Numbered from the stretch's first letter, positions 1 to 64,000 are shown. The stretch: 64,000 bases of DNA from Oligoflexia bacterium (GCA_015232355.1 JADFZW010000016.1:33419-97418), one strand, 5' to 3'. Notes: generated by a model from the letters alone, not told the origin. A program made the numbers and translations.

Positions 1-347
1 CAACGCAAAATAAAAACTCTATCTTTGCTCAACTGCAGACTCTAATAAATGCATTAAAAACTAATGATCATGAAAATATTCAAGATCTCCTCGAGAATTT
101 AGAATACTCAATAGACAGAGTAATTACTCTAAGAACAAAAATTGGTTCCATTCTTAATACTATTAAAAATTCAACCAATGCACTCGAGAATTATAAGGTC
201 TCAACCTCATTGCGCAAAAGTACACTAGAAGATGCAGACGTTGCAGAACTTTTTACAGACATAACCAAACAAGATAATGTTTTAAAAGCAGTATACAAAA
301 CCAGTTCAGAAATATTGAATGAAAATTTATTACATTTTCTAAGGTGA
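1..347 (+). CDS. flgL: flagellar hook-associated protein 3 (FlgL), C-terminal part; 5' end lies outside the window
   Basis: Frame 3 is open from the window edge to TGA at 345-347. The translation ...LEDADVAELFTDITKQDNVLKAVYKTSSEILNENLLHFLR resembles the flagellin-type C-terminal helix of FlgL. csrA and fliW follow it. Confidence 0.7.
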   Translation, partial: TQNKNSIFAQLQTLINALKTNDHENIQDLLENLEYSIDRVITLRTKIGSILNTIKNSTNALENYKVSTSLRKSTLEDADVAELFTDITKQDNVLKAVYKTSSEILNENLLHFLR

Positions 348-553
348 TTCTACGATGGTTTATTGCAATTATTTTTACGATTATTTTAAAGTTGACTAAT
401 TTCCATTAAATTTAATGTGTAATTTTTAAATTTTTTTGGTAATTATATATGTTGTTAGTTACACTTATTACAATTTTTAATACACTAATTTTTGCTACAC
501 TATTGAATTATAATGAATTAGTTTCGAGACGAATGATTAGTTAAGGATGAACT

Positions 554-784
554 ATGTTAGTTTTGACAAGGAAGCTTGGTGAAAGTATCGCAATAGATGA
601 CAATATTAAAATTGTTGTTGTTCAAATAAAAGGTAAACAAGTTCGCTTAGGAATTAAAGCTCCAAAAGAGACTAAAATTCATAGGGAAGAAGTATATCAA
701 GCAATTCAAGAACAAAACCAAATAGCTGCAAAATCCACGCTGGAGGATGTATCTAATCTAACAAAAGATTTACAGAAGAAATAA
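554..784 (+). CDS. csrA: carbon storage regulator CsrA (RNA-binding translational regulator)
   Basis: 76 aa. MLVLTRKLGESIAIDDNIKIVVVQIKGKQVRLGIKAPKETKIHREEVY is the canonical CsrA sequence. GGA-rich Shine-Dalgarno upstream. Confidence 0.95.
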   Translation: MLVLTRKLGESIAIDDNIKIVVVQIKGKQVRLGIKAPKETKIHREEVYQAIQEQNQIAAKSTLEDVSNLTKDLQKK

Positions 785-922
785 ATTTCTTCCAGAAATA
801 AATTCCTTCTTGATCATTTACCCGCAAGGCCGTTAAGATCAATCAGAAGAGGTATTTTTTACCTTTTCCTTTCCTTATCCTTATTTCTTATCGTATACTG
901 GATTTGTATTCGGAGGAGTAAA

Positions 923-1591
923 GTGAAGATACAAACAACAAGGTTCGGAGAACTGCAAGTAGATTCTAAGGATGTTTTGAATTTCTCAGAGGGCATTTTG
1001 GGTTTCGAGCACCTAAAAAAGTTCTTTGTGGTTGACCCAGGAGATAGCACGCTTATCCTCTGGTTGCAATCTACCTCTGATGAGAGTGTAGCTTTTCCAA
1101 TAATTGAACCAAGAATTTTCAAACCAGATTATATTATAAAACTACTGCCAAACGAACTTTATAGTTTGCAACTTGAATCTTTAGATGATGCTCGAGTGTA
1201 CTGCATTCTAACTATTCCAAGTGATATTACAAAAATGTCCGCTAACTTGAAAGCTCCAGTTGTTATTAATAATAAGAATAATTTATCAAGACAAATTGTT
1301 CTTCAAGATAACAAACTTCCAGTACGCTTTGAAATGTACAAAGAATTAAAGAAATGTATTATGAATTACATCTCTGATGATTCCAAAAGATCTAGCTACG
1401 ATAACATTAATAAGAATGCAAACATCAGCAGCAACAATGATAATATCATAAATGATAACATTGAAAGTATTGGTGAAATCGCAAAGGAAATCGCCAATCA
1501 AACACAAGCAAGCTTAAACTTAAACGCTGATGTAGATCAAGATACTCCTCACACAAATAATAGACCGAATAGATCACTTACTATCAACTAA
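923..1591 (+). CDS. fliW: flagellar assembly factor FliW (CsrA antagonist) with an Asn/Ser-rich C-terminal extension
   Basis: GTG start after GGAGGAG. The N-terminal ~145 aa (RFGELQVDSKDVLNFSEGILGFEHLKKFFVV...ANLKAPVVINN) match the FliW fold family. The last ~70 aa are low complexity. Confidence 0.9.
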   Translation: MKIQTTRFGELQVDSKDVLNFSEGILGFEHLKKFFVVDPGDSTLILWLQSTSDESVAFPIIEPRIFKPDYIIKLLPNELYSLQLESLDDARVYCILTIPSDITKMSANLKAPVVINNKNNLSRQIVLQDNKLPVRFEMYKELKKCIMNYISDDSKRSSYDNINKNANISSNNDNIINDNIESIGEIAKEIANQTQASLNLNADVDQDTPHTNNRPNRSLTIN

Positions 1592-1636
1592 TTTAAAATA
1601 TTTTATTTAAATAATTTATTAACTAATCAATTATCC

Positions 1637-1981
1637 ATGACCGCAAGAGAGACAGCAAGAGAGCAAGAAGTAAAGCAACTTATTATTTCAACAATCCTTA
1701 AAGCAAAGGATTTATTGGATGGTCATTATATTTTTTTCTTTGGTTCACGTGTTTTAAATAATCATAATTCTCGCTCTGACTTTGATATAGGTATAGATGG
1801 AGAGTCTCCATTAAACCTGAAACTTTTTTACGCTCTCAAAGATCGTCTAGAGTCGATAGAGACTCTATATAAACTTGATTTAGTTGATATGCAAAGTGTA
1901 TCCCCTTCATTTCGAGATCAAGCAATGAAAAAAATAGAGGTAATTTGTGACTACAGAAATAATCCTTCTGAAAAATTTTGA
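1637..1981 (+). CDS. MNT-type nucleotidyltransferase (antitoxin-like partner of the HEPN protein)
   Basis: FFFGSRVLNNHNSRSDFDIGID is the GS-x(n)-D-x-D minimal nucleotidyltransferase motif. The ORF overlaps the downstream HEPN gene. Confidence 0.8.
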   Translation: MTARETAREQEVKQLIISTILKAKDLLDGHYIFFFGSRVLNNHNSRSDFDIGIDGESPLNLKLFYALKDRLESIETLYKLDLVDMQSVSPSFRDQAMKKIEVICDYRNNPSEKF

Positions 1982-2330
1982 ACAGGCCTTGGCCAAGTTA
2001 AAAGATGGCGTGGATAAAAACTTAAAAAGCGATATTGAAAAATCTGGATTGATTAAATACTTTGAGTTTTGTTTTGAGCTGTCGTGGAAAGCTATCCAAA
2101 AAATTGCACGAACAAAGGGAATTTCAGACGAAATAGCATCACCTAAAAGTGCTTTCAGGATTGCTTTCTCTCAAGGATGGATTCAAGATGAGGTCAAGTG
2201 GATTTCAATGTTAAATGATCGAAATATTATGTCTCATACTTACAATTTCCTTGATGCTGAAAAAGTGTTTCTCAAAATTCCAGATTATTCTTTAGAGATG
2301 GAAAAATTACTTATTAAGTTGAAAATGTAG
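1947..2330 (+). CDS. HEPN-domain protein, HI0074-like nucleotidyltransferase substrate-binding family (toxin-like)
   Basis: DRNIMSHTY fits the R-x4-H-x-Y HEPN motif. It is paired with the upstream MNT gene. The exact start is uncertain (GTG/TTG candidates in the overlap). Confidence 0.75.
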   Translation: MTTEIILLKNFEQALAKLKDGVDKNLKSDIEKSGLIKYFEFCFELSWKAIQKIARTKGISDEIASPKSAFRIAFSQGWIQDEVKWISMLNDRNIMSHTYNFLDAEKVFLKIPDYSLEMEKLLIKLKM

Positions 2331-2380
2331 AGAATTTCTCGCCTGTTAAAAAACATTATGACCTATACACCTATACACGT

Positions 2381-3211
2381 TTACGCACTCGTTTCAGTTG
2401 CAGCGTTTGATAGCTCAATATACATCTTTGCATCTGGATTACGTGGATCTTTACTTAAAACTTTTTGCCACTCAGTTTGTGCTTCAACTACTCTGCCAGT
2501 TCCATAGTACAAAACACCCAAAGCAACACGCGCAGGAAGATAATTTGGATATTCATTTCTTAATTTTCGAAGCTCTTCAAACGCTTTGGAAACAAGCCCT
2601 TTTTTAGAGTAAACTTTTGCAACTTGGATTCTTCCTTCTAGATTCGAAGGATCCAGTCGTACTGCTTTATTATATTCAAATAGCGCTTCATCATATCTAT
2701 CGTAAGTAAGATAGAGCTCACCCAATTCATAGTGTTTAAATGCAAATTTCTTATTTATATATGGATCACTTAGAATCGATTGATGTGATGACAATGAAGA
2801 TGAAGATGAAGATGAAAAATCAGTTGAACCCAAGGATGAGGATGAGGATGAATATGAATATTTCGATTTACCCTTTACTCTGTTATCAATCTCTTTAAAG
2901 AGTAACTTTGCTTCCTCGTATTTACCAATATCATTATAAAGAACTGATAAACATATTGCTGCCTCTGTATGATAAGGATCAATCTCCAAAACTTTTTTAA
3001 AACAATTAATTCCTTTTCCTATTTGCCCCAAAGTGTAGTGAATATTGGCCAGATAAAAATGTGCTTCAACATTTCGAGGATTAATTTCTAAAACCTCTTC
3101 AAAGGTCGCTTGAGCATCTTTATAGATTCTTTTGACATATTGAGATTGGCCTTGGACCATAAGCTGAGATTCTTTCGGCCCATATCCATTATCATTCGCG
3201 TTCATGCTCAT
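2381..3211 (-). CDS. TPR-repeat protein with an internal poly-Ser tract
   Basis: Repeated TPR-like A-x3-Y/F-x-A-L patterns (EAHFYLANIHYTLGQ, EAAICLSVLYNDIGKYEEA, EALFEYNKAVRLDP). I prefer the ATG at 3211, which follows GGGAGGGG, over the ORF-track start at 3247. Confidence 0.75.
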   Translation of the reverse strand: MSMNANDNGYGPKESQLMVQGQSQYVKRIYKDAQATFEEVLEINPRNVEAHFYLANIHYTLGQIGKGINCFKKVLEIDPYHTEAAICLSVLYNDIGKYEEAKLLFKEIDNRVKGKSKYSYSSSSSSLGSTDFSSSSSSSLSSHQSILSDPYINKKFAFKHYELGELYLTYDRYDEALFEYNKAVRLDPSNLEGRIQVAKVYSKKGLVSKAFEELRKLRNEYPNYLPARVALGVLYYGTGRVVEAQTEWQKVLSKDPRNPDAKMYIELSNAATETSA

Positions 3212-3264
3212 GATATCCCCTCCCTTCCTAGGAATTAATAACAACAAAAAAAATAAAAAGTTCT

Positions 3265-4116
3265 TTAGCTCTTTTTATTGTCTCCTGTCTGTGTTGTCTG
3301 TACTTTTTTTGCCTGTTCGCTTGCACTGGCACTTGCACTTATACATTTCTTTTTATAGTCCTCCAATTCAAGCACGACATCGCTAGAAATTTTTGAACTA
3401 TATTCATTAGCATACTTTACACATTCATCGAAGCTATTCATGTAAAAAGAGCTTTTCACTACTCTTATCATACCATAATCTTGAATTTTTTTGTCCTTAT
3501 ATTTGTCAACAATATCCAAATATCTGTAGCGTGCAGAATCGAAAACATCTGTCTTGTAGTAAAAATCTGCAATATAGATATCTCTTTTCATCAACATATC
3601 TTCGATCGCAGTTAACTTTCGTTTTGATTCTTCCAAATAAGTTGAAGTCGGATATTTATTGATTACTTCACTATAATATTTTACGGCCTCAACAGAAGCA
3701 GATAAATCTCGATCATAGGTGTCTGGTAACTGGTTATAATATGACTCTGCAATTTTCCATAAGACATATGCATACTTTTCATGTTTCGGATGCAATTCTT
3801 TAAAGGCCATATAAGATGCAGCCGCTTCTATGTAACTTTTTTGTAAAAATAATATATCTGCTATCAGTAACTCTGCGTGAGTGGCGTAGTAGCTGTAAGG
3901 AAATTGAGATCTAAGTGTATTTAACTTTTCAGTGGCCAACAAATATCTCTCTCTTGCTACATACTGTTCAGCCTCTTTGTACAAGATTTCCGCTGGAGTC
4001 TTATCACTTTTTGTTTGATTAGAGGAACAACCCCAAAAACCAAAAATTGATAAAATTATAATAAAGAATAAAGTAAAAGAAAAAGTTCTTTTAATATTAA
4101 TTTTAATATTATTCAT
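3265..4116 (-). CDS. bamD: outer membrane protein assembly factor BamD (YfiO-like lipoprotein)
   Basis: Signal peptide with lipobox (FGFWGC). The TPR-like body reads YKEAEQYVARERYLLATEKLNTLRSQFPYSYYA...YYSEVINKYPTSTY...IADFYYK, typical of BamD. Confidence 0.8.
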   Translation of the reverse strand: MNNIKINIKRTFSFTLFFIIILSIFGFWGCSSNQTKSDKTPAEILYKEAEQYVARERYLLATEKLNTLRSQFPYSYYATHAELLIADILFLQKSYIEAAASYMAFKELHPKHEKYAYVLWKIAESYYNQLPDTYDRDLSASVEAVKYYSEVINKYPTSTYLEESKRKLTAIEDMLMKRDIYIADFYYKTDVFDSARYRYLDIVDKYKDKKIQDYGMIRVVKSSFYMNSFDECVKYANEYSSKISSDVVLELEDYKKKCISASASASEQAKKVQTTQTGDNKKS

Positions 4117-4164
4117 ACAAATAACTCTCTTTTGTTAATATTTTGGTCTTATTCTATAAATAAT

Positions 4165-5364
4165 CTACTCTTCTTGTCGAGAAATAATCGGATAAAGCTC
4201 TTTGTAAATTTCTGCAAAAATCAACTTTAGTATCGCAGCAACTGGAATGGAAACTATCATTCCGACAATTCCCATATATTGAGAACCAAGTATAACACTT
4301 ATAACAACAATCATCGGGTGAAGATCAACAATTTTAGAGACTAATAGAGGGAAAACAAAGGCAATATCAATCACATTGGCAACAATAAATAATATCGCCA
4401 CTGCTCCCGTAGTAGAAGAAAAAAAGCCATGTTCCACCGAGCATAAAATCATTGCTGGAACAATTCCCAAAATCGGTCCTACATATGGAACAATGTTGGT
4501 TATCGCCGCTACAAAACCTAATAAGACTGCAAACTTTATATCCAAGAAGAGCAATCCAATAGTAGTAACCGTTCCTACTATTGTTGCTTCAACAAATTTT
4601 GCAAAGATATAATTCCCTAATTGTTTATGAAATTGATAGATAAGGTAATATGTCCTCTCAAAAATTGTATTTGGAACTAATTTAAGGAAACTGAATCGAA
4701 ACTCTCGCCCATCCTTTAAGAGAAAAAAGAGAATGAGTGGAACAAGAAACATCCATTCAAAAAATGATGCTAAAAAATTTGGCACTTTTAAGAGCAGGTT
4801 TTTTGATTCCGCACTGGTATAGTTCAAAAAATTATCTAAATGTTTTTCACTAATTTGCACTCCGATTCTTTCTTTAATTGTAACTGTCACCTTGTTGTAA
4901 GAGGTACGAACAAATTTATCAACTTTAGGAATATAGTTGTGATAATTATCAACTTCTTCTTCCATCGAAGGAATTATTTTATAGAGTGGATAGGCCACTA
5001 AGAATGTAACTGTCACTATCAAAACAATAAATGCTTGTGATCTTTTAAATCCAATTTGCATTAATGGTTTAATAACTTGTTCAACAATTAATCCAATAAT
5101 GTAAGCAAAACTTAGAGGGATACTAAGTCTAGGTAAAGCAACAAAAAAAATAAAAATTATCAATATTACCATTGCAAAAAATGATAACTTAATTCCATTC
5201 GCAGCATAATTTCTTCTCTTGATTAATAAATTGCGAAGAGAATAAGAGTATTTATTTTTGTGGCCATCATCGTTAACTATGTCGCTGCTACTATTGCTGT
5301 TGCTATTGCTGTTGCTGTTGCTGTTGCTGTTTTCTTGGTCACTCTTATTTTTGTTAAATTTCAT
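4165..5364 (-). CDS. AI-2E family transporter (PerM/UPF0118 permease)
   Basis: Polytopic membrane protein. FAKFVEATIVGTVTTIGLLFLDIKFAVLLGFVAAITNIVPYVGPILG is the family signature region. The N-terminus carries an (NS)n tract. Confidence 0.85.
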   Translation of the reverse strand: MKFNKNKSDQENSNSNSNSNSNSNSSSDIVNDDGHKNKYSYSLRNLLIKRRNYAANGIKLSFFAMVILIIFIFFVALPRLSIPLSFAYIIGLIVEQVIKPLMQIGFKRSQAFIVLIVTVTFLVAYPLYKIIPSMEEEVDNYHNYIPKVDKFVRTSYNKVTVTIKERIGVQISEKHLDNFLNYTSAESKNLLLKVPNFLASFFEWMFLVPLILFFLLKDGREFRFSFLKLVPNTIFERTYYLIYQFHKQLGNYIFAKFVEATIVGTVTTIGLLFLDIKFAVLLGFVAAITNIVPYVGPILGIVPAMILCSVEHGFFSSTTGAVAILFIVANVIDIAFVFPLLVSKIVDLHPMIVVISVILGSQYMGIVGMIVSIPVAAILKLIFAEIYKELYPIISRQEE

Positions 5365-5373
5365 ATTCTTTCT

Positions 5374-6177
5374 CTATTTATGACTTATATTAAGTAATTG
5401 CTCTAACTCATAAACCCTTCTACGCAAATATCTCATCTCATCTCCAACAAGAGAGAGTCTATTGATTAAAATCATTGATATTGATTGCAAAAGTTTATTT
5501 CCAACAACAGCATCACCTTCAATCAACTCCTCCAAATCAGGCCTAAAAATTCCCAGCAAAGCACAGCTTGTCTCAGCTTCAGCTGTAGCGGTTCTCAAGT
5601 TATTTGCTTGCAACAATGCTAACTCTCCGAAGTGGTCAAAATTTAAAAGTCTAGAGAGTCGATAACGATGATCATTATTACGACGATTCTGATTATCTTT
5701 ATTACTATTACTACTACTACTATTATTATTATCTTTTTTTGAATCTGGAATAAATTCAGCATTAGGGTTGGATATCTTCACCTCATTAGAAAAATCCTCT
5801 TCTTCTAAATAAATTCCAACCTCTCCTGAAAGTACTAAATAAAAACCAAAACCTCTATCTCCTTGTCTAAATATTATTTCGTTTTTCTCAAACGCTCTCA
5901 GGTGCATATACTTCGATAGTATTCGTAATTCATTCTCTGTAAAATTTTTAAATATCTCCACATTACGTAAAAATGATGGAATAGCATCCTTATTTTTTCT
6001 CGATAGTGGTCCTGCCTGCCAAAAAAACTTCAAGGTTGGATAATTTAATCTTGGTGGTAGCGCCTCACCAGATTTCAGCTTTTCATTAATTACTCTCTCG
6101 TAACTATCGTTTTTATTTTCGCTCTTATTTTCACTCTTACTTTCACTATTATTTTCATAATCACTCATATCAAGCAC
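5374..6177 (-). CDS. cyclic-nucleotide-binding domain protein
   Basis: FRQGDRGFGFYLVLSGEV...FGELALL...RTATAEA is the cNMP-binding beta-roll signature. It is interrupted by an Asn/Ser-rich insert. Confidence 0.75.
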   Translation of the reverse strand: MLDMSDYENNSESKSENKSENKNDSYERVINEKLKSGEALPPRLNYPTLKFFWQAGPLSRKNKDAIPSFLRNVEIFKNFTENELRILSKYMHLRAFEKNEIIFRQGDRGFGFYLVLSGEVGIYLEEEDFSNEVKISNPNAEFIPDSKKDNNNSSSSNSNKDNQNRRNNDHRYRLSRLLNFDHFGELALLQANNLRTATAEAETSCALLGIFRPDLEELIEGDAVVGNKLLQSISMILINRLSLVGDEMRYLRRRVYELEQLLNISHK

Positions 6178-6202
6178 CTCTTATTTGTAATTCTTCAATT
6201 CT

Positions 6203-6901
6203 TCAATAAAGACCAACATCTTTTACCGGTATCCAACCCTCAAAACATTTTGGGGCAAACACTTTATATCTTCCATTATATTTTTTGCCTAACAAAACCT
6301 TTGTTCCAGCAACCACCCTCGCATTCTCACTCTCCTCAAAAATATTTGATGGTCCCTCTCTTACAATTGTATCTTTCAATATCACTGCAAATTTTTGTTT
6401 AGAAAGATAACAGTGATTTATTATAAGCGGAGAAAGAGAGAACAAAAATGCAAAAAATAAAATCACAGCAAAATAAAGTTGTTTCTTTTTTATACTTAAA
6501 TTTTTAAATGCTGTACTCTTTTTAAGAGTAAAATTAATTATAATTAACAGACAAATAGAAATAAGAAGAGCAGTAGTTATGTAAACATCTTTAGGCATCA
6601 CTCTCATATCTTCAATATATGACAAATAAGATTCGCTTTCACTCCAGAAGGGCATCGCAGTGGCATTTAATGACAAAATTTTTTGTTTTACCTCTAAAAT
6701 TTGCGTATCAAATTTTTGATCAATCGCTCCCAACGCTTTCGCTTTTTCAAAATGTAGCAGACCAAGCGCATTGTTGCCATCTTTGAAATAATTTTCCCCA
6801 AGAGTCTTATGAAAATTGATCTCAATATCCTGACTGATCTTCATGTCGTAATTAATCTTTCTTAAATCCATAAAGCTATTATCATATTTTGTTGTTTTCA
6901 A
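6203..6901 (-). CDS. membrane protein with an N-terminal TPR-like region and a C-terminal SH3b-like domain (BatE-like architecture)
   Basis: Two hydrophobic helices sit mid-protein. The C-terminus ...VVAGTKVLLGKKYNGRYKVFAPKCFEGWIPVKDV resembles a bacterial SH3 domain. Confidence 0.45.
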   Translation of the reverse strand: MKTTKYDNSFMDLRKINYDMKISQDIEINFHKTLGENYFKDGNNALGLLHFEKAKALGAIDQKFDTQILEVKQKILSLNATAMPFWSESESYLSYIEDMRVMPKDVYITTALLISICLLIIINFTLKKSTAFKNLSIKKKQLYFAVILFFAFLFSLSPLIINHCYLSKQKFAVILKDTIVREGPSNIFEESENARVVAGTKVLLGKKYNGRYKVFAPKCFEGWIPVKDVGLY

Positions 6902-7022
6902 TGCAAGATTGAGAAAATTTGTTGTATTAGTATTGTATTAGTATTGTATTAGTATCTTAAACCGTTAATAAAACAAATTATATTAATTATATTATAAACA
7001 GTACTCACATTAGGAACGAACT

Positions 7023-8444
7023 ATGACAAATGCACATTCAAATGCAAATTCAAATGCAAATTCAAATGAAACTGCCTCTGGAGTTTACTCAACAAAAATC
7101 CAAGAGCAAATAGATCAACTTTTTTCCACCATTCTCACTGAACAACAAAAAATAAATAAAATCAAAGCAGCTGATCCCGATAAAGTTAATTTTTTTAAAT
7201 CAAAATTAGATTACTACATTAAAAATAGAGGCCGAGAATTTTTCTATAACTACATCTCCTCTGGCAAAGGTCATGGCCCCTTTACTGAATTGTTGGATGG
7301 TTCAGTCAAATATGATTTAATAAATGGTATTGGTTTTAATTTACTTGGCCACTCTCATCCACTAATGATCAAAGCAAATTTAGAAGCAGCAACTGTGGAC
7401 ACTGTTATGTGTGGAAACTTGCAAACATACGTTGATGCCAATGAAGCATCCGTTGCTTTAGTCAATTCAGTAAAAGAAAAATCAAGATTAAAACACTTTT
7501 GGTTTACTGGTTCTGGTGGTTGTGCTAACGATCTGGCGCTAAAACTCATTTGGCAAAAGAAAGCACCAAAATATAATTTGATTGCCTTCAAAAAAGCATT
7601 TGCTGGAAGAACTATTGCTACTCAAGAGATCACCGACAAACCAGATTTCAGAGAGGGAATGCCAAAATATTTAAATGTTTTTCATGTTCCACACTTTGAT
7701 CAAAAAAATCCTACAACTTCACTCTACAATACACTATCTGCTCTAGATGATTTGTGGGAGAGATTTCCTGAAACTTTCTCGGCAATGATGATTGAATTAA
7801 TCCAGGGAGAGGCCGGATTTATCTATGGAGATAAAGCATTCTATGAAGGAATTTTTAAGTGGGCCAAAGAGAAAGGCATTTATGTTTGGGTTGATGAAGT
7901 ACAAACATTTGGTCGCACTAAAGAGTTATTTGCTTTCCAAATGTTTGGATTAGATCAATATGTTGATATGGTTACTATTGCAAAAGCGGCCCACATTTGC
8001 GGCGCTCTTTACACTGAAGAATTAAATCCTAAACCAGGATTGATTGCTGGTACATTTAATGGATCAATCTCATCTATTAAAATGGGAAGTAAAATTATCA
8101 ACTATCTCTTGAAAGGAAATTTTTATGGTGAAAATGGAAGAATTGCAGAGCTGGAAAAGAAATTCTTAAATAAAATGCAAAAAGTACAAGATAGTGTAGG
8201 TCAAGATAAACTCAAGTTTTTTAGTGGCATCGGAACAATGATTTCTTTTGAAGTCAGAGATGGTAATAAAAAGGTCACAACTAATTTTGCAAAAAAATTA
8301 TTTGAAAATGGTGTGATCTCTTTTACAGCAGGACAAGATCCAGCGCGAATTAGATTCTTGCTACCACTATCTCTCACCGATGAAAACATAGATGAAATAT
8401 TTACCATTTTAGAAAAAACCTTTAAGGAGGATTTATGGAACTAA
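7023..8444 (+). CDS. class III PLP-dependent aminotransferase (lysine/ornithine aminotransferase-like)
   Basis: LLGHSHP, FTGSGGCANDLALK, and IELIQGEAGF...VWVDEVQTFGRT fit class III aminotransferase motifs. Substrate cannot be assigned. Confidence 0.8.
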   Translation: MTNAHSNANSNANSNETASGVYSTKIQEQIDQLFSTILTEQQKINKIKAADPDKVNFFKSKLDYYIKNRGREFFYNYISSGKGHGPFTELLDGSVKYDLINGIGFNLLGHSHPLMIKANLEAATVDTVMCGNLQTYVDANEASVALVNSVKEKSRLKHFWFTGSGGCANDLALKLIWQKKAPKYNLIAFKKAFAGRTIATQEITDKPDFREGMPKYLNVFHVPHFDQKNPTTSLYNTLSALDDLWERFPETFSAMMIELIQGEAGFIYGDKAFYEGIFKWAKEKGIYVWVDEVQTFGRTKELFAFQMFGLDQYVDMVTIAKAAHICGALYTEELNPKPGLIAGTFNGSISSIKMGSKIINYLLKGNFYGENGRIAELEKKFLNKMQKVQDSVGQDKLKFFSGIGTMISFEVRDGNKKVTTNFAKKLFENGVISFTAGQDPARIRFLLPLSLTDENIDEIFTILEKTFKEDLWN

Positions 8445-9010
8445 AAGGATCAAAAACTGAAAAAAACATTCTAACCGCATTTGCAGGCGAATCTCAGGCG
8501 AGAAATCGTTACACCTACTACGCTGGCATTGCTAAAAAAGAGGGATTAGAACAAATCGCTGCAATCTTAGAAGAGACTGCTCAACAAGAAAAAGAGCATG
8601 CTAAACGTTTATTTAAATTTTTAAAGGGTGGCGAAGTTGAAGTTAAAGCAACTTTTCCTGCTGGAGTACTTGGAAAAACAGTTGATAATTTAAGAGACGC
8701 TGCCGCTGGTGAACACCATGAATGGATTGAGATGTATCCTGCTTTTGCAACCATTGCTAGAGAAGAGGGATTTAATGATATTGCAAAAGTCTTTGATGCC
8801 ATTGCAGTTGCAGAAAAATTACATGAAACTCGCTACCTATCTTTGAGAGAAAATCTTGAGAATGGAAAAATTTTCAAAAAGCACAACAAATCCACTTGGT
8901 ATTGTCGTAATTGTGGTTACACTCAAGAGGGAACAGACGCGCCGCTAGGTTGTCCTGCTTGTGCTCATCCTCAAGCACACTTTGAGATTCTCTCAGAAAA
9001 TTGGAGATAA
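8435..9010 (+). CDS. rbr: rubrerythrin
   Basis: Ferritin-like diiron E-x-x-H motifs (QQEKEHAKR, AAGEHHEW) plus a C-terminal rubredoxin CxxC...CxxC (CRNCGY...CPACAHP). The start overlaps the upstream stop (ATGGAACTAA) and follows AAGGAGGA. Confidence 0.92.
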   Translation: MELKGSKTEKNILTAFAGESQARNRYTYYAGIAKKEGLEQIAAILEETAQQEKEHAKRLFKFLKGGEVEVKATFPAGVLGKTVDNLRDAAAGEHHEWIEMYPAFATIAREEGFNDIAKVFDAIAVAEKLHETRYLSLRENLENGKIFKKHNKSTWYCRNCGYTQEGTDAPLGCPACAHPQAHFEILSENWR

Positions 9011-9091
9011 AATTTTAGAGATAATGAAAAAATTTTAGTTTAGAATTAAAAATTGTAAGAAACAAAAAAGACATACATTTAGGAGGGGAAA

Positions 9092-12000
9092 ATGTCTGAG
9101 CAGAAAAGTAAGCTACTTTCAAATAGCGATAGAATGTATCCGCTAGATATTGTCACATTATTACAGATGACTTTATCGGAATATGAAAAGAAAAAAAGTA
9201 TTTTTGGGATACCTGCAAGTGCATTTTTCTCTCCTAAAAAATATCCTCAAATAAAATTAAATCGATTTAATCAAACCTTAGATTCTCCTCTGGGAGTGGC
9301 CGCCGGCCCACAAACTCAACTCTCTCAAAATATCATTTGCTCTTGGTTGGTGGGGTGTCGTTTTATCGAATTAAAAACCATTCAAACATTAGATGAGTTA
9401 GAAGTAAGCAAACCTTGTATTGATATGGAAGATGAGGGATTTAATTGTGAATGGTCACAAGAATTAAAACTTCATCAATCATATAATGAATATCTTAATG
9501 CTTGGATTATGATTCATATTCTTAAAGATAAATTTAAATTTGCAAACATTGGTACCATCTTCAATATGAGTGTTGGTTACAATTTAGAAGGAATCATGAA
9601 TGAAAATGTACAAACATTTTTAAAGAAGATGAGAAATGCTGGTCCTGATATCATTGAAGCGAAACTAAAACTAAAACCCTTTTATCCGAGAGTGATGGAT
9701 CTGGATATTCCTTCGGTTATCTCTGATAATATTACCCTTTCAACAATGCATGGATGTCCTCCTGATGAGATTGAAAAGATCGGACTCTATCTCATCGGAA
9801 AAGAGCGCTTTCATACTACGATAAAATTAAATCCAACTCTAAATGGCGCTAAAGAGTTGCGAGACATTTTAAATAATAAATTAGGATACATCAACATCAA
9901 CGTTCCTGATATTGCCTTTGAGCACGACTTGAAATATAAAGATGCTTTGGCAATTATTAAAAATCTAAAAAAAGAATCCGACAAATACAAACTGCATTTT
10001 AGTATAAAATTCACCAACACCTTAGAGGTGGTGAATAATAAATATATTTTTGATAAGAGTAATCAGATGATGTACATGTCCGGTCGAGGACTGCACGCTC
10101 TCTCCATCAACATCGCCAACAAAATTCAAAAACAATTTGCCGGCAAATTAGATATTACTCTCTCTGGTGGTATTGATGCTTTCAATGTGGGAAGTGTTTT
10201 GGCCACAAATATTAAGCCACTTACGGTTTGCTCTGATTTATTAAAACCTGGTGGTTACTCTCGTCTGGCCCAATACCTTGAAACTATCAAAAAAAGTATG
10301 GATAAGTGTAATGCCACAAATTTAGATGAATTGGTTTTGAAAACTGCAAAGCTCAAAGGCAAAAATATTCCGGCCGCTACACTTAAAAATTTAAAAAATT
10401 ACAGTGAAGGATTATTTAATACTAAGATCATCAAGCAACCAGAACAACCATCCAGATATCACAAGGAAGCTTTCCCTTGGAAAAATATAAAAACCAGTCG
10501 TACCTTAACGGCCTTTGATTGTATTAAAGCTCCTTGCCAAGAGACTTGTCCCGCTCATCAGATGGTTCCTCTCTATATGTATTTAACATCTAAAGGTGAA
10601 TGGCAAAAAGCACTTGAAGTAATTCGTTTATCGAATCCATTTGCAAATTCCACTGGAATGGCCTGTGATCACACTTGTGAAACTAAGTGTACTCGAATTA
10701 ATTATGATTCTCCTCTGAAAATTAGAGAGATCAAACGCTATCTGGCGATGAAAGAAAAAACTATTGAACTGAAAATTAAACCGAAAAAAACAAAAGAGAG
10801 CGACAAGAGCGTGGCCATAATTGGTGGTGGCCCAAGCGGACTCAGTGCTGCTTACTACTTAAGATTAGCTGGTCTTCAAGTTCAAATCTTTGAGAAAAAA
10901 GAAAATTTAGGAGGAATGATCACCAACATTTTACCAAATTTCAGAACCATCGCGAAGAGAGTTCAGCACGACATCGATCGTATAAAATCTTTAGGTGTTG
11001 TTATAAATGAAAATAGCGAAGTAAAAACTGTTGATGAGTTTGAAGCAATTCAAAAGAAATTTGATTATACTTACGTGGCAGTTGGCGCCAGTCGGTCAAA
11101 AAAATTAAATTTAGAGGGAGAAAATGAGTGTTTAGAGCACCCTCATGAGAGTGGTCTTATTGATTTCTTAAGTTTCTTAGAACTTGTAAAAACAAATCAA
11201 ATAAAAAAATTACCTCCAAAGGTTGTGGTAATCGGTGGAGGAAATTCTGCTATCGATGCCGCTCGCAGTGCCAAGCGATTGGTAGGTACAAAAGGAAGTG
11301 TTACTTTAGTTTATAGAAGAACAGTAAGAGAGATGCCCGCAGATAAAGATGAAATTCACGAGTTAAAAGAGGAAAAAATAAATATTATCGAACTTACTCT
11401 TCCTCATAAAATAATCTCGAACAGCAGTGGTCGTACAAAGAAAAAAGTTATCGCTCTAGAATGCGTGAAGATGGCACTCTCTGATGAAAAGGATAAATCT
11501 GGTAGACCAATTCCTAAACCATTGGCCAATTCAAACTTTAAAATTAAATGTGACTATATCATAAATGCTATTGGACAGGAGGTCTCTCTCGGATTTTTAC
11601 CATCCAATGTGAATATTGAAAAAGTTTTAATGGGAGGAGACGCCGCTCGTGGACCATCATCAATTATCAAAGGTGTGGCCGATGGATTAAATGCCGCTCT
11701 AACTATAGCTTCGAAAGAGGGACGAGGAGGATTTTATCAAAATCTTCAGGAGCTAGTAAATTTTTACTCTAATGTTGAAGAAAAAATTGATTTTGATAAA
11801 TTAAGAATAAAAAAAGCAAACCGTCACTATGGAATTCCTCTACCAAAAATTGCAACAAACAAACGCAAAGGTTTTGATGTAGTAATTAAAACACTAACTG
11901 ACAAAGAAGCAAAAATTGAATCTGCTCGCTGTCTTCATTGTGATAAACTCTGTGATGTTTGTGTAAGTGTATGTCCTAATCGTGCAAACATAAGTTATGA

Positions 12001-12526
12001 AGTTAAAAATTCACCTCGTAAATTTTTACTTAAAGATATTAGATTACAAAATGGTGAAATTACCTATGGTGAATCTTTTGTCTGGTCAATAGAACAAAGA
12101 TTTCAAACTGCTAACATCTCCAATTTTTGTAATGAGTGTGGTAACTGCGCTACCTTCTGTCCTACCTCGGGAAAACCATACATGGATAAACCCAAAATTT
12201 GCTTAACTGGAGAAGCTTACGATCAACTCCATGATAATGCTTTTTATTTTACGAACGAAAACGATGTTGTTACCTTAAAAGCAAAGTTTAAAAATGTTGA
12301 ATATGGATTAATAGACAATCCTCAAAGTAAAACTTTAAATATTATCGTCTGTAATAACTACAATAATTCTGGAGCAAAAATAGAAATCAATATTGATCGT
12401 AAAGATTTAACAATTCAAAATGTTTCACTATTAGATGGAGACAAGACTGCAAACCTCGCTATCTCCGCGAAAGATTTATACAAGATGATTATATTATTTG
12501 AATCATTAAAGGATACGCTTTACTAA
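9092..12526 (+). CDS. YgfK-like multidomain Fe-S flavoprotein oxidoreductase (DPD/DHOD-like barrel + GltD-like FAD/NADPH domain + 2x[4Fe-4S])
   Basis: 1144 aa. Contains IIGGGPSGLSAAYYL and VIGGGNSAIDAAR dinucleotide folds, the Cys cluster CQETCPAHQ...CDHTCETKC, and C-terminal ferredoxin motifs CLHCDKLCDVCVSVCP and CNECGNCATFCP. Confidence 0.8.
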   Translation: MSEQKSKLLSNSDRMYPLDIVTLLQMTLSEYEKKKSIFGIPASAFFSPKKYPQIKLNRFNQTLDSPLGVAAGPQTQLSQNIICSWLVGCRFIELKTIQTLDELEVSKPCIDMEDEGFNCEWSQELKLHQSYNEYLNAWIMIHILKDKFKFANIGTIFNMSVGYNLEGIMNENVQTFLKKMRNAGPDIIEAKLKLKPFYPRVMDLDIPSVISDNITLSTMHGCPPDEIEKIGLYLIGKERFHTTIKLNPTLNGAKELRDILNNKLGYININVPDIAFEHDLKYKDALAIIKNLKKESDKYKLHFSIKFTNTLEVVNNKYIFDKSNQMMYMSGRGLHALSINIANKIQKQFAGKLDITLSGGIDAFNVGSVLATNIKPLTVCSDLLKPGGYSRLAQYLETIKKSMDKCNATNLDELVLKTAKLKGKNIPAATLKNLKNYSEGLFNTKIIKQPEQPSRYHKEAFPWKNIKTSRTLTAFDCIKAPCQETCPAHQMVPLYMYLTSKGEWQKALEVIRLSNPFANSTGMACDHTCETKCTRINYDSPLKIREIKRYLAMKEKTIELKIKPKKTKESDKSVAIIGGGPSGLSAAYYLRLAGLQVQIFEKKENLGGMITNILPNFRTIAKRVQHDIDRIKSLGVVINENSEVKTVDEFEAIQKKFDYTYVAVGASRSKKLNLEGENECLEHPHESGLIDFLSFLELVKTNQIKKLPPKVVVIGGGNSAIDAARSAKRLVGTKGSVTLVYRRTVREMPADKDEIHELKEEKINIIELTLPHKIISNSSGRTKKKVIALECVKMALSDEKDKSGRPIPKPLANSNFKIKCDYIINAIGQEVSLGFLPSNVNIEKVLMGGDAARGPSSIIKGVADGLNAALTIASKEGRGGFYQNLQELVNFYSNVEEKIDFDKLRIKKANRHYGIPLPKIATNKRKGFDVVIKTLTDKEAKIESARCLHCDKLCDVCVSVCPNRANISYEVKNSPRKFLLKDIRLQNGEITYGESFVWSIEQRFQTANISNFCNECGNCATFCPTSGKPYMDKPKICLTGEAYDQLHDNAFYFTNENDVVTLKAKFKNVEYGLIDNPQSKTLNIIVCNNYNNSGAKIEINIDRKDLTIQNVSLLDGDKTANLAISAKDLYKMIILFESLKDTLY

Positions 12527-12529
12527 ATA

Positions 12530-14029
12530 TTACTGCCTATTACTCTCTCTATCCCTATGAAATGCAAACAAATCAGTATAAGGATATTTAGCTTTAAATC
12601 CTAATTTCAAAAATTCATTATATAATTCTCTCTGATCTGAGATGAAATAAAAACTTCCCATCTCTAAATCTTCTAAACTCTTATTGCCTTTCAATGCTTC
12701 GATAATACCAACAAGTCCATTCCTTCCAATTCGATTACTTTCAGTCAAAGTCAATTTGCGCAAACTCTTATTATCTTTTAATGCTTTAAAAATATTAATT
12801 GCATCGTTATCCCCAATTCCATTACCCGATAGATCTAAACTTTGCAAGCTAGTATTGTTTTTAAGTTTTTTGAATGCTTGAAATAAAAGAGTTTCATCTT
12901 CGTCCTCTCTAAGGGCCCCAATAGAATTATATGCTAGACTTAAATTTTTTAAACTTTTATTGTCTTCAAGTGCTTCAACAATTGTAACGATAGCACTTCT
13001 ACCAAGTCCATTTTGTGATAGATCCACATCTTGCAATTTTTTATTACTTCTAAATGTTTTCGCTATCTCTGTTACATCTAAGACACTCTTATTATCGTTA
13101 TATATACATGATATATTTAATTCTTTTAAACCACTATTCCCATTAACTCTAAGTGCTTGAAAAATTCTCATCATTCCATTATTCCCAATTACACTTCGAT
13201 GTAGATTAAAACTTTCTAAACTATTATTTACTTCCAATGCTTGGGCCATTTTTTCTAAACCTACATCAGTAATATCACCCTTCCCACCGACAGATAGATC
13301 CAACTTTTTTAAGGTTTTATTAACTATAATTGTATTTGCCAATTTACTTGCACATTTATCTCCATAGTTTCCATAAGACGATAGTTTTAATTCTTGCAGA
13401 TGAGGAAACATTCTTAAATTATTTAAAATAAGCATTCCAGTTTCATTAGCAGGTAATTTTAGTTTGTATACTTTTAATCCCTCATTTTCGATAAGCATTA
13501 AAAAATTTTGAATCTTTTTCTCTTTTAATTCTTCTTTTTTGTCAACGTCTGCTATTTTTTTTATCTGATTCCACATTGATTGCAAAAAATTAATTATAGG
13601 ATTTTGATTACATGGAGTATCCTCTGGATCCACTACTGTTCGCTTAAGTTCAAATTTAATATCCTTAAAAAAATCATTTCCTTGCGATTCACTCCCATAT
13701 TTAACAAACTCATCCCAATCTTTAGATACAAGTTGAGTGCTCGCAAGATCTTCTTTTGTTCCTAAAAATTCAAAAATAAGTTTCATCATATCTGCAGGCA
13801 AATGCGGATGTGCTTTGCCAATATCTACAGCATTTCGTACATTTCTACTTTCATATTTATTTTTATTGTGCTCATTGTTTTCATTGTTTTCATCGATATT
13901 ATCCGGATTATCCAGCATATTTTCCTTTCTCTCTTCTGTGGCCAATACTTCAGATACCTTTACAACATTCAAAGTAAATTGCATTGTTGTTAATAGTAAT
14001 AAATAAATTATTATAAATGAAACCCTCAT
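12530..14029 (-). CDS. secreted F-box-like / RNI-type leucine-rich-repeat protein (eukaryote-like)
   Basis: Has an N-terminal signal peptide. LPADMMKLIFEFLGTKEDLASTQLVSKDWDEFV fits the F-box consensus. About 9 repeats of ~28 aa of ribonuclease-inhibitor type follow (L-x-x-L-x-L-S-x-N-x-I-G...). Confidence 0.8.
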   Translation of the reverse strand: MRVSFIIIYLLLLTTMQFTLNVVKVSEVLATEERKENMLDNPDNIDENNENNEHNKNKYESRNVRNAVDIGKAHPHLPADMMKLIFEFLGTKEDLASTQLVSKDWDEFVKYGSESQGNDFFKDIKFELKRTVVDPEDTPCNQNPIINFLQSMWNQIKKIADVDKKEELKEKKIQNFLMLIENEGLKVYKLKLPANETGMLILNNLRMFPHLQELKLSSYGNYGDKCASKLANTIIVNKTLKKLDLSVGGKGDITDVGLEKMAQALEVNNSLESFNLHRSVIGNNGMMRIFQALRVNGNSGLKELNISCIYNDNKSVLDVTEIAKTFRSNKKLQDVDLSQNGLGRSAIVTIVEALEDNKSLKNLSLAYNSIGALREDEDETLLFQAFKKLKNNTSLQSLDLSGNGIGDNDAINIFKALKDNKSLRKLTLTESNRIGRNGLVGIIEALKGNKSLEDLEMGSFYFISDQRELYNEFLKLGFKAKYPYTDLFAFHRDRESNRQ

Positions 14030-14309
14030 CGATATACTCCTTGAGTAATTTCTATACTCTTAAAAGATTCTGGATTCATAAAAAATTAAATTTAAGAACC
14101 CAAACAACAACTATTTAGTTATTGTTTAGTACAATTTAGTCTATTTGATTATCATCTGATTTTTTTTACACAGGCATAAAACAAAAATATTTTTTGGCGA
14201 CGTTGTTATTATAATTATTTACTTGGATATAAATTTTTTTTATTTTAACTTTGCATGTCCATTTTTGTTGTCACTGTTCACACACTTAATCACACAATTA
14301 CTCACACAA

Positions 14310-14325
14310 CAGCTACTCCCGCCCA
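14310..14325. repeat. left copy of a 16-bp imperfect inverted repeat (CAGCTACTCCCGCCCA)
   Basis: 13/16 match to the reverse complement of 16225-16240. The pair brackets the transposase remnant and the HNH gene. Confidence 0.45.
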
Positions 14326-14348
14326 TTTTATGTAAAACAACGTAAAAT

Positions 14349-14366
14349 CACTCGTCCGGACGAGTG
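14349..14366. repeat. perfect 18-bp GC-rich palindrome CACTCGTCCGGACGAGTG
   Basis: Read directly from the sequence. It is flanked by AAAACAAC on both sides and lies inside the IS-like remnant. Confidence 0.6.
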
Positions 14367-14509
14367 AAAACAACTTTCCATTCATCAATATAATTTAATG
14401 ATATTTTGAGGTGCTTATATTTTGCTTACTTACACTAACATCAGAGACACTATTTTTAGACAGTAGATGTCTATTGTTTATATTACCGATTTAAAATGTA
14501 TCCTTAATT

Positions 14510-14997
14510 TTAAGTTGTATTTTCTACCATGGATTTATTAAGGACATTTCCAAATAATCTCTTCGCAGTTTTAATTAACTTTCCTGGTTTAGCATTGAGA
14601 ACATAAGATAATTGAGAGCGTTTTAATAAAGCAATAAATACAGTATCTGAATAGAGGGAATCGGCCACAACAATTAGATTTAATTTAGGGTGATCTTCTT
14701 TTAAGTTAACAATGAATCTTTTAGCAGCATTTTTTTCACAGTCATTTTTCGTATCACCATCACTATTAATTATCGCTTCAGGATAGAATGGAATTACTGT
14801 TTTCAAATCCGGATGTACAGAGCACCACCTATGATTTGATGATAATATTCTATGCTCGTCTCTTCTGAATCTGCACACTGGTCAGCAGATGACTCCTTGT
14901 GGGAAATTTTAGTTAAACATTTATTACAACAAATCTTTTTAGAGCGAAAAATTTCAGTTCCATCTAATGCTAAAATATATGTACTCGGATTTATCAT
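14510..14997 (-). pseudogene. DDE transposase remnant (frameshifted and truncated)
   Basis: Two overlapping ORFs lie in different frames. ...CCNKCL...YYHQIIGGAL continues as ...DGDTKNDCEKNAAKRFIVNLKEDHPKLNLIVVADSLYSD, which resembles one family of DDE transposases. Only ~160 of the expected >350 aa are present. Confidence 0.6.
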
Positions 14998-15196
14998 TAC
15001 TTCATATTCTTTTAAACCTTTATTGCTTTTACTTCATCAATATTAAATTTTGGTATAATGTTTTTTTGTACAGATTTTTTCATTTTTTTCAGAATTAGAA
15101 ATTAATAAATTACAGACTATTTAAGTATGAAATACACTCTAAATATGTTATATTTTTCTTTGTAAAAAATCAATTTTTCATAGGGAAAAAACTAAA

Positions 15197-16198
15197 ATGA
15201 ATACAAATTCATCTAACGAAAATTTAAAACGTATAAAGAACAAAGAATTATTAAATAGAACACTAGAATTACGAATGAATGAGAAAAAATTTACTCTCAT
15301 GTTGTTAAATCATTTAGCGGAAATTGAACATCGTAGGTTGTATGCCGAACTTGGATTTTCATCTTTATATGAATATTGTTTAAATACTCTTTCCTACTCA
15401 GAATCAGAAGCAGCACTTCGCGTGCAAGCATCAAGGTTGCTTAATGAAAATCGTAATGTCGTGGAGGAAAAAATTAGCAATGGAGATTTGAGTTTAAGTC
15501 AGGCATCAGCTTTACAAACTTTTTTTAGCATGGAAGAAAAGGAACATGATAGGAAATTTAATTTTACGGAGAAAGAAAAATTAGTCGAGCAAATTAGTAG
15601 AAAAAACATAAGAGATACTAGAGAACAATTAAATCAAATGCGGACTGAACCAAAGAAAAATGCAACAATTAATATAAAAATTGATGCTGAAACAATGAAA
15701 AAATTAAATGAATTAAGAGGGAAATTGGGTAGTAGAAAAGATGATCTTGAATTAATTGCATGGTTGATTAGCGATAAATTAAAAAAGTTAGAACAGGATG
15801 TGCAAAAAACCATAGCAAAAGAAGAAGAAAAAAATAAACTCACACAAAATTGTAATTATCTCAATAACCATGAAGACAAAATAAAATCACATTCAAGATA
15901 TATAAATCCTAAACTTCGCAAGCTTCTACTTTTCCGGGCGAGTGGAAGGTGTGAGTTTATATCAAAAATCACTGGTAGACGTTGTGAAGAAACTAGAAAT
16001 TTGCACATTGATCATGTGAATCCCTATGCTCTCTCTCAAGATAATTCTATAGAAAATTTACGAGTCTATTGCTCTTCTCATAATGCTTTTTCAGCATTAC
16101 GAACATATGGACATCATGTGATGGATAAATATATCAATTCAAAAATTGCAATAAATAATCAGTACACACGCATAACTTCAAGACGAATGAGATTCTAG
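15197..16198 (+). CDS. HNH endonuclease domain protein (DUF222-like N-terminal region)
   Basis: The C-terminal HIDHVNPYALSQDNSIENLRVYCSSHN is an HNH motif. CEF...C precedes it. Confidence 0.8.
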   Translation: MNTNSSNENLKRIKNKELLNRTLELRMNEKKFTLMLLNHLAEIEHRRLYAELGFSSLYEYCLNTLSYSESEAALRVQASRLLNENRNVVEEKISNGDLSLSQASALQTFFSMEEKEHDRKFNFTEKEKLVEQISRKNIRDTREQLNQMRTEPKKNATINIKIDAETMKKLNELRGKLGSRKDDLELIAWLISDKLKKLEQDVQKTIAKEEEKNKLTQNCNYLNNHEDKIKSHSRYINPKLRKLLLFRASGRCEFISKITGRRCEETRNLHIDHVNPYALSQDNSIENLRVYCSSHNAFSALRTYGHHVMDKYINSKIAINNQYTRITSRRMRF

Positions 16199-16224
16199 AT
16201 GAATTTTTCTAGAGGTATTTTATT

Positions 16225-16240
16225 TGGGCGGGAACCGCTG
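16225..16240. repeat. right copy of the 16-bp imperfect inverted repeat (reverse complement CAGCGGTTCCCGCCCA)
   Basis: Pairs with 14310-14325. Confidence 0.45.
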
Positions 16241-16251
16241 CATTCCAAAAG

Positions 16252-16565
16252 CTATTCCAGAAGTTTTTGCGCCGGAATGATTTTATAAAAATAATTTTTA
16301 ATTTCCTTAGAATATTTAATATCGCCATCATATATTAAAACAGTTCTAATTGAAAATCGTCGTGGGTGTTGTAAGACTTCAATTTTTTTCTCCATCTCTC
16401 GACAAATATCACTTAAGATAATTTTTCTGAACTTAAATTCACATACATAGAGGACTTGCGAATTTGTCTGAATTAGTAAATCAATTTGACAACCACCTTT
16501 GTTTTTAGTGGTCTTACTCTGAAAATAAGGACCGGCAGAAACTATGTTTTCTAAATCTAACAGGA
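16252..16565 (-). pseudogene. C-terminal fragment of an AAA-ATPase-associated PD-(D/E)xK-like domain protein (5' part missing)
   Basis: GCQIDLLIQTNSQVLYVCEFKFRK...VLIYDG resembles the C-terminal nuclease-like domain of ~400-aa predicted ATPases. No N-terminal ATPase part is present, and the reading frame runs into the 22-bp repeat. Confidence 0.45.
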
Positions 16566-16587
16566 AAGAAAGTGCCGCCCGACTTTT
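16566..16587. repeat. 22-bp direct repeat AAGAAAGTGCCGCCCGACTTTT (copy 1)
   Basis: Identical to 17415-17436. Together they bracket the HEPN/MNT pair exactly. Confidence 0.85.
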
Positions 16588-16592
16588 CCGAC

Positions 16593-16928
16593 TTACCAAC
16601 TCTTTAATAAAATAGCATTTTTTAAAATAGTACTTACAAATGGATCAGTTGTTGAATTATCATGGGTACTGAAAACAAGATCTACTTTTCTTTCTCCTAT
16701 TTTCTTTTTAATTAACATTAATATTTTAAATTTATTTTGAATGTGCTGGTTGATGATTGTTTCATCACCAACAATTAGTAAATCAATATCTCCACCTTTT
16801 TTATTATCATCCACTCTACTTCCAAACAAATAAATTTTAGTTCCAGATGATGCTTTTGAACTAACATCGAGGAAAAAAGAGTCCAGAACTGATATTATTG
16901 ATTGGCCTTCTAGAGATGTAATCCTCAT
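16593..16928 (-). CDS. MNT-type nucleotidyltransferase (antitoxin-like)
   Basis: YLFGSRVDDNKKGGDIDLLIV is the GS...DxD motif. It lies downstream of the HEPN gene. Confidence 0.85.
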   Translation of the reverse strand: MRITSLEGQSIISVLDSFFLDVSSKASSGTKIYLFGSRVDDNKKGGDIDLLIVGDETIINQHIQNKFKILMLIKKKIGERKVDLVFSTHDNSTTDPFVSTILKNAILLKSW

Positions 16929-16950
16929 AACTCTCTTTTTAATTTATACA

Positions 16951-17373
16951 TTAATAAATTATTTTTATATTTATTAGTTTAGGAGCATATTTTTTAATAT
17001 TAATAAAGAAAATTTCTAAATCGGATTCAGTGTAATCGTGTGCAGTTATATTTCGTAGAGAACGAATAATTAACCACTCATCAACATTTTCAATTAAGCT
17101 ATTCTTTTCTGCGAAGTCTAGTAAATCACGAAAACTACCCTCAAATCCGGGATCTTTTGAAATTATTATTGCTCGTAAATATTTTGTTAAGTATATTTCA
17201 GATGCTCTAGCAAATCGGGCAGAAAAACTTTCCCACATTTCCATTTGAAGATCATCTAATAGCTTTGGGTTTGTCGGAAGATTTATAATTCGATTAAAGC
17301 TAAAATTAAGATGTTTTATAGCTTTATCCAATTTATCTGCATATTTTTTTATAAGTTCTAAATTATTTACCAT
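16951..17373 (-). CDS. HEPN-domain protein (toxin-like)
   Basis: LRNITAHDY fits the R-x4-H-x-Y motif. It is paired with the MNT gene. Confidence 0.75.
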   Translation of the reverse strand: MVNNLELIKKYADKLDKAIKHLNFSFNRIINLPTNPKLLDDLQMEMWESFSARFARASEIYLTKYLRAIIISKDPGFEGSFRDLLDFAEKNSLIENVDEWLIIRSLRNITAHDYTESDLEIFFINIKKYAPKLINIKIIY

Positions 17374-17414
17374 GTTGTATTTACCATTAAGGTTATATTT
17401 ACCATTAAGAAAGT

Positions 17415-17436
17415 AAGAAAGTGCCGCCCGACTTTT
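17415..17436. repeat. 22-bp direct repeat AAGAAAGTGCCGCCCGACTTTT (copy 2)
   Basis: Identical to 16566-16587. Confidence 0.85.
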
Positions 17437-17442
17437 TAGTTT

Positions 17443-18444
17443 TTAAAATCTATAGGAGACAGAGAAAGCAATCTCTCTCATGTCTTTTGGTTTATTGATA
17501 GATGAAGAGTGCATTTCCTCGTCTGTATATTTAAATTCAGTATTTTTCATCGCTGCCTCTACCATCAATCGCGGTGACAGCCAACCAACTCCCACACCAT
17601 TTCCCTGCTCGCCTAAATTCTTATCACTAAAAAAACCAGCGCGCAGATATAGATCACTAAAAAAATTAACCTGAATCGCTCCACGATACATAAACTTATT
17701 TGAAAGATTTTGGTTATAATCAAATCCCATATCCGCAATCAATGTTAATACAGAGGTAATAATACATTGAGATCCGAGATATACTCGATTATCACCTTGC
17801 TTGCTCTTTAACGGATCAACTACCACCAATCCAAAAGTAAAATTTTCATTCAAAGCATACATGCTCCCAACAACCACTTGGTTATAAACATTTTCCGTAT
17901 AATTTTGTCCATCATTGCTGATTTTGTCAGTAGTTCTTCGATAAGCAAAACCAAGTGACGATGTCTTAGCAACATTTCCGGCCAGAGCAACTCCAAAACG
18001 TTTTCGTTGATCAAACCACTCATTTTGCTTCTGATAACTAATCGATCCCTTCATTCCTCCCTTTGCATCCGACACCATCACACCCCAAGAGCCAGAATCA
18101 TCTTTGGCAGAAGATGAAGCAATTGATGATGGACCACCTGCTTCCTCGCTATTACCACTACTCACAGTTGCATTACTTTCACCATACTTGATGTTAGCTT
18201 TTTGTACATAGAGAGAAGATACGTTAAAGAATGCAATAGGCGCGGGATTTAAAATTGTGGATTCATCCATTAATACAGAGGCAACGCCAGCTCCAGCAGT
18301 AGATTTTAATCTCGTGGTTTCATAGTCATGTATCTTTGCATATGCGCAGTTGCTGTTGCAAATATAGCAAGTATAGCAAAGACAGAGTAACGTCCAAATA
18401 GATACAAAGATTCTTGAAATTGATTTTAATATTAATTTACACAT
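17443..18444 (-). CDS. outer-membrane beta-barrel protein (family not assigned)
   Basis: Has a signal peptide, alternating hydrophobic beta-strand pattern, and a C-terminal ...SVSYRF with terminal Phe typical of OMPs. Confidence 0.6.
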   Translation of the reverse strand: MCKLILKSISRIFVSIWTLLCLCYTCYICNSNCAYAKIHDYETTRLKSTAGAGVASVLMDESTILNPAPIAFFNVSSLYVQKANIKYGESNATVSSGNSEEAGGPSSIASSSAKDDSGSWGVMVSDAKGGMKGSISYQKQNEWFDQRKRFGVALAGNVAKTSSLGFAYRRTTDKISNDGQNYTENVYNQVVVGSMYALNENFTFGLVVVDPLKSKQGDNRVYLGSQCIITSVLTLIADMGFDYNQNLSNKFMYRGAIQVNFFSDLYLRAGFFSDKNLGEQGNGVGVGWLSPRLMVEAAMKNTEFKYTDEEMHSSSINKPKDMREIAFSVSYRF

Positions 18445-18579
18445 ATTCTCTTTTCTAAAATAAAATAATAAGAATAAAAATAAAGTCTATGTTAAGAACA
18501 TAACAAAATTTAGCGTAACAAACAGTAAAAAAATTTACTAGTAAAAAAATTTTCAAGAAAGTTAAAAAGGGTATTTGTC

Positions 18580-19707
18580 ATGCTTAAAAACTTCCAACCT
18601 TTATTATCATTATCACTATCACTATCATTAAAAATATTAACAATTATCGTCTCAATAATAGCAAGTACACATCCAAGCTCAAGCTGGGCCATCAATCCTA
18701 CGGTTGAATCCCTTTTTAGAAATGCTTCTAATAAAGTTATTTCAGAAAATTCTACGGTTATAAAATTTATGATCAATGTGATTAGCAGTGAAGAATCGGC
18801 AACATCAGCATCAGCACCCGCAATGGCCACAGATAGTACTAAATTATTTGTTGAACTTACTTTCTTCACCGATAAAAATAGTGGTTCCTTAAAGATCTTA
18901 CAAAAAACATTCTCTGACGATAAGATGAATCGCAATTCGTTTCTCAATGTCGTCTTTATTGATAGTATTGAAAAACTCTTCACTGAATTCTCATCTGATT
19001 CTACTACTTCAAGTACTTCAAATATCTCATCTGGCACCTCCAAAAATGCATTCTACTCCTCCCTATATCAAGTTTTCTCAAATCATCATGGATTAATTCT
19101 AAAATTTTTAAAAGATCACAATGATAATTTTCAATTCAATAGAGAGATCATTAATAAAGAAAAATTTGAACTACTAGAAAAGTATCGATTATATTTAGAA
19201 ACTATAATTCAAAACCCAGCACTTAAAAAAACTGAAGTCTCTCCCCTACAACCAGTTAGTAGTAGTGATAAAGCAAAAGCGATGGCCCTGCTGAAAGAAA
19301 ATTCCTTCTACCTAAACAAAAATGTTTCTCTTACCAATGAAAACGGCGAATTCTTTTGGAAGATACAATTAAAAAACTCTCAAGCACTTTTTAGTAACGA
19401 TCAACATTTTCTTCGTTTACTCTCCCATACTGCTACTGCTACTAATAGCGAAACCTTTGAAATAAATTTTGAAGAGTATTCAATTTACAACAATCTCTAT
19501 ATGGCGCCAAAATATATAACTATAAAATCAACTGAAAAGAAAAATTATATAATGAAAATTATTTCTCTAGAACATAAGGATCTTTCTGTTGATACGCTTA
19601 TAAAAAAGGCAAGCGATCTACGTGCAGTTGCAATTACGGTTCTTGATACAAAAAAAATCGATTTCCAACAATTAAAAAATATTTTTCCATTCCTTCTTTT
19701 TAATTAA
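18580..19707 (+). CDS. hypothetical secreted protein
   Basis: Long ORF with a signal-peptide-like N-terminus (...IIASTHPSSSWA), co-directional with priA. The antisense ORF 18510-19043 was rejected. Confidence 0.5.
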   Translation: MLKNFQPLLSLSLSLSLKILTIIVSIIASTHPSSSWAINPTVESLFRNASNKVISENSTVIKFMINVISSEESATSASAPAMATDSTKLFVELTFFTDKNSGSLKILQKTFSDDKMNRNSFLNVVFIDSIEKLFTEFSSDSTTSSTSNISSGTSKNAFYSSLYQVFSNHHGLILKFLKDHNDNFQFNREIINKEKFELLEKYRLYLETIIQNPALKKTEVSPLQPVSSSDKAKAMALLKENSFYLNKNVSLTNENGEFFWKIQLKNSQALFSNDQHFLRLLSHTATATNSETFEINFEEYSIYNNLYMAPKYITIKSTEKKNYIMKIISLEHKDLSVDTLIKKASDLRAVAITVLDTKKIDFQQLKNIFPFLLFN

Positions 19708-19738
19708 AAAAATTAAAATTAAAAAATTAAAGACTAAA

Positions 19739-21904
19739 ATGCCAGACAATATCTACTATCAAGTTGCAGTTAATTACCCCTCTCAAAATTCGATTCTCAC
19801 CTATATTGGAGATCCCTCTTCAGATATTAATTTTCAAATCGGTCAGTTGGTACATATCCCTCTCGGGAAGAGAAGTGAATTTGGTTGCGTTGTTGATACT
19901 ATAAATGAGGTTAAAGACAATCCAGATATCACCTATAAAAATATATTTAGCATAGTAGACTCAAAGATATTTCTCTCTCCTACCGATTTAATGCTCTTTA
20001 AGTGGGTTTCAAAATATTATCACTATGGTTTAGGAAAATTAATCTTTGATACTCTCCCGAATCTCCCTAAGCTCCCTATTCTCTCTAATCTCTCTAATCT
20101 CTCTACTTCTTCAGCTCTTCCTAAAAAGCGAAGCACTCGCTTGGTAAAATCACCAATTACACCTCAAAGACAGATAGATCAGCAATCATCAACAAAAGAA
20201 ACATATAATCTCACTCAAATCCAGCAACAAATATTTGATCAACTTCACCTTTTATCTTCTTCGACACCTACAAATAACCAAACCCAACACTTTAAAGCAC
20301 TAATTCATGGGGTGACTGGCAGTGGAAAGTCGATTATTTATTTGAAGCTAATGGAAGAGTGCTTTAAAAAAAATCAATCTGTATTATTCTTACTACCAGA
20401 GATAAATTTAACTCCTCAGTTTATAGAGATCTTCGAAAGGGATTTAACGGTTCCTATATACCCTTATCATAGTGGGCTTAGTGACAAACAGAAACTTTTA
20501 ATTTGGGAATCACTACTTATTTCTAACGATTCTCCTAAATTGATTATCGGTGCCCGCAGTGCGATTTTTTTACCTATAAAAAATTTAGGTCTTATCATTA
20601 TGGATGAGGAACATGATCACTCCTATAAACAAGATGATCGTTGTAGTTATCATGCTCGCGATGTTGCTTATAAGAAAGCAAAGCTCTTAAACATTCCAAT
20701 TATTCTAGGATCCGCTACTCCTTCCTTGGAAAGTTTTTATTTTTTCAAGTTATCCACCAACAAAGATTTTGGACATTACTTTGAATTGAGAGAACGAGTA
20801 CATCAAGCTCAATTACCCGATATTGAAATTGTTGACACCCGAATTAAAAATAAAGATGCGAATAAAGATGCAAATACAAATACAAAAAAGCAATATGCCC
20901 ACTGGCCGCTCACCGATACTACCATTCATGAAATTGATAAAAATCTTCAATCTGGGGGACAAGTATTAATTCTTATCAATAGACTGGGATTTGCAAACTA
21001 TTTTCAATGTAAATCTTGTGGCCACTCCTTTGAGTGTGTAAATTGCTCTACCAAATTGCGCTTCTTTAGCAAAAAAAATATCTTATCTTGCCAATACTGC
21101 AATTACACTATTCATGCTCCCACCTTTTGTCCTCTATGTAACTGTCTGGACATTCTTCAGAAGGGATTTGGAACCGAAAAGATTCAAGCAGTATTATCAG
21201 AATTATTTCCAAACAAAATCACCGAACGCTTCGATCGTGATGAGATCACTACTATAACAAAATTAAATAATCGACTCGAAGCCTTCCATCAACATCGAAT
21301 TGATATTTTAGTTGGTACTCAAATGCTCTCTAAAGGACACAACTTTAAAAGAGTTAGATTGGTGGTAATTTTAGGTGTAGATTCCTACTTAAATTACTCT
21401 GATTTTAGGATAAACGAAAAGGTTTATCAACTTCTCACTCAAGTGGCCGGACGCTCTGGTCGCTTTGGTGGAGAAAGTAAGGTTTTAATTCAAACCTGTA
21501 ATCCTGCCAATGAAACTTTAAATGTAATTAAGCAAAACCTCTTCGATCATTTCTATTTTAGTGAAGCAAAAGTTAGGACCGATTGCTTTTTTCCTCCATT
21601 CTCGAGATCAGCGCTAATCTATTTGTTGTCCACCGATCAAAAACAGGTGGCCAAGCATATTCAAGCGCTATCCCTCTTCACTACCAATATAAAAAATAAA
21701 TATTTTGCTTCAATCGAAATACTTGGGCCTAAACCGGCCATTATTGAAAAGCGAGTGGGATTTTATACCTGGTGTATCTTACTTAGAACTCATAACTCAA
21801 AAGTAAATGACCTTCATAACCTCATCACTACCATAGAGGAAAATTTTGAATTACCATCACAAATTAAAATGAAAATCGATATCGATCCCTTAACTTTTAT
21901 GTAG
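19739..21904 (+). CDS. priA: primosomal protein N' (replication restart helicase PriA)
   Basis: Walker A GVTGSGKS, DEEH box (MDEEHD), four CxxC zinc-binding pairs (CKSCGH...CVNCS...CQYCN...CPLCN), and motif VI QVAGRSGR. Confidence 0.95.
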   Translation: MPDNIYYQVAVNYPSQNSILTYIGDPSSDINFQIGQLVHIPLGKRSEFGCVVDTINEVKDNPDITYKNIFSIVDSKIFLSPTDLMLFKWVSKYYHYGLGKLIFDTLPNLPKLPILSNLSNLSTSSALPKKRSTRLVKSPITPQRQIDQQSSTKETYNLTQIQQQIFDQLHLLSSSTPTNNQTQHFKALIHGVTGSGKSIIYLKLMEECFKKNQSVLFLLPEINLTPQFIEIFERDLTVPIYPYHSGLSDKQKLLIWESLLISNDSPKLIIGARSAIFLPIKNLGLIIMDEEHDHSYKQDDRCSYHARDVAYKKAKLLNIPIILGSATPSLESFYFFKLSTNKDFGHYFELRERVHQAQLPDIEIVDTRIKNKDANKDANTNTKKQYAHWPLTDTTIHEIDKNLQSGGQVLILINRLGFANYFQCKSCGHSFECVNCSTKLRFFSKKNILSCQYCNYTIHAPTFCPLCNCLDILQKGFGTEKIQAVLSELFPNKITERFDRDEITTITKLNNRLEAFHQHRIDILVGTQMLSKGHNFKRVRLVVILGVDSYLNYSDFRINEKVYQLLTQVAGRSGRFGGESKVLIQTCNPANETLNVIKQNLFDHFYFSEAKVRTDCFFPPFSRSALIYLLSTDQKQVAKHIQALSLFTTNIKNKYFASIEILGPKPAIIEKRVGFYTWCILLRTHNSKVNDLHNLITTIEENFELPSQIKMKIDIDPLTFM

Positions 21905-22016
21905 GTTTTATGTAGGTTTTATTAAAGAAAACCAAAGTAAGCAGTTGTCAAAAGAAAATATTTTTTGTTAACTATCAACAGTAAAAGAATTAATTTAAAA
22001 TAAGGAATTATTTATT

Positions 22017-22763
22017 ATGAACCACTCTAACAACGTTGACAAAAAAGATCTGAGTCATGAAACGCTGGTAAAAAGAACTACCCCAAGGCAAATTAAAATC
22101 ACCCCTAATGTTAACCCTTATGCTTTGGGTAGTGTTATCATTGAATATGGAAACACTAAAGTTCACATCACTGCCACTCTAGAAAAAGAAGTTCCTCCAT
22201 TTTTGAAGGGCAAAGGAACAGGTTGGGTTACTGCTGAATATGCTATGTTACCACTCTCCACCCATACTAGATCACAAAGAGAACGAAAGGGAGTTGGTGG
22301 TCGCTCTCAAGAGATTCAACGTCTAATCGGCCGCTCTCTACGGGCCGCTGTTGATTTAAAATTACTAGGTGAAAGATCCATCATGATTGATTGTGATGTT
22401 TTAGTTGCTGATGGTGGAACTAGAACTGCATCGATTTCAGGAGGCTTCGTGGCCTTAAATCTGGCGATAAAAAAACTTCTGACCGATGGAGTTTTAAAAC
22501 AAAACCCTATCAAAGAAAAAATTGCCGCTATCAGTGTTGGTATTACCAAGGAAGGCGAAGTGATTGCGGATTTAAATTATGATGAAGATTCAAACATTGC
22601 CACCGATATGAACATGGTTATCTGTGAAAGTGGCAGATTTGTTGAATTACAAGGTACTGCTGAAGGTGCTCCTTTTAATAAGAATGAGTTGGATCGAATG
22701 CTTTACTGTGCTCAAGAAGCAGTTAAAATAATCTTTAAAGAACAACGAACGATCCTCTCATAA
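22017..22763 (+). CDS. rph: ribonuclease PH
   Basis: [16 protein letters not shown]...[17 protein letters not shown]...[17 protein letters not shown]...[16 protein letters not shown] is canonical RNase PH. Confidence 0.95.
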
Positions 22764-22795
22764 ACAATCCCATAAACAATCTCAAAAACAATCTC

Positions 22796-23461
22796 ATGAA
22801 TAATAATCTAAAAACAAATTTTGAATTCATCTTTGCTTCCAGCAATCAACATAAATTTTTAGAGTTTGAAGATCTTTTTAAAAATTCTTGTATCAAACTT
22901 CAGCTGGCAGAAAAATCTTTAGAAGTTACAGAGGATGGAGATAGTTATCATCAAAATGCTCTCCTCAAAGCAAAAGCTTATTTTAATCACCAAAGAGGAA
23001 GAGGCACTACCGGCACTACCCCCATCCCCATTATGGCCGATGATTCTGGATTAAATGTTTTATCCCTCCCTAATGAATTAGGCATTCACTCTGCAAGATT
23101 TGGAGGTGATGGACTTAACTATAATGATCGCTGTAAATTGTTACTTGAAAAATTAAATAACCTAGAAAATGTAGATCGTTCTGCTTATTTTGTTTGTGTT
23201 TTATGCTTCTACTTTTCCGATCAAGAGATTTTTTTCTTCGAGGGTCGACTTGAAGGAAAAATAGGTTCTGAAATAAAGGGTAGTGGTGGCTTTGGTTTTG
23301 ATCCCATATTTATTCCCTCCTCCGCTACAAAAACAACAACGGAATCACCGCAATCACTTGCTGAAATGGATGAATGGAAGCAACTTCACTCTCATCGAGC
23401 AGTGGCCGCCAAGGAAGCAATGAAATTTTTTGCTGGTCGCTCATTTCGAAAGTCGTTCTAG
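22796..23461 (+). CDS. rdgB: non-canonical purine NTP pyrophosphatase (RdgB/HAM1 family)
   Basis: FASSNQHKFLEF...ADDSGL...PNELGIHSARF...GSGGFGFDPIF...AEM....K...SHR are the family motifs. Confidence 0.9.
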   Translation: MNNNLKTNFEFIFASSNQHKFLEFEDLFKNSCIKLQLAEKSLEVTEDGDSYHQNALLKAKAYFNHQRGRGTTGTTPIPIMADDSGLNVLSLPNELGIHSARFGGDGLNYNDRCKLLLEKLNNLENVDRSAYFVCVLCFYFSDQEIFFFEGRLEGKIGSEIKGSGGFGFDPIFIPSSATKTTTESPQSLAEMDEWKQLHSHRAVAAKEAMKFFAGRSFRKSF

Positions 23462-23566
23462 TTCATGTATTTACATCAAGAATTCTATATAAAAAGTTAT
23501 GGGGTATTATAAAATTAATCATGCCCAATATCTTTTATAGCTGCCAAGGTATACTTTATTTTAAAA

Positions 23567-23600
23567 TCACACGGAATCGCACACGGAATCGCACGGAATC
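23567..23600. repeat. tandem micro-repeat (CACGGAATCG units, ~3 copies) abutting palindromic element copy a
   Basis: Reads TCACACGGAATCGCACACGGAATCGCACGGAATC directly in the sequence. Confidence 0.7.
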
Positions 23601-23671
23601 GTGCCACTTTCCATGTGGTAGCTCTAGTTAGTCGGAAATTAAAAAGAAATGCTACCATTCGGAGTGTGCAC
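23601..23671 (+). repeat. palindromic interspersed element, copy a (complete short form, 71 nt)
   Basis: GTGCCACTTTCCATGTGGTAGC-loop-GCTACCATTCGGAGTGTGCAC. The arms can pair over ~19 bp with a few mismatches or wobbles. Confidence 0.75.
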
Positions 23672-23803
23672 TCCTACTCCCTCCTAGAGTGCAAAAAAAC
23701 ATTCTCCTAAATAAAAAAATTATTCATCCGATATGATAATTTAAGAGGAGTAGTGTAACTCGTACTCTAGAACTTTATTAACATAGCTGTAAGGTTAAAT
23801 TAT

Positions 23804-26038
23804 ATGTCACTATTACATCGAGAGCATATAATAATTGCATATTTAATTACATATTTAGTTTTATTCATATCTATGGCCATAATTATGAACATAAACATAA
23901 AAATATCTATGGCGAGTGACAAGGAAGACCCTCCTGAAATTGAATGTAGCAATGATAGTTCAGTAAAACTTAATAAACATAATAAGTTTAATGATGAAAT
24001 AAAATCGTTAGTAGATAGATTTGATAGAAAATGGAATATAGACAAAGAGCTGCTAAAAAAAATTAAACAAAATCGCCCTAAGCGACCTTGGGAAGATGGT
24101 GATGTTGATACGATCTATCGCTTAAGTGAAAGTGATTTAGAAGTTCTCACAGGAAAAAACAAGGAGAAAAATACAAAGAAAAATAAAGAGAGAAATAAAG
24201 AGGAAGGAGATATTCCTTCACTATCTGTGATCATCTCTGCTCGCAATTTTTTGGAAAAACATCTTCAAGGCACATTCAAAATTGATCAAGGAAATAGAGT
24301 TGGTAAAATGACTAAGCTATATGCTTTTGGTGAAAATCATATCTCAACAGCGGAACTAAAATATAGAGGGAAAATTCTCTCTTATTTAATAAAAATTCAT
24401 CTACAAGCAGGTAATCTCGTAACCATTTCTGATGAATCAGTAGATGTACATGATGTACATAATGATAAAATTCATTTTAATAATGAAAATAAAAAAAATT
24501 TCTTATCTCGCTTGTACATAAATTTTGATGAAAAAGATACAGCTTTACTCTCTAATTTAGATTTAACCACCTGGGAAACAAAAAATGCTCAAAAAGAAAA
24601 AATAGAAGTATGTATGCTGCCGATTCAAGAAATTGATAAAAAAGCAAATATCATATATGCCAATCGAAATAAAATGAATAGAACAGATTACATTATGGAG
24701 TACAAGGCCCTTTGTGACAAAATTAAAAATTTTTCACTGTCACAGACCAAATTTTTAAATCGAATAAGAAATGATCGAAACCATACCCTTATAGAAAACG
24801 CCCAAAAACTTTTAGACAAAAATTCTAGCAATTTAAATATTTTAATAGCAGGATCGAATCATCTTGATGAAAATAATAAAGAAAGAAATCTCCTTTTGAA
24901 AAATGACGGAGTAAATATTTATTTACCGAAGAAAATTCCTAACAAAGCAAGATATGAGGAAGAAAAATCGGCCTCCGATTTAACGACACCTAATCTTGTC
25001 TCCAATTGGGATGTATATCATAGGGCCCTCATCACACTTGCAAAGATACTATCAACAATTCCCACAAGTGAGATGACAAGAAATTTTAATGAGAAAGATG
25101 ATTGTGGAATGCTTGATATATTTAAAAATATAAAGCTAGTATCAACATTAATGAAAGAAGGTTTTGATTTTAAAGAAGCAATTTTTGCAAATGGAATGAC
25201 TCCATTACATATTGCTGCTAAAAAGGGTTTCACAGATCTAGCTGAACTACTTTTGAATGATCCTAAAATTAATCCAAATATATTAAATAATATTGGAGTA
25301 TCTCCTTTAACTTATGCCGCTGCTTTTGGGAATAAAGACATTGTAAAGTTACTTATAAAACATCCAAAAATAGATTTTAAATTAGGAATGTACAATAGCA
25401 ATGGAAATTTACTATCCTCTTTAGATGTGGCCAAACAAAATGGGTATCCCGAAATTGTAAAGATAATTGAGGATTTTGTTACAAAAACAGATGATGATCT
25501 GGCAAATAACTTGATGTCGGCCGCAACAAGCGGTGATTTGAATAAAGTAAAAAAATTAATTAAAATAAATCCAAAAATAACTGAAGTAAAAAATAGCAAG
25601 GGTGAAACTGCATTGATGTTGGCGCTGAAAGATTTCAATTGGAATGTAGTTAAATATCTAGCTAAAATAAATCCAAAAACAATCGGAATGAAAAATAATA
25701 ATGGCGATAGCGCATTGATATTAGCTCAGAATAGTGTTGCATTTGCAAGAGGCAATTGGAAAGCTCCCTTTAATTGGAAAATAGTAAAATATTTGGCAGA
25801 ACTAAATCCTTCAGCAATTGAAGAAAAAAATAGAGATGGTGAAACTGTATTAGTATTGGCGGCACGAGGTGGATTTTTTGATATAGTAGAATATTTAGCT
25901 AAACTAAATCCGAAAGCAATTAATATTCAAAGTAATGATGGCAAAACGGTCTTTTCGTTGGCACAAAAGAAAGCTAGACTCGATGTAGTTGAACGCTTAA
26001 AGAAAATAAAATCCACATCATCAAATAGCGCGGAATAG
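23804..26038 (+). CDS. ankyrin-repeat protein with a large uncharacterised N-terminal region
   Basis: The C-terminal half holds at least 7 ANK repeats (GMTPLHIAAKKGFTDLAELLL, GVSPLTYAAAFGNKDIVKLLI, GETALMLALKDFNWNVVKYL, and others). The N-terminal ~430 aa have no motif I recognise apart from a hydrophobic leader. Confidence 0.85.
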   Translation: MSLLHREHIIIAYLITYLVLFISMAIIMNINIKISMASDKEDPPEIECSNDSSVKLNKHNKFNDEIKSLVDRFDRKWNIDKELLKKIKQNRPKRPWEDGDVDTIYRLSESDLEVLTGKNKEKNTKKNKERNKEEGDIPSLSVIISARNFLEKHLQGTFKIDQGNRVGKMTKLYAFGENHISTAELKYRGKILSYLIKIHLQAGNLVTISDESVDVHDVHNDKIHFNNENKKNFLSRLYINFDEKDTALLSNLDLTTWETKNAQKEKIEVCMLPIQEIDKKANIIYANRNKMNRTDYIMEYKALCDKIKNFSLSQTKFLNRIRNDRNHTLIENAQKLLDKNSSNLNILIAGSNHLDENNKERNLLLKNDGVNIYLPKKIPNKARYEEEKSASDLTTPNLVSNWDVYHRALITLAKILSTIPTSEMTRNFNEKDDCGMLDIFKNIKLVSTLMKEGFDFKEAIFANGMTPLHIAAKKGFTDLAELLLNDPKINPNILNNIGVSPLTYAAAFGNKDIVKLLIKHPKIDFKLGMYNSNGNLLSSLDVAKQNGYPEIVKIIEDFVTKTDDDLANNLMSAATSGDLNKVKKLIKINPKITEVKNSKGETALMLALKDFNWNVVKYLAKINPKTIGMKNNNGDSALILAQNSVAFARGNWKAPFNWKIVKYLAELNPSAIEEKNRDGETVLVLAARGGFFDIVEYLAKLNPKAINIQSNDGKTVFSLAQKKARLDVVERLKKIKSTSSNSAE

Positions 26039-26093
26039 TGTCACTTTCCATTTGGTAGCTCTAGTGAGTCACAAACATAAAGTTAATCTTAAC
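26038..26093 (+). repeat. palindromic element, copy b (left arm plus 34 nt shared with the long copy c; right arm absent)
   Basis: GTGTCACTTTCCATTTGGTAGCTCTAGTGAGTCACAAACATAAAGTTAATCTTAAC. Its first G is the last base of the TAG stop of the ankyrin gene. Confidence 0.7.
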
Positions 26094-26224
26094 ATTCACC
26101 ATAGGTGTTAATAAATTCTATCATGCCTTAGAAAAAGATTTGGTAATAAAATTAAGCAAAGGACTTCCCTCGCTTTCTCACTTTAACAAGAGATAAACTA
26201 GATCTCATTTCGATTTGAAGTAGT
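26094..26224 (+). pseudogene. 5'-truncated, prematurely stopped duplicate of the small membrane-protein gene at 27644-27820
   Basis: About 130 nt align by eye to 27691-27822 with scattered substitutions. The translation ..FTIGVNKFYHALEKDLVIKLSKGLPSLSHFNKR ends at TAA. Confidence 0.6.
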
Positions 26225-26341
26225 GATTCCTTTTATAATAATCTTCAATTTTTAATTGAATCAGTGTTTATTTTGCAGTCCAATAGCGAATCCCTACTAA
26301 GCAATGAACATGTTTAGCAATAATTTGCTTAAATTTTAATT

Positions 26342-26362
26342 ACAGTGTACAATGTACACTGT
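26342..26362. promoter_or_regulatory. perfect 10+1+10 palindrome ACAGTGTACA-A-TGTACACTGT upstream of brnT (candidate operator)
   Basis: Lies 18 nt upstream of the brnT ATG. RHH antitoxins typically bind palindromic operators. No binding data are available. Confidence 0.45.
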
Positions 26363-26379
26363 GTGCAAAGGAATTATAT

Positions 26380-26682
26380 ATGAGCAAATTCGTATGGAGT
26401 AAAGATAAAGATGAATTACTTAAAAAAACTCGAAATATTTCATTTGAAAATGTCGTTTCTGCTATAGCAGAAGAAAATTTGCTTTCCATCGAGGCAAACA
26501 GAAGCAAAAATCATGAGGGTCAAAAAATTTTAATTGTACTAATAAATGATTATCCTTACGTTATACCGTTTGATGAGCTTGATAACGGAGATATTATTTT
26601 AAGAACAATATATCCTTCAAGAAAGGAAAAAAAGAGAATAAATAATGAAAACGAAAAGAAAAAAAGAAATAAAGCTAGATAA
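26380..26682 (+). CDS. brnT: BrnT-like (DUF497) type II toxin
   Basis: FVWSKDKDELLKKTRNISFENVVSAI ... IILRTIYPSRKEKK follows the BrnT pattern (F-x-W-D-x-x-K ... isFe ... R-I-I-S-x-R-K). Confidence 0.65.
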   Translation: MSKFVWSKDKDELLKKTRNISFENVVSAIAEENLLSIEANRSKNHEGQKILIVLINDYPYVIPFDELDNGDIILRTIYPSRKEKKRINNENEKKKRNKAR

Positions 26683-26968
26683 GTATGAAAAACAAATTGA
26701 AAAAGATCGTCTAGCAGGATCTTTTAAAAATATTAATGAAGAAAATTCTGTTATTAAAAAATTGCAGAGTATGGCCAAAGAACAAATTAAAGAGAAAAGA
26801 ATTAATTTGAGAATGAACGCTGACGATTTGAAATATTTTGAAATGGAAGCTAAAAGAATGGGAATGGCCTATCAAACATTAATTGGCTCTGTACTTCATC
26901 GATATATTCATAATCAACTAATTGATGTTAAGGAAATAAATAAAGTTACAAGAAAAAAGGTCAGTTAA
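26645..26968 (+). CDS. brnA: BrnA/CopG-like ribbon-helix-helix antitoxin
   Basis: KRINLRMNADDLKYFEMEAKRMGMAYQTLIGSVLHRYIH matches the BrnA-type antitoxin C-terminal region. The ORF overlaps brnT. Confidence 0.7.
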   Translation: MKTKRKKEIKLDKYEKQIEKDRLAGSFKNINEENSVIKKLQSMAKEQIKEKRINLRMNADDLKYFEMEAKRMGMAYQTLIGSVLHRYIHNQLIDVKEINKVTRKKVS

Positions 26969-27009
26969 TCAACAACATTTAAAATGCTTATTTAAACAAA
27001 CGGTAAATC

Positions 27010-27034
27010 ATGAGTAATTGCAACCATGATAAAC
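27010..27034 (+). pseudogene. 25-nt fragment duplicating the start of the zinc-ribbon antitoxin-like gene (28333-28357)
   Basis: ATGAGTAATTGCAACCATGATAAAC versus ATGAATAATTGCAACCATGATAAAC gives 24/25 identity. Similarity stops where the GAATCG array begins. Confidence 0.6.
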
Positions 27035-27035
27035 G

Positions 27036-27078
27036 TGCGAATCGCGAATCGAATCGCGAATCGCGCGAATCGCGAATC
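27036..27078. repeat. tandem micro-repeat array (GCGAATC / GAATCGC units, ~6 copies) abutting element copy c
   Basis: Reads GTGCGAATCGCGAATCGAATCGCGAATCGCGCGAATCGCGAATC directly in the sequence. Confidence 0.7.
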
Positions 27079-27421
27079 GTGCCACTTTCCATTGGGTAGC
27101 TCTATTGAGTCACAAACACAACGTTAATATTAACAACAGATGAAAAAGCAGACTAATTCAAAGTGATGAGAATTTAATTATCTTCACTGAGTTTTTATTT
27201 TTTACAATATTTGCTCTCAAAGAGCTGAGATAGATATATTTATAAATCTTATGAAAATTGCTTCTATCTTTAATTAGATCGTTAATTGTATCTAAAGCAA
27301 TTTTTCATACTTTATTTAATGGAAGATAAAACTATTCTCGATTATTTGATTGAGAGGTTATAAGGTTATGTAATATGACTTTCGCAATATCCTTAGCCAG
27401 GTAGCTACCATTCGGAGTGTG
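27079..27421 (+). repeat. palindromic element, copy c (long form: arms separated by ~300 nt of non-coding AT-rich DNA)
   Basis: Left arm GTGCCACTTTCCATTGGGTAGC at 27079-27100. Right arm GCTACCATTCGGAGTGTG at 27404-27421. No ORF lies between them. Confidence 0.6.
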
Positions 27422-27438
27422 TCTTCAATTCCTATTAG

Positions 27439-27460
27439 TGGCAGAAAGAGCAGGAATCGA
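27439..27460 (-). repeat. att-like direct repeat: 22-nt copy of the 3' end of the tRNA-Sec-like gene
   Basis: TGGCAGAAAGAGCAGGAATCGA is identical to 31231-31252 in the same orientation. Confidence 0.8.
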
Positions 27461-27573
27461 TTCTGCCCTCGACAAATCTTTATAATATTAACAAATTAGA
27501 ATGATTTCAAAAACTTGCCTTTTGACGGCATTCTTCTTTTTTCATCATTTTTCACGTTAGTTCATATAGTCAA

Positions 27574-27605
27574 ATGTGCAAAACGTGTGCAAAACATGTG
27601 CAAAG
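27574..27605. promoter_or_regulatory. three tandem 11-bp repeats (A/G)TGTGCAAAAC upstream of the small ORF
   Basis: Reads ATGTGCAAAAC GTGTGCAAAAC ATGTGCAAAG, ending 38 nt before the ATG at 27644. Operator- or iteron-like; function unknown. Confidence 0.35.
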
Positions 27606-27643
27606 ATAAGTAAACCTATCAACAATTAACAAAGGAATATTTA

Positions 27644-27820
27644 ATGAAATCAATTATTGATATTTTAGTCTCCTTAGGTCTCTTAGTAACATTCACTGTA
27701 GGTGTGAATAAATTTTATCATGCCTTAGAAAAAGAATTGGTAATAAAATTAAGTAAAGGACTTCCCTCGCTTTCTCACTTTAACAAAAGATTAACCAGAT
27801 CTCATTTAGATTTGAAATAG
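27644..27820 (+). CDS. 58-aa small membrane protein (not in the ORF track; function unknown)
   Basis: ATG follows AAAGGAA at 7-nt spacing. Translation MKSIIDILVSLGLLVTFTVGVNKFYHALEKELVIKLSKGLPSLSHFNKRLTRSHLDLK has one TM helix and a basic tail. A decayed copy lies at 26094-26224. Confidence 0.45.
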   Translation: MKSIIDILVSLGLLVTFTVGVNKFYHALEKELVIKLSKGLPSLSHFNKRLTRSHLDLK

Positions 27821-27851
27821 TCGTCCTAAAACAATTATAGTAACTATTTGA

Positions 27852-27879
27852 CTATTTTACCGCAAATGCGGTAAAATAG
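27852..27879. terminator. 13-bp-stem inverted repeat CTATTTTACCGCA-AA-TGCGGTAAAATAG followed by CTTTT (terminator of the small ORF and/or operator of the downstream pair)
   Basis: Perfect inverted repeat read in the sequence. It sits between the small ORF and the toxin-like gene. Confidence 0.4.
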
Positions 27880-27930
27880 CTTTTAGTATTATCGCAACTA
27901 TGGTAAGATACAAAACAATTGAGGTTCCAG

Positions 27931-28320
27931 ATGGAAGGGAAATCAGATTTGCATAGGTTGTTAGAAGATAGAACAGTTGATTTGGCCCTTAAGATTAAAA
28001 GAGCTGCGGCAAATGATCTTGAATATTGGGATGGAGAAAAAAATCCTCCAAACTTACCAAGGAAGAGTTTTGAAATATTTCTTGATTATCTAGAAGAAGG
28101 AGATGTGCAGAACTATAGCATTGACTCAAGAACAAGTAGAAAAGGAAAGTACGGCAAAACAGGATTACCATGGATATTTAAATTTGAGCATACCACTCAA
28201 ATCTTGAGTGTTAAAAAAAGATATTTTTGCAAAGGATTTTTTTTTGAAAAATCCGATTTAAGAGGACTCGAGATACAATCTTTTAGAGAAGTCCAGATGA
28301 CCTTAAAAATAATAGATTAA
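27931..28320 (+). CDS. hypothetical protein, possible MqsR-like toxin
   Basis: ATG at 27931 follows GAGG. The C-terminal pattern ...WIFKFEH...YFCKGFFFEK...GLEIQSFRE recalls the MqsR ending (Y-x-K ... L-I-V-S-F-K-E). The toxin-first order matches mqsRA. Similarity is weak. Confidence 0.4.
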   Translation: MEGKSDLHRLLEDRTVDLALKIKRAAANDLEYWDGEKNPPNLPRKSFEIFLDYLEEGDVQNYSIDSRTSRKGKYGKTGLPWIFKFEHTTQILSVKKRYFCKGFFFEKSDLRGLEIQSFREVQMTLKIID

Positions 28321-28332
28321 GTGAGGCAAAGT

Positions 28333-28917
28333 ATGAATAATTGCAACCATGATAAACATTCAAAGAAAGAAATAGTAAAAGAAGTTTTAAAATGCAAGTT
28401 TAAATTCAAAACAATGGTTTGCAATGAATGTGGCCATTATTTGTGGGATAAAGAAGTAGAACAAAAGTTTAACCTCTGGCTAGAAAAACTCTATAAAAAT
28501 AAGCGTGAAAAATTTCAAGTTCAAATTCCTTTATCCGAGAACCTTCGAAAATGTCTCAATAAATTGAGACGCAATTATCCAAGCGTAACAGATACTGATT
28601 TAGTGAGGGCCATTATTATCACTTACCTAGACCATTTATCTACAAATAAAAAACTAATGAAAATGATTAATGAAAACATTACAGAGGAAATAATAAACTC
28701 TTTCGCTGAACCACCATTTTCTTCTATGAAAGTACAATTTAGACCTAAATACACCATCAAATATCTTGAATTAGCAAACATGATTGGATCTACTCAAGCA
28801 AAAGTAATGCAAGATGCGGTCAAGAAATTAATGGCCTTTTTCGTGGCCACGGATAATGAATTAAAAGATTTCTGGAATACTGAAATAAAAAAATACATTG
28901 ATATGCTTGTGGCCTAG
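28333..28917 (+). CDS. zinc-ribbon protein, possible MqsA-like antitoxin with an RHH-like middle domain
   Basis: N-terminal C-x-H...C-x-x-C (NNCNHD...VCNECGHYLWDKEVEQKF) resembles the YgiT/MqsA zinc domain. IPLSENLRKCLNKL...LVRAIIITYLDHL looks like a ribbon-helix-helix. Confidence 0.4.
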   Translation: MNNCNHDKHSKKEIVKEVLKCKFKFKTMVCNECGHYLWDKEVEQKFNLWLEKLYKNKREKFQVQIPLSENLRKCLNKLRRNYPSVTDTDLVRAIIITYLDHLSTNKKLMKMINENITEEIINSFAEPPFSSMKVQFRPKYTIKYLELANMIGSTQAKVMQDAVKKLMAFFVATDNELKDFWNTEIKKYIDMLVA

Positions 28918-28935
28918 ATTTTTAAGTAACTAGAG

Positions 28936-29904
28936 TTATAATGAATTTTTCTGACAGTTATCTTGCAATAAATATCTTTTGTTATCAGACTGAGCGTTCA
29001 CATTTGATGTAATTACTATGGAACAATCAGATCTATTTTTCTTATCAATATTAATATAACTAAATAACATGCTATCATCATCGGTGTTCACCTCTAGTTT
29101 TAACCAGTCACGATTAATTTTACCTGTATAAACCCACTTGTTGGTAGCTTTGGTCTCTAATTCACGATAGTACTTATCATAATATTTACCTTCTCTAGGA
29201 CCTACTACTGAGGGTGAAACGAAGAGTGGAATACCATCAAAGTCAACGAAAGTGGCAACATGTTCGTGACCAACCAAAATTGCATCTATTTTTGTTTTGA
29301 ATTTCTTTAATATAGGTACTAATTTTAAAAAAAATGATTTTTTTTCTTTCCATGTATGCTTTGGCCCTACGTCAGCAGGAGGGTGATGAAAAGCAATTAA
29401 AATCATTTTTTGATTCGCGCTCTCTAATTGATCTTGTATAAATTTCATCTGCTCTTCTATGCGTGTTTTATTTTCTTCATCCGAGTTTAGCACGATGATC
29501 AGTAGATCATTTTCGGGAACTATACTATAAAAATCTCCTGGCATTTTAAAATAATCCATCTCCCTCTTATATCCTTGATTATGATTTCCTACTGCTACTG
29601 CCATAAAATTAAATTCATCTATCCAGCTATTCCAAATGGCCGGATAAGTAGCTGATGAAGTAGCAATATTGGGAGCATTATCACCAACCATAATTAGATT
29701 TTTGATATCTGATTCATGTAGTGAGCTTTGTAAAAATGTTAAATCGGTTGCGTATTGACCAACATCACCGATAATTCCAAATGTATAAACTTTTGAAAAA
29801 GCATTGTCTGCAGTTGCAAGTGATGCAAAAAATATTAACAATGTAAGACCTATAAAATTTGCAATCAAAATTCTACTAACTTTCTTTGTTTTCTGTACTT
29901 TCAT
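28936..29904 (-). CDS. secreted calcineurin-like metallophosphoesterase
   Basis: Has a signal peptide and the motifs GDVGQ, VGDN, GNHN, FHHPP, GHEH in canonical order. Confidence 0.85.
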   Translation of the reverse strand: MKVQKTKKVSRILIANFIGLTLLIFFASLATADNAFSKVYTFGIIGDVGQYATDLTFLQSSLHESDIKNLIMVGDNAPNIATSSATYPAIWNSWIDEFNFMAVAVGNHNQGYKREMDYFKMPGDFYSIVPENDLLIIVLNSDEENKTRIEEQMKFIQDQLESANQKMILIAFHHPPADVGPKHTWKEKKSFFLKLVPILKKFKTKIDAILVGHEHVATFVDFDGIPLFVSPSVVGPREGKYYDKYYRELETKATNKWVYTGKINRDWLKLEVNTDDDSMLFSYINIDKKNRSDCSIVITSNVNAQSDNKRYLLQDNCQKNSL

Positions 29905-30199
29905 AATTTTTTCCTCTCTGTGTTTGTAAGATTGATATTATAGAAAACATACAGAGAAGATACCTTGAAAATTTTAAAATAAACCAGTCAAGCTACGGTT
30001 AATTAATTGTTAGAAATATTAAGATATGATTAATGATATTTATATTAATCTGATCTTAACAAAACGTTGATACAACTTTGATCTGATCTTGATTTGCGAA
30101 ATAACTACTTTCCTTTCACAATAACATCAGTGGTACTTTTATATATAAAAGCTATTTCATTGTGATTTAATTATTATTTAATTTTTCAAGGAGGAATTT

Positions 30200-31198
30200 A
30201 TGATTAATTCATTTAAATTTTACTTTCATGTTTTAAAAAATTGTCCACGATTACTTTTAATAATTATTTCTTTCTTACTCATTCTTTGTAATCACGAAAT
30301 TAATGCCAGAGAAATTAATTGCAATGATCTATCAATCCTAGAAGATGAGACGCGATTAAATGAATGTGCTGTTATTGAGGCCAACAATCATTCAAAAAAT
30401 TTTGATAACTATATTAATTATAGTCAAAGTATTGTCAAATATAAAGGACCTACTCACCAATCATTGGTAGAGATAGCGCTGAAATCTTTTTTCTTATCAA
30501 AAAATAGAATTAATAATATTATTGCTGCCACAATTGTACCAGATGCCCATCCTAACATTATAGCATTATTAAAACATCCATGGACTCATTTGTATATGCT
30601 TAACAAGAGAGGAAATTGGAGTTGGGGTGGGGCCGATAAATATTTTCAAGATAATTTAATTTGTCACAACCAAAATTCAAACTACGAAAATAATAGTTGT
30701 TCTCGTGTTCGAGGTTATTCTGGATTATCTGCAGAATATTATTATCTTCAAAATAATCAAAAAGCAGGTGATTGGTACTTAGGATACGCTGTTCATTTTG
30801 TAACTGATGTATCTACTGTTATTCACTCATCACTACCATCACTAACTCGTCTTGATATATTATTTAAACATACATCCTTTGAACAATGGATTAAAAATAA
30901 TTTTTCAAAAGGACACAATTTCTTAAGCAAAATTCAAAATGAAAAAGAAATTTATCAAATCAATGACCCTGCAGAAGATTTAAAAGATATCGCTGAAAGA
31001 TCAAGTTATTGGACAAGTGATGTCGGTTATAATGTTTGGAATAGTTATGCAGAAAATGGATATCCTGTTAGCGAAGGTACAGGTGATCAGGAACTGGTTG
31101 AGAATACAATAATAATGCTCAAAAATACTCTTAGTTATATTAAAGGAACCATCCAATTTACATTAAATAAGTACCAACAATTGGAATCAAAATACTAA
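30200..31198 (+). CDS. secreted zinc-dependent phospholipase C / P1-nuclease superfamily-like protein
   Basis: Has a signal peptide. THQSLVEIAL, VPDAHPN, HPWTHLY, and GDWYLGYAVHFVTDVSTVIH resemble the His/Asp zinc ligand pattern of that superfamily. Confidence 0.5.
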   Translation: MINSFKFYFHVLKNCPRLLLIIISFLLILCNHEINAREINCNDLSILEDETRLNECAVIEANNHSKNFDNYINYSQSIVKYKGPTHQSLVEIALKSFFLSKNRINNIIAATIVPDAHPNIIALLKHPWTHLYMLNKRGNWSWGGADKYFQDNLICHNQNSNYENNSCSRVRGYSGLSAEYYYLQNNQKAGDWYLGYAVHFVTDVSTVIHSSLPSLTRLDILFKHTSFEQWIKNNFSKGHNFLSKIQNEKEIYQINDPAEDLKDIAERSSYWTSDVGYNVWNSYAENGYPVSEGTGDQELVENTIIMLKNTLSYIKGTIQFTLNKYQQLESKY

Positions 31199-31230
31199 GA
31201 AGAAAATATTAAAATAAGTTGGTATGAGGT

Positions 31231-31325
31231 TGGCAGAAAGAGCAGGAATCGAACCTACCACAGACAGTTTTATCTACCTGCTACTGACTTTGAAGGCCAG
31301 CTGAGACACCAGTCCCCTTCTTTCC
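31231..31325 (-). tRNA. selC: tRNA-Sec-like gene (anticodon UCA, long variable arm, encoded CCA)
   Basis: RNA sequence: GGAAAGAAGGGGACUGGUGUCUCAGCUGGCCUUCAAAGUCAGUAGCAGGUAGAUAAAACUGUCUGUGGUAGGUUCGAUUCCUGCUCUUUCUGCCA. Features: 4-nt D-loop, anticodon loop CUUCAAA, 7-bp variable-arm stem, T-loop UUCGAUU. By eye I get a 7/5 rather than the bacterial 8/5 acceptor/T stack, with G1-U72, so this needs a covariance-model check. Confidence 0.65.
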
Positions 31326-31380
31326 ATTTATGATTTTATCAAAATTTACTTACGGAAAAAATACTGATAGCATTAAACAA

Positions 31381-31617
31381 ATGAATGTCTTATATAAATT
31401 TTTAAATTCTAATTTAATAATTTTTATTTTTTTTATTATCATACTATTTTGCTCAAATTGTTCTCATATCGATAGTGTACCTAGAGATCGCTTAAATCAT
31501 CCATATATGAATTTTAAAAACGATCTTATAACTAAACGTTCTTCCCCTCTAACAGGACTTAATACTTTCAATGAACTCAAAGGAAATGGTTCAGCATGTA
31601 CTACTTGTGCAAAGTAA
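31381..31617 (+). CDS. DUF4266-like small lipoprotein
   Basis: Has a signal peptide with Cys. RDRLNHPYMNF and a C-terminal Gly/Cys tail (GNGSACTTCAK) resemble DUF4266. The start at 31381 is preferred because 31330 abuts the tRNA. Confidence 0.5.
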   Translation: MNVLYKFLNSNLIIFIFFIIILFCSNCSHIDSVPRDRLNHPYMNFKNDLITKRSSPLTGLNTFNELKGNGSACTTCAK

Positions 31618-32633
31618 ATATAACTATTTTACTTTTTCTTTCAATAATCGTCACAACAACAAGTGTAATGGCCGATAATATTGATCTTAGCGCTGGACTT
31701 AAGAGACAAAAAAGCGATATCAAAAGCATCAGTGATCGTACAAGTTCACGAAGTAAAAGTGAGAACATGGCCCTTAAGTATAAGATGGATGAAAGAAATT
31801 CATTTAGCTATACAGGTGTACTATCAATTGAAAAACCTTACTATGATGAACAAATAATAATGAATGAAAATGGTCAAAAAAAATCTCTCTCTGAACTAGA
31901 GAGCAATAGAGTTGTACCTTCACTTAGCAACACCTTAGAATACATTGACAAAAACCAACTAATCTCTACTACTATATCTTCAACTTTGAATAAATCTCCT
32001 TATCGACAATTAAGTGGTACTTTTGGCTACACTCATTTTTTCTTTCTTCGTACAACTGAAATAGGAATTGAGGCATCTTATTTACAACAAAAACAACCAC
32101 GAACTTTTTTTATCAACAATGATTTTAGATTAGAACAACGACCTGAAACTATCTATGCAAATCAACTTAAAATATTTTGGGAGCAAATTTTAAGTAGTGA
32201 TTTTAAAGTAAAAACTGAAATACAAAGTTCTGAAAGAAAAAAAGAGAGGCCTCGTAACTTTGGTGCTGAGGTTTCACTAGCATTGTTTTTGAGTGACCGT
32301 CTTTTTTCTATTTTCAAAGGAAATTATATTACAGAAGGAAAATCACAAACACTTCATGATGAGCGAGGATATTTTTCACTCTATGGAGCAGATTTGCAAA
32401 TTACTTATGAACCAATTTATGATCTCTTTGTTTCAAGCACTTATGGAATTTGCATTGAAGAAGAGAAGGACACCAGATCAAATTTTCGCCAATGGGTGGG
32501 AACTGATACTTATGGATTGGGAGGAAAATATATTATGACTAAAATTTCATTATATTTTCTAGGTTCATTTAGTAACAGCAACACTGGTTCAAACGATATT
32601 AATCTCTCAGGAGGAATTTCTTGGGAAATTTAA
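31596..32633 (+). CDS. DUF3570-like outer-membrane beta-barrel protein
   Basis: Has a signal peptide, alternating beta-strand pattern, and an aromatic near-terminal residue (...GGISWEI). Position after DUF4266 fits the known gene pairing. Confidence 0.45.
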   Translation: MYYLCKVNITILLFLSIIVTTTSVMADNIDLSAGLKRQKSDIKSISDRTSSRSKSENMALKYKMDERNSFSYTGVLSIEKPYYDEQIIMNENGQKKSLSELESNRVVPSLSNTLEYIDKNQLISTTISSTLNKSPYRQLSGTFGYTHFFFLRTTEIGIEASYLQQKQPRTFFINNDFRLEQRPETIYANQLKIFWEQILSSDFKVKTEIQSSERKKERPRNFGAEVSLALFLSDRLFSIFKGNYITEGKSQTLHDERGYFSLYGADLQITYEPIYDLFVSSTYGICIEEEKDTRSNFRQWVGTDTYGLGGKYIMTKISLYFLGSFSNSNTGSNDINLSGGISWEI

Positions 32634-33190
32634 AATTAAAATTAAAATTAAAATTAAAATTAAAGTTAATATTTTTTTTTGCTTTATTAATTTCTTTATC
32701 GATGTCACTCTTTTTTTCATGCGGTTCTCGTATAGATAATGTTTTAAATGACGGAACAAGAGGTAGCTATGCCTTATCATCTAATATTAATTTTCAACTT
32801 ACAACCTACGACAATCAAACACTAGATCTCTCACAATTTAATGAAAAAAACACCGTGATTTTTTTTGGACAATTATATTGTGGCTCTTGCAATGAAGAAG
32901 CACAATCCATAGTGAATTCACTAACTGATAAGACAGTAGCGCCAACCAACGTTCATCTAGTTTCAATATTAGTGGGTGCCACTTTAGAAGAAGCACAATG
33001 GTGGAAAACATATTATCAAGTACCTTGGTCTGTGGCCATTGATGGAACAACATCAACTTTAACTTCTCTTTGTCCCAAGAGAGTGGTTCCATGTATCGTG
33101 ATCTATAAACCTAGCGAAGGAATTGTATTAAGACATATTGGAACAATGTCTTTAACCGAAATAGAAAATATTTCCGGATCAATTAATTAA
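32621..33190 (+). CDS. TlpA/ResA-like thioredoxin-fold lipoprotein
   Basis: CxxC active site in FFGQLYCGSCNEEA. Lipoprotein-like leader ending FFSC. TTG start, with the n-region (KL)6 encoded by (AAATTA)n. Confidence 0.65.
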   Translation: MGNLKLKLKLKLKLKLIFFFALLISLSMSLFFSCGSRIDNVLNDGTRGSYALSSNINFQLTTYDNQTLDLSQFNEKNTVIFFGQLYCGSCNEEAQSIVNSLTDKTVAPTNVHLVSILVGATLEEAQWWKTYYQVPWSVAIDGTTSTLTSLCPKRVVPCIVIYKPSEGIVLRHIGTMSLTEIENISGSIN

Positions 33191-33252
33191 AAATTAATTC
33201 TTGTATAATTTATAATTAACAACAGTATTTATATATTTATAGTATTTAAATC

Positions 33253-33972
33253 ATGGAGGATTTTGTGTTTAATATTTTTCAATATCCATTAATAATTATT
33301 CTATCAATGATATCCATATTATTAACAGGATGTAGTAGTAGTGATAATTCATCTGCTGGATCAGGAACAAGTGCTACTACCACTAGCAACTGTATTCTTT
33401 ATTCAACTACATTATGTTCAAACTGTGTGGCCCTTAAAAACCAACTAAATGCAGAGAGTATCTCTTTTACTGAAAAATATACTGATACTAGTGTCTCAAA
33501 TTATAATGAAATGCTTGCTAAAGTTCAAAAAGCTTCATGGTACACATCTGGTATGGCCGCAACTTATCCTATTGTTGATGTTAAAGGTACAATATTGGAA
33601 AACCCCACTGTTGCTACAATAAAAACTTATCTCGATAGTAGAGAAGAAAATTTTCTAACAAAAAATGAGTTTAATAATTATTGTATTTATTATTCCTCTT
33701 CATCTGTTGATTGCCCATCTTGTGCCACCTTCAAACAACAATTAATTAACTCAAATATTTTTTGTAAAGAAAAAATTATTTCTGATAGTGATGTGAATGA
33801 AGAAAATTATAATGAATTGCTAGAGAAATTAAATAATAATCAAAATATTTCAAATGATGATTATATTTTTAATAGTAAAATGTTTTTAATAAATCCAATA
33901 ATTGAGATTAATGGCCAGTTATTGATTAATCCATCACTTGAGCAAATTGAATTATGGAATGAGCAGCTCTAA
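33253..33972 (+). CDS. lipoprotein with two glutaredoxin/NrdH-like CxxC domains
   Basis: Lipobox LLTGC. Two similar modules occur (LYSTTLCSNCVALKNQL... and YYSSSSVDCPSCATFKQQL...), each ending INGQLL / VKGTIL like Grx folds. Confidence 0.5.
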   Translation: MEDFVFNIFQYPLIIILSMISILLTGCSSSDNSSAGSGTSATTTSNCILYSTTLCSNCVALKNQLNAESISFTEKYTDTSVSNYNEMLAKVQKASWYTSGMAATYPIVDVKGTILENPTVATIKTYLDSREENFLTKNEFNNYCIYYSSSSVDCPSCATFKQQLINSNIFCKEKIISDSDVNEENYNELLEKLNNNQNISNDDYIFNSKMFLINPIIEINGQLLINPSLEQIELWNEQL

Positions 33973-33973
33973 T

Positions 33974-34660
33974 CTACAGCCACAATTGAAAACCAAGTCC
34001 CACTAAAATTTCAGTGGTTTTTAATTTATTTGAACCAACTGACTCATTTGAAGCATTCAAACCCTTCGAAGTTAAACTTAATGTTTTATATTGAATAAAG
34101 ATACTTGCTGGTTTATAGGAAACAATTGAGAGTGATAACGCCCAACCAGTTCCCTCATCATTAGATCTTGTAACACCAGATTTAGTATTACCATATTCAT
34201 ATATTGCACTAAAATAATATGTGGCCATAAGCATGACCGGATTAATTCTATTGTAATAACCTAAAATGATACCTTTGTTTGTTCCCTTAAAAGTTCCCGA
34301 ATATTCATCTTCTCCAGTTAATTTAGGCGACGTCAACTTCAACTGAACTGACGGCGACATGCTATATTCTCCCCCTATTAATAATGGACTTGTATCTGAC
34401 TTATAAACCAACCTCGCTCCAATATTTTTTGTACTAAGGTCGAATTTAGCACTCTCAACTGTTAAACTGGTCTTTCAACCAGAAACAACTTGTATCTGAG
34501 TTTCAGCAGAGCCACTGGTAGATAAAGAAACAAAAGGTTCAATAAAAGCATCACCCCAAACATTCTTATTTATAATAATACTAGAACTACTAAAGATAAT
34601 AACAAATAAAATTAATCTTATAATCACCCACTTGTGTCTGGGTACTTGTGGTGTTCTCAT
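33974..34660 (-). pseudogene. outer-membrane beta-barrel protein gene interrupted by one in-frame TGA (34475-34477)
   Basis: ORF 34475-34660 carries the signal peptide. ORF 33974-34411 plus 21 upstream sense codons carry the barrel (...LVGLGFQLWL). Both are in the same frame, separated only by TGA. Confidence 0.5.
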
Positions 34661-34813
34661 ATTCCCTCCATTTTTTTTACGAGTTATATCAAGTTATATC
34701 AAGTTATATCTATATTTTTATTTCCATCCTGACTAAATCAACAGATATCTTTTCGTAACAAAAAAAATTAAATTTAGATTTTTTAAGAAAAATTTAAGAA
34801 TTTTTTAGGAATT

Positions 34814-36154
34814 TCAATCGATATGATTTATGGCCACAATTGGTTTTAGCTTACTAGCACGATAGGAAGGATATATCGCCCCCAACATAGTAACAATTAC
34901 TACTATGAAAAATGATAATAAAATATTATCTATTCTAACTGATAAAATTAGTTCATTACTTAATAAAAACGATCTAAATGCCTCGGACATTATGGGAATA
35001 TGTAAAATATTTAAAAATAGGGCCACCACTGCTCCTAAGGTGATTCCCAGTATGGATGCTGTTGCTGAAAGTAAAAATGCCTCCAACAAAAACATTTTTA
35101 TAACCATTATTTTTTGCATCCCAATTGCTCGAAGAGTTCCTATTTCAATAGTTCGCTCTTTGATAGCAATCATTACTGCATTCATAATTCCAAAAGCAAT
35201 TATCACCAAAAGAATTACAGTAAAAATCATGGTTAGAGCATTAAATATTTTAATAATCCATCTTAAAAAAGATATCTCCTCTTCCCATGTTGTAATATCT
35301 ATTTTTTGACCTCTCCATGGTTCAGAAGAGACTTTATCAAATTTTAAGAAAAATGGACGCTGATCTTTTTCCATTAACTTATAATTATTATCAGTTAAAA
35401 GTTTATTAACTTTGTTTTCAACATCTTTTAGTTTGTTTAAATTTTTAAGATAAATCATAATCACACCGGTAACATTTTCTTTCATCTGATAAACATCTCG
35501 TAAATCTGCACTATTTAAAAAGACACTAAATTGTGACAAAAATCCAATATCTTTTAATATCGCCACAACTTTTACATCTTTTGTATTATTGGTATTTCTT
35601 TGAGTTGGTACAGAGAGAGTTACTACGTCTCCTACTTTAACTTTTAATTTACGAGCATGATATTCAAAAATGGCCATATTTCCTTTATCAATTACTCTAT
35701 CAAAATCTCCCTCATGGGCCTTTAAAATTTTACTCAAGTAATTTTCATTTCTTAAATCTACTCCCCAAAGAGGCATATCCATTGAAGTCTCATCTGAAAT
35801 TAATCTTCCATATCCTCTAATTCTATCTACAATTTTTGATATCTCACTCTTAATATTTGGATCATTCATTATAAGTGATGTGATCTTTGTATACTCAGTA
35901 ACCGCAGGTGCTGCCGATGAGGATGAGATTTTATAAAACCCACCCACATTTAAATCTCCACTCATTAAAGTAGATGCTGTTTTCGTTAAATTATCATCTA
36001 CCCCGGCCGTGATCGCCATAACAAGAGTCAAAATAAAGGTTACTAGTAGAATTGCGATTGCAAGTATTGCTGACCTGGCCCTATTTTTTATTATATTTCT
36101 ATAAGAAATAAGAAATATTTTAGATAAATTTATTTTAAACATATATTTAAACAT
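34814..36154 (-). CDS. ABC transporter permease, FtsX/MacB-LolCE family
   Basis: Architecture is N-terminal TM, a large periplasmic domain, then a C-terminal FtsX 3-TM bundle (ERTIEIGTLRAIGMQK...). Confidence 0.85.
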   Translation of the reverse strand: MFKYMFKINLSKIFLISYRNIIKNRARSAILAIAILLVTFILTLVMAITAGVDDNLTKTASTLMSGDLNVGGFYKISSSSAAPAVTEYTKITSLIMNDPNIKSEISKIVDRIRGYGRLISDETSMDMPLWGVDLRNENYLSKILKAHEGDFDRVIDKGNMAIFEYHARKLKVKVGDVVTLSVPTQRNTNNTKDVKVVAILKDIGFLSQFSVFLNSADLRDVYQMKENVTGVIMIYLKNLNKLKDVENKVNKLLTDNNYKLMEKDQRPFFLKFDKVSSEPWRGQKIDITTWEEEISFLRWIIKIFNALTMIFTVILLVIIAFGIMNAVMIAIKERTIEIGTLRAIGMQKIMVIKMFLLEAFLLSATASILGITLGAVVALFLNILHIPIMSEAFRSFLLSNELILSVRIDNILLSFFIVVIVTMLGAIYPSYRASKLKPIVAINHID

Positions 36155-36157
36155 ATA

Positions 36158-38311
36158 CTAATCTCTTTGCATGGCCCGAATGGGCGAAACATTTACAGCT
36201 ATGTGAGCGGGGTAGATACTTGAAAGTAAACTTACACAAACTACAACAAAGTATACAACAAGTGCATAAATTGGATGTAATGACAGATACAATCTCGGAC
36301 CTGAGAATAGAAATAAAAAAATATCTGTCGGTGCGGGAATTCCCCTGCTCTTAAAATAAAAGACTGTCGCCATTCCTACTCCAATACCTAAAATTGAAAA
36401 GATTGATCCCATGGCAAATGTCTCTAACATTATTAATTTTAAAATATATTTTTTAGATGCACCTATGGCCCTCATTGTTCCAATTTCTTTTGTTCTTTCT
36501 AGTGCAGACATCAACATAGAATTCATGATAATAAAAATAGCAATAGTTAAAATCACTGTAAGTAACCCATATAGAATTGCTCTTATAACTGTAACAAATT
36601 GTCCAAGCGAACCTGTGACCTCTTGCCAATCTACCACTTTTAGATTTAATTTTTCATCTGCTGATACTTTCTGTATCTCTTGCAACGTTTGATTAGTTTT
36701 ACTTTTATCTTTTAAGATAATCGCTGCATTTATAACCACCCCATTTTCCATTTCAAGATCACTATATGTTTGATTTAGTAAATCTTGATTTATTTTTTTT
36801 CTGCTGACAGTTTTTACCTCCGCCGTAAATGTATTCTTTTTAACATCAATATTAATGTTAATGTTACCCTTTTTGGCAAAGAGTTCTTCCCCATCTGTTT
36901 GCATTGAAAATTTATCCATCTCCTCTTGTAATTTTTTATTCTCTTCTTTACGATCAGAACTCATATATCCATAAAGATCTCTAAAAGACATCAAATCCAT
37001 AATATTAAAGTTTCCTGCAATAGGAGAGTGTTCGAAATTCTTAAAACGAAAAGTCCCATAGACTTTTAGGTTAACAGATGAGGAATATCCAGAACGGGTG
37101 AAAGCCTTCATAGGAAAAGTATCTCCTATCTTTATACGATATAAAATAATCTTTGGAGCTATGTATGTATAAAAATAATTGTACCTTTGAAAAAAATTTT
37201 CGTCGTTCATATTAAAAAACTCTTCTAGTAATTTTTTAATATCCTTGGTGGTATCAGCATTAGTGTTAGAATTAGTGTTAATCGATAAAAATCTAATCAA
37301 ATCCATTTTCAAATACTCAACTTCTGTTTGAGTCATTTGCCCATATATTTCTCCCACTTGCTCAATATTTGCATTTATCAAATCTTTTATCACTTTACTC
37401 TTTGAGATCTTTTCTTTGTCTCTTTCAAGCTTCTTTTTAATTTCATCTAATCTACGGGCCACACGATGTTTGTTTTGTGTTTCATAAACATAGTCATTAA
37501 ATAAAAAACCTCTTTTCCCCTGTGGGATAGCATCCCCTTTCACTAATTCTGCCAATGGGAAATTATTCATAAATTGATGAGGTATCGTCCCTATATAATA
37601 AAAATACATCTGAGTATCATCTACAATTAGTGGAGCAATCTTGTTTTCTAAAAATTCTAGATTTGCATCCAGCACCTTTTTGCTATCGTTAGTACTATCG
37701 TTAAAATGATTAAAAGGTTTCCAAAAATCATCTTTCATTACAATATTAATATTTCTTTTACTCTCTTCTTTTTCATCCTCAGAAAGAGCACCCACCATCG
37801 AAAAACTGCTTTCATATGTTAACGATATATCTTTAATTATATTTCTAATGTGATTTGTGATTTGATCAGTAGTTTGCTCCGAAATTTGCTTAGTGATTTG
37901 CTTTTCTCCTCTCAAAACTAATTCTCTCAACTTTTCAAGTTTATTATCAAGAATATTTCCCGGATTTATATAAGCAAAGTTCACTCCTTGAGGAATAATT
38001 GCTGATATATTTGGCACTTTTTCACCAAGAACTCTTTTAATCTTTGCAAAATCATCCAATTCTTTCACATCAAAAAAATTTCCTTCTTGATTTCCAATAA
38101 TAGAAAATTTCTCGGTTGCTTTAGATGAATAGATTTGAATATCTCCCGCTAAACTCTCAGTTAAACTTTTTTTCATACTAATAGCTATAGATTCTACTAG
38201 TGCACCACCAATAATCGCTAAAACACTTGCACTAAATAAGATTGATCCAACTATGACTGTTCTTAATTTTCTTGAAAAAAGATTTCTAAAAGCAATCTTT
38301 AAAAGCATCAT
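36158..38311 (-). CDS. ABC transporter permease, FtsX family with an enlarged periplasmic domain
   Basis: Same topology as its neighbour. Contains ERTKEIGTMRAIGASKKYI, and the C-terminal IRAM is typical of FtsX-like permeases. Confidence 0.8.
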   Translation of the reverse strand: MMLLKIAFRNLFSRKLRTVIVGSILFSASVLAIIGGALVESIAISMKKSLTESLAGDIQIYSSKATEKFSIIGNQEGNFFDVKELDDFAKIKRVLGEKVPNISAIIPQGVNFAYINPGNILDNKLEKLRELVLRGEKQITKQISEQTTDQITNHIRNIIKDISLTYESSFSMVGALSEDEKEESKRNINIVMKDDFWKPFNHFNDSTNDSKKVLDANLEFLENKIAPLIVDDTQMYFYYIGTIPHQFMNNFPLAELVKGDAIPQGKRGFLFNDYVYETQNKHRVARRLDEIKKKLERDKEKISKSKVIKDLINANIEQVGEIYGQMTQTEVEYLKMDLIRFLSINTNSNTNADTTKDIKKLLEEFFNMNDENFFQRYNYFYTYIAPKIILYRIKIGDTFPMKAFTRSGYSSSVNLKVYGTFRFKNFEHSPIAGNFNIMDLMSFRDLYGYMSSDRKEENKKLQEEMDKFSMQTDGEELFAKKGNININIDVKKNTFTAEVKTVSRKKINQDLLNQTYSDLEMENGVVINAAIILKDKSKTNQTLQEIQKVSADEKLNLKVVDWQEVTGSLGQFVTVIRAILYGLLTVILTIAIFIIMNSMLMSALERTKEIGTMRAIGASKKYILKLIMLETFAMGSIFSILGIGVGMATVFYFKSRGIPAPTDIFLFLFSGPRLYLSLHPIYALVVYFVVVCVSLLSSIYPAHIAVNVSPIRAMQRD

Positions 38312-38334
38312 AACTTGTTCCTAGCAACTTATTA

Positions 38335-39045
38335 TCATTTCATCATTTCATCAGACGAAATATGACCATCTTTTAAAACAACAACTCTTTGCGCTTGTTT
38401 AATTATCGAAGTATCATGAGTTGAGAATATAAAAGTAGTATGATCTTCTCTATTTATTTTTTTCATCAGATCTATAATATTTTGTCCAGTTTCAGAATCT
38501 AAATTGGCAGTTGGTTCGTCTGCTAAAACAATTTTAGGTTTACTTACCAATGCACGTGCTATGGCCACTCTTTGCCTCTGGCCACCTGAAAGTTCGCTAG
38601 GGCGATGATTAAGGTGATCCGCAAGACCAACCTTATCTAAAAAATACATTACTCTCTCTTTACGTTCTTTTTTATTTTTTGAAAGATCATTTTTCAAAAG
38701 GAGAGGGAATTCAACATTATCGTAAACATTTAAAACTGGAATAAGATTAAAAGTTTGAAAAATGAAACCAATAGTATTTAGTCTCAATTCCGTTAGTTCT
38801 TTATCTGACAATCGTGAGATACCTTTGCCATCAATCACCAACTCACCCTCAGTAGGAACATCTACACATCCAATTAAATTAAGTAGCGTTGTTTTGCCAC
38901 TTCCGGAGGGCCCTGCTATGGTCATAAATTCGCCAATTGAAATTTTAATATTTATTTCTTTAAGGGCGTTAACAGTAACTGCTCCGAGCTTGTAATCCTT
39001 GCAGACATTTTCTACTGAAATCAAATTTGAAATCAAATTTGTCAT
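38335..39045 (-). CDS. ABC transporter ATP-binding protein (MacB/LolD-like)
   Basis: Walker A GPSGSGKTT, Q-loop, signature LSGGQRQRVAIARAL, Walker B ILADEPT, and H-loop STHD. Confidence 0.95.
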   Translation of the reverse strand: MTNLISNLISVENVCKDYKLGAVTVNALKEINIKISIGEFMTIAGPSGSGKTTLLNLIGCVDVPTEGELVIDGKGISRLSDKELTELRLNTIGFIFQTFNLIPVLNVYDNVEFPLLLKNDLSKNKKERKERVMYFLDKVGLADHLNHRPSELSGGQRQRVAIARALVSKPKIVLADEPTANLDSETGQNIIDLMKKINREDHTTFIFSTHDTSIIKQAQRVVVLKDGHISSDEMMK

Positions 39046-39215
39046 AAAATTACCACCTAAATAACATTGATTAAAAAAATAATTTTATCAAATTAATTTA
39101 ATTTGCATAAATATAGTAGCATCTTTTGATCAAATTACTATACTAATTTAGTTATTTTTTGATTATGCAATTATTTCTATATATAATAAACTTATAATAA
39201 ACATACACATTCCTG

Positions 39216-40076
39216 ATGGAGATTTCAATGTACCTGTACCTAAAAGAAATTAAACAAACAATGCTAGTAACTTTTATCTTTATGATTGTATTCTCCATAT
39301 CTACAATAATAATGCCAACAATTAGCGATGCAAGTGATGAAATAAAAAACATTGAATCCAAATTATTTATTGTCACTGAAGAAACACCTCCTTACAACTT
39401 TAGTGAGAACAATAATATCGTGGGCATTTCAACTGATGTAGTCAAGAGATTGCTGAATGACTTAGGCATTAAGAAATATGAAATCCACATCTTTTCTTGG
39501 TCTAGAGCATACGGGATCCATGCTTTAAAAGGACTTGCTGATAAAAATAAATCCGCTTATGTTTTGATTTTCAGCATGGGTAGAATAAAAGAACGAGAAG
39601 ATTTGTTCAAATGGATTGGAGTAATCGCTCCCTACACTGTCTCAATGTATGCTCTCTCTGAACGCACAGACATTAATGTAAATAACCTTGATGATTTCAA
39701 AAAATATAGAGTTGGGGTAGTAAGCGATGATATAAAATCTAAATACTTGCTCTCCAAAAATTTTAACAACAATAATCTGGAATATGTACAAAAGGATGAA
39801 CTAAATTTAAAAAAATTAATTAATAAACGAGTTGATATAATTCCTATTGCAGATCAAGTAATCAAACATTTCTTTTCTAAAGAAAAAAAACCATTATCAA
39901 AAGTCAAAAAACTTTTAACATTAGATGATCTATCTTCTGAAGGGCTCTACTTAGCGTTTAGTAAAAACACTCCTGATTCAGTTGTTGAATTATTTAAAAC
40001 AACATTAGATAAGATAAAAAAATCTAATGAATATGAAATAATAATTGGAAAATATTCAAATGAAAATATTCATTAA
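39216..40076 (+). CDS. periplasmic solute-binding protein, family 3-like
   Basis: Has a signal peptide and a general SBP_bac_3 pattern (LFIVTEETPPYNF...GISTDVV...WSRAY...). Substrate is unknown. Confidence 0.6.
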   Translation: MEISMYLYLKEIKQTMLVTFIFMIVFSISTIIMPTISDASDEIKNIESKLFIVTEETPPYNFSENNNIVGISTDVVKRLLNDLGIKKYEIHIFSWSRAYGIHALKGLADKNKSAYVLIFSMGRIKEREDLFKWIGVIAPYTVSMYALSERTDINVNNLDDFKKYRVGVVSDDIKSKYLLSKNFNNNNLEYVQKDELNLKKLINKRVDIIPIADQVIKHFFSKEKKPLSKVKKLLTLDDLSSEGLYLAFSKNTPDSVVELFKTTLDKIKKSNEYEIIIGKYSNENIH

Positions 40077-40827
40077 AGATAATCGTTATAAAAAAATTTT
40101 TAATAAAATATTATTTTTAAATACTGCTAATTACAGCATGCTACTCTTAGCACTCCTTGTAGAATATATCCTCCACATAAATGGTTTCTGGGAAACCTCT
40201 TTTAAATTAATTATCATTGGAATCTTTTTTTATTCCACTTATCAAGCATTAATTCATCTCTATTACACCTTTTGGAGTTTTACCCTTATTTCTTTCATCT
40301 ATACTATAAACGGAATAACTGACAGTTACCATCTTGCAAATTCACAATTACTACAAATTTATTCTTTATCTCTTATCTCACTTTGTTTTGAAACATACCT
40401 TCTCTCCTCACCTATTTACTATCCACGAATACGCTGGTGGGTATATGATTTCAGATGTAGAGGTGACGTAGTAATAAAAGTAAAAAATTTAAAAGATCGC
40501 TGGAATGATGGATTACATCCTGGTCGACTGACTGATTTAAGAAGAGGTGCCGGATGTGTTGTTATGTTTGATTATCATTCTGTGATGGAGAGATTGGTTG
40601 TCTATGCTGAAGCAGAATACTCAGAAATAAAATTACAAGCAGAGATCGTTAGTGTACGTGAGTATTCCTTTGGTCGAGGATACATCTATGGAGTAAGATT
40701 CATCCTCGAAGACTATGAAGATAAAAGAATCTATTATGATTTTCTCCAGTATTGGAAGGGAATAAAGAGAGAATTAGACCATATTGATAACATATATTTA
40801 TCAGATAACTTTGATAGTACAGTATAA
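40045..40827 (+). CDS. membrane protein with a C-terminal PilZ-like domain
   Basis: Four N-terminal TM helices. PRIRWWVYDFR...GRLTDLRRGAGCVV loosely fits the PilZ RxxxR ... D-x-S-x-x-G pattern. Confidence 0.4.
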   Translation: MENIQMKIFIKDNRYKKIFNKILFLNTANYSMLLLALLVEYILHINGFWETSFKLIIIGIFFYSTYQALIHLYYTFWSFTLISFIYTINGITDSYHLANSQLLQIYSLSLISLCFETYLLSSPIYYPRIRWWVYDFRCRGDVVIKVKNLKDRWNDGLHPGRLTDLRRGAGCVVMFDYHSVMERLVVYAEAEYSEIKLQAEIVSVREYSFGRGYIYGVRFILEDYEDKRIYYDFLQYWKGIKRELDHIDNIYLSDNFDSTV

Positions 40828-40842
40828 TTACACAATATAATT

Positions 40843-41352
40843 ATGACATCATCACTTACATTATCTTCATCATCAATGCCTTTATTGACTAAATCACTCT
40901 TCTTCATGGAATGCGCTCTAAAAAAGGCACATATAGCATATAATAAAGGAGAAGTACCTGTAGGCGCAGTAATCGTCGATATAAATAATAATTTCAAAAT
41001 AATTTCATCAAGTTCAAACTGTAAAGAGAGTTCCGCTGATCCTTGCGGACATGCAGAGATTTTGGCCATAAGAAATGCCTCATCGATTATTGGAGATTGG
41101 CGACTTACTGGAATGATCATCTATGTGACCTTAGAACCATGTTTGATGTGTTTAGCAGCAATAAAAGAAGCACGTTTAGATGGTGTTTTCTTCGCTGCTT
41201 ACGACTCTAAAGGAGGCGCACTCTCCTTAAATTATAATTTATATAAAGATAAACGACTAAATCATAACTTCTTTGTTGTGGGTGGAATTAGATCTTTTGA
41301 ATCCGCCAAATTACTAAGTGATTTTTTTAGGGCCAAAAGACAAAATAAATAG
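40843..41352 (+). CDS. tadA: tRNA adenosine(34) deaminase TadA
   Basis: EVPVGAVIV, HAEILAIRNAS, and TLEPCLMCLAAI (H-A-E ... P-C-x-x-C). The true start may be an internal Met. Confidence 0.9.
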   Translation: MTSSLTLSSSSMPLLTKSLFFMECALKKAHIAYNKGEVPVGAVIVDINNNFKIISSSSNCKESSADPCGHAEILAIRNASSIIGDWRLTGMIIYVTLEPCLMCLAAIKEARLDGVFFAAYDSKGGALSLNYNLYKDKRLNHNFFVVGGIRSFESAKLLSDFFRAKRQNK

Positions 41353-41363
41353 TGTAATATCTC

Positions 41364-41579
41364 TCACATTCTTACATTACTCTCAGAAATGATATAAACC
41401 ATTCTTTGCCAAATTTTGCCAAATTGAGAGTTAGTTAGTTTCATTACTGAAAGAGTTATACTTACAATTATTATTATAAGAAATAAAAACTCCACTAAAG
41501 TTTGTCCTGACTGATTATTCTTTTGATGATGATTCTTTGGCCTCATAAGATTTTTTGTGATAAGGTGACACTGTTTCAA
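41364..41579 (-). CDS. small Flp/pilin-like protein (prepilin-type leader?)
   Basis: ...NNQSGQTLVEFLFLIIIIVSITL has Gly followed by x4-E-F and a hydrophobic helix, as in Flp/type IV prepilins. No pilus genes are adjacent. Confidence 0.3.
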   Translation of the reverse strand: MKQCHLITKNLMRPKNHHQKNNQSGQTLVEFLFLIIIIVSITLSVMKLTNSQFGKIWQRMVYIISESNVRM

Positions 41580-41626
41580 GTTCTATACTTATATTTATAC
41601 TTTATTACTTTATTAGCATTTCAACG

Positions 41627-42262
41627 ATGAAGAAATTTTTTCCATTTTTATATTCCTCTTTACTTGTAACTACAGTTTTTTTTGCAGCTTTATCCATACA
41701 ATTGATCATTGGATATTTTTCCGATAATTTTGATAGCTTAAATGATAACAATAGTACCGCTAATGAAAATTTTGAATTTTATGACTATCTTTTCGAACGC
41801 ACCACCTTTAAAAGCAATTTCAAAGGTAATAACGAAACATTAATTCTATCAAAACTCAATTCACCTATAATTATTTTAAAATTCTGGACTACATGGTGCC
41901 CCTCTTGTTTAGATGAATTTTCTACGCTTACTGAATTAAAACGAAATTACTCAAATCAAGAAGTACGAGTTTTGGCCATAAATGGTGATAAAATATTTGG
42001 TAATCGTAGTAATACAGAGACCAATGATTTAATAAAAAATATTTCGAAATTAGAAAAAAAATTTAATTTTAACTTTGATATCATCATAGATGCAAATGAA
42101 AATGGCGAACATCACTTTGAAAAATTTAAAATAAATTCAATTCCTACTACCATTATATTTGTTGGTGGAAAAACAAAATTCATGCATATTGGAAGTTTAA
42201 ATTTCAAATCAAAAAAATTAATGGACTTTATTGATAGCAATTTAAAGCAAATTATTAGATAG
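41627..42262 (+). CDS. thioredoxin-fold thiol:disulfide oxidoreductase (TlpA-like), membrane-anchored
   Basis: FWTTWCPSCLDEF is the CxxC active site. An N-terminal hydrophobic anchor is present. Confidence 0.75.
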   Translation: MKKFFPFLYSSLLVTTVFFAALSIQLIIGYFSDNFDSLNDNNSTANENFEFYDYLFERTTFKSNFKGNNETLILSKLNSPIIILKFWTTWCPSCLDEFSTLTELKRNYSNQEVRVLAINGDKIFGNRSNTETNDLIKNISKLEKKFNFNFDIIIDANENGEHHFEKFKINSIPTTIIFVGGKTKFMHIGSLNFKSKKLMDFIDSNLKQIIR

Positions 42263-42287
42263 GAATTAAGTAGATATTAAATAGATA

Positions 42288-43556
42288 TTAGAGAACAAAA
42301 GCAAAATTCTTTCCCCAATTATAAGTAATATAATTAATATTTTTTACTTTAAAGAGTGAAAAGCGTGAGGCAAATCCTTTATCTATTACCCCTTGATTTG
42401 TTAATCCTAGAGAGTGAGCTGCATTTAAAGTTATCGCCGCCCACACTTCAGCCAAATTCATTTTGTACAATGGAGCGGCCATCGATGCTAATAATAAAAT
42501 ATTATCGCAATGGCATGATCCCGGATTGTAATCTGAGGCCATTGAAACTTTTACTCCAGCATCTAAGAATGCTCTTGCACGGGCCGCGCTCTTGCCTAAA
42601 AATAATCCAGTACCAGGAAGTAGAGTGGCCACACTCTTTCCCTCGGCCAAAGCTTTAATTCCCTCATCATCAGTTGCAAGTAAATGATCTGCACTTAACG
42701 ATTGGTATTGTGCTGCTAGCTTGGCACCTCCATTATTATTAAATTCATCCGCATGAATTTTTGTGGCCAAACCAAGAACTACTGCTCTATCAAAAAGGGT
42801 TTTTACATCATCACTATTAAAATAATTTTGTTCATGAAAGATATCTACAATATCAATAATTTTCTTATCCGCCGCCAATCCCGCGGCCCCTGCTCCTGCT
42901 CCTGCTAATTCTTCTAACAGCGGTAGCACTACTTGTTTTAAATACTCACTGCTTGGTTTCTCCATTTGTTTAAATTGCGGAGGAATCGCATGGGCCGCCA
43001 TGAAAGTATTTTTTATCTGCACAGTTGGATAAAAGAATGTTTTTAGATCATGAATTATTCGTGATAACTCTAATTCCTTTTGATAGGTAAGAGCATATCC
43101 ACTCTTAATTTCAATTGTACCTACACCATATGAGTGAATGGTTTCAATTCGTTTTTTTGAAATTTCAAAGAGTTCAGCAGCAGTTAATTTATTAGTGGCC
43201 TCCATAGTATGAATAATTCCACCACCAGCGGCCGCTAATTCTTCATAGCTAGCACCATTCAAGCGCATGGAATACTCAAAGGAGCGATCACCACCAAAGA
43301 TAACATGAGTGTGAGAATCTACAATTTCTGGAGTAAGTGTTACTCCATCTAGAAAATAGGTCTGATCGATTTTTTTATACTCATCTGGAAAATCTCTCTC
43401 TAAACCAAACCACAATATCTTTTGATCATCAAATACTATGCTGGCATTCTCTAAGATGGTCATATCATCTGCTTTTAAATTACGCCCATCTTTTTGATAA
43501 GCATCGATCATAGTAACCATTTGAGAGAGATTACGATACGCTGTTAATTTTTTCAT
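42288..43556 (-). CDS. hutI: imidazolonepropionase
   Basis: DSHTHVIFGGDR..., KIHADEF, and SDYNPGS amidohydrolase motifs. Adjacent to hutU. Confidence 0.92.
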   Translation of the reverse strand: MKKLTAYRNLSQMVTMIDAYQKDGRNLKADDMTILENASIVFDDQKILWFGLERDFPDEYKKIDQTYFLDGVTLTPEIVDSHTHVIFGGDRSFEYSMRLNGASYEELAAAGGGIIHTMEATNKLTAAELFEISKKRIETIHSYGVGTIEIKSGYALTYQKELELSRIIHDLKTFFYPTVQIKNTFMAAHAIPPQFKQMEKPSSEYLKQVVLPLLEELAGAGAGAAGLAADKKIIDIVDIFHEQNYFNSDDVKTLFDRAVVLGLATKIHADEFNNNGGAKLAAQYQSLSADHLLATDDEGIKALAEGKSVATLLPGTGLFLGKSAARARAFLDAGVKVSMASDYNPGSCHCDNILLLASMAAPLYKMNLAEVWAAITLNAAHSLGLTNQGVIDKGFASRFSLFKVKNINYITYNWGKNFAFVL

Positions 43557-43599
43557 ATGCTCAATTTTAAATTGATTAAATCAATAGTTAAATAAATAG

Positions 43600-45270
43600 T
43601 TAAATGGATGGAAATTTTATATTTGTTTCTTTAATACAATTGATTGCCTCTTCATAACCAGCATCCACATGACGAACAATTCCCATTCCAGGATCTGAAT
43701 TTAAAACTCTCTTGAGACGTTCATCCATATCTTGCGATCCATCTGCTACGATCACCATTCCTGCATGTTGAGAATAACCAATACCTACACCACCACCATG
43801 ATGAAGACTAATCCAAGAAGCACCATTCATAGTATTTATTAGTGCATTTAAGATTGGCCAATCACTGACTGCATCTGAACCATCTTTCATCGCTTCTGTT
43901 TCACGATTTGGAGATGCTACTGAACCAGAATCAAGATGATCACGTCCAATTACAATTGGTGCTTTCACTTTCTTTTCTCGAACTAATTTATTAAAGAGTA
44001 AACCTGCCTTCTCACGTTCACCATATTTTAGCCAACAAATTCGTGCTGGCAGTCCCTGGAAAGCAATCATATCTTTTGCTTTATTAAGCCAATTGATTAA
44101 TTTTTTATTTTGAGGAAAAAGCTCTTTTAGTGCTTCATCTGTTGTGTAAATATCATTGGCATCTCCTGAGAGTGCCATCCATCTAAATGGGCCAGAACCC
44201 TGACAAAATAGTGGACGAATATATGCGGGAGAAAATCCTGGAAAATTAAAAGCGTTTGCCTCACCTCCCTTAACGGCTCCCTCTCTAATATTATTTCCAT
44301 AATCAAAGACGTGGGCCCCACGACGCTGAAACTCTAACATCGCTCGCACATGATCTCTCATGGTTTGATAACTTAATTCAATATATTTTTTACTATCACT
44401 CTTTCGTAACTCCAGAGCTTCTACCAATGTCATATTACGAGGAACATAACCATTAAGTGGATCGTGAGCAGAAGTTTGATCAGTAACTAAATCAGGAAGA
44501 ACATTTTTATTTAAAACAAATTCAAAAAAATCTGCCGCATTTCCGACTACTCCAATAGAACATGCTTTATTTTCACTCTTATATTTAAGTGCAAGTTCTA
44601 AAGCTTCTTCAAAGGAGTTGGCCAAAATATCCAGATACTTTGTCTTCAAACGTTTTTGTATTCGCTCTACTGAAACATCAGCTCCAACAAAAACTCCTTC
44701 GGCCATCTTAACTGCAAGTGGTTGAGCACCTCCCATTCCACCGAGTCCTGCCGAAAGTACTAATTTTCCTCTTAAAGTTTCCTTGCTATAATGTTTGAGA
44801 GCAGCGGCCATAAAGGTTTCGTAAGTACCTTGTAAAATACCTTGAGTGCCAATATAAATCCATGAACCAGCAGTCATCTGGCCATACATCATCAACCCTT
44901 TGTCTTTGAGATAATTAAAATAATCCCAATTTCCCCAATGAGGAACAATATTCGAATTTGCAATTAAAACTCTTGGTCCATGAGAGTGAGAGGGAAAAAC
45001 CGCCACAGGTTTTCCCGATTGTATTAAGAGGGTTTGATCATTTTCTAATTCTTTGAGTGCCTTAATTATATCATTAAGGGCCTTATGATTACGGGCCGCC
45101 TGACCATTTCCACCATAGACAATTAAATTATCTCTATCTTCGGCCACTTCCGGATGAAGATTATTTAGAAGACAGCGAAGAGCTGCTTCTTGATGCCAAC
45201 CCTTACATGTCAATTTATCTCCTAGAGGAGGAAGAGGTATTTGTATTTCGTTTGATTTTGATAATGACAT
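43600..45270 (-). CDS. hutU: urocanate hydratase
   Basis: 556 aa. [23 protein letters not shown], and [18 protein letters not shown] are highly conserved urocanase blocks. Confidence 0.97.
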
Positions 45271-45287
45271 ATATTAATTAATTCCTT

Positions 45288-45974
45288 TTAATGATTTGCT
45301 TTTAACGATTCTACTCTCTGGTTATAATCATCTTTATTTTTATTATTAAATATATATGATCCCGCAACCAAATTGTTTGCACCCTTTTGAACTAACATCT
45401 TCGCTTCTTCACTATTTATTCCACCATCAACTTGGATAACATATTTTAGTAAACCATTACTTTGCACTCTCTTTCTATTTAACTCTTCAACTTTGTGAAG
45501 TGCATAGGGAATAAATTTTTGACCACCAAATCCTGGATTAACAGACATAATTAAAACCAAATCCAACATCTCTAGAATATAATCTGGAATAGCATCCACT
45601 GGAGTACTTGGATTAATGGCCATTCCTACTGAAGGATAGTGTTTTTTTATTTTATGGATTAAAGAATCATGATGTTTAGTTGTTTCAAAGTGAAAAGTAA
45701 GATTGAAAATATTATATTCCTGCAAATGTTCCACATAAAATAAAGGATTAGTAACCATCAAGTGAGCATCCAACGGATGCTTGGCCACCATTCCTATTTG
45801 CTTTATCACAGGAATTCCAAAAGTCATGTTTGGTACAAAGTGACCATCCATTATATCCAGGTGAAACCATAGATCCTTATCCTTTTGAGAATCAAATGCA
45901 CTTAACTCTTCACCTAACTTTAAAAAATTTGCTGAAAGTAAACTAGGAGATATTGTAACCATATTTTCCCTCAT
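45288..45974 (-). CDS. rpe: ribulose-phosphate 3-epimerase
   Basis: SLLSANF, HLDIMDGHFVPN, MSVNPGFGGQKF, and QVDGGI. Confidence 0.95.
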   Translation of the reverse strand: MRENMVTISPSLLSANFLKLGEELSAFDSQKDKDLWFHLDIMDGHFVPNMTFGIPVIKQIGMVAKHPLDAHLMVTNPLFYVEHLQEYNIFNLTFHFETTKHHDSLIHKIKKHYPSVGMAINPSTPVDAIPDYILEMLDLVLIMSVNPGFGGQKFIPYALHKVEELNRKRVQSNGLLKYVIQVDGGINSEEAKMLVQKGANNLVAGSYIFNNKNKDDYNQRVESLKANH

Positions 45975-45988
45975 TTCTTTTTTACTAA

Positions 45989-46987
45989 TTAACTAAGAAT
46001 AATATCCTCTCTCAAACCATTAAGAAGTTCCACATCACTACAACACTTCTTCCCTTCAAGTTGAACTCTAGATAAACGAAGAACTTTTATTCCAGGTGTT
46101 CCAGGATTAATCCCTACAATAAGTCCTCCCATATCTCTTTTCACTTCGCCAGCTTTAATATTTATGTTCATCGTAATCGGAGTAACTTCAAAAATTTTTA
46201 ATCGCTTGTTATTTAAAAAACAATAAGTCCCAGGCCAGGGATCTAGGGCCCGCACTTTTCTATCTATTGTTATATAATCATCTTTGGCAAAATTAATATG
46301 TCCATCTTCCCTCTGAAGGCAGGGAGCATAGGTAACATTTGCTTCATCTTGTTTTTCATAATTCAAACTACTATTCGAACTACTATTCAAAACATTTTCA
46401 ATAAAGGAATTCGTTGAAAGGGCCGCTAAAAATTTTAACCTTGTAAATAATTGCCCACCCGTTTCTTTCTCTGAAATAGAGATAATATCTTTTTGAACAA
46501 CATCACCTGCATCCATCTTTTTAACCATCTTTTGGATAGTAATTCCTGTGCTCTTTTCTCCTTGAAGAATTGCATGCTGAATCGGCGCGGCCCCACGAAG
46601 TTTTGGTAGAATAGAAGCATGAATATTAAAGCAACCAATAGCAGGAAGGTCCAAAATCTTTTTTGCTAAGAATTGGCAAAAGGCCAAAACCAAAATTATA
46701 TCTGGTTGATTTTTTCCATCAGGTAATTGAAATTGATTTAAAAATTCAATCTCCTTATTTATATTTTCAGTCTGAAACAATGAAATATTGTTATCCAAAG
46801 CAAATTGCGCTACTGGAGGTGGAGCAATCTTATGTCCTCGCCCAACTGGTTTTGATGTTGGAGTTATTATATGAGATAGAAAAATATTTGGATGATTAAT
46901 AAGTAAATCTAAAGTCGGTAAGCAAAAATCAGGAGTACCACAAAATATCAAATTTAATTTTTTATTTTTATTCGCTTTAAAATCCAT
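45989..46987 (-). CDS. fmt: methionyl-tRNA formyltransferase
   Basis: IFCGTPDF, NIHASILPKLRGAAPIQHAI, and position next to def. Confidence 0.95.
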   Translation of the reverse strand: MDFKANKNKKLNLIFCGTPDFCLPTLDLLINHPNIFLSHIITPTSKPVGRGHKIAPPPVAQFALDNNISLFQTENINKEIEFLNQFQLPDGKNQPDIILVLAFCQFLAKKILDLPAIGCFNIHASILPKLRGAAPIQHAILQGEKSTGITIQKMVKKMDAGDVVQKDIISISEKETGGQLFTRLKFLAALSTNSFIENVLNSSSNSSLNYEKQDEANVTYAPCLQREDGHINFAKDDYITIDRKVRALDPWPGTYCFLNNKRLKIFEVTPITMNINIKAGEVKRDMGGLIVGINPGTPGIKVLRLSRVQLEGKKCCSDVELLNGLREDIILS

Positions 46988-46992
46988 ATTCT

Positions 46993-47739
46993 CTATCTCT
47001 TTCTCTTCATCAACTTCCTCTTATGAAAATTTCGTTTTAAAAGACTTAAATGGTCCAAGAGAACCATTCCCTCAAGATGATCACATTCATGCTGAATACA
47101 TATTGAAAGCAAATCTGTAGCATGTAAGAATTCTTTTTCTCCCTTCAGATTGAAATATTCCACATCAATCTCTAGTGATCTCTCTACATCTTCATGAATG
47201 CCAGGAAGTGATAGGCATCCTTCATTGCATTTTGTGATACCCACACGATTTACAATCACAGGATTGATAAGAACTAGTGGATGAAAATTATCAAGCTTGT
47301 ATTTAGCTTTTACTTTTTTCCCTCTCTTCTTATTCTCATCATTTTCATCAATATCATCATCCTCTTCTTCTTCTAAATCCTCATCCTCCTCACTATCTTC
47401 ATCTACACTTTCACCATTGTCACCCTCACTATCAAGATCAAGCGAAACAATCTTATCTCGTGTGTAATCAACATCCACAACAATCAATCGAAAACTTTTA
47501 CCTACTTGAGGTGCTGCAAGTCCCACTCCTGGCGCTAGGTATAAAGTATAAAGCATATCTTTTGCGAGATTTATTAATTCTGGAGTAATTTTAGTAATAT
47601 CAATTTCAAGAGCTTTTTTAGACAGAACAGTATGAGGATATATTAAAATATCCAATTTATTTCCCTCTAATTTATACTCTCTTAAAAATTGCAACTTAGT
47701 CTCTATCTCTACTTGGTTTTGATTATTACTTGCATTCAT
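46993..47739 (-). CDS. def: peptide deformylase with a ~55-aa acidic insertion
   Basis: Motif 1 GVGLAAPQVG, motif 2 EGCLSLPG, and motif 3 HECDHLEG are present. An Asp/Glu-rich insert lies between motifs 1 and 2. Confidence 0.92.
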   Translation of the reverse strand: MNASNNQNQVEIETKLQFLREYKLEGNKLDILIYPHTVLSKKALEIDITKITPELINLAKDMLYTLYLAPGVGLAAPQVGKSFRLIVVDVDYTRDKIVSLDLDSEGDNGESVDEDSEEDEDLEEEEDDDIDENDENKKRGKKVKAKYKLDNFHPLVLINPVIVNRVGITKCNEGCLSLPGIHEDVERSLEIDVEYFNLKGEKEFLHATDLLSICIQHECDHLEGMVLLDHLSLLKRNFHKRKLMKRKR

Positions 47740-47819
47740 AAATCAAAAGATTAATAGAAATTTACCTGAATGTAAAAGTAAAAAAGTAAAATCAAGATAG
47801 TATTAAGATAGCATGTCAA

Positions 47820-48560
47820 TTACAAATTTTTCCTACAAATCCTTCTAAAAACATAGTGGATCATAAAAAAAATGACAAGTAATGGTCTGAAAATAAGATT
47901 AGTCAGTATGAATGACAACAGCAAATGCTTTTCGCAAAATTTTATTAGTGGCAATGAAACAAAATAATAATTTTTAACAAACAAATGTCCATGCTTAAAG
48001 TAATGATCTAACAGAAACTCTTTAAAGCATCTAAGTTCATTGGTAATAACATGATCATTACCAAAACAATGAGTGGCCACATAACATTTTTTTGAGTCAA
48101 TATATATTCGTTTATATGCCTCTTTGAACTCTAATTTGTGAATATTTTTATCCTTTCTAATGAATTTTCGAAGCATCTCTGCGTTTACAATCTGATAATC
48201 AAGTCCAACTGTAAACTCCAAAAACTTTTCAAGGCAACGCCTAAATTCTTTCTCTAAGTTAGGAGAGCGATCCAATATTTTCACCTGCTCCCAATAGATG
48301 TGACTTATCAGAAGTAGCTCAGTTAATTCTCTTTTTATATCAAAATGCTTTGGAGAAAGATTTACAAGCTCTATATCCTTAACCTCTGCTATCAGATTCA
48401 GATAAATATTATAATATTTAATAGCATTTAAAAAATCGCCTTTATATTTCATCTCGTGAGCTTGTTTAACAAAGGTCATTCTATGCGTGTACTTTTCATT
48501 CAGTGCCCGCATATTTTTTTTCTTCGGTTTATCTTTCTTATCTTCCATAAATATCATCAA
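47820..48560 (-). CDS. hypothetical protein (TPR-like N-terminus, Cys-containing C-terminal membrane-associated domain)
   Basis: Long ORF in an operon-like run. C-terminal CYVATHCFGNDHVITNELRCFKEFLL is followed by hydrophobic helices. Confidence 0.4.
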   Translation of the reverse strand: MMIFMEDKKDKPKKKNMRALNEKYTHRMTFVKQAHEMKYKGDFLNAIKYYNIYLNLIAEVKDIELVNLSPKHFDIKRELTELLLISHIYWEQVKILDRSPNLEKEFRRCLEKFLEFTVGLDYQIVNAEMLRKFIRKDKNIHKLEFKEAYKRIYIDSKKCYVATHCFGNDHVITNELRCFKEFLLDHYFKHGHLFVKNYYFVSLPLIKFCEKHLLLSFILTNLIFRPLLVIFFMIHYVFRRICRKNL

Positions 48561-48578
48561 CCTCAGCTTTGCAATCTA

Positions 48579-49070
48579 CTACCAAAGCACATATAACCCT
48601 TTTATTAAATCATCATCCGATAATTCATCCGTAGATGAAAACATCTTTGAATAATCACTTTGACTACTTAATTTCGAATCATTCGTAATTTCGGAAACCT
48701 TCGAAACTTTAGAAACCTTAGAAATCTTAGAAACCTTAGAAAAATAATTAATCGGAAGAAAATGTTTTTTACATGAAGGGCACTGCTTAACTTCCGTATA
48801 TGATTCTATTATACTTCCACAACGATGACATTTTTTTATCAAAAATTTTCTATCTACAATATCTACACTATTTACACTCTCTGCTTCGATAAATTGATCA
48901 ATAATAGAAGTATTCTTTCGAGTAATGTTAACTTGATGATTGGTTAGTGCAGAAACATAGGTAGAATTCTTTTCAGAATCTATCTTTTCATCGGTGATTT
49001 CTTTGTCTTTCATAGAAACCCACCTCTCTGGCGGAAAATTTATACCCTCCTTTGTATGTTTTACTTGCAC
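48579..49070 (-). CDS. hypothetical zinc-ribbon protein with a (SKV)n repeat
   Basis: CHRCGS...CPSCKKHF zinc ribbon. A 9-nt tandem repeat encodes SKVSKISKVSKVSKVSE. GTG start is uncertain. Confidence 0.4.
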   Translation of the reverse strand: MQVKHTKEGINFPPERWVSMKDKEITDEKIDSEKNSTYVSALTNHQVNITRKNTSIIDQFIEAESVNSVDIVDRKFLIKKCHRCGSIIESYTEVKQCPSCKKHFLPINYFSKVSKISKVSKVSKVSEITNDSKLSSQSDYSKMFSSTDELSDDDLIKGLYVLW

Positions 49071-49222
49071 CTTCCATGCTACAACGACCTATATTCTCTT
49101 CGAATTATCTTTTAATAACTTGAGATAATATATGCATTGTTTGAAATATTTTCATAATAAAAATAAAAGCAAAATGGTTTTGTATTGTATTAGGCGTCGT
49201 ATTAGGTATCGTCAGACTGAGA

Positions 49223-50401
49223 TTATAGATTTGTATTTTTATAAAAAAATGATTTAAATATTTTAGGGCATTGAAGCGGTTGTTGAATTATTGAAGATTT
49301 ATCTAAAGAATTATTTAAAGAATTATTTTGTGATCCTTGTGAATCTAAATACTGAGTGTTCTTTTTCTTCAGTAATGCTTTTCGCAAATCATTTGACTTA
49401 GACAAATCCATTTTTATTGAATTGTTCTTTTGCACAGGTGGATTTTTATTCTTCTCCTCATAATTATTGAAAGTATTCGCAAAAGCTTCGACATTTTTCT
49501 TTGAATTATCAATAGTCAAAATGCAATTATATTGAAGCTTATTTCGAGCTAAGAATAGGTATAGCATTTTACCTTTATCTCTGGAAGTAGTTAAATATAC
49601 TCCATCCTTATACATCACAGTTTGTGGTTGTAATCTTAAGTTATATTGTCTACCGTGATAATATTCTAAATTTTTTTTATCAATAGATTCATCTTCACTT
49701 AAAGCTTTCTCTATACTTTCTTGCGAATAATTCATCAATTTAAAGTCTTGATCACTCATCACTGGACTTCTTGGAATTCCCGCCAAATCTTTTTTATCAA
49801 TTACCTTGGGTGCTTTTTTGCTAAAATCAATTCCAAATGTCTTTAATTCATTATTTGTATTTGAATAAAATTTTTCTCCTGCAGGTCTGGATGTTAAGGC
49901 CATGATATCGAAATTTGTTTTCTTTTGTAATTTGGTAAATATTTCAGGAATATCATCTTCCATCAGGCACATCGATGCATAATCAACTCTTTTCAATAAA
50001 TTTGATTTTTGCTCAGATATTTCTAGGAAAACCTTATTAATCACTTTTGTATCATTCGATAACTCTTCAATAGTAGCTAAAGTGTCTATTTTTTCACTCT
50101 TGCATGTGAAAAGTTTTACATCCTTATTTTCTTTCTTTCTTTTTTCACAAAAATCTGGAAAATCTCTTGTAAATAAAGTTTCATCTATATCAAAAACTAA
50201 AAGACATTTAGTACTTTCATGTTCATATTCTTTTTTTGAAAGCTCAACAATAAGCTCTTTCATATTCTTTATATCTGAAATTTCACCATTACATTTTGCA
50301 AAGGTAGTAGTTTGCGATAATAATAAATTAAATCCTGAAAATATGAGTATTAAAGTTAATCTTCTAAAATAGATATCTCCTATAAAAATTTTCGTATACA
50401 T
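49223..50401 (-). CDS. secreted HAD-superfamily-like protein
   Basis: Has a signal peptide. LVFDIDETLF is the DxDxT HAD motif I. The rest is unassigned. Confidence 0.45.
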   Translation of the reverse strand: MYTKIFIGDIYFRRLTLILIFSGFNLLLSQTTTFAKCNGEISDIKNMKELIVELSKKEYEHESTKCLLVFDIDETLFTRDFPDFCEKRKKENKDVKLFTCKSEKIDTLATIEELSNDTKVINKVFLEISEQKSNLLKRVDYASMCLMEDDIPEIFTKLQKKTNFDIMALTSRPAGEKFYSNTNNELKTFGIDFSKKAPKVIDKKDLAGIPRSPVMSDQDFKLMNYSQESIEKALSEDESIDKKNLEYYHGRQYNLRLQPQTVMYKDGVYLTTSRDKGKMLYLFLARNKLQYNCILTIDNSKKNVEAFANTFNNYEEKNKNPPVQKNNSIKMDLSKSNDLRKALLKKKNTQYLDSQGSQNNSLNNSLDKSSIIQQPLQCPKIFKSFFYKNTNL

Positions 50402-50471
50402 ATATTCTCCTTTGATGTTACAATTATTTTACAATTTTATATACGTCCATAATTGTCGTCAAGAGTGAATA

Positions 50472-50867
50472 ATGGAAGATAAAATTATAGATTTTCTTAA
50501 AAACAAGTATAATCCTATAGCAATCTACCTCTTTGGCTCCTACTCAAAAGGTAATATGACCTATGACAGTGATATAGACATTTCTATATTACTAAATAAC
50601 ATTACAGTAAATGCTAGTAATTTATTCGATTCGGCCCAAGAATTAGCAGCGATTATAGGATATGATGTGGATTTAATAAACTATTTAACAGCACCTCTTG
50701 CTCTAAAAATCCAAATCTTACAAAACAAAAGAGTAATTTATTGTAATGATAATGAAAAAAGATTATTTAATGAAATGATCACACTTTCTCTATATCAAAA
50801 ACTAAATGAAGAACGAGCATTAATATTAGAAAATGAATTTGGAGCAAATGTATGGAAGTTATTTTAG
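50472..50867 (+). CDS. MNT-type nucleotidyltransferase (MntA-like antitoxin)
   Basis: YLFGSYSKGNMTYDSDIDISIL is the GS...DxD motif. The ORF overlaps the HEPN gene start. Confidence 0.85.
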   Translation: MEDKIIDFLKNKYNPIAIYLFGSYSKGNMTYDSDIDISILLNNITVNASNLFDSAQELAAIIGYDVDLINYLTAPLALKIQILQNKRVIYCNDNEKRLFNEMITLSLYQKLNEERALILENEFGANVWKLF

Positions 50868-51267
50868 AAAAAACAACATCCATCAAAAGATGTATAGAAC
50901 GAATTAAAGAAGAGTACGGCAATAATCCTCTGAACTTACAAAATATCACTAAACAAGATTCAATCGTTTTAAATCTGCAACGTGCTTGCGAACAAACTAT
51001 CGATATCGCTAACTATTTGGTTGCAAAATTTAAATTAGGAACACCCAAAAATAGTCGTGAATCATTCGAATTAATATCTAAAGAAAAAATTATAAGCGAA
51101 GATATTAAAAGCAGAATGCATAAAATGATAGGGTTCATAATTATAATAAATTAGAATTGCCTATATTAGAAAGTATCTTAAAAAATAGAATTAACGATTT
51201 TATTATCTTTTGTGACGAAGTTTATGCTTATCTTAAGACAATACACACGCAGGTGCCGGCCGACTAA
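50852..51267 (+). pseudogene. HepT/DUF86-like HEPN toxin gene, disrupted at the catalytic motif by a frameshift
   Basis: Frame A ends ...SRMHKMIGFIIIIN* at 51154. A different frame, open 51124-51267, continues ..RVHNYNKLELPILESILKNRINDFIIFCDEVYAYLK, the expected DUF86 C-terminus. No intact R-x4-H-x-Y exists in a single frame. Confidence 0.6.
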
Positions 51268-51656
51268 AATGCGGGTCGAATAAAATGTGGCATTTGATAT
51301 GGTATCGGTAATGATAATTCCATAAAACCACTATACTCACCATCTTTAAACCATGGCGTTTGATAAATCATTTTCTTTATACCGTTTTTTTCTATTGTAT
51401 AACTGTTACCCTTTCCACTTGCAAGCATCTCCATCAATTTAGTTCTTGCAGGTTCCGGATGACAATCACAAAGTTTTGTTCCAATAAGTTGTTCGCCCCC
51501 AGATTTTGCAAATGTTTTTTTTGATAGATCGTTCATATATAAAATTATTCCATCGCGATCACAAATAGTGATAGCACAACCAAGCTCTTTCATATACTGA
51601 GGTAATTGTAGCTGTAGTTGTAGTTGAAGTGTCTCTTCTGGTTGTTTTATTTCCAT
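51264..51656 (-). CDS. stand-alone PAS-domain protein
   Basis: AITICDRDGIILYMNDLSKKTF...GTKLCDCHPE...NGIKKMIYQTPWFKDGEYSGFMEL fits a PAS fold pattern. The N-terminus carries (LQ)4. Confidence 0.65.
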   Translation of the reverse strand: MEIKQPEETLQLQLQLQLPQYMKELGCAITICDRDGIILYMNDLSKKTFAKSGGEQLIGTKLCDCHPEPARTKLMEMLASGKGNSYTIEKNGIKKMIYQTPWFKDGEYSGFMELSLPIPYQMPHFIRPAF

Positions 51657-53350
51657 TTTCTTATCTCTTTATCTTGAAATAGCACAAATTCGCCAACATC
51701 AAATCTTATATAATTTTTATTATCATCTAAAATCTTAATAAACTCTAATGTCTCATTTTTTGAGTATGGATAATTACCTAAAGTAGTATTAAATAGATAA
51801 TTTTTCACACTCATATTACCATTCATATTAACGTTCATATTTCTATCCAAACACTCTTTGGTAAATATTGCAATATTTTTTATATTTCCATTCTTGTAGT
51901 TGTATTTAAAATGAGGAACTAGTGGGCCCTGAATACAACTAAATTCTTCATCGATGTTTATTAATTTTTTAATTTTTGTAAAATCACCATACCCTGAATT
52001 TATTTGATTATAGCGTATATATCCACTACCAATAGAATTTCCTAAAATAAATATTAGTACCATTGCAATCTTTAAACTATTTGCATAAGTTTGTTTATTA
52101 GTTATATTAGAAGGCAGAAAAGAATCTCCATTTAAAAATAGCAAAAAAGAGTAAAAAACAAATGGTATATAAGCAGATGAGTAGTGAATTAATAGCATTC
52201 TAATATCAAAATAATTAGATGTCGCAGTTATTGCAACTTGTGGGAAAGTAGCTATTAAATGAAATGGAGTTAATAGAGGTAAAAACAAAAAACACATCAA
52301 CTCTTTTAATGCTCCACTTTTAAATACGTCCACCAAAACATCTAGTGGATGAGTTAACATTCCTAAAATAATTCCTATTTGAGTAGTTCCATATTTTGAA
52401 ATTATGGAAGTCATAACTATTGTCTGAATGCTGGGATCACGACTAGCAGGTATGATAATAGAAAAGTTTAGATAAAAAAATGCAGCAGACACCGCTGCGG
52501 CCGCCATCAAAAACCATATCCCTTTCAAATTGCTTTTCCCTATTGTTTTCCTCATTATAAGCAGCACTGTCAGCGCCAACGATGTAGAAAGCAAATACAA
52601 GCTAGCATCCTCTTTTATTGTATTAATAATAATGGCGGTAAATAGAAGGGCCCACCATTTTCTAATCTCAAAAAAGTAGAATACCCACAAGAATAAGGGA
52701 ATATAAAAAACTTCAAAGTGAAAATTATAGCGTAACACTCGTATTACAGGATTATAATTAAAAAATAAAAATAGAATTATAATCTTATATGTTGATGAAA
52801 TATTCATTTTTTTCATTAAGAAGTATAATGGAATTACAGCAGACCAAAGTACAAACGGATGAAGCAATAAGAAGAAGTGTGGATCACTAAAAAATTTATG
52901 AATCGGATAGAGCAGTAGAAGAAACGGAGTAACATGTATAGCGAAGTGATTATATCCAAGAACCGTATGATACATAAACTTTCCTGCTGCCGTAAACGGC
53001 AACATATGATCTACTACCGCAAAATCAATTCCATCAACAGCAAAGGAATAATAATTTAGGAGTACCATCTTGATATAAGAGAGAAGATAAAATATGGAAA
53101 TGCCTGCTATTATTTTAAATTCTAATTTTGATTCTAAATTAAAATCAAGGTATCTTCCAATATGAGAACGTATACTCGAACTAAAACTAAAAAGTGCCAT
53201 CCCTGCTATCAATACAAAGAAAAAATTGCGATGATTTGATAAAACTGTTGGCCAAAAAAATGTTCCAGAAAAAGCGAAAGGAATCACAAATGTTGCAATA
53301 ATAAAAACATAGAAAAAATAGAATATTTTTAAATTTTTCATATCACTCAC
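51647..53350 (-). CDS. DUF2079-family polytopic membrane protein
   Basis: DFAVVDHML, GYNHFAIHVTPFLLLLYP, YNFHFEVFYIPLFLW, and TIKEDASL fit DUF2079 landmarks. More than 10 TM helices. Confidence 0.6.
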   Translation of the reverse strand: MSDMKNLKIFYFFYVFIIATFVIPFAFSGTFFWPTVLSNHRNFFFVLIAGMALFSFSSSIRSHIGRYLDFNLESKLEFKIIAGISIFYLLSYIKMVLLNYYSFAVDGIDFAVVDHMLPFTAAGKFMYHTVLGYNHFAIHVTPFLLLLYPIHKFFSDPHFFLLLHPFVLWSAVIPLYFLMKKMNISSTYKIIILFLFFNYNPVIRVLRYNFHFEVFYIPLFLWVFYFFEIRKWWALLFTAIIINTIKEDASLYLLSTSLALTVLLIMRKTIGKSNLKGIWFLMAAAAVSAAFFYLNFSIIIPASRDPSIQTIVMTSIISKYGTTQIGIILGMLTHPLDVLVDVFKSGALKELMCFLFLPLLTPFHLIATFPQVAITATSNYFDIRMLLIHYSSAYIPFVFYSFLLFLNGDSFLPSNITNKQTYANSLKIAMVLIFILGNSIGSGYIRYNQINSGYGDFTKIKKLINIDEEFSCIQGPLVPHFKYNYKNGNIKNIAIFTKECLDRNMNVNMNGNMSVKNYLFNTTLGNYPYSKNETLEFIKILDDNKNYIRFDVGEFVLFQDKEIRKWK

Positions 53351-53517
53351 TTATTAAAAAATCTGTCGAAATAGCTAAGGATCCAGTTAATAATTTATTA
53401 ATTACATGCCCAGAAAGAACATGATACTCATGCTCTATCGATAAAAAAGTTTTGCTCTAGAAATAATATTTATATATGTCACTCATAATTGTTACACAAT
53501 TATAAAAAAATATTTTT

Positions 53518-53628
53518 CCTGTCGGCAATGCCGACAGGAAAGAAAAAGAAAAAGAAAAGAAAAGAAAAGAAAGCTCGGACGGGCCGAGCTAATAAAACAA
53601 ATCATTAAAGGGTTGCATGCGCAACCCT
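53518..53628 (-). terminator. three tandem GC-rich hairpins plus a 37-nt polypyrimidine tract (minus-strand sense) downstream of the AAA+/DUF1566 gene
   Basis: AGGGTTGC-ATGC-GCAACCCT at 53609-53628, AGCTCGG-ACGGG-CCGAGCT at 53572-53590, and CCTGTCGGC-AAT-GCCGACAGG at 53518-53538. Each is followed by T-rich sequence on the minus strand. Confidence 0.6.
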
Positions 53629-53641
53629 AAAAACCCAACGC

Positions 53642-55888
53642 TCAGGGACTGCAAGCACAGCGCGCTGACTTGCCATACCTGCGACCGTAGTCGTCGACGG
53701 CGCCATAGTAGCCATCAAAATAGAAGGCATTGCTGGAACCGTAGAGCGAAGACGACCAGAACCATTGGCCGTTTATTTTGAATATTTGTTCTTGATATTT
53801 TCCACCCTTATTTTTCATCTTATCTTCAAAAAGTTCATACTCTTCTAGGTTGGGAGCACGACAAGCTGGTGGCGGAAGTTTCGCTGCTAATTCTTGACTC
53901 TTTTTTCTGCGAGCATCTTTGGTCTTTAATCGATCATCAAGACTTCCATTTCCACGCATTGGTTTTAAAATTTCTTCTCTTTCGTTAAGTGCTTTTTCTA
54001 TACTAGCTCTAACGTCAGGTGGATTTAAGTCCAGGCAATACTTAATTGCCTCTTCATACGTTTTCTTTTGAACAAAGCTACTCATCCACATCAATCCCTC
54101 TTCGTCTTTCCATGCTTCTTTGCCGTCATTTACGAACGGAGGATAATCAGAAAAGTGATAAAATTTATGTCCCGAAAGTGTAGTCACTTCTTTGTCCCCG
54201 AATTTCTTTTTGTGCTCTTCAATCTTTTCTTTTAATTTTTTCTCTTCATCTTCTTGTGCTAACTTTTTCTTTTTTTCTTCTTCCGCTTGTTCTTGTAATT
54301 TTTTACTTGTATCTTCTTTTACACTTTTACTTAACTCTAACATCTTCTCTAGCTCTGCTAACTCTTGTAGCGCTTTCTCCCTTGCAACCTCTGCAACACC
54401 TGATGGTTCTTCACCGTTTGCAAATTCTTTTTTTCTTTTCTCTTCAATTAGTTTTCTTATCGAAGCAATTTTTAAATTAATCTCTCCTTTCTCTTTTTCA
54501 GAGATTGTAGATATATCACTTCCTTTTGAATATATCTTATCCATTAATGCTTTCGATCCTAGATTAACTAATTCATCTTGATAGATTTTTAAAATCTCTA
54601 AGTAAATACTGGCAAATGTTTTACGTTCAAATTGTAAATCTTCAATCATTTTTAGTGTGCGGGGATTGTGAGCATATTGAGTCCTTATTTTTTCTAGTAG
54701 TTTTCCAGAGGGACACATGTTGGGATTTTGAGGTGTGCCTGGATCTAATTTATCTGGCCCTTGAATTATCATCTGCGATTGTGTGTAGATTAAATCTTCG
54801 GGTGATAAACAGACTTTGCTTGGATCTAATAAAGTACTTTTATCATTGCTATTTTTACCTTTTACCAGCTCTAGATACTTTGCTGCTTTCATTACATCCA
54901 TCAAACTACTGATTGCTCCTCTATTGGTAAATTGATTAGTCATCGTATAGGGAAACGGCATACTCTTCGAATCTTCGATACACATCTGTTGATCTTCATT
55001 TTGTTTTTTCTCGAGTGCAAGGCCCAAGCGCATCCACAGATGGGCACTTAATTTCATAACTTCCTCTGGAACTTTTATTTTGCTGATTTGATCTTTTAGT
55101 AAATGCACTTGCAGATCTTTAAGGAGTGGACACGTGGATTTATCCTTTCCCTTTTCTTTCTGGCAGCCATTCATAACTTTAAATAGCGACTCTGCCGATG
55201 ATAATCTGTTTACTACTAAAACCTTAAATAAAATCCGGTCGAGTAATGCCATTCCAGTTGAACCATCATTCGTATTTCGAAACTTCTCTAAGAATTCATG
55301 CAAGGTCATGTTCGATGTAATGAGCGCTGTCTTTAAGTTTCCCTTGATCTCCTTATCTCCTACCATTCCTTTGCGCTCGAGCAGCACTGAGAGTGCTGAT
55401 GCCAGCACTTCTGTGTTTGCTTTGTCTATTTCATCCAAGATTGCATAGTCGTGGGTAAGTAAGCTCTGTGAAGTTTCATAATCTAGCTTTCCTGATTCTA
55501 AAAATTCTTTGCCTTTGATAGAACCTACAATCTTTTCTTGTTTAGTATTAGGGGAAAATTGCAAATTAAATAATTTCCCTTTAAGCACATCTAAAACATC
55601 TTTAGCAGTTTTAGTTTTCGATCCACCAGGACCGCCTAAGCTTAGCACGTGTTGCTCAGTTAAAACTGCGAGCAGAAGTGTATCTAAGTAACCATCCATC
55701 TCGCTATAATCTTCTCTCAATTTTTGCGATAGACTTTTAAGTCCGTCTTCTGCTTTCAACAATTCTTTGTCGTTTTCTTTAACTTCTTTAACTTCATCTT
55801 TTGCTAGAGAAGTGACTGATATAGAAAATATCAATATTAGAATGGATGTAATCAATTTTTGTTTATTCCAAAAGATTCGCATCCTCAT
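53642..55888 (-). CDS. MoxR-like AAA+ ATPase fused to a coiled-coil and a C-terminal DUF1566 (Lcl-like) domain, with an N-terminal signal/anchor sequence
   Basis: Walker A LGGPGGSKTKTA and Walker B YAILDEIDKAN. A Lys/Glu-rich coiled coil spans ~residues 470-560. The C-terminus GLMWMSS...YEEAIKYC...WFWSSS...ARCAC fits DUF1566. Confidence 0.7.
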   Translation of the reverse strand: MRMRIFWNKQKLITSILILIFSISVTSLAKDEVKEVKENDKELLKAEDGLKSLSQKLREDYSEMDGYLDTLLLAVLTEQHVLSLGGPGGSKTKTAKDVLDVLKGKLFNLQFSPNTKQEKIVGSIKGKEFLESGKLDYETSQSLLTHDYAILDEIDKANTEVLASALSVLLERKGMVGDKEIKGNLKTALITSNMTLHEFLEKFRNTNDGSTGMALLDRILFKVLVVNRLSSAESLFKVMNGCQKEKGKDKSTCPLLKDLQVHLLKDQISKIKVPEEVMKLSAHLWMRLGLALEKKQNEDQQMCIEDSKSMPFPYTMTNQFTNRGAISSLMDVMKAAKYLELVKGKNSNDKSTLLDPSKVCLSPEDLIYTQSQMIIQGPDKLDPGTPQNPNMCPSGKLLEKIRTQYAHNPRTLKMIEDLQFERKTFASIYLEILKIYQDELVNLGSKALMDKIYSKGSDISTISEKEKGEINLKIASIRKLIEEKRKKEFANGEEPSGVAEVAREKALQELAELEKMLELSKSVKEDTSKKLQEQAEEEKKKKLAQEDEEKKLKEKIEEHKKKFGDKEVTTLSGHKFYHFSDYPPFVNDGKEAWKDEEGLMWMSSFVQKKTYEEAIKYCLDLNPPDVRASIEKALNEREEILKPMRGNGSLDDRLKTKDARRKKSQELAAKLPPPACRAPNLEEYELFEDKMKNKGGKYQEQIFKINGQWFWSSSLYGSSNAFYFDGYYGAVDDYGRRYGKSARCACSP

Positions 55889-56047
55889 CTCCTCGTCTTT
55901 TCTTTGTTTTTATTATTACTATGTATTCTAACTAAACTGATCGGTGTTTTTGATTATTTCTTGAGTGTAAAAAACAATTAAATTAATTCTTTTGATCCGA
56001 CTGGTCCCACAAGTGTCGTCACTCGGGCAACTCTCGTAATGGTGATG

Positions 56048-56114
56048 GTGCCACTTTACCTTTGGTAGTTCTATAGCAACTAATGTACTGTTGCTACCAT
56101 TTGGAGTGTGGCAC
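56048..56114 (+). repeat. palindromic interspersed element, copy d (complete short form, 67 nt)
   Basis: GTGCCACTTTACCTTTGGTAG-loop-GCTACCATTTGGAGTGTGGCAC. The terminal 7 bp pair perfectly. Confidence 0.75.
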
Positions 56115-56246
56115 ATTTTCACATTTTCATTTTCTCAAAAAAAATACCTCTTGCTTTTTATTCTAAAAATAGATAATATTATACATATGTCTATAGACAT
56201 GGCCATGGACACATGTATATTTGCCTTTAAAAAAAAGGGGTATTAA

Positions 56247-56492
56247 GTGAAAAAAGTAGTCAAGCAAATTTCCGCAGGAGAATTCAAGCAAACTTGTCTC
56301 GCTTTGATGGATAAAGTTGCTAGTCAACACATCGAATACATTGTCACCAAAAGAGGAGTACCGGTCGTTCGTGTTGTTCCTGCTGAAAAGTACGAACAAC
56401 CTTCACCAATTTTTGGTTCTCTGGCAAATCATGTAACATATATTGAAGATTTAACAAAACCTACAAGAGAGAAATGGGATGCTGAAGAATAA
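56247..56492 (+). CDS. Phd/YefM-family type II antitoxin
   Basis: GTG start. ISAGEFKQTCLALMDKVASQHIEYIVTKRGVPVVRVVP is a typical Phd/YefM N-terminus. The ORF overlaps the PIN gene. Confidence 0.85.
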   Translation: MKKVVKQISAGEFKQTCLALMDKVASQHIEYIVTKRGVPVVRVVPAEKYEQPSPIFGSLANHVTYIEDLTKPTREKWDAEE

Positions 56493-56949
56493 AGCACGGT
56501 CCTCTTCAAATTCAACAACATCATCATCACTTTCTATCTCACCTTTACTTCTTGATACCTGTGCATGGGTTTGGCTTGTAGATGGTAATGAACGAATCAA
56601 ACGAACAAAAATTTTAGATCAAATTGAAAAGGCTGCTTATGATCATCGCCTCTTTCTTGCACCAATTTCAATGTGGGAAATTGCTACTAAGATATCAAAA
56701 AAGAAGTTAACCATATCACTACCAATCCTAGAGTGGATAAAGCAAGGAAAATATCGATCACGAATTATCGATGCTCCATTCAATGAAGAGATCGCTTGCG
56801 ATAGTGCTGAACTAGAAGATTTTCATGGTGATCCTGCAGATAGAATAATCGTGTCGACTGCCAGACATCTTAATGCTTTTTTGATCACTGGAGATTCTAA
56901 AATTATTTCATATGCAAAAAAAGGACATGTATCGGTTCTTAAAATTTAA
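56479..56949 (+). CDS. vapC: PIN-domain toxin (VapC family)
   Basis: LLLDTCAWVW (first acidic residue), SMWEIATK, DPADRIIVSTA, and LITGDSKI. A Ser-rich N-terminal extension is present. Confidence 0.85.
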   Translation: MLKNKARSSSNSTTSSSLSISPLLLDTCAWVWLVDGNERIKRTKILDQIEKAAYDHRLFLAPISMWEIATKISKKKLTISLPILEWIKQGKYRSRIIDAPFNEEIACDSAELEDFHGDPADRIIVSTARHLNAFLITGDSKIISYAKKGHVSVLKI

Positions 56950-56977
56950 TTGTTTATTTGCCTTACCGATATGCCTT

Positions 56978-58585
56978 CTATGCTTTCTCCTTAGGAATAA
57001 GTGTTGAAGGAGTTGGCCAGCGCTTGCTCATCTTTAAGCATCTATCATCGAAATTACCCTTCATTAAAATAAAGAATTGATTATCTATGACTGTTTCCGC
57101 TTTATATTTCATGCAATCACTTTCAATTTGAATAATATCTTTGAAGACCAAAGGATTTAAATCACCATGAGCACGTTTTTCTAATAATAGGTAATCAAAG
57201 CTTAAAGTATTATCTGTTACTTCACAAAATTGATATAATTTCATATTTGGTTTTAATATGCTCGCAATAACTCCACCACTGGCCAAAATTTTTGTATCTT
57301 TGTTTAGAATTACTATCTTGTAAATTTTATCTTTTATTTCTTTGAGCGCACGCAATTTTTCTCTAGCTTCCTCATAGGAATAATTTGCATCTTTATCTAG
57401 CAATAAAGTGTTTTTCACCATCTTAGTATATCTAGATGATGAGAGGCAGAGGAAAATAATAATGATGGAATATAGTAGTAGTTTATTCTTAAGGATGTGA
57501 TCTGATAGAGAGGAGAATATGATGACTGCCAAGAACGGTACTATCATGGGTACAGAGTGATGATGAACCATGTAGTTGGCAAGTGCATGTAAAAAAAACA
57601 TTGGGCCCACAAAGAGTATTGCTGCTGTAAGCGGGTGTTTTATTAGTGACTGAAGTGATTGAAGAGGATGAAGTGATTTAATCTTAATCTCATATTTAAA
57701 AAACAATAAAGATATAAAAATATAGGGAACAAATACTTTATAGGGGAAGGAGAAAGTTTTAAAACGTTCCCATATAAAAAATATGTGCTGCTCTATAAGT
57801 TGTTTTAAAAGAGTATCTCCATAATCAACTGTTGGCCCTAAAAGAATTGGTCGTAGATGAGAGTAGAGGTAATAGTGAGTAGCGCCTATTGAAAATATTA
57901 CTACGAATCGCTTGAATTTTTTGTTTAATAAAAAATAACTGCTGAAAGAAATCAGCATCAGTGGAAAAATCTCTCTGTACCAACAGATAATAAATGAAAA
58001 AATTACTACTGGAATAAATTTATCTTTAATTAAAAAATAAAAAAGTAAAAAGAGTGGAAGCATTGACCATGTTGTTGGGTGAATGGGAAATTCCAATCCT
58101 TGAAGAAATGAGCGTGAGAAGATTATTAGTGATAGCGAAAATAAAATTTTAGCAGTATTATTTTTTCTCTCATTTTTGATCAAAACAAATGTACATATAA
58201 TAAGCAAAACAAACCACATCCATTCAAAAAAGATTAGAGAGTAGGGTGTGTATCCCCAAACTTTGCACCATAGTGCTGCTAAAAAGATTATAGGATCTAC
58301 GTGATCATTAAAAATTCCCGTTCCTTTTATTGTTAAGTAGGGATTTAAATTATCAAATGATAAATCGTAGATTGCTTGTTGGTAGATGGAAAAATCATTA
58401 GCATTAATATTTAAAAATAGGGCCCTAACAGAATTAGAGATTGGAATCAGAACAATAAGAAAAGAAAAAAGACAAAAAAAGAAAAATATAAAACGGTTAT
58501 TATTAGTGGTTTTCATAAAGATCATACTGATCATACTGATCATAAAGAATTTGAGCAATTTTTTCACTACTAAAACCATCGCCAT
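56978..58585 (-). CDS. DUF2079-like polytopic membrane protein (paralog of 51647-53350)
   Basis: DFSIYQQAIY and IFNDHVDPIIFL, with many TM helices. The real start is probably an internal Met (58516-58543), because the ORF-track start overlaps wecB by 83 nt. Confidence 0.55.
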   Translation of the reverse strand: MAMVLVVKKLLKFFMISMISMIFMKTTNNNRFIFFFFCLFSFLIVLIPISNSVRALFLNINANDFSIYQQAIYDLSFDNLNPYLTIKGTGIFNDHVDPIIFLAALWCKVWGYTPYSLIFFEWMWFVLLIICTFVLIKNERKNNTAKILFSLSLIIFSRSFLQGLEFPIHPTTWSMLPLFLLFYFLIKDKFIPVVIFSFIICWYREIFPLMLISFSSYFLLNKKFKRFVVIFSIGATHYYLYSHLRPILLGPTVDYGDTLLKQLIEQHIFFIWERFKTFSFPYKVFVPYIFISLLFFKYEIKIKSLHPLQSLQSLIKHPLTAAILFVGPMFFLHALANYMVHHHSVPMIVPFLAVIIFSSLSDHILKNKLLLYSIIIIFLCLSSSRYTKMVKNTLLLDKDANYSYEEAREKLRALKEIKDKIYKIVILNKDTKILASGGVIASILKPNMKLYQFCEVTDNTLSFDYLLLEKRAHGDLNPLVFKDIIQIESDCMKYKAETVIDNQFFILMKGNFDDRCLKMSKRWPTPSTLIPKEKA

Positions 58586-59717
58586 AGATATTATTAGGTA
58601 ATAGTGTTTTGTTTTGTTTATTCTTCTGATTATTATCTTGATTATTGTTTTGAAATTTCTTTCCTAGATCATTGGCCCACTCAAGTGTTTCAAAAAACTC
58701 TTTTGAATCAAAACTAGTCAATTTAGCAATGCCGGCATCTACTGCTTCCATTCGCTCGGTAACTTTCCTGCAAACAACTACAGGGATATTAATAGTGGCC
58801 GCTTCTTCTTGAATTCCTCCTGAATCTGTAATTACAAATCTGGAGTTGGCAATGGCGTGAACAGTTTGCAAATAGTTTAATGGTTCTAGTAAAGATATTT
58901 GAGGGTGATCATTTAAAATCTTTTTGGCCCAAGGACGAGCAACATTGTTTGGATGCATAGGATAGATGATATGAAGATCAGAGTGTTTATTTACAAATTC
59001 TTTCAAATTTTCAAACCAGCGAATAACTGGTTCTCCCTCTGATTCTCTTCTGTGGGCGGTAAGAAGTACTATTGATCTATTATTTTTATTTTGATTATCC
59101 TTAATAATTCTCTTAATATTTTCTGGAATTTGTTTATTTAGCATTAATCTAAAGGCATCTATTCCTGTATTTCCAGTTACAAATATTTTATCAGCGCTCA
59201 CTCCCTCTCTAGTTAAAACATCTCTGGCCCTAATAGTGGGAGCTAAGTGAAGTGTTGCTATACTTGAGATTATTTTTCTGTTTGCTTCCTCTGGAAAAGG
59301 ATTATAGAGATCGCAGGTACGAAGCCCGGCCTCATTATGAATAACATTTATCTTATTTAAAAATGAAACCCATGCTGCCATTGCAGCGGTGGTAGTGTCC
59401 CCTTGAACTATTACCCATTTAGGTTTGGCATCTTTAGTAGCACTCCTCGAGCTGTTTGAAAAAATCTCATTAAATTTTAAAATGATTTTTGCAGCAATCT
59501 CAGCAGGAGTTTGAGCTTCACTCATTAAATCAAAATTATAATCAAGTTTAAGATCAAATTGCTCGAGGGCCGTCGTTAAGAGTTCTCTATGTTGACCAGT
59601 CCCAATCAATGCTACTTTGTCCTGACCAAATTTATTTTTAAGGGCATTATATAAAGCTGCCTGCTTTATTACTTCAGGTCTAGTTCCTACAATCACCCAG
59701 ATAGGTTTATCAATCAT
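58503..59717 (-). CDS. wecB: UDP-N-acetylglucosamine 2-epimerase (non-hydrolysing)
   Basis: VGTRPEVIK, VQGDTTTA, HNEAGLRT, PEEANR, and DSGGIQEEA. Confidence 0.92.
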   Translation of the reverse strand: MIDKPIWVIVGTRPEVIKQAALYNALKNKFGQDKVALIGTGQHRELLTTALEQFDLKLDYNFDLMSEAQTPAEIAAKIILKFNEIFSNSSRSATKDAKPKWVIVQGDTTTAAMAAWVSFLNKINVIHNEAGLRTCDLYNPFPEEANRKIISSIATLHLAPTIRARDVLTREGVSADKIFVTGNTGIDAFRLMLNKQIPENIKRIIKDNQNKNNRSIVLLTAHRRESEGEPVIRWFENLKEFVNKHSDLHIIYPMHPNNVARPWAKKILNDHPQISLLEPLNYLQTVHAIANSRFVITDSGGIQEEAATINIPVVVCRKVTERMEAVDAGIAKLTSFDSKEFFETLEWANDLGKKFQNNNQDNNQKNKQNKTLLPNNIYGDGFSSEKIAQILYDQYDQYDLYENH

Positions 59718-59721
59718 GCTT

Positions 59722-61329
59722 TTATTTCTCTTTTTCTTTTTCTTTCTCTCTTTCCAATCTTGGAAAAAGGATCAACCCTTCTGCGATATTAAAACACAAA
59801 TTATAATCGAATGTTGTATCCTTAAATGAATCGCGCTTAATCGAGAAGTAATCGAAAAATTTCTTGCTTGATTCTGGGATAACCGGGGTTAACAAGATAG
59901 TTGCAACTCGAAGTGACTCTAAAGTGATATAGAGAATTTGTTTTAGGCGTGGAAGGTTTTCTTCTCCCTTTAGTCCCCAAGGTGCCATTTTAGTAAAGTA
60001 GCGATTAACTTCTGACAAGAAAGCAAAGACTGCATCGAGTGCAAAATTAAATTCAAAGTGCCCCATCTTCTCTAAGTATTTAGCAACTAAGTCTACATCA
60101 ATCTTCGACAATAACTCTTTATCATCATCAGTTAATTTACTCTTATCTATTCCATCAATTGTAGTTATATTATTTTTCTTCGCCAGACCCAGTGTACGAT
60201 TAAGCAAATTTCCATAGTTGTTGGCCAAATTGGAATTATAGCTTTCGATCAATAAATCCTCTGAATATGCAGAATCAGATCCAGCATTTATCGAATGAAG
60301 CATAAAATAGCGAATAGGGTTTGGCCCATATTTTTCAAGTAACAAAATTGGATCAATTACATTGCCCTCTGATTTAGACATCTTTTGTCCAGATGGTGCT
60401 AATATAAATCCATGAACAAAAATTCTTTTTGGTAAATCAATTCCTGCACTCAAAAGCATTGCTGGCCAAATGGCGGCGTGAAAGCGCAAGATATCTTTTC
60501 CAATTAAATGAATTTGCGCTGGCCACTCACGCGCAAATCTCTCATCATCATAACCATAACCAGAACCAGAGATATAGTTTACCAAAGCATCACACCAAAC
60601 ATAGATAACATGATTTGGATCTCCGGGAACTTTAATTCCCCAAGGTAAAATATCTGCAGGTCTAGAAAAACTTACATCTTGCAAACCACCTTTAATAAAC
60701 GACAAGATTTCATTTTTTCTACTCTTAGGAATTATCTCATATTGATCGCTTTCAATAATTTTTTCAATTTGATCTTGATACTTGGATAATTTAAAGAAAT
60801 AATTTTCTTCTTCCACAATCTTTGGAGTTTGATTTTGATGAATAGGGCATTTACCACTATCATCTAGCTCACTTTCCGTCTTAAAAGATTCACAACCAGC
60901 GCAGTAGGTTCCTTTATAATTTTTCTTATAAATATCTCCCTTCGACATTAAAACATTCCACATCTTTTCAACAGAAGGAAGATGCTTTTCTTTATCAGTA
61001 GTTCGAAGAATTCTATCGTGAGATAATCCTAATCCTTCAAACATCTTCACAAATTGTAAATAATTTTGATCAACCAATTCTTGAGGAGTGATTTGCATCT
61101 TAGTAGCAGTATCATAGATCTTCACTCCATGTTCATCAGTTCCAACCTGAAATACTACATTTTCACCCTTCATTTTATAAAAACGAGCAACAGCATCGAT
61201 TTGAACATACTCTAGTAAATGGCCAATGTGTGGAGGACCATTTAGGTATGCAATGGCATTATTAATATAAAATTTTTTATCTTTAGAAGAGGAAGAGGAT
61301 GAGGATGAGGATGTCATATTTTTTTTCAC
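59722..61329 (-). CDS. metG: methionine--tRNA ligase (short form without the C-terminal dimerisation/tRNA-binding domain)
   Basis: HIGH-type PPHIGHLLE, zinc knuckle CAGCESF...CPIH, and KMSKS. It ends in an (EK)n tract. Confidence 0.97.
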   Translation of the reverse strand: MKKNMTSSSSSSSSSKDKKFYINNAIAYLNGPPHIGHLLEYVQIDAVARFYKMKGENVVFQVGTDEHGVKIYDTATKMQITPQELVDQNYLQFVKMFEGLGLSHDRILRTTDKEKHLPSVEKMWNVLMSKGDIYKKNYKGTYCAGCESFKTESELDDSGKCPIHQNQTPKIVEEENYFFKLSKYQDQIEKIIESDQYEIIPKSRKNEILSFIKGGLQDVSFSRPADILPWGIKVPGDPNHVIYVWCDALVNYISGSGYGYDDERFAREWPAQIHLIGKDILRFHAAIWPAMLLSAGIDLPKRIFVHGFILAPSGQKMSKSEGNVIDPILLLEKYGPNPIRYFMLHSINAGSDSAYSEDLLIESYNSNLANNYGNLLNRTLGLAKKNNITTIDGIDKSKLTDDDKELLSKIDVDLVAKYLEKMGHFEFNFALDAVFAFLSEVNRYFTKMAPWGLKGEENLPRLKQILYITLESLRVATILLTPVIPESSKKFFDYFSIKRDSFKDTTFDYNLCFNIAEGLILFPRLEREKEKEKEK

Positions 61330-61402
61330 CTAATGTTAAAATGATCTATGATAATAACATCGCTCACTTTATCAATTACTTTGCCTCTAAGCAACTTTCA
61401 AA

Positions 61403-62746
61403 TCAATGTAAATCAAATGGTTGCCCTGTTGCCTTCAGAACACTTTGCCACAATTCACTCTCTAAAGAGATTACATTACGACCTGAGGTTGCAAGTTTTA
61501 GAGGAAGGTGTGTGAAAGATCCTTTCCAATATCCAATAGTAAGTCCTGTTTTTCCGGCCATAGCGGCATCAATTGCATAACTTCCTAATTGGCCTGCAAA
61601 GACTGCATCGGTAGGGTAGGCAGGAGCACTTCTAATCATATAGCTTGGATCAATATATTTTAAATTAAGTTCAATATTTTTTTGCTTAAAATATTTTTTA
61701 ATCTCTTGCTCTAAGAGATGTCCGATATCTTCCAACTTGGCATTTCCGGAAGCATCTTTTTTAGGTTTACCATTTTCATCTCTCTCTTCTTTAAAATATT
61801 CCTGACCTGCTCCCTCAGCTACAACTATTACCATGTGACCTCTGTTTGCTAATCTCTTTTCAGCAAACTTCATCACCGATTCCATTTTAAATTTTTGCTC
61901 TGGAATTAAAACCATATTCACTTCTCTTAAAGCCAAGGCGGCATAGGCAGCGATAAATCCCGAATGACGTCCCATTAATTTTACAAGGCCAACACCGTTA
62001 GGAGCTCCTGTTGCTTCGACATGTGCTCTAGTTATTGCTTCTGCTGCCTCTGAAAATGCGGTTTCAAAACCAAAAGTTTTATCGATATATAATAAGTCAT
62101 TGTCGATGGTTTTTGGAATACCTACAACGGAAATTTTTAATCCACGTCTCTTAATCTCTTCATAAATCTCATTCGCACCTCGAAATGTTCCGTCACCACC
62201 AATAGTTATTAGAGAATTTACCTCTAACTTAATTAAGGTATCTACAATTTTCCTCACGTCCTGATTCCCTCGAGAAGATCCTAATACACTTCCACCCTGT
62301 TCATGAATATAGCGAACACTTTTTGGTGTTAACTCTTTTGGTGAATATCCAAATTCTGGAACAAGACCTTGATAGCCAAATGGTATTCCATAAAATTTTT
62401 TAGCATTGTATCCGTAATATGCTCTCATAACCGCAGATCGTACTACATTGTTTATTCCTGGACATAATCCTCCACAGGTAACAATCGCAAAGGTTGTCTC
62501 CTTTGGATTAAAATAGAGTTTTTTTCTTTGTCCCGCTAGCTCAAATGATAATGGGATTTGTGATGATAAACCAACATTATCACAAACATTAATTACATTC
62601 TCAAACAAAATTCTTCTATTATCACTCTCATATTTAATCCAATTTTCATCATACGTTGATGTTATATTTATTGGAGCATCATAAAATTGTTCCCCCAAAG
62701 AATCTATTTCTAATTGTTTATAAGTTAAATTAATTTGATTTTCCAT
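61403..62746 (-). CDS. pfk: 6-phosphofructokinase (long PFK clade; motifs GGDGT and PKTIDND)
   Basis: TCGGLCPGINN, IGGDGT, PKTIDNDL, and MGRHSGF. The ATG at 62746 follows GGAGGAAG and is preferred over the ORF-track start at 62782. Confidence 0.9.
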   Translation of the reverse strand: MENQINLTYKQLEIDSLGEQFYDAPINITSTYDENWIKYESDNRRILFENVINVCDNVGLSSQIPLSFELAGQRKKLYFNPKETTFAIVTCGGLCPGINNVVRSAVMRAYYGYNAKKFYGIPFGYQGLVPEFGYSPKELTPKSVRYIHEQGGSVLGSSRGNQDVRKIVDTLIKLEVNSLITIGGDGTFRGANEIYEEIKRRGLKISVVGIPKTIDNDLLYIDKTFGFETAFSEAAEAITRAHVEATGAPNGVGLVKLMGRHSGFIAAYAALALREVNMVLIPEQKFKMESVMKFAEKRLANRGHMVIVVAEGAGQEYFKEERDENGKPKKDASGNAKLEDIGHLLEQEIKKYFKQKNIELNLKYIDPSYMIRSAPAYPTDAVFAGQLGSYAIDAAMAGKTGLTIGYWKGSFTHLPLKLATSGRNVISLESELWQSVLKATGQPFDLH

Positions 62747-62778
62747 ATCTCTCTTCCTCCTTCTTCTCCTATTAAAAA

Positions 62779-63939
62779 TCAATTAAAAAGCATCTTCTTC
62801 ATTAGTTCAGAATATCTTTTCGATTTATTTAAATTCAAGAACACATTGTATCTTTCTGCTAATGAAAGTTTAAAGTAGTTATTTAAAAATCTTGATGTAT
62901 TCTTGGTTCTTAAATAATGGGCCAAGATGCTGGTTTTTAATTCAATAGTTGAATTTGCATCATCTATCCAACTGCTCACTCTATAATCAAAATCTTCATC
63001 TGCTAAAACTACTTCAAAACTATTTTCCAATTTTTTCAAATACTCCATTAAATAAATATACTTTTTCTTCTTCGTTGTTGTACTAGCATTTCTAAGGACA
63101 TTAGCATCCTCTCTTGCAAGTTGGAATATTTTATCATCTCTTATTAGATCTTTCAAAAAAAGCTTCGAGCTTTTCACAGACTTAGTGGAGAATAATTGTT
63201 TCTTTGAAAGATTAATTATATTTTGATCTGTGACTACTTCCGTGAATGTGCCTGTAGTAGCATATCCCTCTTCCTCTAAAAGTTTCTTGCATGTATTTAT
63301 TATCAACTCAGAGTTCGCCAATTTTTTTGCTCCTACTTTACTTCCTTCTTTAACTTCCTCCTTTGCATCCTCTCTAAATAATTTAATCATCACTTCCGAT
63401 TGATTTTTTCCCTTGTAATCTAGTACTTTGCAAAGAAAGTTATCATTCTCATCCAAATCTATTTTATTTTCACTATCATCTTTTTGTTTATTCTTAAGCT
63501 TATCTTTTTTCGTCTTTGTCACTTCTGGATTATCTATGCAACTCTTCCCTGCACATACCTTATTCCATACATCTTCCGCATCATATATTTTGACAATTCT
63601 ATTCGCAAAAGCTCTCTTATTTACCCAATATTTTTCATCTGCTTGAACCGATTCAACCATCTTCATCAGTTCTGCGCTATCATCTGCTACATATCCATCA
63701 CTACCTTGCATATATTTGATATTATTTTCATCAATAATTTCCATTCTTCTTTGAGCATACTTATAGATTAGCTCATAATAATTGTTTTGATTTTTAATGT
63801 AACTAGCTCTATCTTTGGCAATCTCTGTTAATGCTGAATATGTAATTAAATCTCTCATCAACTCAATCAATTTTTGTTTTTCATTATCTATAGAAGTTTG
63901 ACTATTTTTACTAGTGTCTCTTTCCAAATTTTCAATCAT
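62779..63939 (-). CDS. hypothetical protein
   Basis: 386-aa ORF, Lys/Glu/Asn-rich, immediately upstream of pfk on the same strand. No motif recognised. Confidence 0.4.
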   Translation of the reverse strand: MIENLERDTSKNSQTSIDNEKQKLIELMRDLITYSALTEIAKDRASYIKNQNNYYELIYKYAQRRMEIIDENNIKYMQGSDGYVADDSAELMKMVESVQADEKYWVNKRAFANRIVKIYDAEDVWNKVCAGKSCIDNPEVTKTKKDKLKNKQKDDSENKIDLDENDNFLCKVLDYKGKNQSEVMIKLFREDAKEEVKEGSKVGAKKLANSELIINTCKKLLEEEGYATTGTFTEVVTDQNIINLSKKQLFSTKSVKSSKLFLKDLIRDDKIFQLAREDANVLRNASTTTKKKKYIYLMEYLKKLENSFEVVLADEDFDYRVSSWIDDANSTIELKTSILAHYLRTKNTSRFLNNYFKLSLAERYNVFLNLNKSKRYSELMKKMLFN

Positions 63940-64000
63940 ATGAATTGTTGGTTTTAAAACATTCGATAGTAGTTGATAGTCTATGGTTTTATGTTCGCAT

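Follow-up and report, generated by a model that had tools for sequence, protein, structure and literature searches.

A low-copy, non-coding inverted-repeat family in an uncultured Oligoflexia bacterium

The 64-kb stretch of DNA analyzed here (the window) contains a real, low-copy, non-coding inverted-repeat family of an uncultured Oligoflexia bacterium, represented by four copies termed a to d (Table 1). The apparent tendency of the element to mark borders probably stems mostly from local tandem duplication beside a tRNA-Sec integration hotspot. As to the nature of the element, we tentatively favor a lineage-specific, non-coding, MITE-like foldback repeat that spread locally by segmental duplication and whose hairpin would promote slippage and deletion, a reading to which we give slightly less than an even chance.

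The left arm, GTGYCACTTTCCATNNGGTAGC, occurs at 23601, 26038, 27079 and 56048 with zero to three mismatches, and the right arm, GCTACCATTYGGAGTGTG, occurs at 23651, 27404 and 56093 with none; the numbers expected by chance in the 64-kb window are 0.00 and 0.02, respectively. These four left and three right arms, all on the + strand and far above chance, bear out the original observation of four same-orientation copies with conserved arms. The complete short copies lie where they had been placed (23601-23671 and 56048-56114), and the long copy (27079-27421) is, as described, free of ORFs, none being longer than 25 aa. Neither nhmmer nor a covariance model with filters off detected further copies in the 64-kb window. 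Element sizes range from ~70 to 345 bases, with interiors of 23, 28 or 303 nt.

Two unrelated loci in the window are occupied. Copy a (93 bits in the covariance model) begins 140 nt past the rdgB stop codon and ends 132 nt ahead of an ankyrin gene. Copy b follows that gene so closely that its flank homologue, AATAGCGCGGAATAG, doubles as the last ankyrin codons and stop; the left arm begins at the G at 26038, agreeing with the earlier observation that it starts on the last base of the TAG. The interior of copy c is AT-rich and non-coding between 27135 and 27403 (26% G+C, compared with 47-53% in arms and flanks and 32% in the window). Copy d (78.5 bits) constitutes the second locus, at a distance of 28.6 kb, where a minus-strand MoxR-like ATPase gene and a phd/vapC pair diverge from the intergenic region that contains it.

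Table 1 Features of the element family and its surroundings in the window.
Feature	Position	Strand	Details
Short tandem repeats CACACGGAATCG, ~3 copies	23565..23600	+	Against left arm of copy a; TRF 23565-23601, 23568-23594
Copy a, complete short, 71 nt	23601..23671	+	Left arm 23601-23622, spacer 28 nt, right arm 23651-23671
Copy b, right arm missing	26024..26094	+	Flank homologue, left arm 26038-26059, then 35 nt common with copy c
135-nt block	26090..26224	+	92% identical to 27687-27821; 3' portion, truncated here, of the 58-aa ORF in the right-hand unit
Duplicated start (ribosome-binding site plus initial 8 codons) of the 194-aa gene at 28333	27002..27034	+	End of left tandem unit
Short tandem repeats GCGAATC, ~6 copies	27037..27078	+	Against left arm of copy c; TRF 27037-27079
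Copy c, long, 343 nt	27079..27421	+	Left arm 27079-27100, right arm 27404-27421; outermost 3 nt of right arm diverged, to 27424
Partial duplicate of tRNA-Sec 3' end, 36 nt	27439..27474	-	17 nt from right arm of copy c
Intact 58-aa ORF, NCBI locus tag HQK49_12670	27644..27820	+	Carries second copy of the 135-nt block, 27687-27821
tRNA-Sec gene	31231..31325	-	Right-hand boundary of 3.76-kb islet 27475-31230
Copy d, degenerate left-flank repeat (TAATGG TGATGG), then complete short element	56028..56114	+	Element 56048-56114, 67 nt

Conservation is concentrated in the arms, where identities reach 18-20/22 on the left and 17-18/18 on the right (82-100% overall). The spacers of copies a and d are unrelated to each other, and that of copy a agrees with ~11 nt at the start of the interior common to copies b and c. 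As in MITEs, imperfect 22-nt terminal inverted repeats with TG...CA termini, pairing at 17-18 of 22 positions, bound a short non-coding sequence. Homology continues ~11-14 nt leftward beyond the left arm and stops sharply on the right after GGAGTGTG. Short tandem repeats directly abut the outer end of every left arm; beside copy a, the motif GAATCG occurs three times at spacings of 12 and 10 nt.

The arms had been described as pairing over ~19 bp, with both sequence and pairing potential conserved. Pairing is present, at 17-18 standard pairs of 22 (78% of cells), and the arm sequence is conserved; independent conservation of pairing is not seen. No pair has changed on both sides, and pairing is thus conserved only because the arm sequence is. 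Copies a and d are predicted to fold at -26 kcal/mol (z-score -4.0) and -25.4 kcal/mol (z-score -3.3), respectively, and in the DNA fold of copy c the arms pair in the lowest-energy structure, with a z-score of only -1.8. This bears on whether the element is a structured RNA, either a 3'-UTR hairpin ending or stabilizing upstream transcripts or a small RNA. The + strand, which is sense for all adjacent genes, gives slightly more stable folds (-26.0 and -25.4 kcal/mol) than the - strand (-23.3 and -22.0 kcal/mol), fold z-scores reach -3.0 to -4.0, a conserved U-G pair fits the + strand only, and copies a, b and c sit after gene 3' ends. However, the covariation check returned zero compensatory pair changes, and the element lacks a U-tract, promoter-like site or terminator signal. 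Moreover, copy b is one-armed, the arms of copy c lie 303 nt apart and copy d occupies a divergent promoter region rather than a 3' UTR. The earlier statement that the element is unrecognized as an RNA family stands, with no Rfam match to any copy at the gathering threshold and none even at E = 10 beyond a sole, chance-level overlap of ST7-OT3_4 with copy d (9.5 bits versus a gathering score of 80). We therefore consider an RNA function very improbable.

The arrangement of copies b and c is accounted for by their surroundings. Both lie within two colinear tandem units of 1.0-1.3 kb (26029-27034 and 27071-28357), which match in three successive segments: 26029-26094 with 27071-27135, 26090-26224 with 27687-27821 and 27010-27034 with 28333-28357. 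The first corresponds to the extra stretch that copy b had been noted to share with the long copy (88% identity; its last 35 nt lie at 27101-27135 in copy c), and the third to the reported 25-nt gene-start duplicate beside copy c (96% identity). Relative to the c unit, the b unit carries a 551-nt deletion whose junction is the 5-nt microhomology TAACA (26090-26094); this deletion removed the right arm, which is why copy b has none. Insertion of a lone left arm was rejected as the origin of copy b, which is a deletion derivative of a c-type unit. Because b and c are paralogous parts of tandem units, only ~3 copies are independent. The claim that the element marks module borders was consequently not upheld: b and c belong to paralogous units that also share the 135-nt block and the gene start, and their positions reflect segmental duplication beside a tRNA-Sec island scar rather than independent insertions. 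Across the window, the element adjoins only three of six toxin-antitoxin-like modules. Between the common blocks, the units hold unrelated genes (brnTA versus a 133-aa ORF), which simple duplication leaves unexplained and which counts against the favored reading.

The scar itself lies at 27439-27474, where the partial tRNA-Sec duplicate agrees with 31231-31266 at each of the first 22 nt (22/22) and at 83% over 36 nt, and it is the remnant of an island attachment site. At its far boundary, the islet between scar and tRNA gene thus carries the tRNA 3' end as a direct repeat, as in tRNA-targeting islands; this is a feature of the islet and not of the palindrome. Its ORFs comprise an orphan pair, a metallophosphatase and a PLC-like protein, with no integrase gene among them. 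For the gene pair earlier described as MqsRA-like, the label rests on a faint zinc-ribbon match of the antitoxin (17 bits versus a cut-off of 61.8), its partner being without any match. The Pfam and NCBIfam matches of BrnT and BrnA all fall short of the curated cut-offs. In a relative (locus L013), rdgB is followed only by tRNA-Asn and an ordinary terminator, so that everything from copy a to copy c belongs to an accessory region. Islands lacking an integrase are known to accumulate in tandem at tRNA genes, as in ICESt1/CIME accretion. The present locus may be analogous in that a partial repeat of the tRNA 3' end bounds an integrase-less islet and accessory modules are stacked beside the tRNA gene. 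Unlike in CIME accretion, the palindrome that recurs here is distinct from the tRNA-derived attachment repeat, and the stacked units have sequence left of the scar in common, a pattern more in keeping with tandem duplication than with successive integrations.

Another reading is that the element is a hairpin- or att-type recombination site that, like attC, delimits mobile cassettes such as the ankyrin gene and brnTA, with the recombinase encoded outside the window. Several features resemble integron attC/CALIN arrays: imperfect palindromes a, b and c share one orientation and occupy one module boundary after another, between promoter-proximal cassettes, b beginning on the stop codon of the preceding gene; the cargo consists of toxin-antitoxin and effector genes, as in chromosomal integrons; the right-arm homology ends sharply; and the tRNA-Sec scar proves integration at this locus. 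The folded stem further recalls attC in its two helical boxes of 7 and 6-7 bp, with a conserved and partly mismatched spacer between them and a variable loop beyond. The core sites R'' (RYYYAAC) and R' (GTTRRRY) are, however, absent; the outer boxes read GTGCCAC and GTG(G)CAC, with no AAC...GTT, and neither stem box is an inverted copy of the other. The window has no intI, and only a and d fit the 57-141 nt of complete sites in an integron array, copy b being incomplete and copy c, with arms 303 nt apart, measuring 343 nt. Duplication and deletion account for the boundaries: the missing arm of copy b arose from the microhomology deletion in a duplicated unit and not from site-specific exchange, and the left tandem unit stops inside a gene start, which is no cassette boundary. 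Copy d is solitary, and the cassettes have their own operators and leader sequences. On balance, a recombination site of this kind seems rather improbable.

No recombinase, transposase, RAYT or integrase gene was found in the 64 kb, and the element itself had no match in GTDB representative genomes, JGI metagenomes, IMG/VR, plasmids or phages. Likewise, neither a parent insertion sequence nor a transposase sharing these terminal repeats was found in the window or in the plasmid, phage, GTDB, JGI and IMG/VR collections. IS1 termini (GGnnnTG...) were considered and rejected: in the IRL/IRR comparison, only the left end of copy d matches (17/23), the other element ends scoring 9-13/23 with a background maximum of 16/23.

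These searches are also relevant to REPINs, inverted REP pairs whose movement depends on a RAYT (Y1 HUH) transposase with a single-copy gene elsewhere in the genome. REPINs combine conserved inverted arms and a poorly conserved spacer in a ~70-nt hairpin, are extragenic, lack target-site duplications and decay to singlets (PMC3337134). The element shows such features, including inverted arms, a ~70-nt hairpin and an extragenic position, and copy b would be a decaying singlet (PMC3337134). REP-BIME structures offer the same parallels in their non-conserved spacer, 70-90 nt hairpin, lack of target-site duplication and singlet remnants (PMC3116915, PMC3337134), and a GTAG tetranucleotide is present inside GGTAGC. 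Unlike REP sequences, however, single arms are not palindromic themselves (0 to -2.5 kcal/mol, z-scores -1.4 to +0.7, on a par with shuffled sequence and with no structure conserved among copies). No Y1 transposase domain is encoded among the ORFs of the window, and only four copies occur in 64 kb, three of them at one locus. A REPIN is accordingly quite improbable.

Of the three roles originally offered, a MITE-like selfish palindrome fits best, a recombination site is less likely and a small RNA found no support. The MITE-like role is preferred on account of conserved arms around differing, nested interiors, the non-coding nature of the element and the presence of a copy at a second locus 28.6 kb away. 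Bacterial examples of such MITE or foldback repeats are the Neisseria Correia elements, pneumococcal RUP and Rickettsia RPE (PMC3184786). Like these, the element is short, non-coding and intergenic, has ~22-nt terminal inverted repeats and a long stem-loop, is better conserved at its ends than in its interior and shows length variants resembling internal-deletion derivatives (PMC3184786). It differs in having short tandem repeats at one end only and no identifiable parent IS. Further evidence against a MITE-like repeat is that all four copies share one orientation, only ~3 of them independent and at just two loci, that mobility genes and copies in public collections are lacking as described above, and that no target-site duplication flanks copy a (GGAATC / TCCTAC) or copy d (GTGATG / ATTTTC).

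Some of the same observations suit a passive relic, in which all copies, including d, descend from old segmental duplications or island-borne DNA and have neither mobility of their own nor function. Copies b and c are demonstrably paralogues inside a duplication, copy a shares its flank and the start of its spacer with them, and no mobility machinery, target-site duplications or database copies were found. However, conservation is much higher in the arms than in the spacers, and beyond the element d has nothing in common with the a-c locus. Neutral decay of a duplicated segment would produce neither pattern, and we regard this alternative as unlikely.

For the MITE-like foldback repeat, an ancestral long copy resembling c may have reached the two loci by transposition in trans, with the enzyme encoded outside the window, or by recombination, and the short copies would have derived from it through internal deletion. 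A hairpin or cruciform formed by the element could stall replication, leading to slippage (flank repeats), deletion (copy b) and unequal exchange (tandem units). Copies would then coincide with module borders by taking part in rearrangements and not by defining cassettes. Any effect at the RNA level, for instance of a -25 kcal/mol hairpin within the 3' UTRs of the rdgB, ankyrin and brnA genes, would be a by-product.

With no match in Rfam or in the DNA collections searched, the family is a previously unrecognized one, new in sequence but of a kind that is ordinary among bacterial repeats. There is a very slim chance that its arms instead form the folded-strand site of an undescribed recombinase, attC-like with another consensus, which would assemble cassettes of toxin-antitoxin and eukaryote-like effector genes next to tRNA-Sec in host-associated Oligoflexia. 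In that case, the direct repeats of GAATCG would represent accessory binding sites, like DR1 and DR2 of attI.

The repeat occurs four times in the window, always on the plus strand. A left arm (GTGYCACTTTCCATNNGGTAGC) opens copies a to d, and a right arm (GCTACCATTYGGAGTGTG) closes a, c and d, for which shuffled sequence would provide about zero matches. Left arms are identical at 18–20 of 22 positions and right arms at 17–18 of 18, and the element's termini read TG...CA. Profile HMMs of each arm recovered no further copies in the window, nor did a whole-hairpin covariance model run with filters off on the window and one relative locus. Re-inspection of the window confirmed the coordinates and sequence statements of the original prediction.

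Between these conserved ends, the copies diverge. Beyond TCTA, the 28-nt spacer of a bears no relation to the 23-nt spacer of d. The interior of the long copy c comprises 269 nt at 26% G+C and holds no ORF longer than 25 aa. The first ~11 nt of the interior common to b and c match the spacer of a. Arms and flanks have 47–53% G+C, compared to ~32% for the window. Homology among a, b and c extends past the outer end of the left arm by 11–14 nt (GCRCGGAATMG), and short tandem repeats with GAATCG directly precede every left arm (a has three units, b one, reading GAATAG, c about six and d two degenerate ones).

Positions of the repeat copies and other features in the window
Feature	Position	Strand	Description
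Copy a	23601-23671	+	left arm at 23601, right arm at 23651
Copy b	26038 (left arm)	+	no right arm
Copy c	27079-27424	+	left arm at 27079, right arm at 27404
Copy d	56048-56114	+	left arm at 56048, right arm at 56093
Left end of d	56041-56063		GGTGATGGTGCCACTTTACCTTT
Left tandem unit	26029-27034		
Right tandem unit	27071 to 28357 and beyond		
First shared block	26029-26094; 27071-27135		88% match
Second shared block	26090-26224; 27687-27821		92% match; directly after the first
Third shared block	27010-27034; 28333-28357		96% match
Stretch without counterpart in left unit	27136-27686		c interior, c right arm, tRNA-Sec scar, 5' part of 58-aa ORF
58-aa ORF (HQK49_12670)	27644-27820		hydrophobic N-terminus; 5' of orphan pair
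Truncated copy of 58-aa ORF	26090-26224		92% identical; 5' of brnTA
Partial duplicate of tRNA-Sec 3' end	27439-27474		17 nt past c right arm; first 22 nt identical, 83% over 36 nt
Islet	27475-31230		3.76 kb; orphan two-gene module, secreted metallophosphatase (calcineurin-like phosphoesterase), zinc phospholipase-C-like protein
tRNA-Sec gene	31231-31325	-	
MNT/HepT-type nucleotidyltransferase toxin-antitoxin pair	1637-2330	+	
MNT/HepT-type pair	16593-17373	-	
MNT/HepT-type pair	50472-51154	+	
Near-perfect short palindromes	26341-26362; 27852-27879; ~56180-56215		just 5' of brnT, 133-aa ORF and phd, respectively
F-box-like domain and leucine-rich repeat protein	12530-14029	-	eukaryote-like
744-aa ankyrin-repeat protein	23804-26038	+	eukaryote-like
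333-aa ORF	15197-16198	+	weak HNH endonuclease motif; between F-box/LRR gene and MNT/HepT pair
MoxR-like AAA ATPase	53642-55888	-	bpMoxR domain

The element has conserved arms, divergent length-nested interiors and no capacity to code, and one copy occupies an unrelated locus at a distance of 28.6 kb; these traits together make a MITE-like, rearrangement-prone foldback repeat the best fit, an assignment that we offer tentatively. No direct repeats flank a or d; the element thus differs from MITEs in lacking target-site duplication, one of their defining features. REPINs are defined by arms that are themselves palindromes (PMC3337134), whereas those of the element are not, and neither arm forms a hairpin when folded singly; a REPIN is therefore very unlikely. 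We also consider a recombination site distinctly unlikely, as the core consensus of attC is missing from the element. A serine-integrase attB/attP reading was rejected separately: integration would be expected to leave two hybrid sites with both arms, with which copy c disagrees. The sizeable ORFs of the 64-kb window contained no domain of a transposase, RAYT, integrase or other recombinase. Without target-site duplication, self-palindromic arms or an attC core, the element resembles these kinds and is a proven member of none; it constitutes a new sequence family of a familiar kind of element. The left end of d matches the left terminal repeat of Escherichia coli IS1 at 17 of 23 positions, the top 23-mer in the window, but this resemblance is confined to d (9–13 of 23 in the others) and was judged coincidental.

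The arms form 17–18 standard pairs over 22 positions, with mismatches at identical positions in a, c and d. Folded as RNA, the complete short copies reach −25 to −26 kcal/mol (z-scores −3.3 to −4.0), the hairpin being slightly more stable on the plus than on the minus strand. A covariation check gave the pairing no backing, with compensatory change at none of the base pairs of the paired arms. At the Rfam gathering threshold, no match overlapped any copy, in line with the earlier failure to recognise a known RNA family, and at E = 10 a single overlap, on d, was at chance level (9.5 bits versus a gathering score of 80). Despite the stable fold, a structured RNA is thus highly improbable. Sigma-54 or sigma-70 promoters and intrinsic terminators were sought in the arms and not found, and a degenerate tRNA was rejected, as neither ARAGORN nor Rfam matched the element.

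Searches elsewhere were likewise negative. Exact-pattern scans yielded two left-arm matches in GTDB representative genomes, both attributable to chance, ten chance right-arm matches in JGI metagenomes, all of which lacked a neighbouring left arm, and no match to either arm in IMG/VR. By blastn, plasmids and phages contained no match to the element.

The loci of b and c are colinear, and their three shared blocks define two tandem units. The left unit lacks a counterpart of a stretch that includes the interior and right arm of c, and a microhomology of 5 nt, TAACA, marks the junction. Copy b, originally described as a left-arm-only copy, therefore derives from a c-like copy by microhomology deletion in a duplicated unit and does not represent a left arm inserted alone. 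At its end, the left unit includes only the first eight codons of a copy of the 194-aa gene, which makes this end a duplication junction rather than a cassette boundary. A homologue search with the adjacent 194-aa protein returned only itself, and the 58-aa ORF had no family match. Genes between the shared blocks are unrelated (brnTA in the left unit, a 133-aa ORF in the right) and must reflect either replacement after duplication or the joining of two related units.

Just past c lies a partial duplicate of the tRNA-Sec 3' end. Integration into tRNA genes typically leaves such partial copies as a scar. Together, the gene and its duplicate bound an islet without an integrase. Candidate decayed tRNA-Sec fragments 3' of the right arms of a and d were rejected, as their local alignments scored like shuffles (p = 0.17–0.75). 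The nearest relative examined, GCA_015232015.1 (RdgB 67% identical), retains the priA-rph-rdgB order, and synteny stops exactly at the end of rdgB. There, a tRNA-Asn gene and an ordinary hairpin resembling a bidirectional terminator follow in the relative (positions 10805-10939 of its locus L013). Neither the element, sought in this locus by pattern, covariance model and repeat searches, nor any cassette 3' of rdgB was found in the relative, which marks the whole 23.5–31.3-kb region as accessory.

Segmental duplication multiplied the copies in the locus between rdgB and tRNA-Sec. That the repeat is purely a passive relic of duplication is nevertheless unlikely; the copy in the unrelated locus speaks for the MITE-like foldback repeat. 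The microsatellites in the flanks, the deletion at the microhomology and the junctions of the duplication are all located at the palindrome or next to it. We infer that hairpin or cruciform formation turns it into a rearrangement hotspot, which would explain why it coincides with module borders. The copies are real, but the proposed border-marking is largely a by-product of duplication beside a tRNA integration hotspot.

Window proteins, including RdgB, the ankyrin protein and BrnT, exactly match entries within MBF0361859-MBF0361894 (locus tags HQK49_), and the window belongs to a 117,155-bp contig of an NCBI MAG labelled 'Oligoflexia bacterium'. The element adjoins only three of six toxin-antitoxin-like modules and none of the three MNT/HepT-type pairs. 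The palindromes 5' of brnT, the 133-aa ORF and phd are probably toxin-antitoxin autoregulation operators, separate from the repeat family. The presence of two eukaryote-like proteins suggests that the Oligoflexia bacterium represented by this MAG lives in association with a host. The accessory patch with the 333-aa HNH-like ORF is missing in the syntenic region of the relative. At least seven further paralogues of the MoxR-like ATPase (62–92% identical, some fused to beta-propeller/WD40 domains) are encoded elsewhere in the MAG, on separate contigs (MBF0359926 to MBF0363570), and represent a large recent expansion of a ternary-system-type NTPase family.

The finding would bear on a major open question only if the recombination-site reading were true. 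The locus illustrates in some detail how toxin-antitoxin and effector genes come to be stacked through the interplay of a hairpin-forming repeat with tandem duplication and a tRNA-Sec integration scar. If confirmed by the full genome, the repeat would represent the first family of small palindromic repeats on record from this poorly sampled Oligoflexia lineage and a possible marker of genome plasticity therein.

Follow-up and report, generated by a model that had tools for sequence, protein, structure and literature searches.

The tRNA-Sec gene and the repeat of its 3' end

The locus described here lies in a 64,000-nt stretch of the genome of an uncultured Oligoflexia bacterium (the window; positions are counted from its first nucleotide). 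ARAGORN predicts a single tRNA gene in the window, a tRNA-SeC with the anticodon TCA (Table 1), and the Rfam model RF01852, whose gathering score is 47, matches the minus strand at 31234-31326 with 53.3 bits (E 6e-8). The cloverleaf has a variable arm of 8 bp and a T stem of 5 bp, the encoded CCA corresponds to TGG at 31231-31233, and five compensatory pairs are kept across three genomes (this one, G000; its only sequenced congener, G001; and G074, from another genus). Elsewhere in the genome, selA (TIGR00474, 468 bits) and selB (TIGR00475, 258 bits) are found on contig C96 and selD (TIGR00476, 420 bits) on contig C23. The gene is a genuine selC and the Sec machinery of the genome is complete. 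The identity proposed in a previous sequence-only reading of this DNA is thus upheld by the covariance model, and the three partner genes to which that reading had pointed are all present.

The last 22 nt of the tRNA gene, TGGCAGAAAGAGCAGGAATCGA, occur exactly twice in the window, in the same orientation, 3.77 kb apart and identical at 22/22 positions. The whole 5.63-Mb genome holds the same two copies when up to two mismatches are allowed; none would be expected by chance, and none of 100 shuffles matched, even at three mismatches. Beyond the 22 nt the similarity is weak (36 nt at 83%). Both the exact, co-oriented repeat and its faint extension had been noticed from the sequence, as had the position of the right arm of a palindromic repeat (copy c), which does end 17 nt short of the distal repeat, at 27421.

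Table 1. Features of the selC islet and of the adjoining accessory patch (positions in the window)
Feature	Position	Strand	Basis or remark
Distal accessory patch at rearrangement junction	23462-27438	.	palindromic repeat copies a, b, c
Ankyrin-repeat protein in distal patch	23804-26038
Truncated 58-aa-ORF paralogue in distal patch	26090-26224 (26068-26220 in paralogue search)
brnT/brnA-like genes in distal patch	26380-26968
33-nt remnant of ORF198 start in distal patch	27002-27034
attR core, displaced 22-nt copy of tRNA-Sec 3' end	27439-27460	-	exact repeat; 0/100 shuffles
Family-typical attR-side arm, TTAACAAATTAGAATGAT ... TTTTTTCATCATTTTTC ... TGTGCAAA repeats	27461-27625	+	five other genome copies
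Three TGTGCAAA repeats, 11-nt spacing, putative arm-type integrase-binding sites	27575-27604	+	inferred
58-aa single-TM protein gene, attR-end hallmark of element family	27644-27820	+	~10 paralogues in genome
ORF133, first gene of mobile-element-linked pair	27919-28320	+	homologue P0007
ORF198, ORF133 partner, N-terminal Cys-rich ribbon-like segment	28321-28917	+	homology to gene after P0007
Calcineurin-like metallophosphoesterase, hydrophobic N-terminus, cargo	28936-29904	-	Pfam PF00149, E 6e-8
Distant Zn-dependent phospholipase-C-family protein, hydrophobic N-terminus, cargo	30200-31198	+	Pfam PF00882
attL core, last 22 nt of tRNA-Sec, T-loop to CCA	31231-31252	-	exact repeat
selC, tRNA-Sec (UCA), intact, encoded CCA	31231-31325	-	ARAGORN + Rfam RF01852

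Gene content of the islet

The interval between the repeats does not differ in composition from the rest of the genome (GC 0.25-0.34 versus 0.322). The 58-aa ORF next to the distal repeat has about ten paralogues, located on contigs C14, C20, C71, C8, C63, C4, C18 and C35 and in the accessory patch of the window; it had no Pfam, PHROG or PADLOC match, and a homologue search returned only this genome's own copies.

The following two genes, ORF133 and ORF198, are a conserved pair linked to mobile elements. The sole homologue of ORF133, P0007 (42-44% identity), is encoded on metagenome contigs directly after a xis(HTH_17)-integrase module, and the 196-aa gene after P0007 matches ORF198 over its full length (28% identity, E 8e-29); the orphan pair is connected with integrase modules in two settings that have no relation to each other. 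The sequence-only reading had labelled it toxin-antitoxin-like, which we could not confirm. An MqsR-like motif in the ORF133 C-terminus was seen by eye only; ORF133 had no Pfam, NCBIfam or PADLOC match, ORF198 scored 17 bits against TIGR03830 (cut-off 61.8), and PHROGs and PADLOC returned nothing for either ORF or for a 158-aa ORF of G001. The AlphaFold models, each built from a two-sequence alignment, are of low confidence (pLDDT 56 for ORF133 and 45 for ORF198), and a Foldseek search of the PDB with the poor ORF133 model gave no match better than E 0.08; at such confidence, the models do not refute an MqsRA-like pair either.

The remaining two genes are those that the same reading had described, a metallophosphoesterase and a phospholipase-C-like protein. 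The former has paralogues on C16 and C20 (55-61% amino acid identity). The latter is a putative member of the zinc-dependent phospholipase C family, its match to PF00882 being marginal (28.6 bits, cut-off 26.8) and that to a PDB sequence weak (65 residues over the metal-site motif, E 0.024); paralogues are found on C20, C22, C2 and C16. Judging by their visible hydrophobic N-termini, both hydrolases are putatively secreted. Neither gene was found in the sibling elements described below, and the two may have arrived at the islet later.

As claimed, the islet is integrase-less. No integrase or integrase remnant (no PF00589 match) was detected in the islet and its flanks (23-32 kb), and tblastn of all 19 integrases of the genome against the locus gave a best E value of 0.036. 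On the tRNA side, the phospholipase-C-like stop codon is separated from the tRNA gene by 32 nt devoid of arm repeats, too short a stretch to hold an attL arm or an integrase gene. Since the locus itself has no integrase, we infer its origin by integration from the sibling copies and not from the selC copy.

A family of elements at other tRNA genes

The approximately 165-bp arm adjoining the distal repeat occurs five more times in the genome (C8:54027-54190, C4:70237-70073, C71:3000-2830, C35:534-384 and C14:~94092), and every one of these copies abuts an exact 16-22-nt copy of a tRNA 3' end, namely of tRNA-Ser(GGA), tRNA-Ser(GCT) and, three times, tRNA-Ala(GGC). The 58-aa gene recurs with the arm at these places, and the two make up the conserved terminus of a family of elements present in several copies. 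Sibling copies carry a tyrosine integrase of about 440 aa at the tRNA-proximal end, where one of them also has a replication initiator and a DnaB helicase. Integrases of the same subfamily (36-68% identity) adjoin tRNA-Ala (C1), a tRNA-Ala fragment (C71), tRNA-Ser(GGA) (C8) and tRNA-Asp (C56), and a search of 41 genomes found the subfamily in 10, this one and nine relatives, all inside this bacterial family. No integrase of the genome sits at a selC-type core.

The TGTGCAAA repeats are putative arm-type integrase-binding sites. The tRNA-Ala element on C1 has the same motif pair in each of its two arms, and among the sibling elements the arm motif differs along with the integrase; the TGTGCAA motif is absent from the tRNA-side arm of the C8 element, and the interpretation as arm sites thus does not apply evenly to all family members. 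At selC, tRNA-Ser(GCT) and tRNA-Ala, the identity block stops after the ...TCGA of the T-loop. The family member at tRNA-Ser(GCT) also lacks an integrase, although its arm shares 96% identity with the arm of C8, an element that has one; the repeat at this tRNA gene is a duplication of 155 nt in which the flank downstream is included. At tRNA-Ser(GGA) there are two distal repeats, and at tRNA-Ala(GGC) three 3'-end fragments, one of which is followed by an integrase.

Outside the genome, the arm's most conserved 20-mer had no match in the viral contigs scanned, and its 11 metagenome matches were set aside as chance, with similarity extending over at most 36 nt. The 3' half of the tRNA-Sec gene, scanned for as an exact pattern, had no match in the metagenome contigs.

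Occupied and empty selC sites in relatives

In G074, selC is followed by selA 173 nt on and then by selB, with no repeat, and this is an empty site. In G001, an orthologous but degenerate repeat (19/22) is found 9 nt away from the start of selA, accompanied by 37 nt left over from the arm and by cargo of another kind. The flanks of the selC locus are orthologous (80% and 63% amino acid identity), and at the nucleotide level the 7.8-kb patch, islet included, shares with G001 only the arm remnant and one 49-nt match, the latter to the truncated 58-aa-ORF paralogue of the accessory patch. Neither G001 nor G074 has the same content without repeats, the pattern that the sequence-only reading had named as speaking against an insertion. 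These comparisons are made between metagenome-type drafts: G001, the only congener genome in existence, is 84% complete, and the genome studied here is in 96 contigs with an estimated 3.2% contamination. A search of genome contigs with the right-flank protein found nothing.

An unoccupied rdgB-selC junction, which had been proposed as the comparison to look for in relatives, is not to be expected, as the rdgB-selC adjacency is itself derived and the ancestral neighbour of selC is selA. In G001, rdgB abuts tRNA-Asn. The parting of selA and selB from selC in this genome would most simply be accounted for by one inversion; no shared inverted repeats were found at the two junctions (C96:91.8-97.4 kb and 23.5-27.4 kb of the window). 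Within the window, 26090-26224 matches 27687-27821 at 92%, a local segmental duplication. As a separate observation, rdgB is followed by tRNA-Pro in G074, which makes the outgroup junction uninformative.

Origin of the islet

When an element integrates at a tRNA gene's 3' end, the tRNA is regenerated and the displaced 3' fragment stays behind as a direct repeat. We consider 27439-31252 to be, with a probability of about 0.8, the fixed and decayed remnant of a tyrosine-integrase element inserted into selC. The decayed island of the sequence-only reading is thereby supported, by the sibling arms and integrases, the empty site of G074 and the occupied site of G001. To judge from the anatomy of the locus and from what is known of tRNA-targeting integrases, the attP of the element would have carried the tRNA-Sec segment from T-loop to CCA; recombination with selC would have regenerated an intact tRNA gene at attL and left the displaced 22 nt behind as attR. 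The proximal part, including the integrase and the attL arm, would then have been lost, while the attR arm and the 58-aa gene were kept along with the orphan ORF133/ORF198 pair and the two hydrolase genes, leaving an islet that is probably no longer able to excise by itself. Occupation of the site presumably predates the divergence from the congener or falls close to it, and the perfect repeat seen here points to turnover at a later time by elements of the same lineage. A rearrangement subsequent to the insertion, at its simplest the inversion mentioned above, would have cut the DNA on the outer side of attR, no more than about 15 nt away, placing selA-selB beside tRNA-Asn, and rdgB and the second accessory patch beside the islet.

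The other half of the earlier proposal, mobilisation in trans, is less likely because the tRNA-side arm is gone. Under it, the islet would be a still-mobile hitchhiker resembling a CIME, which has lost its own integrase but has usable att sites on which a sibling integrase acts. The integrase of the tRNA-Ala element would be a candidate, as that element's arms bear the same TGTGCAA repeats; the attR arm at selC is intact, with its three TGTGCAAA repeats and a motif identical to that of both arms of the C1 element, the selC cores match at 22/22 although the congener copy has decayed to 19/22, and the islet at tRNA-Ser(GCT) is a second integrase-less member with an arm like that of C8. Against this stand the 32 nt before the tRNA gene, which contain no arm repeats, the lack in the assembly of an integrase at a selC-type core or of a second selC-type attP copy, the many positions at which the sibling cores differ from selC, and the failure to identify a partner for conjugation or packaging. 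We regard such mobility as unlikely, and hold equally doubtful its broader form, in which the selC and tRNA-Ser(GCT) islets were both moved in trans by the sibling integrases of about 440 aa, one lineage-restricted family keeps its arm but exchanges the 19-22-nt core between four or more tRNA genes, selC among them, and the att site served as the breakpoint between selC and selA-selB.

A partial local duplication of selC, leaving a pseudo-tRNA fragment with unrelated genes gathered between the copies, would fit a region in which a segmental duplication has occurred and a family whose tRNA-Ser(GCT) repeat is a duplication with downstream flank. The selC similarity is, however, bounded by the T-loop and the CCA end, and the adjoining arm is also found next to copies of the 3' ends of three further tRNAs, for which a selC duplication cannot account; we consider this origin very improbable. 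Still less credible is a chance match or an artefact of the draft metagenome assembly. The number of contigs and the estimated contamination leave some room for it, and repeated elements do break the assembly elsewhere (C71, C35, C14), but the shuffles produced no match and the same geometry of repeat and arm recurs in the independently assembled congener.

Comparison with known systems

Taken as a remnant of an integrated element, the selC islet of this uncultured bacterium is an ordinary genomic island and does not challenge current understanding. General features of tRNA-linked islands include 16-20-bp repeats (PMC2704930). As in the enterobacterial selC islands (PMC2704930, PMC7545054), insertion would be at the tRNA-Sec 3' end with regeneration of the gene, the far border is marked by a direct repeat of roughly 20 nt of the tRNA end, and the cargo is accessory and strain-specific. 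Unlike them, the Oligoflexia islet is very small (3.8 kb) and has no integrase, tRNA-side arm or compositional signature, and the likeness concerns site, repeat and cargo, not integrase kinship.

Class II integration at the T-loop, with retargeting through changes in the attP core, has been described (PMC1762012). The identity block here covers the tRNA from the T-loop up to its 3' end, as for the class II integrase of mycobacteriophage Ms6 (PMC1762012), although it spans 19-22 nt, known from sequence alone, as against 26 nt in Ms6. As in Ms6-type systems, related elements use different tRNA genes according to the core they carry; unlike Ms6, the siblings look like integrase-replication-helicase islands and not complete phages. 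The islet also resembles CIMEs, a concept defined in PMC6323972, and other integrase-less derivatives (PMC5704250), in having lost the genes for integration and transfer but kept the core repeats. CIMEs, however, have by definition an intact attL and attR, whereas here, with identical cores and an attR arm in place, the attL-side arm appears to be missing, and no helper element stands in tandem at selC.

The arm of about 165 bp, the 58-aa membrane-protein gene and the integrase of about 440 aa define a previously undescribed family of tRNA-targeting elements, which has multiplied in an unusually large genome (5.6 Mb, versus 2-4 Mb for the majority of its relatives) and has four or more different tRNA genes as targets; in this lineage, moreover, selC is physically parted from selA-selB. 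The repeats at tRNA-Ser(GGA) and the fragments at tRNA-Ala(GGC) recall tandem accretion arrays, as does the second, truncated 58-aa-ORF module in the patch distal to the islet. Unlike in such arrays, only two core copies survive at selC, where a tandem array may formerly have stood.

A repeat of the selC 3' end delimits the islet

The only tRNA called by ARAGORN in the 64-kb window is a tRNA-SeC with anticodon TCA and an encoded CCA at its 3' end. The Rfam tRNA-Sec model covers this gene, selC, end to end (31234-31326, minus strand) and scores 53.3 bits (gathering score, 47), which bears out the identity proposed from the sequence alone. Aligned with the orthologues of two other genomes, selC folds into a Sec-type cloverleaf with a variable arm of 8 bp and a T stem of 5 bp, in which five pairs are kept via two-sided changes. 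The source genome (G000) has a complete Sec machinery, as all three genes that had been suggested for a search are present: contig C96 carries selA (468 bits) and selB (258 bits), and C23 carries selD (420 bits). SelB of G000 comprises 865 aa, against 630 aa in a relative from another genus (G074), has a C-terminal TlpA/ResA-like thioredoxin-fold domain (residues ~711-843) and may be a SelB-thiol-oxidoreductase fusion. In G074, one in-frame TGA in selD, absent from selD of both G000 and its sole congener (G001), suggests a Sec-containing SelD.

The 22-mer TGGCAGAAAGAGCAGGAATCGA at the 3' end of selC recurs in the same orientation at the far side of the 3.8-kb islet. Window shuffles gave zero matches to it, even at ≤3 mismatches, and these two are the only copies in the whole 5.63-Mb genome at ≤2 mismatches. 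Five ORFs lie between the repeats, namely a 58-aa ORF, ORF133, ORF198, a calcineurin-like phosphoesterase and a protein (marginally) of the Zn-phospholipase-C family, whose stop codon is 32 nt from the tRNA. No integrase or integrase remnant was found in the islet; the tRNA, the co-oriented repeat and the lack of an integrase thus stand as first described.

Coordinates of the islet, related elements and compared loci. Bare positions are window positions (the window is C7:33419-97418), C-numbers are G000 contigs unless another genome is named, and L-numbers are extracted loci.
Feature	Position	Remarks
selC	31231-31325(-)	
22-mer in selC (attL core)	31231-31252	
Distal 22-mer (attR core)	27439-27460	
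selC arm	27461-27625	
Repeats in selC arm	27575-27604	TGTGCAAA three times, 11-nt spacing
Arm copy	C8:54027-54190	
Arm copy	C4:70237-70073	
Arm copy	C71:3000-2830	
Arm copy	C35:534-384	
Arm copy	C14:~94092	partial
Integrase	C1:47662-49002	adjoins tRNA-Ala
Integrase	C71:3201-4517	adjoins tRNA-Ala fragment
Integrase	C8:85643-86965	adjoins tRNA-Ser(GGA); then HTH replication initiator, DnaB helicase
Integrase	C56:238-1551	adjoins tRNA-Asp
Direct repeat at tRNA-Ser(GCT)	C4:57429-57583, 70243-70394 (L057)	155 nt, 97% identity
Tandem arrays	C8:38556, 54002, 87049-87138; C1:49201-49276; C71, C35, C14	
tRNA-Met element	C20:226-38100	~38 kb
Accessory insert, tRNA-Asn to selA	C96:91798-97385 (L023:1799-7386)	1011-aa orphan; RecJ-like; 139-aa C-terminal fragment of DISARM DrmD-like SNF2 helicase
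Patch at junction	23.5-27.4 kb	ankyrin-repeat protein; brnT/brnA-like pair; palindromic repeat, three times; truncated 58-aa ORF; ORF198-start remnant
Truncated 58-aa ORF	26090-26224	92% identical
Palindromic repeats	23574-23670, 26024-26097, 27058-27421; C10:79483-81236	
selB	C96:98866-101463 (L023:8867-11464)	
selD of G074	G074 C57:45746-46657 (L066)	
rdgB match of G001	G001 C358:16473-17174 (L055:10474-11175)	
Metagenome operon	L070:124-2976; L071:454-3306	HTH_17 excisionase-like, 403-aa integrase, 57-aa, 126-aa (ORF133-like), 196-aa (ORF198-like), 92-aa

The distal arm belongs to a family of elements at tRNA genes

The decisive result came from the comparison of the islet with the remainder of its own genome. 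The ~115-165 bp directly inside the distal repeat have five further copies in G000, and in all five an exact tRNA 3'-end copy, from a tRNA gene other than selC, directly precedes the arm (Ser(GGA), 19 nt; Ser(GCT), 20 nt; Ala(GGC), 22, 22 and 16 nt), with the same geometry relative to the tRNA gene as at selC. In three of the four tRNAs with such an arm, the identity ends past the T-loop TCGA. When all 37 tRNAs were scanned, distal copies of the 3' end turned up for Sec, Met, Ala(GGC), Ser(GCT) and, twice, Ser(GGA). A paralogue of the gene for the 58-aa membrane protein, which has about ten copies in G000, lies after each arm, and the arm alignment contains conserved blocks together with (A)TGTGCAA repeats arranged as a pair or triplet.

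The sibling elements carry a tyrosine integrase of ~440 aa at the tRNA-proximal end. The four integrases share 36-68% identity. A search of 41 genomes found their subfamily in 10, namely G000 and nine relatives, all within the same bacterial family. The position of the C71 integrase beside a tRNA-Ala fragment indicates a tandem array. Arm-type integrase-binding sites typically lie on both arms and vary with the integrase. Both arms of the tRNA-Ala element have the TGTGCAA pair, the next array element has the motif ATGTTCGA on its tRNA-side arm (C71) and distal arm (C14), and the unrelated tRNA-Met element has GTAGGAAT repeats on both arms; we regard the arm repeats as putative sites of this type, a reading that the C8 element fits only imperfectly.

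Further features of these elements were observed. On C4, 12.5 kb with genes of chemotaxis type (CheX, histidine kinase, MCP, response regulator) lie between the 155-nt repeats, each of which comprises the 3'-terminal 22 nt of tRNA-Ser(GCT) and 133 nt of downstream flank. The 12.5-kb stretch, without an integrase, ends in a 58-aa-ORF paralogue and a family arm that shares 96% identity with the arm of the C8 element, which does have an integrase. Three 3'-end fragments of tRNA-Ala(GGC) are on separate contigs, one directly followed by an integrase, and the assembly breaks at the tandem-array repeats. The integrase of the tRNA-Met element (458 aa) belongs to a different subfamily; the element also has a ~45-nt tRNA-end repeat and a distal 58-aa-ORF paralogue. 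With 5.63 Mb, G000 is larger than most of the 237 family members (2-4 Mb); it has 19 genes for tyrosine recombinases, and five or more of its tRNA genes have distal 3'-end copies. These features point to an expansion of G000 by integrative elements. This family-level description is a modest bonus.

The selC site in relatives

A tRNA-Sec-type 3' end was found in 4 of the 237 family genomes, in one as a fragment only; all genomes, G000 included, are drafts, and the relatives include a single congener. In G074, selA lies 173 nt beyond selC, with selB next to it and without the repeat, and this arrangement is an empty site. The order in G001 is selA, 9 nt, a repeat copy identical at 19 of 22 positions, a 37-nt arm remnant, an unrelated 158-aa ORF, selC and the same right flank. 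This remnant shares the selC-specific variant GATTTC(A/G)AAAACTT. One and the same element lineage has thus occupied the site in the two species, and either the insertion is older than their split or the site was used repeatedly. The neutral 22-mer is perfect in G000 and has three changes in the G001 copy, while the flanking proteins are 63-80% identical, which would argue for later turnover in G000. Otherwise, the 7.8-kb accessory patch has only one 49-nt nucleotide match in G001, to the truncated 58-aa-ORF paralogue.

The junctions also differ (rdgB/selA comparison of G000 and G001, headed REARRANGEMENT). In G001, rdgB adjoins tRNA-Asn and the dnaX-mglA-dksA block, whereas on C96 of G000 5.6 kb of accessory genes separate this block and tRNA-Asn from selA-selB. 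Thus, tRNA-Asn next to rdgB and selA next to the repeat in G001 correspond to tRNA-Asn facing selA and rdgB facing the repeat across intervening sequence in G000, a reciprocal swap that, judged by gene order, appears to be the signature of one inversion. Homology between the two genomes stops ~15 nt or less outside the repeat. Because G074 also has selC-selA, the selC-selA junction in G001 is ancestral and the rdgB-selC junction derived, so that the search for an unoccupied rdgB-selC junction proposed with the sequence-only reading cannot succeed. The patch at this junction, with its truncated 58-aa ORF and 33-nt ORF198-start remnant, would fit either a local duplication or a second, older copy of the distal module of the element. 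The C96 insert, at the other rearrangement junction, resembles the remnant of a defence island.

The palindromic repeats (GTGCCACTTTCCAT..GGTAGC / GCTACCATTCGGAGTGTG) have ~23 right-arm copies genome-wide at ≤2 mismatches, and GAATCG-type micro-arrays precede the window copies. The rdgB match of G001 crosses one in-frame TAA, which could mean that the gene is a pseudogene or could stem from a sequencing error or an overrun of the alignment.

Origin of the islet

We consider it probable (about 0.8) that the islet goes back to a tyrosine integrase that would have inserted an element into selC in the T-loop (class II) manner (PMC1762012); the integrase end would later have been lost, leaving a remnant that is presumably now fixed. 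The family arm at other tRNA 3'-end copies, the sibling integrases and the empty site in G074 favour this decayed island, one of the two origins first suggested. With its repeat, the islet agrees with the description of tRNA-linked islands bounded by 16-20-bp repeats (PMC2704930) and is an ordinary kind of feature. It is unlikely to have arisen by duplication or to be an artefact.

The other suggested origin would make the islet CIME-like (PMC6323972) and mobilisable in trans even now. An element of this kind could lack its own integrase, but the tRNA-side (attL) arm is missing as well, with no TGTGCAA-type repeat in the 32 nt next to selC, and no integrase could be tied to the selC core, which makes this origin improbable beside the decayed insertion.

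Cargo genes

ORF133 and ORF198 are near-orphans. The sole database relative of ORF133 (42-44% identity) is located in two metagenome contigs, neither of which contains a tRNA, and the 196-aa protein encoded there aligns with the full length of ORF198 (28% identity, E 8e-29). From this alignment and the gene order, the pair is a conserved two-gene module accompanying integrases. Scores against toxin-antitoxin family models were far below threshold and the structure models of both proteins were of too low quality for fold searching; a toxin-antitoxin nature is thus unconfirmed. Paralogues of the phosphoesterase and of the phospholipase-C-family protein are absent from the sibling elements and occur elsewhere in the chromosome of G000 (49-61% identity); the two cargo genes may be later arrivals, and both products are predicted to be secreted from their hydrophobic N-termini.
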